A DNA stretch of 64,000 nucleotides, taken from contig OZ360224.1 of assembly GCA_977017645.1 (NCBI GenBank), positions 177,940,001 to 178,004,000 on the forward strand, in the 5' to 3' direction. This DNA comes from Torpedo marmorata (lineage: Eukaryota). Each line of letters opens with the position of its first letter. The stretch's first letter is position 1. The notes below the pieces were generated by a model. That model did no database searches. It saw only the letters and a list, made by a program, of their open reading frames with translations, and was not told where the DNA came from. Positions 1 through 64,000 of this stretch are shown one piece after another. The position numbers and the translations under genes are program-made.

Positions 1-3000
1 AATCAGAAAGCATTATTGGATCCTTCGTCTCATCATTGATTACACTTCCTAAATTTGCTTTCATTTGATTTACATTATCCTTTCCTTCCTCCACTGTTTC
101 CAGTGACACATTTGGCAGAGTTCCCTCAGCACTTAACAGCACTGGAATATTTTTACGAAGGGTTTCCTTCACTTGCCTGTTCAAAGACTCGTCTTCCATC
201 AAATCAGGCACATGAAGTCTGATGAGGGCGGAGAGCTCATTAGTCAGCCTGCTGATCAGTTCCTGAGTATCTGAGGTGCATGGATCTCGGTCTTCAGACA
301 AAGCACCAAACATTTCCTGCACTTCTGCACTCAGCATTTCTGGCTTCAAACCAGCCAGCAACTCTGCTACTTTCAAGAACCTGTTATCCTTCATGTCGTT
401 TGATTCTCTGAATTCTTGCTGAATAAATACTTGTGTCAAACAATCCTGCAGGAGATCTCTCTTTTTCACAGAACTTCGAACATCAGCAGGTATCATCACG
501 TTCGGACCAGGCTTTCGATCAGGATGTTCCATTTCTGTCTTGTATTCCATCAGACCAATGAGATTTGCCTCCTCATTAGCACCAGTTTCATCACCCACAC
601 CAGCTGCCCTTTGAACATTGGAGTTTTCTGAAAGTTTGACTTCACAAATTGTATTCTCTGAACGGCTAAGACTTTCCTCCTGTAATAGTACACTAACATT
701 TTCCTCGATTTCTAAAGACACTTGTACTATTCCTTGCAACAGCTTCCCAAGATTATTTTCTGCAGCATCTTTGATTCCCTGTCCTTCAGATTGATCTGGG
801 CTCGAAAAGTTTTCAGATTCTGCAAATGAGAGTTGGGAGTCAGGGTCTGACACCTCTCTCTCAACTGTTCTTGATCTAGAAACATTGGACATTTTGTTCT
901 CAGTTTCCTTCATCCTACACACAACCTCTCCCTTTGCTTCCATAGCCATGGAGTTACTTAGCGTCTCACCAGTCTTTCTTTCTTGTTTGCTTCCATTTAT
1001 CTCAAATTTGTTGCTTGGGTTCTGCAGGTCACCCCTCAGACCACTCTTCAATGTATCACTGGGCTCCTCATGCACAGATCTCAGCACATTCCCCACAGAC
1101 GTAATCAAGTTTCCTTTCTGTTCAGGTCCCACTGAAGAGTCATCACAATCAATACTTTGTGCACCTGTGTAATAGTCTGTAAACATCCCAGTTAACAATG
1201 TTTGTTCGTGTCGGCCAAACCTTGTATCAGGTGGTACTCTCACAACACTTTCAACCTGTTTATCACCCACTTTATTACCAATCAGATCTTGAATCTCAGT
1301 AGTACTTATTGTATTGTTCAAGCCCAACTCTTCCACACTATCTTCTCCCACAAACGTTTCTATGTCTAGTCTTCCATCCTCGTCATTCAGTTTTTCTTCA
1401 CTGGTTAGAATATTTTCTTTTTCAGATGATTCTGACATTTCAGTCTCTGGCGGTGAATCTGACATACATTCCCGAATATACATGAAAAAGTCATCTTGCC
1501 GTGAACCTTCCAAATCAGAGGATTTGGATGAAATGTAGTCCTGGTTCAAAGATAAACCTTCCGCAGAGTCCTTGCAAACATGTGGAATCTCGTTGCTAAG
1601 GAAAACATCTTCTGAAACCGATGTATCAGAAGCCAAAGACTTGCGGTTATGATTCTGACCATTCTTTGTTGCTAAATCGTGCACGATGGTCTCTCCTTCT
1701 TCTGCAGGTTGCAATGTTTTATCTTTTAAATCCTTTTTGTGATTGCTACAAGCAGTGGCCTGGTCTATATCTGCTGCCTTCAGTTTTGACATTGTCTCAA
1801 TTCCATCAGCATCCAACAATACATCATGAGGTTTAACTGTCATGTACCTTTGCCCGGTTTCTATATCAATGCTACTTAACTTCACTAAATCAGAGTACGG
1901 AATAGTGTCCAAATGACTGTTATCAATATTGCCTTGTCTTTCAGAAAATATTGTTCGGCTTTTCAAACCATCAAGTGAGATACCAACATCAGAATCCACT
2001 TCGTTAAGTTCAGTGAACGACTGGTTCGATTTCACGTTACTTTTCATTTCCACTGAAAAATCTGATGGGCTTAAACTCATTTCCCGAGGAAGCAAATACT
2101 TCCCAGAACTCAAACTGCAAACATTTTGTCGTGATATTTCTAACTCAAACAGGTCACCAGCCAGGTTTTCATTGATTAAACCATGCCTCAAAGCATTCAT
2201 CACAGAGAGGCGCAGCCCCGATTTATGCTGAATGATACCACCGTCGACAACTTGCTTGCGAAGAACGTGAATCACAGCATCCCTTTCTACAAACCCTCTG
2301 TTGACCATGTCCTGTGCAGACAAAGGTTGCCCAGTCTGTGGGTCCAGTACTCCGTGCATTTCAAACTTGTAGCTTAGAGCCCTCAGTCTGGTCGCCTGAT
2401 CAACCTGTTCTCCATTCCTTGCCCTTTCAATTTGTATTAGGTGGTCTGCATGCCCCTCATCCACCAGGCAATGCTTCAAAGCCATGTCCACCGATAGCCG
2501 ACCTGCTTGATGAAGATCCACAATGCCACCAGAAGCAACTTGACCTTCCAGCAAATGCAGAGCTGTAGAAGAATCCAAAATACCAAGCCTTACTGCATCG
2601 TTAATGCTGTGCAGTTTATGAGTTTCTGGATGAATGACCCCAGAGACAACTTTCTCGGAGAGCAGAATCTTGGCCAGCAGTTCATCATTTACTAAATCTT
2701 CTGCAACTTGAGACAATTCCATTACTTCTCCTGCATGAGAGGTACAAAATCCTCCCATCAGACCCAGCTTGTCTAATACTTTGATGGCCACCTGACTTTG
2801 GAGAAGCCCCCTTGTCACTGCTTCGCCAAGAGTTAAGTTTTCACCAGTCTTTTCGGAAGGGATTCCTCCGTCGCGGAATTGTGAGACCAAAACATCAACA
2901 ACCATCTCCTCATCCAAAAGTCCTCGTGCCAAAGCAGCATCAAGGTTGTACCTGCTACCAGTAACAGGGTCAAATATTCCACCTGCTTCAACTTCGGATT

Positions 3001-6000
3001 GGAGTTGTTTGATCAAAACACATCTGTCCCACTTGGTATTTTTCACTGCCTCGAGAGAATTTATCTGTCCACCATCTTCTTCATCCTCCTCCAGGTCATA
3101 CGAATGTCTTCCAATATCACTACCTTCAGCATTTGTCAATGATATTGCCCACTCACTTGCCTTTTCTTGCTGTGTGTTGCTTATATCCAAACAGCTGTCA
3201 ATGACTGCTGTATCTGGGTTTGTTAAACTACCTGTCATTTTATCCAGTTCAAACATTTGACTGCTTTTTTGCACAGACTCACGACTGACTTGACCTTGGC
3301 TTTTGCCCTGACCTTCAACTGTTTCAAAATATTGGTAACAGGTTTGATCGCTCTGACCTGGTTCATCAAAATCTGGGTTAAAATCTCCATTTAAAACATT
3401 TTTTTTGTCCTCGAGCAGTTCTTCTACATCTTCAGTTCCAGGTTTAATTACTTGAACCTCTTTCCCTCCTGTGAAGCCCTCATCAAACCAGGGAATTTCC
3501 TGGGTTTCTGTAATATCCTCCAACCCTTCCACACTCATAATGGCTTTGCTCCTCCAATATTTACTGTTGTTATCTACTGAAGTGGGCTCCATATGTTGAT
3601 GTATGCTACTGTTCACATCTGTATGAAATAATCCATTCATCTCATTTCCCAATGCATCATCAACGGTGTAAGTTGCAATGCAATGATCTGGCTTCTCATT
3701 CGGTGATACATCATTGATAATAACTGATTTTTCCATCATCATTTTGTCTTCCATATCTGCTATATCATCTAATGTTTCAATGATCATTATGTCCCTGTGC
3801 TTTTCACTTTCATGGTTCTCAGTACCAAGTACGCAGGGTTTACGTTTGGTCTCAGTTTCCATCGGACTTGACCGTAAAGGTTTACTGGCCACAATGAGAT
3901 ACTGGTCCGCTGATGGCGTGACTGCATCATCCATTTCTTCCACACTGCTGGAATTTTTGTTTTCCTCCACAAACTTCTCAAGGACAACTTGATTTTCAAG
4001 AGCTGTGTCCTCTAACAGGGCGTCATCAGCTTCAACTGCACTGGTGTCATCTGTATCAAACTCGACATCATCCTCTACCTTCAAAACCACATCCATCGTG
4101 TCTTTACATAATCCCTCTACACGGGTGTCACCAACAAACTCCACTATTTCATATATGTCTGCAATGTCCTCCAGACTTGGAACTGATGTTATTTTGTTAC
4201 TTCCATGTACAGGGCCTTTATTTGTTCTAGCCTCAGATTCTAATGGAAGTGGAGTAAACTCCGCTCCTTCAGTCAGAACCTGCAGTTCCACAGGAAGCCA
4301 TTGTATATTTTCATCTACCAAGTTTTTGCGATGTTCTACTGATGTAACAGCAGTATCTTGCCTTCCTCCTGCATTATTTAGTTCTTCCATCTCTGAGGGT
4401 TCCTCATACTCTTCAACATTCAGATCCCTTGCACCACGCATAGAAGAGTTCACCAACATTTCTTTAAAATCTTCAGTATTGCAGAAAAATTGATCTCTCT
4501 CCTGCACAGCGTGACTTCCATCAAGACCCAGCATTTTCTTCAAGTCTTCTCCAAACTCAGTTTGGAAGTCCATGTCTAAGGACAATGGAGTGAATCCCCT
4601 CAATTCACACATTGGATGCTGGTCAGGTGGAGTCCTTTGCATCATTTCAGCCGCCTGCTGCCCTCCCTCAGGAAGGGTAGTGGTCCCCCCCTCCCGTATG
4701 GCAGCATCTGAAGATTGCCAAGCGATGTGAGAAAGCTCAGGAATTGCATCATCTTCTGGAATTGTCGCACCCTCTTTCAGCTGCTTCTCCAACCCACTTC
4801 CAAGAGAATCGATGGTTCCACTGGCCGGCCCAATGCTTTCATTCAGGTCTGGGTCTGGACTTGAAACTCCCTGAATGGATGCTGCTTCAAGATATTCTGC
4901 AGCAGTCTCCCAAGCTTCAGTTGCCTGAACTGCCTTCCCTCCACAAAGGTTGCCAGTACCAATTGCAGCATTTCCTCGACGACCTGCTGTCGGAGAACTC
5001 AGCGTTTCCCCGTGTTCACTGAATAACAATTGCCAGAGCCCAGGTATCCATTCCCATTCTTCACTGTTCGTGTTGCCATTGTGTTCACCGGCTGCATCAT
5101 GGAGCTGCTCCCCTCCCTCAACCCCTGACTCCCATGATTCAGAATAACTTTTACCGGTGCCTGTATCTCCTGACAGCTCTTTTGATTCCAAGTGATCCTC
5201 AAGTGCCTCAACTTGCTGATCACAAAAACATTCCTGCCAGTTTTCAAAAGGATCACATGCACCGCTTGCTTCCATTACCGTCTGAACCTTCTCGTTCAGG
5301 CCACCGTCGACCAGCAGCAACCTCCTCCCTGTACCCGCGTCCATGTAGCTGTGCATCATCAAGTCAATCATGAACCTCTGCCGAACTTCCATCTCATTCT
5401 GGGTTTGATTCTGACCTTGATCCGCTTCTTCAGTGCCTGCAGCATCACTCACAGCACAAGGTTCGAGTTCCGAATCTGTGGTCCAGTCTGAGGCCTCGGT
5501 ACACGAAGACTGGAATCCTTCCTTGCGGGGCATTATGTCAGGGATTTGTATCATGCTCAGGAAGCGTGCTGTCTTCTGGTCTATGATGCCTTTCACTCTC
5601 GCTTCCTCAGGTGTGAGCACCAGTGAGCTTTCTGGGATGTAAAGGGCTGCTATTTTTTCCCTGTTGCTCAAGATTTTGTAGGCCAATTCATTTGTTACCA
5701 CTCCTTGTTGCAAAGACGTATCCGTGGAAAATATTTCACCAGAATCAGGCCAAATAAGTCCCATAAACACCCTTTGTGATTCCAACACCAAAAGAGCACT
5801 GCTTGAAGTTATTAAGTTGCATTGTACAGCTTCATCCATGGTTAATCTGCACCCATTTTTAGGGTTGACGATGCCTCCTGTTTGAACTTGGTGAGTGAGG
5901 AGTGAAGAAGCTGTATCATGATCTATCAGACCACACTCCAAAGCTTCATCCACTGTGAGACGCCTTTCAGTCTGAGGATCAATGAGCCCTCCTGCAAACA

Positions 6001-6697
6001 ACTGAGCTCCCAGAAGCCTGATCATCACTTCGCGATCTATAAGGCCTTCGTGGACTGCCCGGAAGACACTCGTCTCTCTGCCACTTTTTAAAGTGATCAT
6101 GCCTGATTCTTGCCATCTCACTGGGAGCAGCCTGAGATTTGTATCTTCATCCACAATGGTCCTTTGCATTAATTCCATCAGCGACACTCTCTCGGATGTA
6201 CTGGGATCGATCAGCTCCATGCACATTCTCTGCCTCTCCTCAATTCTGAAATACAGCCGAGCAGTGATGAATTTTCTCTGGAAAGCTTCCTCCAGGCTGA
6301 GTCTCTCACCAGTAATTGGGACACGTAGTCCTCCAGTGGCAAGCTCTGCCTCAAGAACCTTGATGACCAAAACTTCAGGAAGTACATTCCCAGCGCAAGC
6401 AGCAACAGCTGGATGGACCTCACTCATTCCACTCACAGTACTTGAAGTGTAGGTGGCATATTTACTCAGTTGTTTTAGTTGATTGAAGATTTTTTGGTCC
6501 ACTAATTGGCACTCCAAAGCTTCCTCTAAAGTAAGGCAGTGTTTTGTTTCTGGAGAAATAAGGCCTGACACAATGACCTGTGCTTCCAGCAATATGACAC
6601 CTGTATCATAATCAATACGACCGCTGTGTACTGCATGGAAGATTGGATAAACTATTCCAGTTGACAGGTCAACAACACCCGCGATGGCTTCGTAGGT
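1..6697 (-). CDS. DST: Dystonin giant BPAG1b-type exon (plectin repeats plus long acidic spacer); 3' end outside window
   Basis: Acceptor ttgattttcag|ACC at 6697, phase 0. Reads TYEAIAGVVDLSTGIVYPIFHAVHSGRIDYDTG... and DEAVQCNLITSSSALLVLESQ...NELAYKILSNREKIAALYIPESS, close to human DST b-exon. The same frame is open at 3000-1840 and at bases 40-2 (INDETKDPIMLSD), and the ORF track shows no stop-terminated ORF in this frame. Confidence 0.93.
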
Positions 6698-7385
6698 CTG
6701 AAAATCAATAAGGGGAAAGGAATATTTTACAATATTATGGAAGGCAAAACGACAGTGGTGAAAATAACACAACACACCTCATGGTTACCTCCAATGTCCT
6801 CACAACTCGTTCATGCAAAACATACTACAGCTGTGCTCAGGTGACAAGATAAGAATGTTCACTTACCCAAGAGGTGGATGTTAGCGATGCAACAGTAAAA
6901 GTGAGGCCCAGAATTGATGGCGAGAGAAGAAATAACTTATTTAAGTCCCGCATGCATTTCCTTTAATGCAAAAGTATCATCCGTGTACTTAAAGGGTTAG
7001 TCATAAGAAGAAGCAAAAAGAGGGTTATTCTTAGTCTTAAATAATGCTCAGTGTTTTCTTGTGGAGTGTAAGCACCATGCTTCTATTCACAAAGACCATT
7101 AAGAATTACATAAAAACATTGTGTGACCATGCCATCTATGTTTGCAGCATACAGTGGTTTGATTTCTTTCCACACCTCTGTCTTTCCCACTCAAACACAG
7201 TTAATTTCAATATTTTTAAAAATGTGACATCCTTAAGATTATCAACAATGCCAAGCAAATGTTAAAGTGTTCCATTGCTTCACCACTTTTCAAATTGTAA
7301 TTGAAGAACCATATCCATACTCAAATCCTGCTTTGCCATAGAAATACAACTGAACCCTTCCTCTGAATCCAGGCTTGGCTATTAC

Positions 7386-7521
7386 CTTCTCCCCTGATGC
7401 TTCAGCCAGCATGCTCTGGGATTGCTGGATTTCCTCAGAAGACTGTTCACACAGATTATCATAAGCTTCCTGAAGTGACTCCACTTGCTTTTCTGCTCGT
7501 TGATAATCGTCTTCTGATATC
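7386..7521 (-). CDS. DST: Dystonin exon, a/b isoforms (ISEDDYQRAEKQVESLQEAYDNL...GEK)
   Basis: 136 nt, tag|G...AAG|gtaat; phase fits the 13162 exon and the 6697 exon; resembles human EKQVKTLQESYNLL. Confidence 0.9.
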
Positions 7522-8139
7522 CTACGTAGAGAAATTTTTTTTTTGTTAAATTTGTTTTCTGCCATAACAAGCCATTAAATAACTCCTAAAGTACCACCAA
7601 GAAAACAGGCAATGAGAATCTGTTTTTTTAGGGAACTCAAATCTAAAATTGATAACTCCATATACTAATGCCTCTGGCATTTTTTTTAAATTTGATTTTC
7701 AGAATCAGGGTATCTCTGGAAAGACCAGCATTTATTGTCCATCTCTAGGTGACCCTGAGAAGGTGGTAGTGAGTTGCATTCTCAAATCACCAGAGTTCTT
7801 TCTGGTGAAGGTGCTCCCAAGTTGCTTTTGGGGAGAGAGTTCCAGTATTTCAACCAATCAATGATGAAAGAGCAGAGATACAATTCCAAGTCAGGACAGT
7901 GTGCAAGCTTGAGGTAAACCTGCAGGAGGTGGTGTTCCTCTGCACCTGCTGCCCTTGTTGCTGCAGAGGTTGTAGTATTTTGAGATGTTGTTGGAATAAC
8001 TTGGACAAGGGACATACTGGGCTGGTGGTGGAGGGAATGAATGTTCACAGTGGATGACGGATGTCAATCAAATGGACTGCTTTGTCCTGAATGCTTGAGA
8101 TTTGTTGGAGCTATGTTATCAATGTACCAATGACCCCAC

Positions 8140-8238
8140 TTGCTCAGAAGTCTGAGGAAGTTCAGCCTGTCCCTGAGGTCTCTTAACAACTTTTACATCT
8201 GCACCATAAACGTATCCTGACCGGATGCATCACAGCTT
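8140..8238 (+). mobile_element. Old Rex1/Babar-type LINE fragment, left part (interrupted by CR1)
   Basis: Degenerate RLRKF...CT..SILTGCITA motif ending gcatcacagctt and resuming gcttggtatggg at 11531. Confidence 0.65.
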
Positions 8239-11200
8239 AACATATAACAATTACAGCACGGAAACAGGCCATTAGGCCCTTCTAGTCCACACCGAACCAA
8301 ACACTCCTCTCTAGTCCCACCTACCTGCACCCTGCCCATAACCCTCCACCTCCTTCTCATCCATATACCTGTCCAACTTTTTCTTAAATAATAAAATTGA
8401 CTCTGCCGCCACTACTTCTCCCGGAAGCTCATTCCACTTCTTTATTCTCTGAATAAAGAAGTTCCCCCTCATGTTACCTCTAAACCTCTGCCCCTTAACT
8501 CTTAACTCATGTCCTCTTGTTTCAATCTCTCCTACTCTTAACGGAAATAGTCTATCCACATCCACTCTGTCTATCCCTTTCATAATCTTAAATACCTCTA
8601 TCAAATCCCCTCTCAACCTTCTACGCTCCAAAGAATAAAGACCTAATCTGCTCAATCTCTCCTTGCACTCTAGATGCTTAAACCCAGGTAACATTCTGGT
8701 AAATCTTCTCTGCACTCTCTCCACTCTGTTGATATCCTTCCTATAATTTGGCGACCAGAACTGCACACAGAACTCTAAATTAGGCCGCACCAACGCCTTA
8801 TATAATCTCAACATCACTTCCCAACTCCTATATTCTATGCAATGATTGATAAAGGCCAGCATACTAAAAGCCTTCTTCACCACCCTATTCACATGAGTTT
8901 CTACCTTCAGGGAATGATGCACCGTTATTCGTAAATCTTTCTGCTCTTCTGTATTCATCAATGCTCTCCCATTTACTACATATGTCCTGTTCTGATTCTT
9001 CTTACCAAAATGAAGCACCTCGCACTTATCAGCATTAAACTCCATTTGCCATTTTTCAGCCCACTTTTCTAAGCAGCCCAAATCCCTCTGCAATCCTTGA
9101 AAACCTTCTTCATTATCCACTATTCCACCTATCTTAGTATCGTCTGCATATTTACTAATCCAGTTCATCACCCCATCATCTAGATCATTAATGTATATAA
9201 CGAACAACAATGGGCCCAATACAGATCCCTGAGGCACACCGCTGGTCACAGGCCTCCAACCTGACAGACAATTATCCACTACCACTCTCTGGCCTCTCCC
9301 TTTCAGCCAATGTTCAATCCATTTGACTATCTCAAAATTTATACCTAAAGACTGCACCTTCCTAACTAACCTTCCATGTGGTACCTTATCGAAGGCCTTA
9401 CTGAAGTCCATATAGACAACATCCACCACGCTACCCTCATCCACATTCCTAGTCACCTCTTCAAAAAATTCAATCAGATGCCAGTATTTTATATGCGGGA
9501 GTTTTTGTTTTTGTTTTTCTTTCTTTTCTTTCTATCCTTTACTTGAGGGGATACTAAGTAGTCTACAATTTAGGAGGGGAAAGCTAGTAGATTTGATTGA
9601 AAGAGATTTGTTACAATTTGATTATGATGGATAGTAAGAGTATAAATTTAGTAAGTATTAATATAAATGGGCTTAATAATCCGATTAAGAGAAAAAGAAC
9701 TTTAGCATATATTAAAAAGTTGAGGGTAGATATAGCTTTCTTACAAGAGACTCATTTGATAGACCTGGAACATCAAAAATTAAAAAGAGAGTGGGTTGGT
9801 CATGTGGTGGCTTCTTCATTTAATTCTAAAGCAAGAGGCGTAGCTATATTAATTAATAAAAAATTACCTTTTAAGATACAATCGGTAGTTACAGATGTAG
9901 CAGGAAGATATGTGTTGATACATTGTCAAATTTATTCAGAATCTTGGACACTTATGAATTTATATGTGTCAAATCCAGATGATGAGCAGTTTATTCAAGA
10001 TGCTTTTTTCCATTTGTCAGACGCTAATGAGAATATTTTAATTGGGGGAGATTTCAATTGTTGTTTAGATTCAATAATGGATAAAACCTCAAGATCACCT
10101 GCTAGAGCTAAAATTGTTAAAAAAGTTCTTAATTTGATGAAAGATGGGAATTAGATTTAAATGTAAATATAGATGAAAATCATTGGAAAGATCTATGTAA
10201 GTTAAGTATGACGAAGATTATCAATGTTAGATATAGACTAGTACAATATAATTTTTTTCATCAATTATATTTAACACCTAAAAAATTAAAGAAATTTAAT
10301 CCGACATTATCAGGCTTATGTTTTAGATGCAATAAAGAGGAAGGTTCTTTTGTTCATTCTACATGGTTTTGTCCAAAAATTCAAGATTTTTGGTTGAAAG
10401 TTAAAAAATTTTTAGATAAAGTATTTAATATTGTGTTTCCAATGGATCCTATGTTATTTTTATTTGGAGATATTAGAAAATTTAGTATTAAGATGAAATT
10501 AAATATGTCTCAAGTAGAATTTTTGCGAATTGCTTTAGCTGTTTCAAAAAAATGCATTGCTATTACTTGGAAATCTGACTTAGATTTAGGATTAGAAAGA
10601 TGGCATGCAGAACTCCATTCGTGTATACCACTGGAAAAAATTACTTATAATTTACGTAATAAATATCATTTTTTTCTTGAAAATTTGGAGCCCATATATG
10701 AGAGCTGTGGGTTTAAGGATTTGAAGATCTCTAGATATCAGATCTGCTGGCATACTTGACCTCCATAATAGAATTAGTTTAGAAGGTATTCCCCTCATTC
10801 TATTCTTTTCTTTCTATTCTTTTCTTTATTTTTTCTATTTTACTTTAATTTTTATTTTTATTTTTTATTAGATTAGTGGGGATGGGGGGGTTGGGGAGGG
10901 GGGAGGGTGGGAGGGTAAAAATATATCACATGTATTTTGATAATTTTATATTTTATCTTATGTATTTTGTGATTTAAAAGTTTAAATAAAATAATAAAAA
11001 TTTTTTTTTTTAAATTCAATCAGATTGGTCAAACAGGACCTTCCGCTCACAAATCCGTGTTGAGTGTTCCTGATCAGACCCTGTCTATCCAGATATTTAT
11101 AAGTACTATCTCTAAGAACTTTCTCCATTAATTTACCTACCACAGACATCAAACTTACAGGCCGATAATTGCCAGGCTTCCTCCTTGAACCCTTTTTAAA

Positions 11201-11530
11201 TAACGGAACCACATGCACAATACGCCAATCCTCCGGCACTATCCCCATCTCTAATGACATTTGGAAAATCACCGTCAGAGCCTCTGCTATTTCCTCCCTT
11301 ATTTCTCTCAAGGTCCTGGGGAAGATCCCGTCAGGTCCCGGAGACTTATCCACCTTTATATGCCTCAAAAACCCTAACACTACATCTTTCATAATCACTA
11401 TATTCTCCATATTTACCCAATTTGCTTTTTTTATCTCGCATATCCCAATATCCTTCTCCTTGGTGAATACCGAAGAAAATAAACTGTTCAATATCTCCCC
11501 CATTTCTCTAGGCTCCACACACAGTTTTCC
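8239..11530 (-). mobile_element. CR1 LINE, 5'-truncated, RT frame intact, interrupted by an L1
   Basis: ORFs 10982-11569 and 8311-9456 contain KSPGPDG, NYRPVSL, QHGF, DFSKAFDKVPH, GVPQGSVLGP, YADD, RRRLRGDLI; CR1 3' tail near 8241-8300; GCTT repeated at 8235-8238 and 11531-11534. Confidence 0.92.
9480..11011 (+). mobile_element. L1-clade LINE, internally deleted (endonuclease joined to C-terminal zinc-knuckle region and 3'UTR)
   Basis: SININGLNNPIKRK, LQETHL, GGDFN (APE endonuclease); CFRC...H..WFC C-terminus; TSD AAATTCAATCAGAT at 9466-9479 and 11012-11025. Confidence 0.9.
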
Positions 11531-11780
11531 GCTTGGTATGGGAACTGCTCTGCCCAAGACCACAATCAACTGCAGAGTTGTAAACGCACGTCAGGCCATC
11601 ACATTAGCCAGCCTCCCCTCCATCCATACTTCCGATAAAAGCTGCCAACATTTTAAAGGACCCACTCCATGCCGGTCACACTCTCTTCTCCCCGCCTTCT
11701 TTTTGGGCAGAAGATACATCAGCTTGACAGCACACCCCTCCAGATTCAAAGACTGTGGCTTTTCTGCTGTTATCAGTCTC
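11531..11780 (+). mobile_element. Old Rex1/Babar-type LINE fragment, right part
   Basis: Degenerate WYGNC...LQRVV...DPxHxGHxLF motifs; continues the 8140-8238 piece. Confidence 0.65.
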
Positions 11781-11874
11781 TGAAATGGACCTTTCACTGA
11801 TAAAAGATCATGCCCCTGCACTGCTTTAACTGCACTATTCTACATAACCCTTCATTTTACTTTTGTAACACAAA

Positions 11875-12130
11875 GGGCGGCACGGTTAGCGTAGCTGTTA
11901 GCGCAATGCTGTTACAGCGCCAGCAATCGGGACTGGGGGTTCGAATCCTGCGCTGTCTGTAAGGAGTTTGTACGTTCTCCCCGTGTCTGCGTGAGTTTTC
12001 CCCGGGAGCTCCGGTTTCCTGTCACCCTCCAAAACGTACGGGGGTTGTAGGTCAATTGGGGTAATTGGGCGGCTCGGGATCGTGGGCCAAAAGGGCCTGT
12101 TACTGTGCTGTATGTCTAAATTTAAATAAA
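11875..12130 (+). mobile_element. tRNA-derived V-SINE (HE1-like)
   Basis: Pol III A/B-box head (ggcacggttagcgtag...gggttcgaatcc), V-domain ggagtttgtacgttctccccgtgtctgcg, LINE-like tail gggcctgttactgtgctgtat. Confidence 0.85.
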
Positions 12131-12289
12131 CTGCACTCTTTCAATCACTGTAACACCACACAATGTACTTTTGTTTATTTATTCATTTATTATTATGCAA
12201 CCTGCTGTACAAGTTGTGCTGCCTGAATAGCACAAACAAAAGCTTTGTACTGAATTAATATTTGATGCGTTTGTGATAATTTACCAAAA

Positions 12290-12985
12290 TTCTCTGGACA
12301 GGTCCTGGTGGATTGGAAAACAGCAAATGTCATGCCACTGCTTAAAAAAGGTTGGAGGCAAAAAGCAGATATCTGTGGACCAGTTAGCATAATGTCTGTG
12401 TAGTTGGGAAAATACTTGAAGCTTTCATTAGGGAAGAAACAGCAAGATACCTGGATAGAAATTGTTCCATCAGGCCGATGCAGCATGGATTCGGGAAGGA
12501 TGGGCCCTGTTGGAGTTCTGTGAGGATATAATGAGCACGGGGGATAGAGGAGAACAGGTAGATGTTGTGCACTTGGATTTCCAGGTTTCTGAGAAGGTGC
12601 CACATAAAAGACTTATGAGATAACGATGCTATGAGTTGAGGGTAATGTATTAGCGTAGAAGTCGTAGATAGATGATTGGACCTGACTGAAGTTTCTCAAG
12701 GCACAGATGGGGGAAGACAGTCAGAATATTTTTTTCTCAGGGTAAAAATGTCCACTACTGGATGACATAGATCGAGGTGAGAGGGGTAGAGTTTAAAGAT
12801 GTATTTGGTAGGTTTTATTTCACACAGAGAGTGGAAGGAGCCTGGAGCAGACTGCCAGAGGTAGCGGTGGAAGCAGGTACCGTGGCAGCATTTAAAAGGC
12901 TTCGGAAGGATATGGTTCATGAGCAGGTGTCAGAGAATTAGTTTAATTTGTTCAGAGCAAACATTGTGGGCCGAAGGGCCTGTTG
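12290..12985 (+). mobile_element. Degraded CR1 LINE fragments
   Basis: Remnants of DWKTANVMPL.KKG and QHGF; 3'UTR gggccgaagggcctg. Confidence 0.7.
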
Positions 12986-13161
12986 TTTTGTAAGTGGCTT
13001 GTTTCCAAGCCTGCACGTCACCACATTGGAAAGAATCCTTTGGTGATAACACCGTGCACCTGAGTTAGAAGGAATACGTATCTCCCATCAAGAGAACATA
13101 ATTCAAATCGCATACGCACATGGCTGAGGTCTTTATTAGCAGAGAAAAATTATAAACTAAC

Positions 13162-13250
13162 TTATCACTGTGTTTTGCCAAGAACATCTGTGTCATGTGT
13201 ACAGCTTCATCAATTTGGTCCTTCTTGCTTGTTAGTTCCGTGTGTAGTAC
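13162..13250 (-). CDS. DST: Dystonin exon, a/b isoforms (VLHTELTSKKDQIDEAVHMTQMFLAKHSD)
   Basis: 89 nt, tttcag|GTA...TAA|gttag; resembles human KKEQLSEALQTIQLFLAKHGDK; phases fit. Confidence 0.9.
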
Positions 13251-13387
13251 CTGAAAGCAAACAAGATATCACCTTGATTTCATTTGAAAATAAAAAAATA
13301 CGGCAGCTGCTGGAAGTCTGAAATATGAACCGAAGATGCTGGATTCATTCAGCAGGTCAGGCAGCAACTGTGGAGAGGGGAGCAGTT

Positions 13388-15090
13388 CAGAATCAGAATC
13401 AGAATTTATTGTCATGAACAAGTCATGAAATTCGGTGTTTTGCGGCAGCATCATAGTGCAATTAACATTCATATTAACCATCTTACGACATTACTATAAA
13501 AAATTATAAACAATAGTGCACGAAAAGTAAGGCAGTGTCCTTGGTTCATTGATTATTCAGGAATATGATGGCAGCGGGGAAGAAGCTGTCCTTGTGCCGT
13601 TGAGTGCTCGTCTTTAGGCTCCTGTACCTTTTTCCCGATGGAAGCAGAGTGAAGAGGGCATGGCCTGGGTGGTGGGGGTCTTTGAGGATAGAGGCTGCTT
13701 TTTTAAGACACCGCCTCATGTAGATGTCCTCGATGGAGTGAAGTTTGGTGCCTGTGATGTCACAGGCCGAGTTAACAACCCTCTGGAGTTTACTCTTGTC
13801 CTGGGAGTTGGCGCCTCCATACCAGGCAGTGATGCAACCAGCCAGAATGCTCTCCACGGTACACCTGTAGAAGTTTACGAGAGTCTTTGGTGACATACCA
13901 AATCTCCGCAGACACCTCACAAAGTATAGCCGCTGACGAGCCTTCTTTGTGATTGCATCAACGAGGATGCTCAAGATTTATGTAAATTAAGTATGACGAA
14001 GATTATCAATGTTAGATATAGATTAGTACAATATAATTTTTTTCATCAATTATATTTAACACCTAAAAAATTAAAGAAATTTAATCCGACATTATCAGGC
14101 TTATGTTTTAGATGCAATAGAGAGGAAGGTTCTTTTGTTCATTCTACATGGTTTTGTCCAAAAATTCAAGATTTTTGGTTGAAAGTTAAAAAATTTTAGA
14201 TAAAGTATTTAATATTGCATTTCCAATGGATCCTATGTTATTTTTATTTGGAGATATTAAAAAATTTAGTATTAAAAAGAAATTAAATATGTTTCAAGTA
14301 GAATTTTTGCGAATTGCTTTAGCTGTTTCAAAAAAATGCATTGCTATTACTTGGAAATCTGATTTAGATTTAGGATTAGAAAGATGGCATGCAGAACTCC
14401 GTTCGTGTATACCACTGGAAAAAAAAATTTATAATTTAGGTAATAAATATCATTTTTTCTTGAAAATTTGGAGCCCATATATGAGAGCTGTGGGTTTAAG
14501 GATTTGAAGATCTCTAGATATCAGATCTGCTGGCATACTTGACCTCCATAATAGAATTAGTTTAGAAGGTATTCCCCTCATTCTATTCTTTTCTTTCTAT
14601 TCTTTTCTTTCTTTTTTCTATTTTACTTTAATTTTTATTTTTATTTTTTATTAGATTAGTGGGGATGGGGGGGTTGGGGAGGGGAGGGAGGGTGGGGGGT
14701 GAAAATATATCACATGTTTTTTGATAATTTTATATTTTATCTCATGTATTTTGTGATTTAAAAGTTTAAATAAAATAATTTAAAAAAACAAACAAAAAAA
14801 AACGTGGATGCTCCAGGACAGATCCTCGGAGATGTTGACACCCAGGAATTTGAAGTTCTTGACCCTCTCCACTACTGAGCCCTCGATGAGGACTGGGTCG
14901 CGTTCCCCTGACTTCCTCCTGAAGTCCACAATCATCTCCTTGGTTTTGCTGATGTTGAGCTCAAGGTTGTTGCCATTTCACCATTCAACGAGCTGATCTA
15001 TCTCCCTCCTGTACGCTTCCTCATTGCCGTTTGTGATTCTGCCGACAACTGTGGTGTCATCGGCAAACTTGTAGATGGCATTGGAATTCA
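13388..15090 (-). mobile_element. Young Rex1/Babar-type LINE, 5'-truncated, interrupted by an L1
   Basis: KFADDTT, KARQRLYF, CTVESILAGCITAWYG; (ATTCTG)n tail at 13388-13405; near-identical to 18650-19511. Confidence 0.85.
13973..14800 (+). mobile_element. L1-clade LINE, 5'-truncated 3' end
   Basis: Near-identical to 10188-11000; A-rich tail; TSD AACG(A/T)GGATGCTC at 13960-13972 and 14801-14813. Confidence 0.9.
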
Positions 15091-15099
15091 CATTTCCAC

Positions 15100-15410
15100 T
15101 CAGTGACCTCTCATCAATACCTTCATGAGTACCGGCGAAGGAGCTCTGACATTAACTTTCTCCCTCCACAGTTGCTGCCCGACCTGCAGAGTGCTTGCAG
15201 CATTGTCTGTCTTTTTATGTTGGAGCATCGAAATGGTGGAATTAAAACAGAAAATGCCAGAAATGCTCAGCAGGTTGGGAAGCATTGATGGAGAGAGAAA
15301 CATAGTTAATGTTTCTGATCAGTGTATTCAACCTGAAGCATCAACTGTTCTTCTCTCCACAGCGGCTGCTAGACCTACAAAGTGCTTCCAGCAGTTTTGG
15401 TGTTTAGAAC
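15100..15410. repeat. Penelope-derived fold-back terminal repeats
   Basis: ctcagcagg...agcat..tggagagag and its reverse complement ctctccacag..gctgc..gacct; a partner arm lies at 13308-13387. Confidence 0.55.
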
Positions 15411-16989
15411 CTTAACTTAATTCAGTTAAAGCTCTCTATTTTGTTCTGAGATTTTAAAAGCTCAAATGGAAATTACATATTTTCTCTACTGCATTCACCA
15501 GAAGAACATTCTGTTCAATGAGGTCTGGAGGGTTATGGGAATAGCAGAATAATATTTTGGCACAGACTAGAAGGGCCGAATGGCCTGTTTTCTGTGCTGT
15601 AGTGTTCTACGGTTCTAATGGTGATGGTTTTGGAAAATCTGGAACATCCTCACCAAAATAGCCACTGAGGCTGGGAATCAGGCCAAAGGACTGAGATTGG
15701 TCGATGTCAGGCAGAGGTGTTAAAAGATTATGGAACCAAGACAAATAGATTGACTATGGGGCCAGATCATTCTTGATCTGACTGACAAGTAAAACAGCTG
15801 GCTGTCGTTCCCATGTTCTGAGAACAGTGAAACAATGAGACGTTCTTGTCCAAAAATGATCTGGGTATCTACCAGAATATCAAACAATGGGGGGAAACAG
15901 TAAGAGAGTGGGATTGATTGGGTCACTCTTTCAAAGAGACACAATGGGGCAAATGGTCTCGTTGTCTGGCTCACTCTATAATTTCACCAATCATTGCATT
16001 GGGAGACGCTGTCCACTGAATGAGGGGAGCACATGGACACTGGTCACCCCTGCCTCCACTCATCAGATGTTCAAAGAAAATCCATCTGAGCAAGGTCAAA
16101 GTTCAGGCAGGTGTACCATGAGGAAGGGCCTCCATTAAACAAAGACCAGAGGAATAATCTTTCTTCTCTGAAATAACAGGTCAAGAACAGTTTATTTTTA
16201 TCCCACCAGCAATTTGCTCTTGAACCTCCCTTTACTACCCCAATCATAAACTACTCCGACATCAGAAAAGGCCTGACTACACTATTGTAACAGCACTTAT
16301 TTTTCTTGCACTCTGGTAACTATGAATATTTATCATTTATCTTTTGTATCTATAATCTTTATTCATTTCATGTATATTATTATAGTTTTTTTTTTAAATG
16401 AAGCACCTGTTTGGCTGCAGCAAGTAAGAATTTCGGAGCCTGTGTACATTATATAATGTATATGACAATAAACTCATTATCATTAACGAAGGACAGTTGG
16501 ATTCAACTCTCGGATTAGAAATGAAACCAGACCCTTGCTTCTCAGCCCACACCTGAGCTAGCTACAAGATATGAAAGATCATGTCGGCTTCTCCCCCGCC
16601 TCCTTTTGCACCAATGGAAAAGATCTTCTCCGATTTATGTTGAAGGTCAAACAGAAAAAGTCAAACCAACACGACATCAAACATTCAAATCCCCACTAAG
16701 TTTCAGTAAGGGAGAGGATGGCCCAGGATCATTTTTAATCAAGCGAACCTGAAACGCCAAATGCCAGCTCCTGCTTCTTTTCTAGTTAAAGGCCCACGTG
16801 AATAATTTATCTGTAAGACTGGGAGCACAGGCCATTGTCACCATGTTCAAGACAGAGAGAGAAATTATTGAATGGGATATTGCAGCGGGCCTCTTAATTC
16901 ATGAGGCTATGATGCCTTCGTTTTGAAAGAGGTTTCCAAGTGATCCCAATCTCTGCTCTTTTCCCAGAGCTCTTATGATTATAGATAAT

Positions 16990-17380
16990 CAATTTCTACA
17001 GCATGAAAACAGGCCCATGAGCCCAACTCATCCATGCCAGCCAAGTTGCTAACTTTTGCCCCATATCCCTCTAAGCCTTTCCTGTCTATGAACCTGTCTA
17101 AATGTCTTCTAAACATTGCAATTGTACTTGCTTCTACCACTTCCTCTGGCAGCTCGTTCGATATGCCCACACCCTCTGTGTGATAAAGGTCCTTTTTAAA
17201 CCTTTCCCCTCTGACCCCTTTTTTTAGACTCCTCTACTGTGGAAAAAAGACTAGGACCATTCACATCTTCACCCTCTTGATGTTATATTCCTTTACAAGG
17301 TCATCCCTCTGCCTGCTATGCTCGAGGGAAATCAGTCCCAGCATGTCGAGTCTCTCCGTGTACCTCAAGCCTTCCAGTCC
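16990..17380 (-). mobile_element. Degraded CR1 3' end
   Basis: NELPEEVVEA...FRRHLDRF...GLEGYG translation and CR1 tail. Confidence 0.75.
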
Positions 17381-18299
17381 CAATTCTTCCCTGCTTTAAC
17401 CAAATCATTTTTAAATTGTTTGCAAAAGGCAGATTAAAAAGTGATAAAAGAATCTTGTTCCCAACACCTCCAAGCTCTTAACTATAATTGCCCTGTGGTT
17501 CATTCAATTGGTCAAACTTCCACAAATTGTGAAGACCTGTACCAAGAACATTTTAAGATGATGGCGGTATTTAATTTGGACGTGCCCTTCAGTTAGTTTA
17601 TTTGCAGACCTCATTGTTTCTTTGACATGCACCCACATGCCTATGTTTAACCGTGCAAATTGTGCTATTGGGGCAGGAGCAGTTTCACTTTTCATGGACG
17701 TTGCAGTTAACATGTAAATGCAAAGTGGAAGCCAAGCCTGGGACTGACCTGACAGCAGAATGGAACAGAACTAGATGCCAGCTTGGTGTCAACATTAACT
17801 AATATCTATCTGGTACTTTTAACAACCCAAGGCATTTCACAGGAATCGGGTATCTGAAAATATGTTTAACAAGAGGCTGGTACTGGAAGACTGCAGACAC
17901 CTTGGATAGTTGCATGGCTGGAGGAGGTTACAAAGGTACTGATGCTGTGGAAGGTTTGGAAATTGAGAATTTTAACAATTAGCACGTTGGTTCTGAATCA
18001 ACTCGTGAGAAATGCTACTGGAGTTATTCTTCAGGGAGTTAAATCAAATCAAAATTGTCCCTGGAGCAAAACACGAGGATTCCCCCTCCCCCAACTCCAA
18101 TGCAAGTTGAGTTTTTCATCAACCAAAGCAAAAAATAGTTTGGAACAGATTTTTACTTCAGGGCCCCAAATTGGTTACTGAGATTCTTCTGCCGCTAAAG
18201 TTCATCAAAATAGGCCACTCCTGACTGGATTGGAATCACTTTACCTGGTACATAAAGCAGCATCGACACAATCCAGTCCCAGTGATGGGTCTATCGTGA

Positions 18300-19511
18300 A
18301 ATGCAAATCGCCTATCGTCACAATCGCTCCACAGCAGATGCAATATCGCTGGCTCTCCACTCAGCTCTGAATCACCTCGAAAACAGCAATTCATACATAC
18401 GGCTGCTCTTCATCGACTACAGCTCAGCCTTCAATACCATTATTCCCTCAGTGCTGGTCAAGAAGCTACAAACTCTAGGCCTCTGTACCCCCCTCTGCAA
18501 CTGGATCCTTGACTTTCTCATCGGAAGACCACAGTCAGTACGAATTGGAAACAATGTCTCCTCCTCACTGATTATCAACACAGGTGCACCCCAAGGATGT
18601 GTGCTTAGCCCACTGCTCTACTCGTTATACACCCATGACTGTGGCCAGGCACAATTCCAATGCCATCTACAAGTTTGCCGATGACACCACAGTTATCGGC
18701 AGAATCACAAACGGAAATGAGGAAGCGTACAGGAGGGAGATAGATCAGCTCGTTGAATGGTGTAACGACAAGAACCTTGCGCTCAATGTCAGCAAAACCA
18801 AGGAGATGATTGTGGACTTCAGGAGGAAGTCAGGGGAACACGACCCAGTCCTCATCGAGGGCTCAGTAGTGGAGAGGGTCAAGAACTTCAAATTCCTGGG
18901 TGTCAACATCTCCGAGGATCTGTCCTGGAGCCTCCACGTTGATGCAATCACAAAGAAGGCTCGTCAGCGGCTATACTTTGTGAGGTGTCTGAGGAGATTT
19001 GGTATGTCACCGAAGACTCTCGTAAACTTCTACAGGTGTACTGTGGAGAGCATTCTGACTGGTTGCATCACTGCCTGGTTTGGAGGCGCCAACTCTCAGG
19101 ACAAGAATAAACTCCAGAGGGTTGTTAACTCGGCCTGTGACATCACAGGCACCAGACTTCACTCCATTGAGGACATCTACATGAGGCGGTGTCTTAAAAA
19201 AGCAGCCTCTATCCTCAAAGACCCCCACCACTCAGACCATGCCTTCTTCACTTTGCTACCATCGGGAAAATGGTACAGGAGCCTAAAGACGAGCACTCAA
19301 AGGGACAAGGACAGCTTCTTCCCCGCTGCCATCAGATTCCTGAATAATCAACGAACCAAAGACTCTGCCTTACTTTTCGTGCACTATTATTTATATATAT
19401 TTTTATTGTAATGTCGTAAGATGGTTATAACATGAATGATTGCACTATGATGCTGCCGCAAAACACCGAATTTCATGACTTGTTCATGACAATAAATTCT
19501 GATTCTGATTC
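18300..19511 (+). mobile_element. Young Rex1/Babar-type LINE, 5'-truncated, one frameshift near 18643
   Basis: [31 protein letters not shown]; aataaa(ttctga)n tail at 19491-19511. Confidence 0.88.
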
Positions 19512-20111
19512 TGCACCCTCTAATGGCCCAAACTTGACCTGCAGTACAAAAGTCTCAATCTCCCTCAGTTTTATAAAGTGCACCCTTGCGTTAAAATTCC
19601 CTCTTTCTCTTGCTCTTCCAAACTTGTCTGCTTGTTCATCGTTCTTTTATTAACATTCCACTATCAGGCTGAAGTTGTCTCCATCCAAAGTTCAGAGATT
19701 CCCTTTGTCATTGTTTATGACTTGTAACTTCAAACCTCTCCTTTATGACACTTCTTAAAATGTACTTATTTGTTCAAGCTTTTGTTTTAACGACCTTTAT
19801 GTCCACTTTGGTCACGTAATCTTAAATCTTCAAATTACTCCTGTGAAACACCTTGTGATTTCTTGCTACATATAAACGAGTGCCACAAAACTTCATAGCA
19901 TCAAATGGTCAACTCAATTCCTCACTTGGCTTTAACCCCCTACCCAACCCCCCTCAACGAAAAAATGCTTATGTTCACAACCCAAAACATTTATTTCTTC
20001 AAATGTGGTACACTTTTGTTCTGCAAGAACAGCATGGATCTAAAATGTCCATCAGATCCAATAGGACGTTGTGGGTAAGATATAAACCTAGGCGAGTTGG
20101 TGTAACAGTAC

Positions 20112-20264
20112 CTGTTGCTCAGAAAGTGACGTCTCCATTCCACCAGGTTTAGGTGTGGGTGGACAGCGTTGTCTCGTAGCTAAGCTCTTGCTCTTCTCAG
20201 AAACCCATCTCAACAGTTCACCAACTTTCTCGACATGCTCTTGCTTTGCTTCTTCTACTGATTT
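20112..20264 (-). CDS. DST: Dystonin exon, first a/b-specific exon (KSVEEAKQEHVEKVGELLRWVS...SEQQ)
   Basis: 153 nt, ctag|AAA...CAG|gtact; resembles human KSLEEEKKEHVEKAKELQKWVS; phase 0/0. Confidence 0.92.
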
Positions 20265-21121
20265 CTAGCAGAGTTAAGAGACGTGTTCAAAACAATCCCA
20301 CTGGACATTAGGAACTCCAGTTATTTTCCATGCAATTGGTCATTCGTAATTAATATTGGAAAGACCACACTTCAAAACACTTCTCATCCCTACTTCTCCA
20401 TCTTTATATTAATTTGGTTAAGGATAAATGGGCAACAAATACATATTTCCAAATCACAGCAAAGTTTTTCAAGAAGAAACAGTTACAGATCACAAAGGTA
20501 CATAAGCAACAATAAGATTTACAAAACTGTATATCATATTTTCTGATAGTGCAGCTTCTGAGCTTGAAGTAGGTTATCTCTCGAAGCATGAAGCTTTTCC
20601 TGCAAATGCATTAGCCATTTTATAAGATAGACATTTTGGTGTTCCTTTCCTGATTCCTTACACTTCTAATTGAAACAACTGTCAGATATTATGCCGATTT
20701 TTGACAAAGTTTAAATGATACATAATATGCAGAGTATACCGTTACAAGAGGACAACAAAAAGAGCGCAATTGCCAGTCCATGTTTCAAGCAGAAGAGTGA
20801 AACAAGTGGAAAGTGTAATTTTATTCAGAAAGTGATTATGCATAAATGTGTAAGTCAACAGGGTTGCATTGTCATGACTACCAAGAGTGATGGTCCTTCA
20901 AAACTTTATGGAATGTGGCAATATCTGTGATTATATCTTCTTCTGAAGCTATTCCTGTTGTTGAGGTTTTGGAGATTCTATTGAAGACCATCCATTTAGA
21001 TATGGTGAACTCTCCAAACATGCTCTGATCCACACAGGGTGTCTTCATGTGAACAACACCAAACACATACTGGCATTTCCCATGTATGAAAAACTGAACA
21101 CAGTCACTGCTTCAAAAGTTG

Positions 21122-21201
21122 TTTATTTTTAATTCAGAGATATTGATCTAAACAATGACAAATCATGATGAGAAACTCAAAAGCTAAACACACTTTTTAT
21201 T
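21122..21201 (-). promoter_or_regulatory. Candidate polyadenylation signals for the BPAG1e-type transcript
   Basis: First minus-strand AATAAA hexamers I found after the 23657 stop (21196-21201, 21122-21127); the second is followed by a GU/U-rich tract. Confidence 0.4.
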
Positions 21202-22129
21202 TAAAGAAAATGGACTCAACAGGGGAACAATGGTCTTCTGGAGAGATGCTCATCCATTCCAGTAAAAGCTGTCAGAGAATGATCTTCCACTGTTCCTCCA
21301 CCTCCTCCTCCTCTTGTCCACAGACCCAACCCCCACTCCTGCTCGAAAGACATTGACTGGATAGGAAAGGAACAATCGGCCAATGGGTTTGCTAATCTGT
21401 ATTGCCCATGTTATGTTCTCGTCAGGGTGCATGTATCCCTCAACAACTCCTTGATACAATGATATCCCACAGCAACATGTTACCATCTTGAACCCTCCTC
21501 CAACAAGATATAGGTCCCCGCCCATGAATTCCAACGGTTGGCCTCTGCAAACTATTTGATCCAAAGCTAAATGACCAAGCATAACCCTCTTGCTCGTTGC
21601 ACAGTGACAAAGAGTGCGTGGGGGGACTGTGGAGAGCACTTCAGTAGCAGGAAGTCTGAGCCACAAATTCCTTCCTTAGCTAGGAGCCCACTTGACATAC
21701 CAGTAATCAGAACAGTCCATGGGGCAAACTGGGATTCTTGGTATGGATAGCTCATTTCCTTGTGGTCTTGTTCAGATGAACCACAGGATGAACTCATAAG
21801 ATTAAACTACAACCAGTACTATTAAAAGTAGAGAGCTCTGCCTGATCACATTGCAATGTGCTTTAGATCTTATTAAGCTCACGCTTTGAGGGACATTTGA
21901 AAATTGTAGTGACAATTTGTGATTGGATCATAGTGTAGTGAAGTGCAAAGGAAACCATCCTCTTCTTGCCTCAGAAGCCTGCAAATCTTACCCATTGGAG
22001 CATGCCCGAATGCGATTTCTGAATCTGCTTCCAACAACCTTACTGGCAGAGCATTCCGGATGATAATGCCCCATCACTTAAAGCCCACCACCACAGAGAA
22101 CACACCATAAATGGAATACAAGAAGATAT

Positions 22130-22985
22130 CAAGTACAGATCATAGAAGGGTACAGCTCAGGAACAGATCCTTCAGCCCATGTGTCTGTGCCGAACACAGT
22201 GCCCACATCAAACTAAGACACTGCTGCTTGCACCTGAGACATCCCTCCAGTCCCTTCATGTTCATATGTCTATCTGGAAGCTTCTTAAATTTTGCTATTG
22301 TATCTGTTTCCAACACTACACCTGGCAGCCTGTTCCGGGCATCTACCATTCTTTGTGTAAAAAGAATTGCCTCGCACATTTCCTCGACACTCCAACCTCT
22401 CTCCACCACCCCCCCCCCCCCCCACCAGGCTTAAACGCTTGTCCTCTAGTGTGTGAAGCTTTTTACCCTGGAGAAGAGATTCTGACTATCCACCCTATCA
22501 ATGCCTCATGATTTTATACACCTTGAATTCTGACTGTCCACTCTATCAATACCTCATGATTTTATACACCTCGATCAGGTCTCCCCTTGGCCACCGATGC
22601 TCCAGAGAAAAGTTTGTCGAACCTCTCCCCATAACTCATACCCTCTAAACCAGGGATATCCTGCAAAACCGCTTCTGTACCCTTTCCAAAATCTCCACAT
22701 CCTTCGTATAATGGAGCAACCAGAATTGCACACAGTATTCCACGTGTGACCGACCAAAGTTTTATAGCACATTGGACATGACCTCCTTTCTTTTATACTC
22801 AGCACCCTGCCAAATTGCATACACCTTCTTTACCAGCCTATCTGATGTGTCACCACTTTCAATGAGCTATGGATCTGCGCCCCAGATCGGTCTTCAGATC
22901 AATGCATTTAAGAGCCCTGCCATTAACTAAATATGTTCCCCTTACATATGACCTCCCAAATCTGAACACCACTTCTTGATTGGCT
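22130..22985 (-). mobile_element. Degraded CR1 3' portion with a small internal tandem duplication (about 22480-22571)
   Basis: FTQR...NRLPGVVLE and YKTLV motifs; ctatcaat.cctcatgattttatacacct occurs twice. Confidence 0.75.
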
Positions 22986-23656
22986 GAGATGCTGACTAGG
23001 GCACTTGCTCCTTACTCCAAGTGCTCCCCTTCGCATCTTTCTTGGCCAACTGACAGAGAATAGTCTCCACGTGGGAGGTGTCAGAGAAAAGAAGAGTAAA
23101 GGAGACTTGAAGAGAGGTATCACTGCAGCTAGTAAATGGATAATTTGCTTGGATCATCATCCTGCACCAGGAAACCCCGAGGGCTCACTTCTCTCTGCAC
23201 TTTGTTTGTGCAGATGGAATGAATTGATAGGAGAATGAGAAATAGCCTCGGAATGCACGGATAGGAACAGTGCAGAAGTTCAAACAACCAGAGGCCAAGC
23301 TGCAGTGATTCCTAAAAGGAAACGACACGGTCAAAACAGGATCAGGTTCCAAAGTGGTATCATCTGTTGACAGTTACCGACTAGTCTGGGTCGTGAAAAA
23401 TGGATAATGGACAAAGGTGCTTGAGGACAATCAAGTACTTAAACCATGGTTACACTTTAGGGAAGGAGTAAATAAAGAGGGGGGGGGGGGTGGGAACACA
23501 GTAATTGTAAAGAGGATTCCATTAAAGAGCTGTGTCTGAAATATTTATAATCCAACTCAGCCAGAGCCTTGGGTGAGACGGTGTAAGTAGAATCAATGGG
23601 ATGAAGTTGGCAAGGACGGGATGAGGGAGCGGGATAGGTTATCAAGCAGAGAAGCA

Positions 23657-25744
23657 CTATTTCAGGGCAGTAGCCCGAACCGCTGCCTCCAGGAATCTCA
23701 ATCCCGTGTGGCAGTCAAATACAGCTCTGGCCAAAGCTTCTTTGAACGAGATCTTCTCTCTGGTTTTTGGACATACCAAGTTCCTGGTGTGCCTTGTCTC
23801 ATCCTGCAGTCTCTGTGCAGTCTGCTCATCAACAAGACCACTACGCAGGGCATCCTCCAAGGAAATTCTTCTCTGCAAGTTTGGATCGACAAGCCCACCA
23901 GTCAGATGCTGCAACTCCAGGAAGTGGTGACCCAAATCGCATCCCAATAGGTTCCTATGCAGAGCTTCAATGGTTGATAAAACCTGCTGGGAACCTGGCT
24001 GAAGGAAACCTCTAAAGGCCTGCTGTGATTTTTGAATGCGGGCAGCAATTTCTGTGTCAATTAATTCCTTTTGCAATGCTTCTGAAATTGAGTACTGCTT
24101 CCCAGTTGCTGGATTAATTATCCCACCAGTACAAGCTTGCGCTTCAAGTAATCGAGTGGCTGTCAGTCGGTCCACTAAGTTATGGTGCATGGCTTTCAGG
24201 ACAGAAATTCTTCTGCATTCATTCGGATCCCATATTCCTGCAATTGGACTGTTGGGATTGGGGGGCTCAGTGGTTCTACTTGCCAACATGTCAGCGAGCT
24301 CAGTCACTGTGATTTGACCATCCCGATATTTATTTAGCTCGACTTGGCTGATCCTGCCCTGAGCTAAAGCATCATCAATGCTGAACTCCCTCCCAGAGCG
24401 AACATCGGTAAGAAAAGACCGGGTGGTTCCCTCTGACTTCTCGGTGGCCTCCTTCCACTGAGACTGCAGCTCTGAACGTTCCAGGTAGGCCTGTTTCTCA
24501 ATGTAGTATTTCAGGAATGCATCATACAGAGTTATCTCCGACTTTGTGCTTGTGTCCACCACTGAAACGGCACTGGGCATTGCGGGGGATGGGGTGGAAA
24601 TCTTGCGCGTTCCAAAAGGGAGGAGCAGGAGACTCCCTGCTAAATCCATCACACAGAGTTTCATCAGTTCTGCATAATGCATGGCCTGGCCTGTGTTGGG
24701 ATGATGAAAGCCTCTCGCGTGGCCAAGCGTCTTGTACAAGTTGCGCGCAACCTCATGGCTCAGATGACCTTGCTTGCACGCCATCTCAGGTGGCAACCGA
24801 ACACTACACACTGGGTCAATGATTCCTCCGGTTGCAATCTGAACTTCGAGGAGCTGTGTTCCAATTTGCTTTGTAAGTAGCTTGTTCTCCATGGCTTGGA
24901 AAACGGACAAGGCCTTCCCATTATGCAAATACCCTGTGGCCGCTTTCTCTGCCTGAAGCAGTGTCTTCCTGAACTCTGGGGACACCAGTCCTTTCTCAAT
25001 TGCCTCCTGAACCGAGTACTTTCCATGGGATGAGGTGTCAACTACAAACCCTGTTGCGGCCTGAGCTTCCAGAAACTCGAGTGCTACAGATGATCCGATT
25101 ATCCCTTCCTTTGCAGCCTCATTGAAAGAAATTTTTTGCTTGCTGGATTCCAAGTAAAGACCAGCAATCGAGGTAACTTGGTTCAGATACTTGCCGAGGG
25201 ACTTCTGAACTTGCGAGACAGTCTTTACTCTTTTCTCAAGCTGCTCAGCAACGTTTTTGTTCAAGAGGTCAGCCTCAACCAGCTCCTTCACTGACACATG
25301 GTGGCACAAACCTTGAAACTCCAAAGTTTCATTGGAAGGGAAGATTTCATTTGGAGATGTGTTCACTGTGTTGGGTCCACTGTCACCTGCCAGTGCTGGA
25401 AGTATAGTGTTGTTGTTCAGGTTAAGAATCTCTGGTAGTTTCCCGCTCGTCTTGGTATGCAGTTGAGATGTCAAATTCTGAAATAAGAGCTCGACACGAT
25501 GAGATATATTCATTTTGCTGAACCTAGTTCCCACGCTGTCACCAGTGTGAGTGTTGCATTCATTTTGACCCATGCAAGATCCTATAGCATCCTGAACACT
25601 CTTACTTCCTTTATTATCCGTCTGCTCTGCTTCTAAAAGTTTGGAGTTATCGTTTAATCTTTCTCTCCCAAACGAAAGCGTCTCTTTCCCCTGGAAAGTG
25701 TTTTCTATTTTGCCATGTGATTTGCTTAGCTCCAGATTTACCAT
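23657..25744 (-). CDS. DST: Dystonin BPAG1e/BP230-type terminal exon: plectin repeat domains B and C with linker, ending in stop
   Basis: Acceptor ttttcacag|ATG at 25744; 695 aa with TSIAGLYLESSKQKISF, FLEAQAATGF, LVDRLTATRLLEAQACTGGII, CPKTREKISFKEAL..FDCHTGLRFLE, collinear with the human BP230 tail. Confidence 0.93.
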   Translation of the reverse strand: MVNLELSKSHGKIENTFQGKETLSFGRERLNDNSKLLEAEQTDNKGSKSVQDAIGSCMGQNECNTHTGDSVGTRFSKMNISHRVELLFQNLTSQLHTKTSGKLPEILNLNNNTILPALAGDSGPNTVNTSPNEIFPSNETLEFQGLCHHVSVKELVEADLLNKNVAEQLEKRVKTVSQVQKSLGKYLNQVTSIAGLYLESSKQKISFNEAAKEGIIGSSVALEFLEAQAATGFVVDTSSHGKYSVQEAIEKGLVSPEFRKTLLQAEKAATGYLHNGKALSVFQAMENKLLTKQIGTQLLEVQIATGGIIDPVCSVRLPPEMACKQGHLSHEVARNLYKTLGHARGFHHPNTGQAMHYAELMKLCVMDLAGSLLLLPFGTRKISTPSPAMPSAVSVVDTSTKSEITLYDAFLKYYIEKQAYLERSELQSQWKEATEKSEGTTRSFLTDVRSGREFSIDDALAQGRISQVELNKYRDGQITVTELADMLASRTTEPPNPNSPIAGIWDPNECRRISVLKAMHHNLVDRLTATRLLEAQACTGGIINPATGKQYSISEALQKELIDTEIAARIQKSQQAFRGFLQPGSQQVLSTIEALHRNLLGCDLGHHFLELQHLTGGLVDPNLQRRISLEDALRSGLVDEQTAQRLQDETRHTRNLVCPKTREKISFKEALARAVFDCHTGLRFLEAAVRATALK

Positions 25745-26399
25745 CTGTGAAAATCAACATGAAACATGATGAGGAGTTGAATGATCTCAGAGAGGGCCCA
25801 GAACCCAGAAGAAGCAAATGAGTGAGGGAGCGAGGGGAAAGCAGAGCCAATTCACAGAAGCCAATATCCTACAAAGGTCAGCAGAAGAAACGGCTGCAAC
25901 AAAGTTCCCCTGAAAGAGTAAAGATAGGCCACGTAATAGCCACCGCTTATCACCCCAGCAGAGCAAGATTTCAGACAAAACAAAGTGATAATGCTAGCGG
26001 CCATTCTTTTGAGTGGACCAGAAGGTATTTCTACTTCTGCTCTGACCCTCTCCGTGGCTATTCTTATTGTATCCCTCAGTGCAAGTTTGAACTAATTGAT
26101 AATCGTACTGAAGTTAAATTGTTAGTTTTAAATTGCCAGGCCAAAGGGCGAAGGTGTCTGTTCCCACCTATACTCGATGAACTCGTGCTATTTTTGGCCA
26201 ACATGCAAACAATTAACCTCAATGATGCGGGAGGAGTTTCACTGCATCTCAGGCCCAGCAACAAGATACCTCACTTCTTGAGCAACAATGCTGCACAAAT
26301 TCAGCAAAACTAGTTCATTATAAAATGCCAAGGGGCATCTCAACACTTTATTTATTTGAAGCAACTGAGTGCTTCTTAGGGAGCCCTAAACTAAGATAA

Positions 26400-26630
26400 T
26401 GCACGGCAAGGGTAGCGGTTCTCGTAAAGCTATTGCAGTGCCAGTGACCCGGGTTCGAATTTGCCACTATCTGTGAGGAGTTTGTACGTTCTCCCCATGT
26501 CCATGTGGGTTTCCTCCTACGTTACAAAAGGGTTAGTAGGATAATAGATCACATGGATGTGATTGGGTGGCACGGGCTCATGGGCCGGAAGGGCCTGTTA
26601 CTGTGCTGTATCTTTAAATTTTTTTTAAAA
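26400..26630 (+). mobile_element. V-SINE (HE1-like)
   Basis: gggttcgaat B box, V-domain and tail as at 11875. Confidence 0.8.
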
Positions 26631-28409
26631 ATCATAATTTTATTTTCGAATAAGGAGGCTTGGGAGACACTTTAACCAGGAGTGATGGAAATGTGGGCAC
26701 TGCTGCCACAGAGAGGATGCAGTGAACAGCACAGATGCACATTCCATGAAACTGAACACAAGGAGGAGGAATAAATGAATATGGAATGAGATAGTGGGAG
26801 GACTCCCATGCCATGACCAAACATTGGCTTTAAGTGACCGGTGTCAATAGGAGGTAAACAAGTTGGCCTCTTTCTGTGCTATCAATTCACCATCATTCAA
26901 TGCAAGATCATTAAGTATAACCAGGCTGCCTGCACTTCGCATCCGTACAATAAACTGCACACATCTGTGCACCCACAGCAGTTGTATCACTGAAAGAGAC
27001 TGCATCGAGACTGTCTGCCAAGTTGAATTTTCACTGGGACGAGTGGAATGCCAACATCAGGATTCCTGAACAGTGGAATATTGGGTCTGGGGGGAACCTA
27101 CGGGTTGGTGGAATTACGAGATTGTATGCCTGAGGGATGGGGAATCCATAGGATTTGACCATCACCCACTGCAGATCTTTCAGAGTGACCAGGCTCCGTC
27201 AAACTTCCAGTCTTGTGATCCTTCCTTCTTATTATGGATGGGGGTTGAGTCTCCTGAGGGAAGGACTTTGTGTTGTTAAGCTCCTTGTGTATAGCATGCA
27301 GTGACTATGGGCTAGAATTCTCAAATCCAGGCTGCTCCATCCACGAGCTTTTGCCAAAATCTCATTAGTCCTGGAAGCAGACTCTACCATCGCTAAGGAG
27401 CCCAATCTGTAGAATTCCATGCTGGAATGTGGGATTTCTCATCAATAATGCACCCAACTCACAACAGCCGTCCTGTCCAATGCACGGTGACAATGGAAAC
27501 TGCCCAGTCATTCTTGGCTGTCACGTTGTTACCCCAGTCTGATGGGAGGGTACTTAATTGGTGTGACTAATGCTATGTCCAAGCAGGCAGGGGCGAGGGA
27601 ACACATACTATTTGTGGGCAACTTCTATTGACAAGTAAGATGCAATGCAGCTTTTAACCACGTCCAAATACCCATTTCTTTTGTTAGGCATGTTGAACGC
27701 CTCACAGAGGTGAACATCTGATGAGTTATGGGGTTCTGTGTCAAATTTGTTTTATTGTGGAGCATTTGGTAATTTGATATGAATCCGTTTGGCTGTTCAT
27801 TGTTGTGAAGGGAATGGGTTGCTGGACCTCTGATCCAGGTGTGTGTGCAGGAAACCGGGGGGGCAGTGATGGTGTAACTTCCATCAACTATCCGACACAA
27901 AGATCAGCAAACAATGAAATAAACATGGAAAATGCTAAAATACCCAGCTGGTCAGGCAGCATCTGTGGAGAAAGAAGAGTTAACGATACACAATGATGGC
28001 CAAATGCTGGAAATGAGCAGTAGACGATGGGAGTGGCTGATGCACTGAAATTGTTGAACTTTATCTGCATTCCATTCTTTTATTGTTCATTTCAGGCATT
28101 TCGTTTTTTCACTCTCCTCTCCTGGTATTTGGCATTTCATTCTTCTGTTTCCAATTACATCGCCCAATGCATCTTTCCAACTCTCTCTCAGCTGGCACAA
28201 GTGTCATTTAACCTCTCTTGGGCTCCCATCCTATTACATTCTTCCCTTTTGTTTCCCCCCTTGCTCCCATGACCTTTCTCCCCACCCCCCCCCCACCCCT
28301 CTCCATCCCACTTTCTGGAACTTAACTGTTTCATTTTCATCTTTACCCAGGCTCTAAAGAAAGCTATTGCCCTGAAACATTCACTCTGCCTTACATTACA
28401 CCGGGCAAT

Positions 28410-28560
28410 TCAGTTCCCTTTGGGCACCCAGAGGAAACTCACGCAGTCACAGGGAGAAGGTGTAAACTCCAGGCAGACTGCACCCGAGGTCAGGATCGAA
28501 CCTGGAACCCTGAAACTGTGAAGCAGCGGCTCTACCTGCTGCACCACTGCGCCGCCCACG
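28410..28560 (-). mobile_element. V-SINE fragment
   Basis: Minus strand has ggttcgatcctgacctcgggtgcagtctg..ggagtttacaccttctccc. Confidence 0.7.
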
Positions 28561-29178
28561 ATGTGGCAGGAACATATAATGTGCAGAATGGAGTATGGGG
28601 AATCCACCTTTCCTTTCTTCACATTTGGGAAATGAGGAATGATGCAAGTCAGACCCAACTTCCAAAGCAATGTTCAGCCTTGTAAATAATTCCAACTCTT
28701 TCAGGGGGCAGTGGTGGGGGAATGCAGTTATAAACACAAATACTCCAATATTCTTGGAGACTGCTTCAGCGGTGAGTTGAATGTCGATCTCAATGCAAAA
28801 CAGAAAGGGGACAGGAGGTGAAAATTGTCAAGAGATTCGGGGGAGTGAACTTCTGGGAATTGTGTGGGAAACAAAATTAACTTTATATTCTGGAGTTCTT
28901 GTTCTAAAATAAAAAAAATATTTGCGCTACAATTCTAAAACTGAAATCTATCATGTGTCGATGGACAATTAAGGCAGCAACCAAATTATAAGGGGATCTC
29001 GATTTTCGAGAATGCTTTCCCAACAGGCCATCTCTTCCACTCATCGTGAACCAGACACATTCGTTAAAGCCTACCCTCGTTATGATCTGGTTCACTGCTA
29101 AGATTGCCGGTGGTCTAGCAAGTAGCTCACCCAAAGATGCCCAAGCAAGCCGAGGTTTCACTGCGGATAGGAATATAC

Positions 29179-31488
29179 CTCAGATGCCTGATCCATGATT
29201 CCCAGCGGTGAATGGTTCTGCCAAGTCTCATCGCTCGTCGAAGCAAGCCTCATTTTCTGCAGGGCTTTTTGAACGATGAGTTGCTGCGTTTTCGCCGAAC
29301 CCGCTGCTTTCTGCAACCTGATGGACCTGGTCTGCGCCACTGGGTGCTGAGCAGCTGGTGCAGGTTTCCAGCTCGGTCGCTCACTCTCCGAGGGTTGACC
29401 CTCAAAACCGGTCAGCGAACTCACACTTTGGCTCACGGACTGATGCCCTCCGAGGACCTTCTTTCTGTCCTGCGTTTCATACCGCCCCGGGCGACGGCAA
29501 CAATCATCTGCTTGCCACGCCAAACCTTCTGTTATGCGGTGATATTGGTCGACTCCAGTCCACAACTCTTTGGCCCAGTTACTCCAGGACTGGCTATTTC
29601 CTTTGTTCAACTCCTGCTGGGCATGTTCGAGCTTGAAGCCGAACTCCTGCATCAGTGAATGCTGCCTCCTCACCAACTCTGACAGCCCTTCCTTCTCCCT
29701 TTTCAGAGCGGACAGCTCGTCCTGGAGGTCCCTCGCAGCTCTCGCCGCTGCCAGGTTCGTCTCGGTGGCCTCTGCCAGCTGGTGCTCCAGGACCGCCATT
29801 GCCTGCCGGCTTTCCTCCACCTTCTCCTCCAGCTTCCAAACCCTGACCTCTTGTTCCGGGCCCTCCCTCACTCTCTGGATGAGCTGCTCCTGTACTTTCT
29901 TCAGCTGCTCGCTCAAGCAGTCTGCCTGCAGCCTCTGAGCTACGCCCCTCTCCTCCGCAACCTTCTTCTCCATCTTCAACGAGTCGAGTTCGCTCTGCAT
30001 ACTGGCCACCAGCCTGTCCACTCTGAGCTTGGCCAACACCACCTCGTCAGCTTTCTGCTTCAGTTCAGTTGCCGTGCGTTTCTGATGCATCAAATCATCC
30101 TCCAGTGTCCTGACCATCACCTGATACTTGTGTTCGCTCCTCCCCTTCTCCTCCACAGCCTCCTCCATACTCTTCAGTTTGTCTTTCAAGAGATAGGCCT
30201 CTTTCTGTTGAAGCTGCATACTTTCCTCTGCCAGCGTTCTCTCGTTCTGAAAAAGACTGGCCTCGGTCCTTAAGATCTTCGCAACATCTTCGGCGTGACT
30301 CCAAGCCTGACTGACTTCATCCAACTTGCGCTGCATCTCCTTGGACACCTGTTGGCTTTTGGCCAACTTCCCCTCCAGCTCCATGGCCCTGTCCGCCCAA
30401 TCCTTTTGTCCGCAGATCTCCCCCTCGGCGGCTAACAGCTTCTCCTTTAAGTCGCTGATCGTAGCGTTGCAGGTTAATGCTCGCTGCACGGCAAGGTCGC
30501 AGTCAAGGCGAAGAGCCTCCAGTTCCTTTTCCAAACTCTCGGCCCGGGCTCGAGCGGTGACGCAGTCCCAAGAGAGTGCCTCAGATTTCACCCTCTGCTC
30601 CTCCTTTTGCCGTTGGCTGTCCTTCAGTTCGTTTTGCAGGTGGGCCACCTTCTCCCGATCACCCTCCGCTTTCTTGAGCAGCTGCTCTCGCTCTGCCCGG
30701 CCTTCCTCCAGTTGAAGGTTTGCAACCCCCAGCTCGGCCAGCTGCCAAGACGCTTTCAGCTCCGCCTCGCTCACATTCTGCAGGAGGATCCTCATTTCCA
30801 GCAGCAAGTCCATCAAGTCTGTTTGCACTCGGTCACCAACCTGGCGAAGCTGATTGACCAATTCCCTCTGCCCCTCCTCTTCGTTGGCTGATGCACCCCT
30901 TCCCACCGCTGCCTCTGGCCCATCTAGCAACCTTCTGATATAAACTTGCATCAGATCCAGCACTTGTGCAATTCTCACCACCTCTGAGCTGGAGCCCGAA
31001 AGGTCTACCTGCTCGAAGGATGTAGGCCACTGTTGCGCTGGACTACATTTCTGCTTCTCCAGATGTTCACTGAGGTGACCTTCCGATCTGCTCCTCACTA
31101 AAACGCTGCAGTCACTCTCTCTTCCAGATTTATCCTGCTTTTCTCCAGCGTCCATCTGCTCCAACGCCTGCTTCTTCATCCGTTCCAACTCCTCCCCAAG
31201 CTCGGCTTTCTCCCTCAATACCCTTTCCAGTTCCACCCTATGCCGGCTCACCTCCAAGTCCAACTTGCTCCTCTCCAGACTCATTTCTTCCGCCACTTGC
31301 CAGCGCTTCCTCCACTCACTCTCGACGTCTGCCAGCAAGCACTCCAACCGCTGCTCTAGCGGAAGCTCCTTCCCTCTCGACTGACCCCACTCCATCGCCA
31401 GACCTTCCATCATCTTGGCACCCAGGGCTGTCAGAGACTGTTGCTGACTGAGGGCCCCTAAGTTGGCCGGAATTGCTGGAAACCTTTT
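29179..31488 (-). CDS. DST: Dystonin BPAG1e/BP230-type coiled-coil rod exon (770 codons)
   Basis: Acceptor ttgtattag|AAA at 31488 is in frame with ORF 29158-31413; donor GAG|gtatat at 29179; phase 0/0; E/K/Q/L heptad-rich; EEMSLERSKLDLEVSRHRVELERVLREK resembles human EDISLQKIRAESEAKQYRRELETIVREK. Confidence 0.85.
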
Positions 31489-34364
31489 CTAATACAAATA
31501 AAATCAAGTGTTCGGTGAGTCACAAGTGGGAGGGGTTGGGGAGGGAGTATAGAAAAGGTACTGATTAGAATTTTATGAACTGACCATTTATAAAATGAAA
31601 AAAAAATCCATTTACTCAGAGGTGTTCTTAGTGAACTGGAAAACCCAGAGACAACGCCAGTGCCTGCTACATTATTCCCACCACCTTTTACACAAAGCTC
31701 AGACAAAGAGTTCTGTCATTGTTAAACACAGCGAGAAGATCCTTCACCACATCAGCCCCACAGCAATAGTTTGGGAAAAGCCAGAAAATAGAAAGAACAC
31801 ATTCAAGCATGACAACATTGCAGGCCATGTGAAGTATACTCTGCATATTAACTGTGCACAATGCAAATCAAAGATTTCACTATTTTACCCCAATGTCGAG
31901 GTATGGTTTTCGCTTGGTGATGGCAAATCCCGTTCTTGAGCCAGGGCAGTTCAGGTAGTGAGAGTGCTCCCACAATGCTTCTGTGTCAGAACTCCAGGAT
32001 TTAGTCCCAGAAACAATGGTGATTAACATCCCGAGTCAGGATACCACATTTACACGAAAGAATCGGACAAGTTTGTAAAATATCTCTGTCGAATAGTTCT
32101 TATTGAAATCTTATGACCAGCTGTTACAGCTGAGCCTGACAGTTTTCAATGAAGGCAGGAAAGGCACACACCTACATATGCAACATCACTTGACACGACT
32201 GTAAATGAACATGGGTTGAATGCAGATCACTCTCTTGACCAGTTTTGAGTCTCTATTCCCAAAGGTCAGGACAACCACGTTAATGATCAGAATGGCAATT
32301 ACCTGTATGCACGTGTATTGTTAGATCCACTCCTTGATCCTTCATACCCATATTGTGATCAGTGGGATCACAAGCACTTGGGTTCCCAGCTAGCACACCT
32401 CTCAATGGAGTATGCAGTATTAAAATAACACCTTTTCTCTTTGGGTCTCCCCTTTCTATTTGCTCCATTCTGCAGAGACCAGGACACAGAACTGCTCAGT
32501 CCCCAAGGATGAGGTACCTGTAGCAGCAGCTGTTTCCCAGCACCACACAGCAATAGTGTGCCCTTCCAGAGCCTGCAGCACCACACAAAGTATCAGACTG
32601 TGAACTGGCTGACCCTGTCTTGGTCACACTGCATGATGACTACATTTTATGCTCCATTTTGCCAATGAAGGAAACCATTCACAGGTTGTGAACCAGGTGC
32701 AACAACATGACCTTATGCAATTGCAAGACATCTGAATGAACATCTGAGGTTCTCTTAATCTAGACCAGGTGGGTTGCAGCAGCTCATGGGCGAACCATTG
32801 ATTTCCACTGTTAATATTGGCTTCTGACAAATCTTTCAACCTTATTTCCGGTTCATGACACTGGCATCTCCTGACACCTCCGCCTGGATTGCTTCATCCT
32901 CTTTCTTACTGCTGTCCACATCAGTCCTGGGCTCAACTGGTGCTTTATGATTTCTCAAACCCCAACCTTATACCCCAATAACTTTCTCCATCGGGAGCTC
33001 CCCTCCTTTGCTCATTTCCATCGGAGGCCACTCGCTCTCCAAATGCTTTCTCCTGTTTCTCCTCCTCCGTTCTACCCTGACTTCTGTCACTTGTTGTCAT
33101 CATTCTCCTACCGTTTTCTCCTTTGCGCGACCTTGACGTTCCACAGGTCTTGGGGCAATGGAATGAATCCCTCTGATTCACCAGTGCAGAATACCGAGCT
33201 GCAACATCTCCTGGATGTCTTGCCCTGCTCCGCCCATCTGCCTTTCTGTGCGGTTCAAGGATAGTCGGCATGGACATTGAGCCGAAAGGCCTACTTTGTG
33301 CTGTATGGCTCCATTTTCCAGCCGCAACCCTGGTGCCACTACAGACTGGGTGACGAAGCCTATCTCCAACTTCTTCCAACAGTTGCATCCCTCCTTGAGC
33401 AAGAAACGTGAACCTTGCTGTCCCAAAAAGGAATAGGTTTGTCTCTTCTTTCTTCCCTGCCTCTGCTCCTCAACATCTCTTCCCAACCTCTCCTTTTCCT
33501 CATTACCTATCACCTCTTCTGCAAGGTGATAGTGTTCAGAGTGGATGTAACCCCCACCCCCTCCCTGCCTCAGGTTTGGAATTGTCTTCCTCACTGTGTC
33601 CATTGGCTATTTCTGTTGACAACACTATTCTGTAAAGGAGCAAATTTCTCTCTGTGTTCCACCGGTGGCTTCATCGTTTCTCTGCAGTCTCTTTTGATTT
33701 GACTCCCCTCTCTGTGGGCCTGTGGAAGATCCACTCTAGGTTCCTGTCTCCTGCTCACCTCCTGCACTCGATGCTCCTCCTCCATGGGAGGGGGGGCTCA
33801 GGAATATTCTGCACCAGATGAATTTTAGGGCACACTGGCACAGTTTTGCATGTGTATCGCACTTCATGAACGAGGGATGATGCTGGTATTATGGAAATCA
33901 GGGGAAGGGGCAGCTTGGAAGGGGCTCTCCAGAATAATCAAGACGGCTCCAGGACAAGTGATGACGCACGATGAGACACGGCTGAACTGCACGCAGCATC
34001 TCATTGATAATGAACAAAAATATCATTCTTCCGGTCACAGACAATGAATTACATTCAGTACCAGGGCAGATCGCACAACCCTGATTTGCCAAACTGTGGA
34101 CAACTCAATGCAGGGAAAATGTTGATCCCAAGTATGTTTTCAGAATTAGAAACTGACCATATGAGGGTTTTTAATTAGCAACTGTTAATAACATAATTGT
34201 GCTGATCCCCGCAAAGTGACAGTGACAAGAGTAAAAATTAAGTAGGAAAAGATCTCTCAACAAAATGGAAATGATTCAAGCCAAGACTTATTTGTTGGGT
34301 TCATTCAAATCATTAATCATTGTAAAATTAGTGCAGAGAGAAATGCATGCAAAGGGTTAGTGAG

Positions 34365-34385
34365 CACACACACACACACACACAC
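34365..34385 (+). repeat. (CA)n microsatellite
   Basis: Direct reading. Confidence 0.9.
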
Positions 34386-34603
34386 TCTGTTTTTGAGGCT
34401 GAAATTATATAAATCAAGATGAAAAGCAAAAGTCTAACATTACTGTTTGACTTTTTTTTTTAAAATTGCCCATAATAGAATATCAATGGCATAGATTATT
34501 TAACACATCTGAATATTGGGCAAAAGTGAAGCATTTATAAAATTTTATGGACACTAATTTTAGACAACAGGGCACTTTGACACTGCATCAAACAAAAAAT
34601 GGG

Positions 34604-37464
34604 GTGAACGGAAGAACATCTTTAGTACAATTGTCTGCTTTATTGAGAGAATATGGGGAAATATCTGGATATAAGAGTAATTCTGATAAAAGTGAAATTA
34701 TGGCATTAACGCAAGGGGATTATAGTAAATGTAAAGAAATTACACAATTTAAATGGTCAAAAGAAGGAATTAAATATTTGGGAATAAAGATTGATACAAA
34801 ATTGGCTAATTTATATAAATTAAATTATTTACCATTGTTTATGAAAATTAAAAAAGATTTAGAAAATTGGAAAGGTTTACCTATAACTTTAATGGGAAGG
34901 GTAAATTGTATTAAAATGAATGTTTTTCCAAGAATTCAATATCTTTTTCAATCAATTCCTTATGAAATTCCTCAAAAAATTTTTAAAGATTTAAATTCAA
35001 TTATTAGGAAGTTTTTATGGAAAGGAAAGTTGGCAAGAGTAGGTATAGAAAAATTAACTTGGAATTATGAAATGGGTGGTTTACAACTTCCTAATTTTCA
35101 AAATTATTATAAAGCAGCTGTTACATAATCAAACCAGCAACGACAGAAGACGCAATGCAAAAGGGGTAAAATTGAAATTTATATTTATTAAACACAATTA
35201 AACATATAATTTCACAACAATTAACCCCACTATAAACGTCTATAAACACTATTCTTATCTAAAAGGTGTGTGTGTGTGTAAAGCCCAGACCATTACAGTC
35301 TGTGCCCAACCCTTATGTAAAAATGGAAAAACTTTCCCCAAAAACCCCAGGTCAGTCATAAAAAACAAGTCAGTCAAAAAAAAGGATAATACAGTCTACA
35401 AAATTCACTCTCTAAGTTCAGGCTTCAAATTCAGCTCTGTGTCTGGTAGAAGTACTTCTGAATGAACGTTGGAGAGAGACAATGACTGTTTATGCTTACA
35501 AATACTTGTTTTCTTCTCTGATGACGTCCCCTTCTGGTATGTTCATAAGGATTTCAAGTTCAGATCAGTATACCACTGATTTAGGCGTATGCTTGAATCT
35601 CACAGCTAGTCTCGCTGATCTCACGCCTGTTCTCCACAGAAGTTGCTTTTAACTCAGAATTTCTCTGAGATAGGAGGCCATGTGCTATCCTGCCAGTCTT
35701 TTCTCTGACTTGCACAAGCCTGGATTTGGCTGTGTCCTCTAGCCTTTGCAACTTACAACTGTCTGCTTTTTGCAGAGATCTACACCTGCTTTTTGCAAAA
35801 GTGCAACAAATGTATCTGGTCCACAGTCTCTCTCTCTCTGGTCTCTCTCTGTCTGGGTACACCAAAAGTGCAACAATGTATCTTTGTCCACAGCTTGTCT
35901 CTCTCTCTCTGTCTGGGTACACCAAGTCCTGGGGAAGTTAACTCTTTCAGTACCTGGCCCCAGTGTATACTCCAAAAGATTTCATCCTTCCTGCTGACCG
36001 TCCGCAGTCCAAATGGTCAGTCATGGTCCATAACACAGCTCAATTAAAATTTGTTAATGATTTTTTTGATTTAACTAAATCTTCTGCTTGGATTAGAATA
36101 GAATTAAATAATATAGGAGAAGATTCTAAAGAAGAAGTTATTTATAAATGGGATTCTAAATTAATATCAACAAGAAGACAAAATTCTCCTATTCTTAAAC
36201 ATTTGTTAGAAATATGGAACAAGACGGACAAGGAAATAGGAGGAAAAGGAACGATTTCTCCAAAGATGCCTTTATATCAAAATGAACTTATTCCATTTAC
36301 TATTAATAATGAATTATTTAAAATTTGGTTTCAAAAAGGAATTAAGAAAATAAATGACTGTTTTGAAGCTGGGAAATTTATTACTTTTCAAAGAATGAAA
36401 GATAAATTCAATATATTGGATAATACACTTTTTGCTTATTATCAAATTAGAGCATTTTTGGTTGGGAAATTAGGTTATAGTTTGATCTTACCAAGACAGA
36501 ATGAATTAGAATTATTAGTTATTAAAGGAGATGTAAATAAATTTATTTCTCAAATGTATAGATTGTTTCAGAGAAAAATTCCTAAAGTAGGAATTCATAA
36601 ATCAAGATTAAAGTGGGAATTAGATTTGAATGTAACAATAGATGAAAATCATTGGAAAGAATTATGTAAACTAAGTATGACGAAGATTATTAATGTTAGA
36701 TATAGATTAGTACAATACAATTTTTTTCATCAATTATATTTAACACCTAAAAAATTAAAGAAATTTAATCCGACATTATCAGGTTTATGTTTTAGATGTA
36801 ATAAAGAGGAAGGTTCTTTCGAACATTCTACATGGTCTTGTCCAAAGGTTTATGATTTTTGGTTGAAAGTTAAAAAAAGTTTAGATAAAGTATTAAAGAT
36901 TATATTCCCAATGGATCCTATGATATTTTTGTTTGGAGATATTAAAAAACTTAATATTAAGATGAAATTAAATACCGGTATGTATCAAATAGAATTTTTA
37001 CGAATCGCTCCAGCTGTTTCTAAGAAATGCATTGCTATTACTTGGAAATCTGATTTAGATTTAGGATTAGAGAGATGGCATGCAGAACTTCGTTCATGTA
37101 TACCACTTGAAAAAATTACTTATAATTTACGTAATAAATATCATTTCTTTTTTAATATTTGGAGCCCATATATGAAAGTTGTTGGTTTAAGGATTTGAAG
37201 ATCTCTAGACATCGGATCTACTGGCGAACCTAACCTCCATAATAGAATTAGTTTATAGATTTATTTTTTAGATTGACATTCTCCTTACTCTATCCTTTTC
37301 TTTCTTTTTATTTTATTTTTATTTTATATTTTTATTTTATTAGATTAGTAGGGATGGGAGGGTTAGGGAGGGGGGGGTGAAAATATATCACAAGTATTTT
37401 GATAATTTTATATTTTACCTTATGTATTTTGTGATTTAAAATTTTAAATAAAATATTTTTAAAA
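34604..37464 (+). mobile_element. L1-clade LINE, 5'-truncated in the RT domain, interrupted by a solo LTR
   Basis: IKYLGI, GRVNCIKM, GGLQLPNF..YY and zinc-knuckle C-terminus; TSD AAACAAAAAATGGG at 34590-34603 and 37465-37478. Confidence 0.9.
35119..36035 (-). mobile_element. Solo LTR (917 bp), Gypsy/ERV-like
   Basis: Termini TGTTA...TAACA; 4-bp TSD CAGC (35115-35118, 36036-36039); removal restores L1 frame NYYKAAQLKF; minus-strand AATAAA near 35185. Confidence 0.82.
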
Positions 37465-38594
37465 AAACAAAAAATGGGCAATATCTTCAGTTTAAAAAAG
37501 ACTCGGCAGTATTTACAACCAAAAGCTGTCCTGCAAAGTTCTTTTTATTGTCATGTAATAATGCAAAAATGTAATATACACAATATACTTTTGCCTGCCA
37601 TTAAGGGGTGGTAATATTGATGTCATACCCATTCACGTTGCTCATATTTGCAGCCCAAGCACAAATTTGGACAAAGGATCAAATGACAGCAGGTACCCAA
37701 GCACCACCACAGGATTGTCAGCAGGAAGAATCAGAAAGGCTGCCACACCACAAGTAACCAGCAAGTGGCAGCACCAGACCAGTAAACACCTTCTGAAGAC
37801 ACCATGCATTAATTCACCCACTTCCGTTGCATCCACAGCGCCCAGCTCCCCCACCCACCCACCCCTCTCACTCAATACCATGCCATTACTGAACTCATTT
37901 ATATCATCTTAATTTATTCCCCCACATTTGCCGTAGTTCTTACCTCTTTCTGAAATAGCAATCCCATCACTGTCGTGACCATTTGTACAGCAAAAATAAA
38001 CCTACTTTCCCGCATGTAAAAATTGTGATGTTGATTTATATTGTCCAGTTCTAACTTTCAAACTCAACAATGTTCAGAGACGTTACTGAAATTCAAGATT
38101 TCTCCCTCGCTCTCTCTCTGACCGAATCATCAATCTCATTCACCCCTGCCTCTGCACTCCTGCCCTATTAAAGTAAACTTTCCCTGGAACCTGCAAAATA
38201 ACCCATTCGGCTTTTGACACCTTCTAATTCTTCCCTTCGCATGTAAGTAAATGAATCCACTCCTTTTATGCCTTGCAGCTATGGAGGAGGACCACATGCA
38301 AACCACTGCTTCAAGCTACTTCTCAAGGCGGCTGCTGCTGTAAACGACACACCTCCCTCCACCTCCTCTCATTCCCCACCTCCAGGTGCTTGGAGTATCC
38401 CTTGGTAACAAAGCAGTTCATTCAACATCCCGACCTGTCCCTGATCAGACACATCCCAGTATATCAAAGGTCTGAATACTCTCTACCTCTTCATGAGTGC
38501 TGCCTCTTTAAGCCTATCTCTCGGTTTAAAAATAATACCTCAGTGCTTCAAATTCCATTTATATTGGCTGAATTTATTTCCCCATATTCCTTAC

Positions 38595-38693
38595 CTCTTC
38601 TTCCTCTGATCTTTTTAAAGCATCACTGGCAAACTTTACATACTGCATCATGAGGGTAACCAGGGCTGTGTAGCGTGTGCGGAGATCCATGAA
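38595..38693 (-). CDS. DST: Dystonin exon, last shared exon ([33 protein letters not shown])
   Basis: 99 nt, AG/GT; near-identical to human [21 protein letters not shown]. Confidence 0.95.
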
Positions 38694-38814
38694 CTACAGA
38701 GGGATACAAAACGTAACACCAAAGTTACTGCAGCCCACCATTTCTAACTTCCTGTAAATGCAGCTTCAGGTAGATGAGTATTTTAGGACAATCTGTAAGG
38801 AAAGGGTTAAGTTA

Positions 38815-39415
38815 ATTCAGCATGTCCCCAATATCTCTTACCAATTCTTATAGAAACACCAGAGAAAGTATCCTGTCCAGGTGCATCCCAGCTCGGTACA
38901 GAAACTGCTCTGCCCGTGACCGCAAGAAACTGCAGAGAGTTGTGAACACATCTCAGGCCATGACAGAAACCAACCTCCCCTACATCGGGTCCGTGCACAC
39001 CTCCCACTACCTCGGGAAAGCTGCCCATATATTAAAGGACCAACCCCACCCCAGTCCCACTCTCTTCTCCCCCCTTCAGTCAGGCAGAAGGAACATGAGG
39101 TTGAACATGTGAAACTCCATATTCAAGGACAGCTTTCTTTCCTGCTGTTATCAGACTCTGAATGGATGTCCGTTGGTACAGATGATTCCCCTGCACTATT
39201 GTTCAACTGTACTTTTCTCTATAAACTGCACTTTGACCTTGTAACACTACACCCTGCACTCTTTGACTTACTGTAACACCACACCTGGCACTTTTATTTC
39301 AATATTGCTCTACCTGCTGGACCTAAGTATGTGTTAACTTGCCTGGATGGTAAACAAAACAAAGCTTTTCACTGTATCTTGGCACACATGATAATAAACC
39401 ATTCAATTCAATTTC
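38815..39415 (+). mobile_element. Degraded Rex1/Babar-type LINE 3' end
   Basis: ESILSRCI...RKKLQRVVN...ILKDQPHP motifs; aataaa plus (attca)n tail. Confidence 0.7.
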
Positions 39416-39838
39416 TAACTTCCAGCTACTGAGGAAGCCAACGTTAGAAGATTGAGGAAGGCAAATCAACTCCCAGCCTCTGCAACAATCTCTTGTTCTT
39501 CATGTAGAACCAAGCAACAGCACCCATGGTCAGAATCGAACCTGACACCTTGGACGGGTGAAGGAGCCTCACTAAACACTATGCACAGTGCCACCCAGGG
39601 AACCGATCCAAATCCTGTTTGAAAGCTCTCATTGAGCATTTCCACCCTCCTTTGGGCAGTGTCTTGTCTTGGCTGCAAAAGAAATCTTTGTCTTAAACCT
39701 GGATCCCCCTGGATAAGAACCACCCTCAATGGGGAAAAGTGCTCATCATGACCTTTGATGGTTTTGAAATGTTCCACTAAGTTTCCCCTTGACCCTCTCC
39801 ATTTGCAGGATGAGATTAATAAAGTGAATGTCGGCCAC

Positions 39839-39946
39839 CTCTTGTACAATGAGATCTGAAGAACTCTGCATCCTGCGCCGCTTGACTGGGGACTTCTGCT
39901 GGGAGTCGACCATGGCTTTGTAGGTCAACAGCTGAAGCTCATATTC
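39839..39946 (-). CDS. DST: Dystonin exon ([36 protein letters not shown])
   Basis: 108 nt, AG/GT; conserved plakin motif SPVKRRR. Confidence 0.95.
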
Positions 39947-40039
39947 CTGCAATTGGGAAAAAGAGACAACAGTTTACTTTAATCATTCAAGTATTACCAA
40001 CAAAGCCCAGCCAAGAAGCGCCAACAATCCACTGATGAC

Positions 40040-40465
40040 ACTCCAGGTTTTTAGAAAAGCTTACGGGGAGGTTGGATGAGGTGGGTCTTGACTCCCTGAA
40101 GTGACGGAGACTGAGGGGAGTTCTGTCAGAGGTTTACAAAGTCATGAGGGGCGTGGAGAAAGTGGATGCTCAGTCTTCATTCTAGGGTCGATGATCCTCG
40201 AACTATGGGGGCATAGGTTTAAGGTGAGAGAGGAGAATTTAGGAGGGACCTGAGAGGCAATATTTTCATTCAGAGGATGGTCCGTATCTGGAACGAGCTG
40301 CCAGATGAAATGGTAAAAGCGCGAAGAAAAACAACATTCAATCATGGATAGGAAGGGCTCAGAGGGATAATGCAGGCAAATGTGACTAGTCCTCAACGCC
40401 TACTTGATCATCATAGTCAAGTTGGGTTGAAGGGCCTGTTCTATGCTGTATGTCTCTATGACTTT
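40040..40465 (+). mobile_element. Degraded CR1 3' end
   Basis: RRLRG..EVYKVMRG and WNELP remnants; tail gggcctgttctatgctgtatgtctctatg. Confidence 0.75.
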
Positions 40466-41394
40466 ACAGACAACAGAGCTCAGAGTCTTAATTCATTCTT
40501 CAACATTCAGTGAGTGGTGGCCGTGCCTCACTGGTCAGCTCTGGCTTCAGTAACTACAACCTGCAACAGAGAGATGAGCACTCGATTCATGCTGAGAGTC
40601 CAGGGCTCTCATGGGGAAATGCTCCAATCACGAGGGGGCCATGCAGATGTTCACACTGCTCCTTCTTCAGTGAGATCGTAGCTCCCACCTGCCTCAGTTC
40701 CATCCACCAGCCATCGCACCATCTGCCTGGAGTCCACAGCCTTTCGGAGTGGGATTGGAGGAAAGTGAGCTCCACGTTTCACCTACTTTGGTGTGGAAGA
40801 TGCTCCCCGCCATTTCTCCTGAATAGGTCAGTTCTGATCTTTACGGTGAGCTGTTGTTCATTTTTTATCCTAGTTCACAATCTACTACCAGAGGGAACTG
40901 CAACAATCTCATTGATTCCTTTTGACATGTGGAACCCTCAAACCTTTTCTCCATAAAGAAGCACCACCCAACTTACCCATCTTCGATTTCAACCTGTTCA
41001 TTCTGGTCTCATCCTCTTTAATCTGCACTGTATCCCCTTAGGGTCAATCTATCTCTCAGGGACGAGATCCTGACTAAACTCTGATAACAGACCACATTCA
41101 ATAACCGTTCAGTACCAGCATTCATCAGTGAGGTTCATGAAGACTGCTATATATTTCAGAACCTTGACGGGTACAGTGATAAACATTTAACCAAGCTGCT
41201 CAGGGAAGGTTTTGGAAGTCTTCACCACTAAACTGACACTACCATAATGTCCAGACATGATCAAACCTTTTCAATTAATTTTACCCCTTGCGTTTTCCCC
41301 TTAATTCTGCTCAGTTTTCCCCTCTCCTGTTTCCTTTTCAGTGTTACTGCTGACAGTGGACACACATCCTTCTCAGCAATGCATGCCAGATCAA

Positions 41395-41690
41395 AACAAC
41401 TTGCTGAGTAATCCTGCAGATGAGGGTGGTGCTGTTGTGGTCTGGCGCACTGACCTCTACCTTGCCGAGGAAAGACGACAGCTCGCAGACACCTCCTCTT
41501 ACTTACCCCTTGAACAGGACCCCACTAATTAACATCAGGCCACCGTCTCCCACACCAACACTGAAAAGGGCTCAGGCCTGAAACATTGGTTACCCTTTAC
41601 TTCCTCTGAATGCTGCGTGACCTGCTGAGTTTCTCCAGCACATTTGTGCATTGCACTCAACCCCAGCATCTACAGACTTTCTTGTTTAAC
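41395..41690 (+). mobile_element. Penelope-like element fragment (RT start fused to terminal repeat)
   Basis: PADEGGAVVVWRTDLYLAE..RQL.DTSSY; tgctgcgtgacctgctgagtttctccagca end. Confidence 0.75.
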
Positions 41691-41859
41691 TTGCTGAGCA
41701 AAGGAATGTCTCATCTTCCCCTTTTCCAATTGTGTTAAATCTGTTAATACTGCTTAACCAAATGTTGATTCTTTTCTTATTCTATCAGAACTATTCAAGA
41801 TTTAAATTATCATTTTACATCCTGTGAAAATAAATGAATCCACTTGACCCCAACCTCAC

Positions 41860-41943
41860 CTTTACAGTGGAAGAATATTCTTCGGAGTACTTCTGACATT
41901 CATCCATTTTCCCCTGCTTCAGTTCAACCTCAGAAGTCAACAT
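41860..41943 (-). CDS. DST: Dystonin exon ([28 protein letters not shown])
   Basis: 84 nt, cag|ATG...AAG|gtgag. Confidence 0.93.
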
Positions 41944-42609
41944 CTGCAAAAACAAGGACACGAACTCAACTGTGGCCAGCTGCCAATCACATATTTCCTT
42001 CCCATCCCACTGAACGAATCCATCTGAAATGATTCCACATCTTCAGGACTGATTGATCTTTTAACTCGTTTATTTCACAGGTTTGTTCAATGCTCAGGTG
42101 CGTAATTCGCAATGTTATCTGAGCTGGTCAGCTCTCTTTCAGTCCTGGACGCACACTCGTGGATTAGTCAGGGGCACTTTGCGCAGTGGTCAGTTTCTCC
42201 CGTGCAGAGAGCTTGGAGTTGTGAGCATTGAATGGAGTGTACTATGATGTGAGCAAGTATTGCAAGTGAATCTCTGCTTGCTCAGTCATAGCGTGAGAGT
42301 TCGAGCCTGCTCGCATGATCTGTCCCATGTGACCCAACCTCATTCGTGTCACATTCAATTCCAACAGTCTGAAGCGGAGGAAAGTACCTTTCAGAAAGTG
42401 GATTGTTTCGTGAATTTATCACCCTCACACAGATCGGCAGCACGTCCAAGGTTATTGTGTTCATGGTGAAGGTCAGGTTGGGTGGGTCTGGTCTGGATAA
42501 GATAGTGAATTCTTGGACAGTGGTCATATTTGGGTTGGCCATAGTAAGCCAAGGTTTCAATTCTGCACCCAAGCTGACCTCCAGCGCAAATCGTTAAAGA
42601 GCCTATTAC

Positions 42610-42772
42610 CTTTTGTTGGTGGAGTTCGTCGGCAAGAGCTCGGATATCTTCTGGCTGGCGCTCTTGCATCCTCTGTTGGGTGGCCTCCATTTCTTGGATC
42701 CACTGGTCAAGGTCTTTGTGACAGTCTCTGTACCAGTGGAGGGACATGCTGATTCCCTCAAGCTCATGCAAT
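42610..42772 (-). CDS. DST: Dystonin exon (LHELEGISMSLHWYRD...LHQQK)
   Basis: 163 nt, AG/GT, phases fit. Confidence 0.93.
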
Positions 42773-42979
42773 CTGAAAGCAGAGAGGACAAGCTTTAGGT
42801 TTGTCCCACAGCACCAATCTATCTGGGTCCCAACACCATAACTCCAGCTAAGCAATTGTCTTTTATTCTAATGTACAACACGATACACTACATCTTTAAA
42901 GGAGGACCTTCTTAGTTCCTTCAAATCTACCTTTCTCATTTCCAGTGTTTTCTGATTGCCATCCACTGTTAATCTCAAA

Positions 42980-43210
42980 TTTATAAATTTAGACTCACAG
43001 CATGGTAACAGGCCCTTTTGGCCCACGAGCCCGTGCCACCCAATTATACCCAATTGACCTACAACCCCGGTACGTTTTGAGCAGTGGGAGGAAACCGGAG
43101 AACCCACGCAGACACTGGGAGAACGTACAAACTCCTTACAGACAGCACGGGATTCGAACCCTGGTCCCGATCGCTGGCGCTGTAACAGCATTGCGCTAAC
43201 CGTGCCACCC
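42980..43210 (-). mobile_element. V-SINE (HE1-like)
   Basis: Reverse complement of the 11875 family. Confidence 0.85.
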
Positions 43211-44663
43211 ATGTCTCTCCTAATCCAAGAGGACCTGGAAGACTCAAATTGGTCCATTCTGGAAATGTTCTCCCACTTTGGACAAATCTTCACTTACCTC
43301 CTCTTGCTGGTTTGAGGAACTCACCACAGATCCAGGGGGTTAAGCCCCAGTCTGGGATATCTAGACTGATTGAGGAAGGAATACTGGGGCAACACAGCAC
43401 ATAAGCCTTCACGTTCAGCCAAAAGAAGGCCTACGTCTTCTGAGATAGGCGTTAAAGATTTTATAATACTACCTGAACAAGAGCAGGTGTGTTCTCACCA
43501 ATCTCCAGATAATTTCCATGTTAGTGCCACAGGCAAAGGCATTTGGCCTATCAAATCCATGCAATCTGATAACATGTTAAATCACCTCATCTCATTTTCC
43601 AGCTCCTTTTCTATAGGTTATGGGGCATTAATTGCTCATCTAAGTATCTTAATGGCAGATTCGTTATTTTATCATCCTAGTATCCTGTCCCTGGACTGCT
43701 GACTGGGGAAATGAATTTGAATCCATTCACAACTCCGGAATTTAGACCTTGTGAATACAAGAACCATCTGCTGTCCTTATCCATCCTGGGAAATGTACAA
43801 CTCCAGGCCCACCAATGAAGGGAAATGGTCAAGCAAGCCAACACAGTTCAGGGTCAATTAAAGGTGGATTTACCTGTGAAATCCATAGAATAGATTGGAA
43901 TAAAACCTATCACCCTTTCAGCCAAGGAAGCTGATGAGTCTGTGTGAAAAAAGTATTCCTCAACACCCTCTAATCCTTCCATTCAAATCCTTGTACCCCC
44001 CCTCCCCCCAGTCATTAACCTCTTTGCTTTGGGAATTAGTTCTCCGTTGCCCATTCCATCAAGGCCTCTCAATTCCACTTGCACCTTCAATTTCCAGATT
44101 AAAATCCTACTCCATCTTCCTTCAGTCCTGTCCCCTTCAGTACTATCCCCATACTTCTGCACCTCCCCTGTACCCTCTCATGACATCTCATTCTTCCAGA
44201 GAGATGCTGACCAGAACCATACCCAAGCTCTGTCCTAATCAAGGGATATGGCTCAGCTTGATCTTGCTGCTCGTACTCCACCCATGTCAAGAAAGGAAAA
44301 AGAAATCCCATGTCTGTTATTTCTATCCTATCCCCTTCAGGAATCTATGGACAGGCACCAAAATCAGTTTGTTCCCTGACATTACTGGGGCCATTTGTGT
44401 CTCAGATGAATTACCGTAAATGTTGTGCTCCCTGCATTAATTGGAAAAGGCTCTGAGCCACAAAAAATAGTTGTATTGACACAAGTCTTGCTCATCATCC
44501 CCAAGGTTGCACTGGGTTGTCTTAACATTGGCACAGAGCAGTTACCCTGCAGAATATTATCATTTTCAATCAATAACAAGGAACCTACATGCTAAATCCA
44601 TTGAACAGGTGGGAGCTTTTTGCCATAACACTGCCAATTTTATCTGTTACAACCAGTACAGAC

Positions 44664-44857
44664 CTGTTGTCAATTTGGGAGCGAATGCTCTCCCATCTCT
44701 CAGCCAACTGAACTGCCTTCTCTTTGTGCCAATCCATGTCCATGTCACGCTCATTGTGGGCTCTCAGCATCCGCTCACTGATGGCCTTGCCTTTCTGCAG
44801 TTCGTCTTCGAGTGAGTGGAAGACTTCCCGTTTCTCGTCCACTTCAGCCCGCCATTG
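44664..44857 (-). CDS. DST: Dystonin exon ([22 protein letters not shown]...QIDN)
   Basis: 194 nt; resembles human [22 protein letters not shown]. Confidence 0.94.
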
Positions 44858-45423
44858 CTGTTCAGGAGTTAAGTGCAGTAGCAGTGAGTATGTATAAAGT
44901 GTGGGGGGGGGGGGGGAGACAAATGGGATGACATAATTTAAATTATCATTCACTCAAGTGATGTGGGCTCCGCAGAATATAATTGCCCATCCTTAATTGC
45001 CCTTGACAAAGTGATGGTGGTGAGCTTGAACTGCTGCAGTCCTTGAGGTGTGGGCTGACTCACAATACTGTTAGCGAAAGAGTTCTACGATTTTGAAGGT
45101 GAAGGAACCGTGATGTATTTCCAAGTCAGGTCGGTGTGTGGCTTTAAATTATGGATGTGTTTGAAACAGTAGAACTGGGGGAAGATACCATCTGTGGCGA
45201 GTCCAAAACAAGGATCCATAAGACAGTCCAAGAAGGAATTTAGGAAAAATCATTTCACCCAAAGAGAAGGAAGAACATGATGGATAAACTCCAAAAGATG
45301 AGATTTGCTGGAATCAGATAAAGCTGGGGGAAGTTCCTGCATCATGGACTAATGAAATCTGGTGATATGTTATTATATGATTTTTTTTTCCAAATGTTAG
45401 GATAGAATAAAACTCTATGTTAC

Positions 45424-45562
45424 CTTCAGTGTACTCTGCAGAGATTGAATAGCTTCTGGGTCAGGTGGCACTGCATCTTCTCCTCCAAGTTTCGTCTCAT
45501 ACTGTTTAACAAGCGCCTCGGCTTCCTGGGTGTTTTTAACAATCAAGTTGACAGTCTTCAAC
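45424..45562 (-). CDS. DST: Dystonin exon ([25 protein letters not shown]...STLK)
   Basis: 139 nt, AG/GT, phases fit. Confidence 0.94.
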
Positions 45563-45957
45563 CTGCAGTTGGAAACAAGGCTCATTTTAAGCCCCTTCTG
45601 TAAACAGTTGTAAACACATCAGCCCCATGAGTTCTTCAAAGATCACTATTTACAGGACCCTTCTTTACCCAGCATGCAAAGAGGGAGAGAAACCGCTCTA
45701 CCTCTGGGATGGAAAGCATACATGGCTTTCTCCAGAGATGGATGGGGATCCATACCACTATGGATACTGGGTGAAAACTCCCAATTACCACTTATTTATT
45801 TAAAAACTGTTTATGCAATGACTTTTACAAAGATGCAGGTGTCTGCAAAATAAAGAACAGAATGCAGTACAAAGTGTCCATGATTTACAGGTTTCATTAA
45901 ATTCAAAATGAAAAAAAGGACAAATTATTGCATAATATTTGCCACTTGAACCCTTAC

Positions 45958-46133
45958 TTTTCCAAGTAAATGGAAGAGAGCGAGTAGACTTGATTGAGAT
46001 TCTGCAGCACCACGCTGAGCTCCGTCCTTAGGGTCAAAGCTGATGGTGAGGAGGTTTGACTACAGAACTGGTCACACTTCACAGTTACTTTCTCCAGATC
46101 CACAACAAGCTCCTCCAGCTCACTCTTTAGCTT
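45958..46133 (-). CDS. DST: Dystonin exon (KLKSELEEL...LQNLNQVYSLSSIYLE)
   Basis: 176 nt, AG/GT, phases fit. Confidence 0.94.
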
Positions 46134-46267
46134 CTGGTGAGAGAACGATGTAAATGCAATCAGTCCAGTGTGGTGACCCATATTTTACAGTGCTAGATTA
46201 ATCATCCACAGATCACAAGTTCAAATCCCTGCTGATATTTGGTGGAATCAGTAAGTGATAATATTAG

Positions 46268-46630
46268 AACACAGAGCAACACAGCACAGTACAGGCCCTC
46301 CAGCCCAGAATATGCCGACCCACATAAACTCACTCCACACTCAATCTAACCCTTTCCTTGCTCAGTCCATAACCCTCCATTTTTCTTACATCCATGTGCC
46401 TATCTAAGGGTCTCTTAAATGTCCTTATTGTATCAGCCTCGACAATGCATTCCAGGTACCCACAACTCTCTGTAAAAAACCTATTTCTGACATCTTCCCT
46501 AAACTTTCCTCCACTTACCCTAAACACTGGCTGCCACCCGATCAATGCCCCTTCTATTTTTATACACCTCTATTGAGTCACCTCTCATCCTCCGTTGTTC
46601 CAAAGAGAAAAACCCTAGCTTGCTCAACCT
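46268..46630 (-). mobile_element. Degraded CR1 3' end
   Basis: RFFT..VEADTI.TFKRPLDRHM..MEGYG translation. Confidence 0.75.
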
Positions 46631-46957
46631 TTCTTCGAGATAATATTGGATTGCTGTACAAACCCAATTTATTTACCGTACTTTGAGGAAGAAAACCTGC
46701 CTTCCTTACCCATGTGAATCACAACCTCTGCTCTCTCATAAGCTATACTTTAGTATTATGTCCATTTGGAATGGTTTATAAATGCTGTCCTCAATATTGA
46801 GGCCCTTTATGACTTATGATCAGGTCAGCCTTGAACATTGTGTAGAACGTAAAAAGAGTAAAATTAAAATTTAGAACAAAACAGCAACTCTGATGTTTCC
46901 TGAAATATTAATCTCGTGCTAGGATTTCAAACAGTCTCAAGAACTTCTCAAACTGAC

Positions 46958-47115
46958 CTCCTGCTCAGAGATTCTTTGCACACTTTCCTGCAGGTCATCC
47001 CGTTCGAGGGGAGTGCGGATCTGACAGATCAGGCGCTTCTCACAGTTCTCCGTGCGCAGTCGAATGGCCCGCACCTCGGAGATGAACAAGTTGCACGCCG
47101 ACTCCTCTTGCTCCT
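46958..47115 (-). CDS. DST: Dystonin exon ([20 protein letters not shown]...[18 protein letters not shown])
   Basis: 158 nt, AG/GT, phases fit. Confidence 0.94.
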
Positions 47116-48358
47116 CTGGTTTAGCGGGAAGGACAAAACATTCAATGCTTGATTTGCAGTTGCAAGCAGTGTTTTCCGCACCTTTAAATTTGTTCCTTTC
47201 CCTTTACAATTAAATGTTAGGATCCACTCTCCTCTCCCTCCTTCGCCAGAACCACATCCGGGTCTTTCTCAGTCCTGTTACACAGCCCCCCTCAGCAGCG
47301 GCACCATTTGGTCCACCCCAACCACAGAGTGGTGGAGAGGCTAAGGGTTGACTGAGGGGGAGGAGGAGGAAGTTTTGGGTTTTGTTTTACAGACCAGCCA
47401 GTTTTCCTATCACTGTCGAAAATAGTGGTTCATGTGAAATAGGAGGACATTCAAAATGTATTCCAAATGCTGCGTCTGGGATTTACATATGACCTGTTCC
47501 CCTCCCCACACCCCCCCCCCCCCGCCCCCACATAGCACAGACTCCGCGAATGGCTCCAGAGTTTCTGCCAAAGATCCTTCAGGATCTCAGCAGCATTTTG
47601 ACCCTGTCCCCACATCATTACTCTGCATTGTCCTGAGCTAAGAGAGCACTGGTGACTGGAGGACTGCACTCAGAGGGAGATTGATTTAGAAAGGAGGCAT
47701 TCAAAGATTAATCACTTTGCCAAGAATGAAGTGTCATATTCACCGGGGGTGGGGGTTAGGTCAGGAAGATGCAAGGGACCTACTCCTGCCATTAATGGTG
47801 AGGGCCGGGGTGACCCACTTAACTGCCCCCATCCCATGGACACTGCTTAACAACACTTCACGCCCCAGCTGTCGGCAGAGCAAGTTCATGGCAGATTCAA
47901 TGGAGGTTAGCAAGGGTGTCAAAAGTTACTGGGAGAAGGCAGGAGAATGGGGTTGAAAGGAAAAATACATCAGCCATGATTCCAATGGCGGAGCAGATGT
48001 ATTGGCTGTCTGGACTGATTCTACCACTACATCTTACGGTCTTTGGTGCTCAAAATCCAGAGAGGTTTTGATTGAGTAAACAAGGAGAAACTATTTTCAG
48101 AGGACGCAGATTTATGGCAATCAGTGAAGGGGCGAGGTGCCATGAGAGGAGATTTTTCACCTTAATATAGGGAAGTCTGGAATGTGCTGCTTGAGTTGAG
48201 AAAGCAGATTCACGGGAGAATGGATACGTGCATGAGAAGTGAATGCTTGAGCCACCACAGTAAAGACCATAGGAATCACTTGGATTGTGCGATCAAAGAT
48301 TACAAAAATGTGATGGATCAAATCAGCTCCATGATGGATGCCTCTGTGATTTTCTTAC

Positions 48359-48542
48359 CTCTTTCTGCTGACTTCAGTAGGTCTTCATAATACTGTTTGC
48401 AGAACATGACTTCTCTCTCCAGCTGGGTTCCGTCTGAGACTGAGAAGATCTCGGACTCCTCACTGTCCTTCAAGAAGTCCTTGAGGTGCACCTGGAGGCT
48501 GCTGAGCACCTGCTGGTGTTCCCCTGGCAACATGGTCTTCAC
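48359..48542 (-). CDS. DST: Dystonin exon ([14 protein letters not shown]...LLKSAER)
   Basis: 184 nt; resembles human [17 protein letters not shown]. Confidence 0.95.
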
Positions 48543-49184
48543 CTGTGCAAGACAGTCACAACATCAAGATCACGAGAAGTAAAACATCCAGAACCTCCTT
48601 TGTCTTGAGGCCAGAAAATCAACCAATCACATTCACAGACAGGCTTTTTGGCCATTCTAATCACCTCTTGCACGTTGTTCCATCTGAGCTTCCTCTCAAC
48701 CTCATCATCAAACAACTCCAACACATTCGCTCTCCCTCAACATCCTTAGCACTCTGCCTCAACGCCTCCTTGAGACACTGAGCTGTGTATCTCAAGTCTT
48801 CTCCGGGTCAACATTTGGTTACATTCTAATTGTATTTTAACAATACTTAGAGGAATTTGGTCTTCTGCTTAAGTGCGCCTAATTTCCATGGACAAATTGT
48901 GGGGTTCCACAGCCCATACTTACATAGTCCCCCAAAATTTCAGACTGCCTGAGTTTCTTTGTTCCTGTGAATCAACGGTTGGTGCTTTATTTAGACACAA
49001 TGCAAGTGTGAGCAAGGGTTGCAACCTGCATTTCTCACTAACATTTCTACCACTGGTTTGTGGCATACTGGATAAGACAACTGCATACAGTTTTACAGGC
49101 TATTATCAACCAAGATTTGACAATGGCCCTGACAATTTGATTCACAAGGATGTTACCAGGACTGGTGGGTTTGAATTAAAAGGA

Positions 49185-49720
49185 GAGCCTTTAGCCTGGC
49201 TCATTTCTTCCTGGAGCATAGGAGGCTGAGGGGGAACCTTATAGAGGTGTATAAAATCATGAGGGGCATTGATAACATAAATAGTCTTTTCCCAAGGGAA
49301 TCTAAAACTGGAAGGCATCTATTTAAGGTGAGAGTGGAGAAGTTTAAAAAGGACCTGAGGAGCAGTATTTTCACACAGAGGGTGGAAGGAATGTGGAATG
49401 AGCTGGCAGAGGAAGTAGTAGAGGTAGATACAACTCTAACATTTAAAACATTTGGACAGGTATACGCATTGGAAATGTTTGGAGGGATATGGCCCAAACA
49501 CAGGATCATGGGTAGACAACTTGCTTGGCACGTACAAGTTGGGCTAAGGGATCATGGGTAGACAACTTGCTTGGCACGTACAAGTTGGGCTAAGGGATCA
49601 TGGGTAGACAACTTGCTTGGCACGTACAAGTTGGGCTAAGGGATCATGGGTAGACAACTTGCTTGGCATGTACAAGTTGGGCTAAGGGATTTGTTTCCGT
49701 GCTGTTAAACTCTACAACTA
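49185..49720 (+). mobile_element. CR1 3' end with amplified 3'UTR segment
   Basis: YKIMRGID...FTQRVEGMWNEL translation; tail gtttccgtgctg. Confidence 0.8.
49503..49690 (+). repeat. 46-bp tandem repeat x4
   Basis: GGATCATGGGTAGACAACTTGCTTGGCACGTACAAGTTGGGCTAAG starts at 49503, 49549, 49595 and 49641. Confidence 0.95.
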
Positions 49721-49897
49721 TAGTTAGATTTTCAACAGCTCAACAGAAAATGATTGACTGGTGCAAAATATTATCCCAGGGTCTGGGTGGATTCCGACTC
49801 CAAAATTCCTGGCAAAAAGAGATTGCCTGACTGTTTCCAACCAACGCACTGAAGGGTGAACTAATGGAATCCACGTCACATTTGGTGAAATACTTAC

Positions 49898-50024
49898 CGA
49901 GGAAACATTCCAGGCTCGGATAGTGGAGATTTCATTCATCAGGTAATGCCAGGACACAATGCTCTTCATGTTTATGTGGGACTGATGCCAGAGAGCCAGA
50001 ACATTCTGATAGAGTTGTTCAATT
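49898..50024 (-). CDS. DST: Dystonin exon ([28 protein letters not shown]...VSS)
   Basis: 127 nt, AG/GT, phases fit. Confidence 0.95.
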
Positions 50025-50274
50025 CTGAGAGGAGGAAAACAGGATATTTCACTTATTATGCCACATTAAATCCAGAGTAAGTCGACTAATTCAGACTGGG
50101 GATGTGGGCTCTCTGGGAAGTGAACTATTCCACCATCAGCTGAGTCTGAACGTCAGGAGACTTTTGACTACCGTCCCATTTCATTGAGCATCAAAGCACC
50201 TTTCAATTGTTTGAACTGTGAACCTTCTCAACAAATCACATCAATTGGGTTTCACATCAATGAAGTGATTAAGG

Positions 50275-50670
50275 AGTGCTGCATTCCGGCGGATAATGTG
50301 TTGGATGCAGAAGCTGGTGGGGTGGTAGGAGAGGATGAGGGGGATTCTATGTTTGTTGCGTCTGGGGGCAGAGGGGGCCAGGGCAGATGAGCGGGAAATG
50401 GAGGAGATGCGGGTGAGGGCTGAGTTGATGGTGGTGGAGGGAAGCCACGTTTGTAGAAGAAGGCAGACATTTCAGAAGATCTGGACTGGAAGACCTCATC
50501 TTGGGAACAGATGCGGCGGAGACGGAGAAATTGAGAGAAGGGGATGGAATCCTTGCAGGGGACAGGGTGTGAGGAAATGTAGTCCAGATAGTTGTGGGAT
50601 TTGGAGGGTTTGTAGTAAATGTCAGTGGAAAGCTTGTCTCCCGAGATGGAGACAGAGAGATCTAGGAAGG
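50275..50670 (-). mobile_element. Penelope-like element RT fragment
   Basis: FLDLSVSISGDKLSTDIYYKP..SH.YLDY.SSHP..CKDSIPFSQFLRLRRICS. Confidence 0.85.
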
Positions 50671-50820
50671 ATTTACTCAAGATGTCTCCACCCAATATGG
50701 GGGATAGTTACTGGCAAACTGTGCAAGTAAAACAAACCCAGTCACTGCAAGCTTGACGAAGAAGGATCACCTCCCTGTGAGCTTCGAAGCATAATGAAGA
50801 AACAACAGCTCTCTCCTTAC

Positions 50821-50975
50821 CTACTTGCCATCTCAATGGCTTCTTTGTTGGGTGGAGGAACAGAGAAACAGACAGATGGGACCATGGCCTCATTCCCCGT
50901 GGGACTGATGACCTTCCACTTGGCTCGGTACGAGTTGTTCTCCAACAAACATTCATCATCCTTGTAAATTGTTAT
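50821..50975 (-). CDS. DST: Dystonin exon, SH3 domain ([46 protein letters not shown])
   Basis: 155 nt; near-identical to human DST SH3. Confidence 0.96.
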
Positions 50976-51164
50976 CTGTTTAAATAATAAAATCAGTGCA
51001 GAAGTTTCCCAAATTTATATCCACAAGCAGGTAGCTACGATCAAAAGCCTACATTTATATAGCTTCCTACACATGGTAAAAGGCTTTCAGGAGACTTAGC
51101 AGTAGCAATTATCAGTTAACATTTGAACAAGGGGAAATTAGGACATGTGCCTGGATAAAAAGTT

Positions 51165-51410
51165 ACAATTAGCGTGACGCTATTACAGCACCAGCAACCT
51201 GGGTTTGAATCCGGCGCTGTCCAGAAAGAGTTTGTGCATGCTCCCCGTGATCTGTGTGAGTTTCCAGTGGGTGCTCCAGTTTCCCCCTCACCCTCCAAAA
51301 ATATACGGGGTTAGAAGGTTAATTGGTCACATGGTTGTATTTGGGTGGCAAGGGCTTGTGGGCCTGCACCGTGCTGTATCTCTGAATTAAATTAAATTAA
51401 AAATTAAATA
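51165..51410 (+). mobile_element. V-SINE (HE1-like)
   Basis: Head, V-domain and (taaat)n tail. Confidence 0.8.
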
Positions 51411-51601
51411 GGGAAAGATGAATGAAAATGCGTAAGGAGGACATTTCAAAACTTGGAGCCAAGCCAGCTGAAGGTATTGGCACCAATGGTGCAGCGATGA
51501 AATTGCAAGGCCACAATCAACCAGATATTTCAGGAGAATACAAGGCTGAAGGCAGTTGCTGCAAGGATGGAAACAGTTTAGTTTTCATAAAGTATTCCCA
51601 C

Positions 51602-51754
51602 CTCAATTTGTTTGTAGTCACAGATGGCTCTGATGGGGATGGAGATCCTTGTAGGGTTTTCAGGATTCCTGGGCTTGAGTTGAACAACTGCCTTTGCCCG
51701 ACTCATGAGACATGCTACGTTACTCTTGTACTGCAGCAGTTGTTCCTTCTCATC
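51602..51754 (-). CDS. DST: Dystonin exon ([11 protein letters not shown]...QLKPRN...AICDYKQIE)
   Basis: 153 nt, AG/GT, phase 0/0. Confidence 0.95.
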
Positions 51755-52060
51755 CTAAAATACATGAAAGAAATACATCAAACAGAGGTGGAGCGAAGAT
51801 CTTCTCTTGCTCCACCACCAATCTTTCAGACAAGTTGAACAAATAAATTTCAGAGACAATAAAATGGAGACTAACTGGACTGCCTCTCTCAGTTCCTGCA
51901 TGTCAAGTGTTTTGTGTAGTCCAGGAGTGTCATCAGAAGCCTTATGCCCAATGTGTTACCAGCAGCAAGTCCATTTTGCAAGGCAAGGTCGGGTAGCTCG
52001 ACAACATCGATGTTCACCCGGGGTTCAAAATCAGAGGAGTCCTCATATATTTCTACTATG

Positions 52061-52210
52061 TATCCAGGCATTGCATAGCTCACTCTACCAATCCCCATAG
52101 GTACAGGATACGAGGGGTTTTACTGTATCCAGGCATTGCAAAGCTCACTCTACCAATCCCCATAGGTGCTGGATACAAGGGGTTTTACTGTATCCAGGCA
52201 TTGCAAAGCT
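52061..52210 (+). repeat. 65-bp tandem repeat x2.3 containing a MITE right end
   Basis: tatccaggcattgca recurs at 52061, 52126 and 52191; each full unit ends ggatac.aggggttttactg-ta. Confidence 0.85.
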
Positions 52211-52306
52211 GACTCCAATAAACAATGTCCCAGACTAAATCTTGTGCAGGTGAAGTTTCTATTTAGTTACTTTGACCACTCTATCGTAAATCAGTTTGGG
52301 GCTCAC

Positions 52307-52432
52307 CATAGAATCCTGAACCAGGTCCTCCAGCCTCACCAAGCTGCTGGTTTTGTCACCATTGTACTTTCTCTTGATCATCTCCTGCAGGTTCTTCAAG
52401 TAGTCCATCGATTCTTTGGCATCATTGTAAAA
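52307..52432 (-). CDS. DST: Dystonin exon (FYNDAKESMDYLKNLQ...LEDLVQDSM)
   Basis: 126 nt, AG/GT, phase 0/0. Confidence 0.95.
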
Positions 52433-52454
52433 CTAGAGAGGGCAACAGAAAGTA

Positions 52455-52800
52455 AATACACAAAAGGTGCTGGAGAAACTCAGCAGGTTCCGCAGCGTCC
52501 ATAGGAGGCAAAGATATATAACCCACGATTCGGCCCCGGGCACTTCATCAAGGTTTGAGCAAAAAAGCAGGCAGGTGCCTGAATAAAAAGGAAGGGGTAG
52601 GAGGGAAGAAGTGGCAGGGGAGGAGTATAGACAACAAGCAAGAGGCCAGAGGTGGACATGGATAGGAGGGTAGGAGAGAAAAGCTGAGAATTGATCAGGG
52701 GAGGGGGGAGTGTGAATGCAGAGCTGAAGGAAAGGAGACAGAGGGATAGGGAAAGAGAGAGACTAGGGAGCTGGAGGAAAGGAGACACAGAAAGAGGGAG
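52455..52800 (-). mobile_element. Penelope-derived terminal repeat
   Basis: tgctggagaaactcagcagg end plus GA-rich body. Confidence 0.65.
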
Positions 52801-52852
52801 GCAGATCACAGCCTCTGTCGTCACTGCTGATCGGAACGGATTGGACTCCTAC

Positions 52853-52948
52853 CTCAAAGTAAGCTGCATTTTCTTTCAGGTGCTTTTCAACGCAGGAGCA
52901 AAGCTGCAGGATCCAGCTCCATTGTGTCTGCATGGCAGCTTTGAAAGC
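52853..52948 (-). CDS. DST: Dystonin exon ([32 protein letters not shown])
   Basis: 96 nt; conserved plakin motif [11 protein letters not shown]. Confidence 0.96.
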
Positions 52949-52970
52949 CTGAGGAAACAAAACACAAATA

Positions 52971-53188
52971 CAGTAAAATCCCCGATATCCAGAATTCAAG
53001 CAACCGGCAAAAAAATTGCAGAAAATAAATAGGTAAAAAAATACGAAAGTTTAAAATTGGCACCTCCCCACTCCCCCGCCAGTGGTCAATTTGCCAATCC
53101 ACATAACACCCAATATCAAGCAACCAGCAAATTCACTTATCCGGCATATACAAATCCCCATAGATGCCGGATACCGGGGGTTTTGCTG
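52971..53188. mobile_element. Tc1/mariner (Tigger/pogo-like) MITE, 218 bp
   Basis: TIRs CAGTAAAATCCCCGATATCC / GGATACCGGGGGTTTTGCTG, flanked by TA on both sides. Confidence 0.82.
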
Positions 53189-53269
53189 TATTCCATTCTC
53201 CCGTGGCCAGGCCCAGCACGAGCAGCATGATGAAGGTATTGCGCTGAGCGGCAAACAAAGATCAGGCCA

Positions 53270-53530
53270 TCATACACACCCCCCTCCCCCCCCCTCCATC
53301 AACTCCATCACACACACCCACCCTCCACCCCCGCCCCCTCCATCAACTCCATCACACACACCCACCCTCCCACCCCCATCAACTCCATCACACACACCTA
53401 CCCTCCCCCCTCCATCAAACCCACCCCCCCCCACACCCTCCATCAACTCCATCACACCCACCCCCCCTCCTCCCCCACTCCATCAACTCCATCACAACCA
53501 CCCCCCCCCCCCCCCCCCATCAAACTCTTC
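53270..53530 (+). repeat. C-rich minisatellite, about 30-45 bp unit with core CCATCAACTCCATCACA
   Basis: Core repeated about 6-7 times between C-runs, followed by a Rex-like 3' remnant to about 53860. Confidence 0.85.
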
Positions 53531-53923
53531 CCACTTCCTTGGAAAAGCAGTCAACAAAACAGTCATCCCACCTGGCCATACTCTCTCCACCACTGCCTCC
53601 CACCAGCTGAACATTCAGAAGTGTGAGATCACACACCGCCAGATTCAAGGACAGCTTTTTTCCCGCCGTTATCAGACTCCTGAACGAACCTCGCGCCAGT
53701 GAAACTATGTTGCCTTTGCTCCATTCTCACTGATCTCTCTCTGTCACCCTACACGCTGTACTGCGTTTTTAATGCTGTACAATGCAGGAGCTGACTCACT
53801 GGACTGCTCGCAAATGAATTTTCTCCCTGTGCCTCAGCATGTGACAGTAAACTTGGACTTGATCACGAGGCTTTGCAAAGGGAGCAGCAATATCAAGCTG
53901 GCTAAAGGCCAGCCAGTGTTTAC

Positions 53924-54028
53924 CTCAATGGTTGCCCGAGCAGGGTGCCGATGGAGAAGAAGTTTATCTGCCATGTCTTGCACCGATCTCATGAGCACAT
54001 CTTTGTCTTCCAGCTCTTGCATCAATTC
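53924..54028 (-). CDS. DST: Dystonin exon (ELMQELEDKD...HPARATIE)
   Basis: 105 nt, AG/GT, phase 0/0. Confidence 0.94.
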
Positions 54029-54271
54029 CTGTCACAGGGTTTAGACAATCACAAGAGGCAAAGATAAGTAAGTGGTCAGAGCCTTTGTCCCAGGATAGAG
54101 GAATCTAAAACTAGATGCCTTAGATACAAAGTGAGAGGGGAAAGGTTTAACCAAGACCTCAGAGGCACACCATGTTCACACAGATGGCGGCGGGTATGTG
54201 GAACGAGTTGCCAGAGGAAGTGGTAGAAGTTGGTACAATTGTAACATTTAAAAGACGCTCAGAAAGGTATT

Positions 54272-54945
54272 ATGATGATGATGATGAAGGGAATTTATTG
54301 TCATACACACAAGTACAATGTACAGATGCACTGAAATTCTAGCTTGCTGAATGCGAACAAGTACATAAGATACACAAACTATCAATTAAATTACCACAAA
54401 AGAGATAATAAATATAAAAGGATAGATAAATAAATATTCATAGTTGCAGTTAGTGCAGGAAAAAAAGTAATGCTTCAGTAGTGCAGACAGATCTTTTGGT
54501 GGTCCCAGAGTAGTTTAGGGTTACAGTTAGAGTAGGGTTAGGGGAGATTCAAGAGCCTGATAGGTATTGGAAATACACTGTTCTTAAACCTGGAGGCGCC
54601 AGACATCAGGCTTCTGTTCCTCTGCAGTCAGAAGAAGTTGTGACCAGGGTGATGGGGGTCTTTTATGATGTCAGCTGCCTTCTTAAGGCAGCGCCTCACA
54701 TAGATGTCTTCAGTGGATGAGTGATCAGTGCCTGTGATGGACGTGGCTCGGTTTGTCACTTTCTGCAGCCTTCTGCGTTCCTGGACACTCGAGTTTCCAA
54801 ATCAGACTGTAATGCAACTGGTCAGTATACTTTCCACAGTTCGCCTGTAGAAGTCCGACAGAGTATTCGATGACATGCCAAATCTCCTCAGACTTCTTAG
54901 AAAATAGAGGCGTGGTGTGCCTTCATCGCGGTTGCCTCAATGTGC
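54272..54945 (-). mobile_element. Rex1/Babar-type LINE 3' end inserted in a CR1 remnant (54060-55060)
   Basis: Degenerate LRSLRRFGMS..FYR..VESILT motifs; aataaa...(atc)n tail; CR1 3' sequence on both sides. Confidence 0.7.
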
Positions 54946-55789
54946 AGGATGTACACAGATAGAAAAGATTTAGAGGGATGTAGGCCGAACGTAGGCAAAT
55001 TGGACTAACTTGAGTAGACAACTGAGTTGGCATGGATGAGTTGAGCCTCAGGGCTTGTTCATGCCATTTGGACAGTCTATATGCAGTGGGGACTATATGT
55101 TACCTGGATTGGAGCACTCCAGTTATGGGGAGAATTATGGAGTCATACAGCACGGAACAGGTCCTTCGGCCCAACTCATGTATGCCAACCAGGTGGGCAT
55201 TCTGGGCTAGTCCCATTTGCCTGAATTTGGGCCACATCCTTCTAAACCATAAATCTGTCCAAATGTCTTTTAAATGTCCAAATATTTCCCACTTCTATAG
55301 TTTCCTCTGACAGCTCGTTCTAGATATGGACCACCCTCAGTGAAAAACGTCCCTCAGGTGAAAAAAATTGCCCCTCAAGTCCCACTTAAATCTCTCCCTG
55401 TTCACCTTAAACCTATGCCCATTTCTGAAGTATTATGGATACAGTATTTATTATTCACAAATCGGCCAACTGTGAAGATCTATTTCTATTTCATTCATTC
55501 TCCATTCCTCCCTCTTCCTTTTATATTATTATCTTTTATTTCTCTTCTTGTATGTTGTTCTGTGTTTTATGTAGCTGGGAAGCAAAGTAATCTGTGTCTA
55601 CAGTGCGTCTGTACATTGTACTTATGGATATGACAATAAACCTCATTTATTTTCTGCTGGATTCCAAAATATTTCCATGCATGAGGAGTTAGTTTTATTT
55701 TAAAACACGGATATTGCAATTCTGAACACATCTTCCCTGCCATAAACTAAACCTGCGAGCCAATCGCCTTGCCAATGGGTACTACATAC

Positions 55790-55951
55790 AGCGTGGTACT
55801 CCTTCTTTCGCAACATGCTGCTGTTCCTGTCACTCCAGTCGTAAGCCACCTCTTCTTCCTCCTTCTCGTTCAGCCAGATCAACTCCGTTGTTGCTCTGGA
55901 CACAAAACTGTGCAGGCTGTCGAGTTGGACGACCCGGTCCCTGGAAGTGTC
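55790..55951 (-). CDS. DST: Dystonin exon (DTSRDR...[28 protein letters not shown]...KKEYHA)
   Basis: 162 nt; EVAYDWS and YHA are DST-like rather than MACF1-like. Confidence 0.96.
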
Positions 55952-56055
55952 CTTCAAGTGTACAAAGGACAAGAAGAGCACACAATCAGGACTACTTACA
56001 CTGGATTCGAGTATTTGTCAGAATGCGAAGGTAGAAGTGACAACAAAGGCCTCAC

Positions 56056-56133
56056 CAGAAGCTTGCTGTACTGGCTCTCCAACACTCGCAGCTTCTCAGA
56101 GTAACTTTCACAGAGTGGCAAAGTCATTTGTCC
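56056..56133 (-). CDS. DST: Dystonin exon (GQMTLPLCESYSEKLRVLESQYSKLL)
   Basis: 78 nt, tag|GGA...CTG|gtgag. Confidence 0.92.
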
Positions 56134-56967
56134 CTAGTTAAAAGAAAAAGCTTTACGTTATAACTGCAAGGGAAAGGTAAAACTTCAAAACAAACTAGGT
56201 GGAAACCTGCCATTGAATGGTGGACCTACTTGAGAAAAACCAGCCCACTTCATCATTCAAGACAAAAGTACAATGACTAGAAGCTGGTGGAGAAGCACAC
56301 CCCTGGAAAGAGCGATGGGACAAATTCCTTAGTCAGTGGAGGGCTGGAATACCAGTGCATGAAAGTAATCTGATAGCTGTACAGAACTTCAGGTAGCTCC
56401 CATATAGATCTCAATGATTAGTCATGGCGTACCAGCAGGGGCACACTGCAGATTCCCCAAGTGAGAAGGCTTTAGAGTATGAAAACGTGCACCAACAGGC
56501 TTAAAACGTTTCCTCCCTGCAGCCATCAGGCTCCAGAATAAACCCCACAACAGTGCTCTCATGCAACCCTTGGTGTTAATTGATATTCCTTTTCATTGTA
56601 TTCCAACACTGTAAATTGTGCTCTTTACAAGGCTGTATATAATGTTACAGATAACCTGTCAGTCTGTTTGCAGAAGAACCCTTCTCACTATACTTGGTAT
56701 TTTGTGACAAATAAACTTCAACTCACAAAGCACGACAGAACACCACCTAAACACAGCCTGGAGTTTCACCCGTTGAAGGGATGATCTAATGCAGTTCCTT
56801 AAGGTGATTGAGAGAGTCGGTGGATAAATAGAGAGGTACTTGGTGCTCTGGAAGAGGAATTGTTTGGAACATTGTTCAGAAGTAACTGCTGGCAATGTGG
56901 GACACTCAACAAATTTTTGGGGTGAATTAAAATTTCCAGCCCGTGATAAACTGGCTTTTGTCAGAAA

Positions 56968-57573
56968 AGTTCAAGTCAAATCAAGTCACCTTTATTTGTC
57001 GTTCATACCATAACTACTAATGCAATGCACAGTAAAGACAAGATAACGTTTCTCCAGGACCATGGAGCAAACTTACATAAATAGAAGTTAAATATTAGTC
57101 ATAATACAATAAAAAATCTATGATATACTAATACACATATATATCTAAATATTGAGGAGCCTGATGGCTTGGGGGAAAAAACTGTTGCACAATCTGGACA
57201 TGAGGGCCCGAATGCTACGGTACCTCCTTCCAGATGGCAGAAGGGAAAAAAGTTTACAAGAGGGGTGTGTGAAGTCCTTCACAATGTTATTTGCCTTCCG
57301 CATGCATTGTGTGTTGTAGATGTCCATCATGGTAGGAAGAGAGACCCCAATAATTTTCTCCGCTGACCCCACTATCCTCTGCAGGGTCTTACGGTCTGAG
57401 ATGGTACAGTTTCCAAACCAAGCGGTGATGCAATTGCTCAGAATACTCTCAATACATCCTCTGTAGAATGTAGTAAGGATGGAGGGTGGGAGATGAACTT
57501 TCCTCAGCCTTCGCACGAAGTACAGGCGTTGCTGGGCTTTCTTGGCTATGGAACTGGTGTTGAGGGACCAGGT
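56968..57573 (-). mobile_element. Rex1/Babar-type LINE 3' end
   Basis: [21 protein letters not shown]...LLPSGRRYRS; (ttgac)n-like tail. Confidence 0.8.
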
Positions 57574-58454
57574 GAGATATATGGAACCAATGCAGAGAAG
57601 AGAGTTGGAAATAGAGGTGTGCTGCTAAGTGAATGCCAGAATAGACCCAAGAGTCTGAAAGGCCATCTCCTGCTATGATTTTATTCAAAGCATCACAATG
57701 AAGACCAGAGGCCAGCATCTGATCTGTAGAGCACTTGATGCCTCTTGCTGATTGGCTGTGGAGGGCGCCCTGGGTGGAGGTTAGCACGTTCGTCCGTGAA
57801 CTCCAGAGGGAAGCCAGAAGCATTTGTGAAGCATTAGGCCCGGTGGGGGCCATAGCAGCCTTCGTCTTCTGCCCAAGCCTCTCCTCACAACAACAAAATG
57901 TCCCATTCTCTCTCACTTTCCCCTCAAGGCATCAACCCTGCCAACTACTCCACTTGTGAAGGACACACTGACTTTGCCAGTGGTCAAAGCAGTTTCCCTC
58001 TGGCCATGCCAACCTTGAGTATACGTTGTAGAGAGAGAAATACAAATAAAATGGTGATAAAACAACAGAAAATCACAAACTAAAAAGTTGACAATAAATG
58101 GAAGCAAGGCAGGAGAATGATCAATGTGTGAGTCAATATGACCCTCACAGCAACTATAAGACATTGAGCAAAGTCATTCTGCCCTATTTGCCTTTACCTC
58201 CCCTGTACTTTGCCCCTACAACGAGACCAGGTTTAGAGGGATCTGGGACAAACGCAGCAGGTGGGACGAGTGTGGGTGGGGCATTTTGGTTCAGTGTGGG
58301 CAAGTTGGGATGAAGGGCCTGTTTCCCTGCTATATGACTCTATGACAATAAACAAGAGCCGACAATACTTACAGAAATCCACAAATCCAATTAGTTTCAA
58401 CAGGAACAAAAAGAAATTTCAATAATTTCATGAGATTCTCAAATTGACAGTTAC

Positions 58455-58583
58455 CTCAGCCGACCGAGCCTCCCTGATGCTCGATTCGAAGTCCTCAATT
58501 GCTCGGTGGACGTTTTTGTGATTTTCCAGGTGACTCTCAATGCTGGGCAGATCAGAGCCCCACTCTGCATGGGCGAGCTGCAC
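58455..58583 (-). CDS. DST: Dystonin exon ([43 protein letters not shown])
   Basis: 129 nt; [14 protein letters not shown] is identical to human DST as recalled. Confidence 0.96.
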
Positions 58584-59447
58584 CTGGTGTTGTCCAGAGT
58601 AAAGCACCATTAATCGGGAAGGTTGATGGCAGCAACGTCAATACTCAAGCTCCCGAAACCGCAGAATCAAATCTTTACTTCACATCCATTCTCGCAACAT
58701 GAACGGTGGCCATTCTGCCCATCCAGTCCATACCACCAGTCCCACCCTCCTACTTTTTCCCCATTGTCTCCTATCACTCAGGGTTGCCTATAGTGGCCCA
58801 TTAACCACCTGACCCACACATCTTTCGGATGTGGGACGAAACCTGAGCACACAGGGCAGTGGGGATGTGGGGGGGGTGGGGGGGAACCTACACGGGTTAT
58901 AGGTAGAACATGCAAACTCCATACGTGACAGAAACTGGACCACTGGAGCAGCGAGGCAACAGCAACACCTGCCACATCACTGAACCACCCGATCATGTGT
59001 GCTCTGGGTGAGATTCCCTTTATTAGGTACACCAGCTGTGTCAACACAAACCAGGTGCAATATCAGAGGTGGAGCTCTGAAATTTAGTTAAAAGTGACAT
59101 TCAGTTGAAAAGGAGATGGCTTTAGTTTGGAATAATTTTCCCGTTATAAAATTGTTCACATGAACAAAGCTCTCAGTACTGCAGAAAGCCAGAAGGAGAA
59201 TCCAGCTCTAGGCGGAGTGCAGTGCAGATTCACTAGACTGCTTCCAGTGAGGGCAGGCTTGCAACCAGGAGAGGTTGAGCACATTGGAGCTGTATTCTTT
59301 AGAATTTAGATGAATGGAGAAATCATCAATATTTACAATATTCTTCAAGATTTTGATGAGCGAGGAGCAGTTGGCACAGTTTGAGAACAAAGGGGAGGGT
59401 GTTTAAGACTTTGAGAAGAGAAATTTCTTCACTCAGAGAGTCACTGC

Positions 59448-59801
59448 TGAAAAATTGCGTCCAGCTATGAACCCCCGGGTGATCCACATAATTGTCTTTT
59501 ATAAGTAATATTATATTACTTTCCTTTTTTTCTTTTTCCTTCTTTCTTTTTGCAGATTTTAGGAGGGTGAGGGAATGTAAGGGGAGGGAGTGGGTTGAGG
59601 GTGGGTTTAGAAATATTAAGCAATAATTTTAATTTGTAATGATGGGAAGATGTTATAAGTGTTTGGGGGGTTAAGGGAGGGGGTAGATTACACCATGTAA
59701 TACAATATAATTTCAATGGATTCTTCTGAAGTTAACAATGTATATTATCTATATATGTATTACTGTGTGTGAAAATTTAAAATAAAATATTCCAAAAAAA
59801 A
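59448..59801 (+). mobile_element. Severely 5'-truncated L1-like 3'UTR (different subfamily)
   Basis: T-rich then G-rich tract, aataaa and poly(A); AGTCACTGC duplicated at 59439-59447 and 59802-59810. Confidence 0.6.
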
Positions 59802-60222
59802 AGTCACTGCCTCCCCGCTCCAATGACCTGGGTTCAATCCTGACCTCAGGTGACGTATGTGCAGACTCTGCTCCTTCCCCCTGAGACCGCTCGGGTTTCC
59901 TCTGGGTTCCTCCCACAGACCAAACACGCACGGGTTGGTCGGTTCACTGGCTATTGTAAACGGCCTCTAGTGTGTAGGTGGCAGGTAAAATCTGAATGGG
60001 AATTACAGAGAATGTGGGGAGAATGTGTGGCGCTGTCTGTAAGGAGTTTGTACATTCTCCCCGTGTCTGTGTGGGTTTCCTCTGGACACTCCGGATTCCT
60101 CTCACCCTCCAAAACATACGGGGATGGGGGGGGGGTTGTAGGTCAACTGGGTGTAATTGGGCAGCACGGGCTTGTGGGCTGGAAGGGCCTGTTACCGTGC
60201 TGTATGTCTAAATTTATAAATT
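59802..60222 (+). mobile_element. Two tandem V-SINE fragments
   Basis: gggttcaatcctgacctc head; second V-domain and tail from about 60029. Confidence 0.75.
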
Positions 60223-60255
60223 AATCGTACTTTTTATTTTAAATGTATTTATTTA

Positions 60256-60261
<6 letters not shown>

Positions 60262-60306
<45 letters not shown>
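60262..60306 (+). repeat. (TA)n microsatellite
   Basis: Direct reading. Confidence 0.95.
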
Positions 60307-60312
<6 letters not shown>

Positions 60313-60910
60313 CACATTTAAAATAAAAAGTATAATTAACATCAATGGGTGACTAATAGTCGATGCGGATTCAATGGGCCAAAGGGGCTGTTCCCAAGGG
60401 AATCTCTCTGTGTTTCTATGACTTTGGAATACTCTACCCTGGACTCTGTGGAGTCTTAGCCCATAGAGAATAGATATTGAACAATCAAAGGAATTAGGCT
60501 GAAAAATGGGGCAGAGGTACATAACACCAATCTTGATTAATGTTGGATTAGCCTGCAAAGGCCAGATGGCCTTCGATTTCTAATGTCCCAGTGAAAACGT
60601 CACGGCTGACCATTCAGTGGAAGTCAAGCTTGCTTTGTGATCATTTGATTTTGCACCATTGAAAGAATCAAACTGAACCAAATCATCTCCCATGTAAAAT
60701 ATCATTTGATGTCCATGAGATGTACAGAAAAATTGTTTGAAGTTAAAGTTACCTCTTGATGAAGAAAATGCGACTGAGTGCGTGGGAAAACAATGTCATT
60801 GTAAATTGGGTGTGCTGGTGTGACCCTGTTGGCTGAGCTATCATGCAAAGGAAAAATGCAATAAAAAAGGAAATTAAAGCCAGATGGTAAAAGTTTTATT
60901 TTACAGTTAC

Positions 60911-61364
60911 CTGCATATCTTCCACCCAGCTCAACAGGTCCTGCAGGAAATTCATGTTGACCTCCTCTTCTGTTAGGGATTGGTCAACAAATTGTGATCG
61001 CATTAATGGCTTTCTGATTTGCAACAGCTTCACTGTCCGAAGAGCGTCAGTGTCCATCATGGGGACAAAACCTTGAATGAACCCATGTGCCAGGACAGGT
61101 TTTAAACCGGAAGACAACGTCGCTGGCAAGTTGGGTGTGAGAACTCGAGTTGTTCCATGAGTCATGTTTGACGTCCGAGATAAAGTTGGGGTCAAGGATG
61201 GTGTCAAACTCTGGGAGAAATCGGAGGAGAAGCTCTGATTCAGGCTCTGAGTCAACCCAGCCATCATTAACTGGGTCTGATTTGTTGAAGAGGAACGTCC
61301 TTTACTATACACCGATGAATATTCAGACTTCAGCATCATCAGCTCATCACGGAGTTTTGCAACC
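60911..61364 (-). CDS. DST: Dystonin exon with Ser/Thr-rich insert (VAKLRDEL...SSVYSKGR...QIRKPL...QDLLSWVEDMQ)
   Basis: 454 nt, aag|G...CAG|gtaac; the QSLTPSLT insert is typical of DST. Confidence 0.95.
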
Positions 61365-62548
61365 CTTCAGGGAGAAAAATCACAGCAGAATGTGGAGTGA
61401 GCATCATTGAGGAAAGTACTGCAAATTTCACAAAGGTGCTATCGATAATAGTTTACTGTGAAATGTCGACAAGTGGCAGACAATGGACAAAAGTTGGGCA
61501 AGTCAAGCAGGCTGTGATAGGTATTGAAGGTAAGGTTCGATAGATGCCCCTCAAACCTGTTCAATGAGCAGCTGAGATGAGCAGACCAGGTTCTCCTTGT
61601 CTCCCAAGTTACTGGTGCTAAGTAAGGATTGAGCTCTGCAACTGGCATGAGGGGACTGATAAGACGAGGGGGATGCAATCAGGGCTTTTGCACCTTTAAC
61701 CCCAGCCAGCAACCAAACCATTTGACACTCCTGATAAGGTTTAAAGTATCCACAGCTCCTCCCCAGGTTACTAACGCACGACCTACGGACTGCTCCATAC
61801 ATACGAGGGAGCCTGTGGGAGACCGGATCGATGAACGGGGACCGATTTGCAGGCTGCTGCGGGGATGCCAGCATTCTTTGCCAGAGGGAACGCGACATTT
61901 CCACATTGCTTCTCCCTCCACCGAAAGTCGCAACAATCCGGGGTTGGGCCAAGCTGAGCTGAGAGCTCTGAGCAGAGTCAGTGAGGCCAGCTGGAGGGTG
62001 TTCTTCCTGTGGCTGCCCACTCTCCCCTCACAGCTGGTTCTGTGATCCTCTCCAAAACACACTGCTTTGTTAATTTCCGACTTAAAGGACAGTTCAAGTT
62101 ATGAACAGTTCTTAGGAACAGAACCCTGTTGTAATCTGGGTCTGCATTTACATTGGGACCTCCTGAACTCATGAAGGGTGCCAAAGACATGGTTCAGGAT
62201 GCTGAACCATCACCAAATAGGAGATGAAGGAAGAAAATAAATCATATTTTGTTTAAAATAAAACTATATATTAAGTTAGATGAAATAAAAACGCGATAAA
62301 ATTTTTTTTAAAACACATTTTTTCTTGTACCAACTGCAACTGGGAATCTATCCTTTGATATTTATCTCTTTTTCAGTCTTGGCATTTGTTGTCATTTAAA
62401 TTTTCACTCTTGCAGTTGTGTGTCTTACGTACCTGTGTGGCTGTAGCAAGTCAGAATTTCAGTGCCTCTGTACATTGTACTTATGTATATGACAATAAAC
62501 TCACATTGAACATTAAGATTTTTTTTTAAACTTCCACAAAACAAAATA

Positions 62549-63280
62549 CAGTAAAATCCCCATTATCTGGCAATCAACCAGAAACTCAAACAACTGGCAA
62601 AAAAACCCACAGAGGAAATAAATAAATAAATAAATTGGAATAAATAAATTTTAAATAAAAGTTTAAATAAAAGTTTAAAATTGTAAAAGTAAATGTTCTC
62701 CGAAGCAACACACAACCCCTTGGGAGCAAACATTCAGCCAGCGGAGCGCTCCGGTCGTGCCCCGCCCGCAGCAGCTGTTTGAATAAACTTCAATAAAGTT
62801 GTGTTTGAATAAAATGGCAGCGCCCAGGATGAAAAGCCGGCCGATGCCGCTCGCCGCTGGGGCGACTCTCCCAAAGTGTCTCCCTATCCCTGCCTGGTAA
62901 GAGTCTTTATCTTTATTAGTATTAAGTATATTAGTAAGGTTTTATCTATAACTTGGGGAAGGGACTTAATTATGACGGCGGCACGGTTAGTGTAGTGGTT
63001 AGCGCAACACTGTTACAGCGCCAGTGACCAGGGTTCGAATTTAAATTTTGTAAGTTACGGGAATTACCTGATTAAAGTGAACTTTACAAAATTAAAGACT
63101 ACAATACTGATTTTTTTTCAAATTACTTTACATTTTGCACTGTCTTTTGTCTTTCAAACGGTGCATTCTTAATGCAGGTGTATTAGTTAGGTATTGTAAG
63201 AGTGAGCCTCAGTCAACCGGAAAATCCGTATTTCCGGCACCCGCGATCTCCGTAAGTGCCGGATAATGGGGATTTTACCA
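62549..63280. mobile_element. Longer Tigger/pogo-like non-autonomous transposon (732 bp) carrying a V-SINE head
   Basis: TIRs CAGTAAAATCCCCATTATCTGGCA / TGCCGGATAATGGGGATTTTACCA flanked by TA; SINE head at about 62975-63042. Confidence 0.75.
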
Positions 63281-63382
63281 TATAACCTTTGAAATTGCCA
63301 TTTTTATGACTCAATTCAAGATAAAACAAAATGAAATTCCAGGATTGTTTCATGGTGTTGCCAATGTGACTCAGGGACTCAC

Positions 63383-63537
63383 CTTTGGATAAGCTGGTCT
63401 GCCTGATAATACTTTCCATCGATAAGAATCTGGATATCAATAATCTGTTGCCGGGTGAGATTCTCAGCTTCCAAAAGGTATCCTGCAACCTCAGTTTCAT
63501 TTTGAAACTGAAGTCCTGATTCCAGTCGTTTTGCATC
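63383..63537 (-). CDS. DST: Dystonin exon ([23 protein letters not shown]...[13 protein letters not shown])
   Basis: 155 nt; resembles human [20 protein letters not shown]...[13 protein letters not shown]. Confidence 0.96.
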
Positions 63538-64000
63538 CTGAAACGAGTTGTGCAATTTTTTTAACGTAGAAATCCCCAGCTCTGCAGTGCAGCCCCAAAA
63601 CATCACACCGAAAACCATTCAATTTCAAGCTGTCTGTTCACACAACAAAAATACACAGAGCAATTCCACAGAGCGTGACTTACGAGTTGGAGTGAATTTT
63701 GCGCCAGTATCAGTTTATCTTCGCAAGCCACACTGTCACTGTGAAGCCTGGAGGCAATCTGCTGCAACATTTCCAGTCTGCAGAGGAATTAATAATAAAA
63801 AAATAAAAATCCAGGCCCATTATAAACCTCTTCCGATTTTAATCAATTTGACTTCACTTGAAATAAAATTGTAGAGAGCCGGGCAACACTTTGCTGAAAG
63901 TTGGAACGATCCCTTGAGTTTCATTAATATTTAGTAATTCTTTATAAACCACATTTGGTCATCTTCCGCTGACAGAGCCCTGCTTATTTTATAGAGGCTA

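Follow-up and report, generated by a model that had tools for sequence, protein, structure and literature searches.

According to reviews, the b isoform of dystonin (DST-b) has one internal cluster of plectin repeats and MACF1b about twice as many repeats, a difference that is treated as fixed. The number of repeats is put at 9–11 for the internal plakin repeat domain (PRD) region of mammalian DST-b (bioRxiv 10.1101/122010; PMC3352950) and at ~20, organized in five PRDs, for that of MACF1b (PMC4914211; bioRxiv 10.1101/122010). The question raised by a 64,000-nucleotide stretch of the Torpedo marmorata genome (hereafter the window) is how a dystonin-like gene came to contain a second cluster, which an earlier note, made from this DNA alone, had attributed to an ancestral architecture lost by mammalian DST. 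A search of the literature outside subscription journals found no paper on a second cluster in non-mammalian DST, the shark and ray query yielding general papers only. The second DST cluster is a real but modest evolutionary variant, which refines the history of the gene family and entails no new mechanism. The explanation taken as a whole, namely an ancestral cluster 2 predicted to form an extra PRD, through which the long isoform would gain a weak site for filament binding, is probable.

Identity of the gene

The gene carrying the giant exon is DST, as judged by exons that match DST, the presence of exons of the BPAG1e type, PRIM2 at a distance of 0.75 Mb on the 5′ side and the location of MACF1 on a separate contig. 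All features given below are on the minus strand of the window. Approximately 20 exons detected by tblastn (38589..63779) encode the plakin domain together with spectrin repeats and are 51–85% identical to bear DST, the values for MACF1 being lower at the exons that match both. Between the plakin-domain exons and the b exon, as in DST, are located a BPAG1e-type coiled-coil rod exon (ORF bounds 29161..31488; 776 aa), for which the only, weak matches were DST of birds and beaver, and a BPAG1e-type terminal exon with PRDs (ORF bounds 23660..25753; Pfam 273.5 bits), which over 551 aa is 49% identical to canary DST, compared to 41% for shark plectin. PRIM2 (PF04104 exons at 178.73–178.95 Mb of the same contig) lies 5′ of DST on the opposite strand, as in the human gene order. 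The MACF1 of the same genome is found on another contig (C41) beside NDUFS5, whose position on the 5′ side of MACF1 also corresponds to the human order, and has a cluster 1 that is 81% identical to that of basking shark MACF1; neither a MACF1-type cluster 1 nor a 5′ NDUFS5 is found at the window gene.

That the latter is MACF1 or a third spectraplakin, as its two-cluster layout, known from MACF1b, might suggest, can to all intents be dismissed in view of the adjoining PRIM2, the separate MACF1 beside NDUFS5, the DST-like and BPAG1e-type exons, and a quick tree in which a branch with a support of 100 places cluster 1 with DST. Both tree and synteny identify the gene as DST, and the premise that the remaining exons and cluster 1 are DST-like is borne out.

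Layout of the giant exon

The open reading frame of the giant DST-b exon occupies positions 1..6697 and extends beyond the window to position −976 (contig position 177939024), for a total of 7,674 nt or 2,558 codons, in phase 0 at both ends, each of which is marked by contigs of relatives. Its AG acceptor (6699–6698) closes a 688-nt GT-AG intron, across which it is spliced to an upstream exon (7386..7520; tblastn). This splice joint is present in all four contig sets of close relatives, the evidence for splicing being the joint itself, as none of these sets is on record as RNA.

Cluster 1 (5528..6697; Pfam Plectin 230.7 bits, 8 stretches) comprises two PRDs of DST type, being 84% identical to its Rhinoraja counterpart, 52–56% to tetrapod DST and 45–49% to tetrapod MACF1 and the MACF1 of the same genome. 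A displaced half-repeat found by motif scan (5288..5398; 65–86% identity among three elasmobranchs) likely completes the second PRD of this cluster. There follows an acidic spacer (3050..5287; 34–54% identity in elasmobranchs) with 176 D/E versus 57 K/R in exon residues 401–1222. Pfam recognized no family in the spacer (5398–3101) or in the tail (1699–2), and from the end of cluster 1 (~5528) to the start of cluster 2 (~3049) the gap amounts to ~826 aa. Cluster 2 as a whole (1832..3049) gave 144.1 bits with Pfam Plectin (E 1e-42, 5 stretches, query 3100–1700), so that the second run of repeats announced by the earlier note beyond cluster 1 and a spacer of ~800 aa is real; the four peptides that it quoted all lie, where it had placed them, in a single minus-strand open frame. 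A species-specific oddity or an assembly artefact is excluded, since cluster 2 occurs in a skate and two sharks as well as in contigs from two related organisms.

Repeats and predicted fold of cluster 2

Alignment, repeat HMM and structure model indicate that cluster 2 begins with three N-terminal repeats (2663..3049), the first of which (3031–2888) is found only in DST and is common to ray-finned-type dst. They are followed by repeats 1–4 of a predicted complete PRD (2108..2662; block pLDDT 85–97), the second and third of which are separated by a helical insertion of 20 residues, then by a loop of ~70 aa predicted to be disordered (1910..2107; pLDDT <50, model residues 312–380; 26–59% identity in elasmobranchs) and by a closing half-repeat consisting of a helix and a hairpin (1832..1909; pLDDT 83–89; 56–84% identity), which is predicted to complete the PRD across the loop. 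For cluster 2 the prediction is a fold of three repeats and one complete PRD, the latter agreeing, by prediction, with the definition of such a domain as 4.5 repeats of ~38 aa, each made of a hairpin and two helices, in a single globule.

Model residues 130–406, which include the closing half-repeat, span the whole envoplakin PRD (VIA Z 14.6, rmsd 2.8, 166/193 residues aligned). The same predicted 4.5-repeat fold is shared with the envoplakin, desmoplakin and plectin PRDs (PDB 4qmd, 1lm5, 1lm7, 5dzz and 2n03; Z 12.2–14.6; compare PMC4782060), the best unrelated entry coming after them at Z 3.7. Unlike these domains, the ray PRD is internal instead of C-terminal, contains two insertions and has a groove that is only partly basic.

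The segment is 37–38% identical to deer MACF1 over ~380 aa and 39% identical to the MACF1 of the same genome. In both genes a single giant exon, situated after the plakin domain and before the spectrin rod, holds the two clusters, and their second clusters share a collinear core of ~260 aa with 42–47% identity, the 20-residue insertion and the closing half-repeat. On the other hand, cluster 2 of the ray belongs to DST and at its N-terminus has one repeat more than MACF1; about two internal MACF1 repeats, located before the last quoted peptide, are replaced by the disordered loop, and ~2.5 C-terminal repeats, located after it, are missing. In the alignment, both the internal and the last 2.5 repeats are absent from all four elasmobranch DST rows. 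The spacer also differs, ~826 aa in the ray DST compared to ~380 in the MACF1 of the same genome. Since the first quoted peptide has no MACF1 counterpart, collinearity begins ~40 aa into the segment, and the collinearity with the second MACF1b cluster claimed earlier holds for the core, whereas ends and middle differ. Because one DST-only repeat is present and about four MACF1 repeats are missing, cluster 2 is not a MACF1 copy; a recent copy is excluded by the 39–42% identity.

Possible partners of the extra domain

Inclusion of the phase-0 exon in the b isoform would place an extra PRD ~800 aa past cluster 1, at the end of a flexible acidic linker, where it could establish low-affinity electrostatic contacts with intermediate filaments of the desmin or vimentin type, acting by avidity together with cluster 1. 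Such a role has slightly less than an even chance. The groove positions considered are those of envoplakin R1876, R1895, K1901, R1914, R1952 and K1994, mapped by sequence alignment, the last being unmappable; of the five mappable positions in the window three are basic, those of R1895 and R1914 being occupied by His and Pro, respectively. In favor of filament contact, a basic residue occurs at the K1901 and R1952 positions in 12 of 12 full rows. Against it count the two non-basic positions, the acidic net charge of the domain and the poorly dispersed spectra given by the envoplakin Glu mutants at two of the three basic positions; moreover, filament binding by the PRDs of MACF1b was still considered unproven in a 2025 review.

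Retention from the ancestor is also compatible with a domain that binds a non-filament partner (an organelle, a membrane or a junction protein) or is just a folded spacer, a possible though doubtful reading. It would fit the incomplete basic groove and the acidic net charge of the domain (30 K/R versus 44 D/E), as well as the existence of PRD-A modules which have few basic groove residues and, according to reviews, may have other functions; furthermore, the PRDs of MACF1b direct it to the Golgi, and the repeat region of Shot is functional in the absence of cytoplasmic filaments. Against it stand the basic K1901 position, maintained in every full row, and the fact that reviews assign Golgi targeting to the first two MACF1b PRDs. 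As these correspond by position to cluster 1, the extra targeting module suggested earlier for cluster 2 finds no support.

Distribution among vertebrates

Cluster 2 is 59–75% identical in a skate and two sharks, its N-terminal part is retained in seven of ten ray-finned-type dst proteins and its C-terminal part is seen in elasmobranch DST only. With a repeat HMM for the DST-only first repeat, ray-finned dst proteins from four distinct sequence clusters rank 5–12 of 5,568 domain matches (37–49 bits), the best other repeat scoring 32 bits. The feature is thus not peculiar to this species, being common to skates and sharks and partly kept in ray-finned fishes. No cluster 2 was found in any of the 15 tetrapod DST proteins searched, which include those of frog, snake, birds and mammals. 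The claims concerning human proteins were tested with owl monkey, bear and beaver DST and with deer and beaver MACF1; mammalian DST-b is orthologous to the ray gene, with a cluster 1 at 54–56% identity and a long acidic insert, but these three DST proteins lack the second cluster, so that an equally good match is not found in them. No sequence could be assigned to lamprey, hagfish, chimaera, coelacanth or lungfish, nor could a cyclostome outgroup be recognized among the matches listed.

Being partial in ray-finned fishes and absent from all tetrapod DST proteins searched, cluster 2 was likely lost stepwise and tetrapod-wide, not by mammals in particular; of the earlier proposal, ancestral retention is the best supported reading and the mammalian loss has to be amended. 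This series of full, partial and missing clusters offers natural material for a search after the binding partners of internal spectraplakin PRDs, a question that bears on DST-b myopathy.

Retention or exchange

Cluster 2 likely goes back to the one spectraplakin gene that existed before the duplication and was then lost stepwise in DST. The ancestral exon would have had two clusters; after duplication one of the N-terminal cluster-2 repeats would have disappeared from MACF1, and internal and C-terminal ones from DST, ray-finned dst subsequently losing the C-terminal part and tetrapod DST the entire cluster. Accordingly worded, the DST/MACF1 repeat difference would be a late product of DST-side loss, with cartilaginous fishes near the ancestral layout. 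Invertebrate spectraplakins (Drosophila Shot-PH; amphioxus KAI8481242.1, with 15 detected repeats as 1 + 7 + 7) likewise carry plectin repeats after the plakin domain and before the spectrin rod, but these are more uniform and, with equal scores to DST and MACF1, could be assigned to neither cluster 1 nor cluster 2.

The ratio between the DST–shark MACF1 and the shark MACF1–bony MACF1 distances is 1.41 (1.18–1.68) for the cluster-2 core and 1.39 (1.21–1.64) for cluster 1, and this equal depth of divergence favors pre-duplication retention. In unrooted trees of the shared N-terminal part DST cluster 2 lies outside MACF1, from which it is split at 95/93 and 88/87.

It is unlikely, albeit with several data in its favor, that only the N-terminal repeats are ancestral to DST and that in early cartilaginous fishes MACF1 sequence replaced the C-terminal part of the PRD; were it so, an exchange between chromosomes would have made a complete PRD of an ancestral half-cluster and given sharks and rays a filament-binding module absent from bony vertebrate dystonin. 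Indeed, the C-terminal part is restricted to elasmobranch DST and its distance ratio, 1.21 (0.96–1.52), has a range that includes 1; AU tests fail to reject a shark-lineage exchange (p 0.0501 and 0.263), and in two trees rooted on distant PRDs elasmobranch DST falls inside MACF1, joining elasmobranch MACF1 with unstarred supports (88/62 and 84/79). However, MACF1 monophyly is likewise not rejected (p 0.378 and 0.237), and trees rooted on the plectin, desmoplakin and envoplakin PRDs are unresolved and partly implausible: in the 84/79 tree the root lies within ray-finned MACF1 and tetrapods are united with sharks, against the species tree, which suggests misrooting. Moreover, shark MACF1 and non-teleost bony MACF1 match the C-terminal part at 48% and 47% identity, respectively, and DST and MACF1 reside on different contigs. 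The earlier judgment that exchange between paralogues is less likely stands insofar as retention is better supported, with the qualification that the AU tests leave room for exchange and the rooted trees lean weakly toward it.

Finally, cluster 2 is very improbably a decaying relic devoid of function, as might be surmised from its truncation in ray-finned dst, its disappearance in tetrapods and the decay already undergone by two internal repeats. In fact, across three elasmobranchs, sharks and rays, the identity of the folded core (66–77%) is near that of cluster 1 (71–84%) and far above that of the spacer, the predicted fold is confident and, beyond a variable loop, conservation returns in the closing half-repeat.

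The second plectin-repeat cluster of the giant exon

An open frame runs on the minus strand from 6778 to beyond the left end of the window; within it the giant exon starts at 6697, directly after an AG acceptor, and ends at window position -976, so that it measures 7,674 nt or 2,558 codons. The four window peptides that the earlier note had taken for a second run of plectin repeats all lie in the frame of this exon, and a Pfam Plectin check of its translation gave 144.1 bits (E 1e-42) for 3100-1700 and 230.7 bits for cluster 1 (6697-5528), the spacer and tail of the exon yielding no Pfam family. The second cluster (cluster 2, 3049-1832, minus strand) is real. A conserved closing half-repeat is also seen at 5398-5288 (minus strand), with a variable loop between it and cluster 1, a layout that is that of cluster 2 and is found in MACF1 and fish dst as well.

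Between 7386 and 6697 lies a GT-AG intron of 688 nt, which is skipped in contigs of all four runs considered (two studies; two related organisms, roughly 92-95% alike; none of the runs recorded as RNA); furthermore, one contig of 20,655 nt spans the upstream exon and the entire giant exon, and then continues. Therefore, cluster 2 belongs to a spliced transcript in close relatives.

Identity of the gene

That the gene is dystonin (DST, BPAG1) and not its paralogue MACF1, as the earlier note held, is borne out by several concordant lines of evidence. The plakin exons of the window are 51-85% identical to bear DST, MACF1 being lower where both match, and two large BPAG1e-type exons, a rod exon (31488-29161) and an exon for the terminal plakin repeat domain, or PRD (25753-23660), both on the minus strand, lie between the plakin exons and the giant exon. 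Their presence in a ray DST makes it likely that the epithelial isoform layout is older than bony fishes. The contig also carries PRIM2 exons, ~0.75 Mb to the 5' side. Of the 31 matches of cluster 2 in its own genome, the best beyond the window is an exon on contig C41 (40% identical), with NDUFS5 0.5 Mb 5' of it; we take PRIM2 to adjoin human DST, and NDUFS5 human MACF1. Finally, in a quick tree of cluster 1 (41 sequences) a branch with support 100 splits the eight named DST from the eight named MACF1 rows; on the DST side the window and the skate Rhinoraja are sisters, as C41 and basking shark MACF1 are on the other. In this ray-like fish, the window carries DST and contig C41 carries MACF1.

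Anatomy and predicted fold

Cluster 2 of DST and that of MACF1 have in common a collinear core of ~260 aa and a closing motif. DST has one additional repeat at the start and ends with this motif, whereas MACF1 continues for ~2.5 repeats and has about two more repeats where DST has a diverged stretch of ~70 aa.

In the AlphaFold2 model of cluster 2 (23 rows; mean pLDDT 75.9, pTM 0.73), residues 1-314 form seven repeat units, the stretch 312-380 is disordered, and a helix with a hairpin is modelled confidently at 385-404. All six Foldseek matches at E < 0.001 are PRD structures, and the envoplakin PRD is matched over its full length by residues 130-406 of the model (Z 14.6, rmsd 2.8, 166 of 193), the next unrelated entry having Z 3.7. 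From these units and this alignment, cluster 2 is predicted to consist of three repeats and one complete PRD whose last half-repeat would dock after a long loop. Over three elasmobranchs, the core is 66-77% and the closing motif 56-84% identical, as against 34-54% for the spacer and 26-59% for the loop, which indicates selection.

Distribution among vertebrates

Cluster 2 is 75, 60 and 59% identical to the DST of Rhinoraja, Scyliorhinus and Chiloscyllium, respectively, and 36-39% identical to tetrapod, sturgeon and shark MACF1. When cluster-2 profiles were run on the sequence following cluster 1 in 33 proteins, the full cluster was found in four of five elasmobranch DST, the fifth, from Leucoraja, being a fragment that breaks off too soon. 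Its first 110-170 residues are kept in seven of ten ray-finned-type dst (42-126 bits with a profile made from elasmobranch rows alone), of which Metynnis is assigned by name and the other six by the cluster-1 tree; two of the remaining three are too short, and Danionella covers the region yet gives no match. The profiles did not detect cluster 2 in any of 15 tetrapod DST (best 4.8 bits). Among the ten named ones, seven cover the entire insert (bear, owl monkey, beaver, fulmar, goose, rattlesnake and poison frog); of the others, two are bird models that leave out the greater part of it and one stops short; the absence of a matching segment from mammalian DST, claimed previously, thus holds in bear, owl monkey and beaver. 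Three MACF1-type proteins of the scan lack a match, two being short and one a turtle model with a short insert; the absence of cluster 2 from the short-insert Chelonia mydas MACF1 model (P0196) is likely a gene-model skip. A turkey protein outside the scan has no match downstream of cluster 1.

In Metynnis (P0036) the partial cluster lies ~1,600 aa past cluster 1, in the other ray-finned-type proteins ~300 aa. Cluster 1 looks degenerate in five ray-finned-type exons (P0226, P0230, P0235, P0270 and P0215, from Diretmus), three of which retain the first repeat of cluster 2. Short stretches resembling a decayed first repeat of cluster 2 can be seen by eye ~300 aa past cluster 1 in Danionella (P0204) and P0270, below profile detection.

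Evolutionary origin

Three observations count for ancestral retention. When 368 proteins were searched with a profile built on the first repeat, which is DST-only, there were 5,568 domain hits; after the four training rows, ray-finned dst repeats took ranks 5-12, five of these eight repeats being near-copies of one sequence. Unrooted trees of the part common to ray-finned dst split DST from MACF1 (95/93 with 16 rows, 88/87 with 26). The distance to shark MACF1, relative to that between shark and bony MACF1, is 1.41 for cluster 2 and 1.39 for cluster 1.

On the other hand, there is a small probability that an old partial exchange with MACF1 in the shark lineage contributed to DST cluster 2. The same ratio is 1.21 (0.96-1.52) in the elasmobranch-only part, AU tests of such an exchange gave p 0.0501 and 0.263, and in two trees rooted on distant PRDs elasmobranch DST joins elasmobranch MACF1 (88/62 and 84/79, unstarred); however, these trees do not reject MACF1 monophyly (p 0.378 and 0.237) and the second conflicts with the species tree. 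A recent transfer from MACF1 is excluded. In line with a repeat-rich ancestor, 15 repeats were detected at the equivalent position of an amphioxus spectraplakin, matchable to neither cluster.

Possible function and published work

PRDs bind intermediate filaments via a basic groove, according to the sections covered of PMC4782060. At the five of six envoplakin groove positions that sequence alignment placed (all except K1994), the window is basic at R1876, K1901 and R1952 and has His at R1895 and Pro at R1914; at K1901 and R1952, all 12 full DST and MACF1 rows have a basic residue. We tentatively suggest, with somewhat less than even confidence, that the PRD of cluster 2 would be a weak filament contact that, in the long isoform, reinforces cluster 1 through avidity. 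The domain carries a net acidic charge. A different binding partner or a spacer role is somewhat less likely. A targeting role, proposed earlier, finds no support, since the portions covered of two reviews (PMC4914211, bioRxiv 10.1101/122010) assign Golgi targeting to the first two PRDs of MACF1b. Mice that lose Dst-b develop a myopathy with aggregates of desmin (bioRxiv 10.1101/2022.03.17.484743, in part), which fits a muscle role, but the mouse protein lacks cluster 2.

Reviews count ~20 internal repeats in MACF1 and 9-11 per DST region, and part of PMC3352950 gives five PRDs for MACF1b vs up to two in BPAG1 isoforms. In the parts covered, PMC8782857 deals with vertebrate plakin gene gain and loss and does not treat the giant exon, and PMC5979291 and PMC11989829 leave the role of the MACF1b PRDs open. 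Literature searches, with a coverage exclusive of subscription journals, turned up no description of a second cluster for the DST of fishes; public databases already list the shark proteins, annotated as predicted dystonins.

Other features of the genome

Contig C5 of the same genome carries two long plectin-repeat arrays 0.75 Mb apart (G000:C5:6.01-6.03 Mb, minus strand, and 6.78-6.79 Mb, plus strand), with open frames of 4,193 and 4,052 aa in which many units are nearly identical; they are likely relatives of epiplakin and plectin. The DST introns of the window contain reverse transcriptase and endonuclease-like frames (8311-11783, 18572-19411, 34541-37198 and 57145-57624), presumably fragments of LINE-type retrotransposons.
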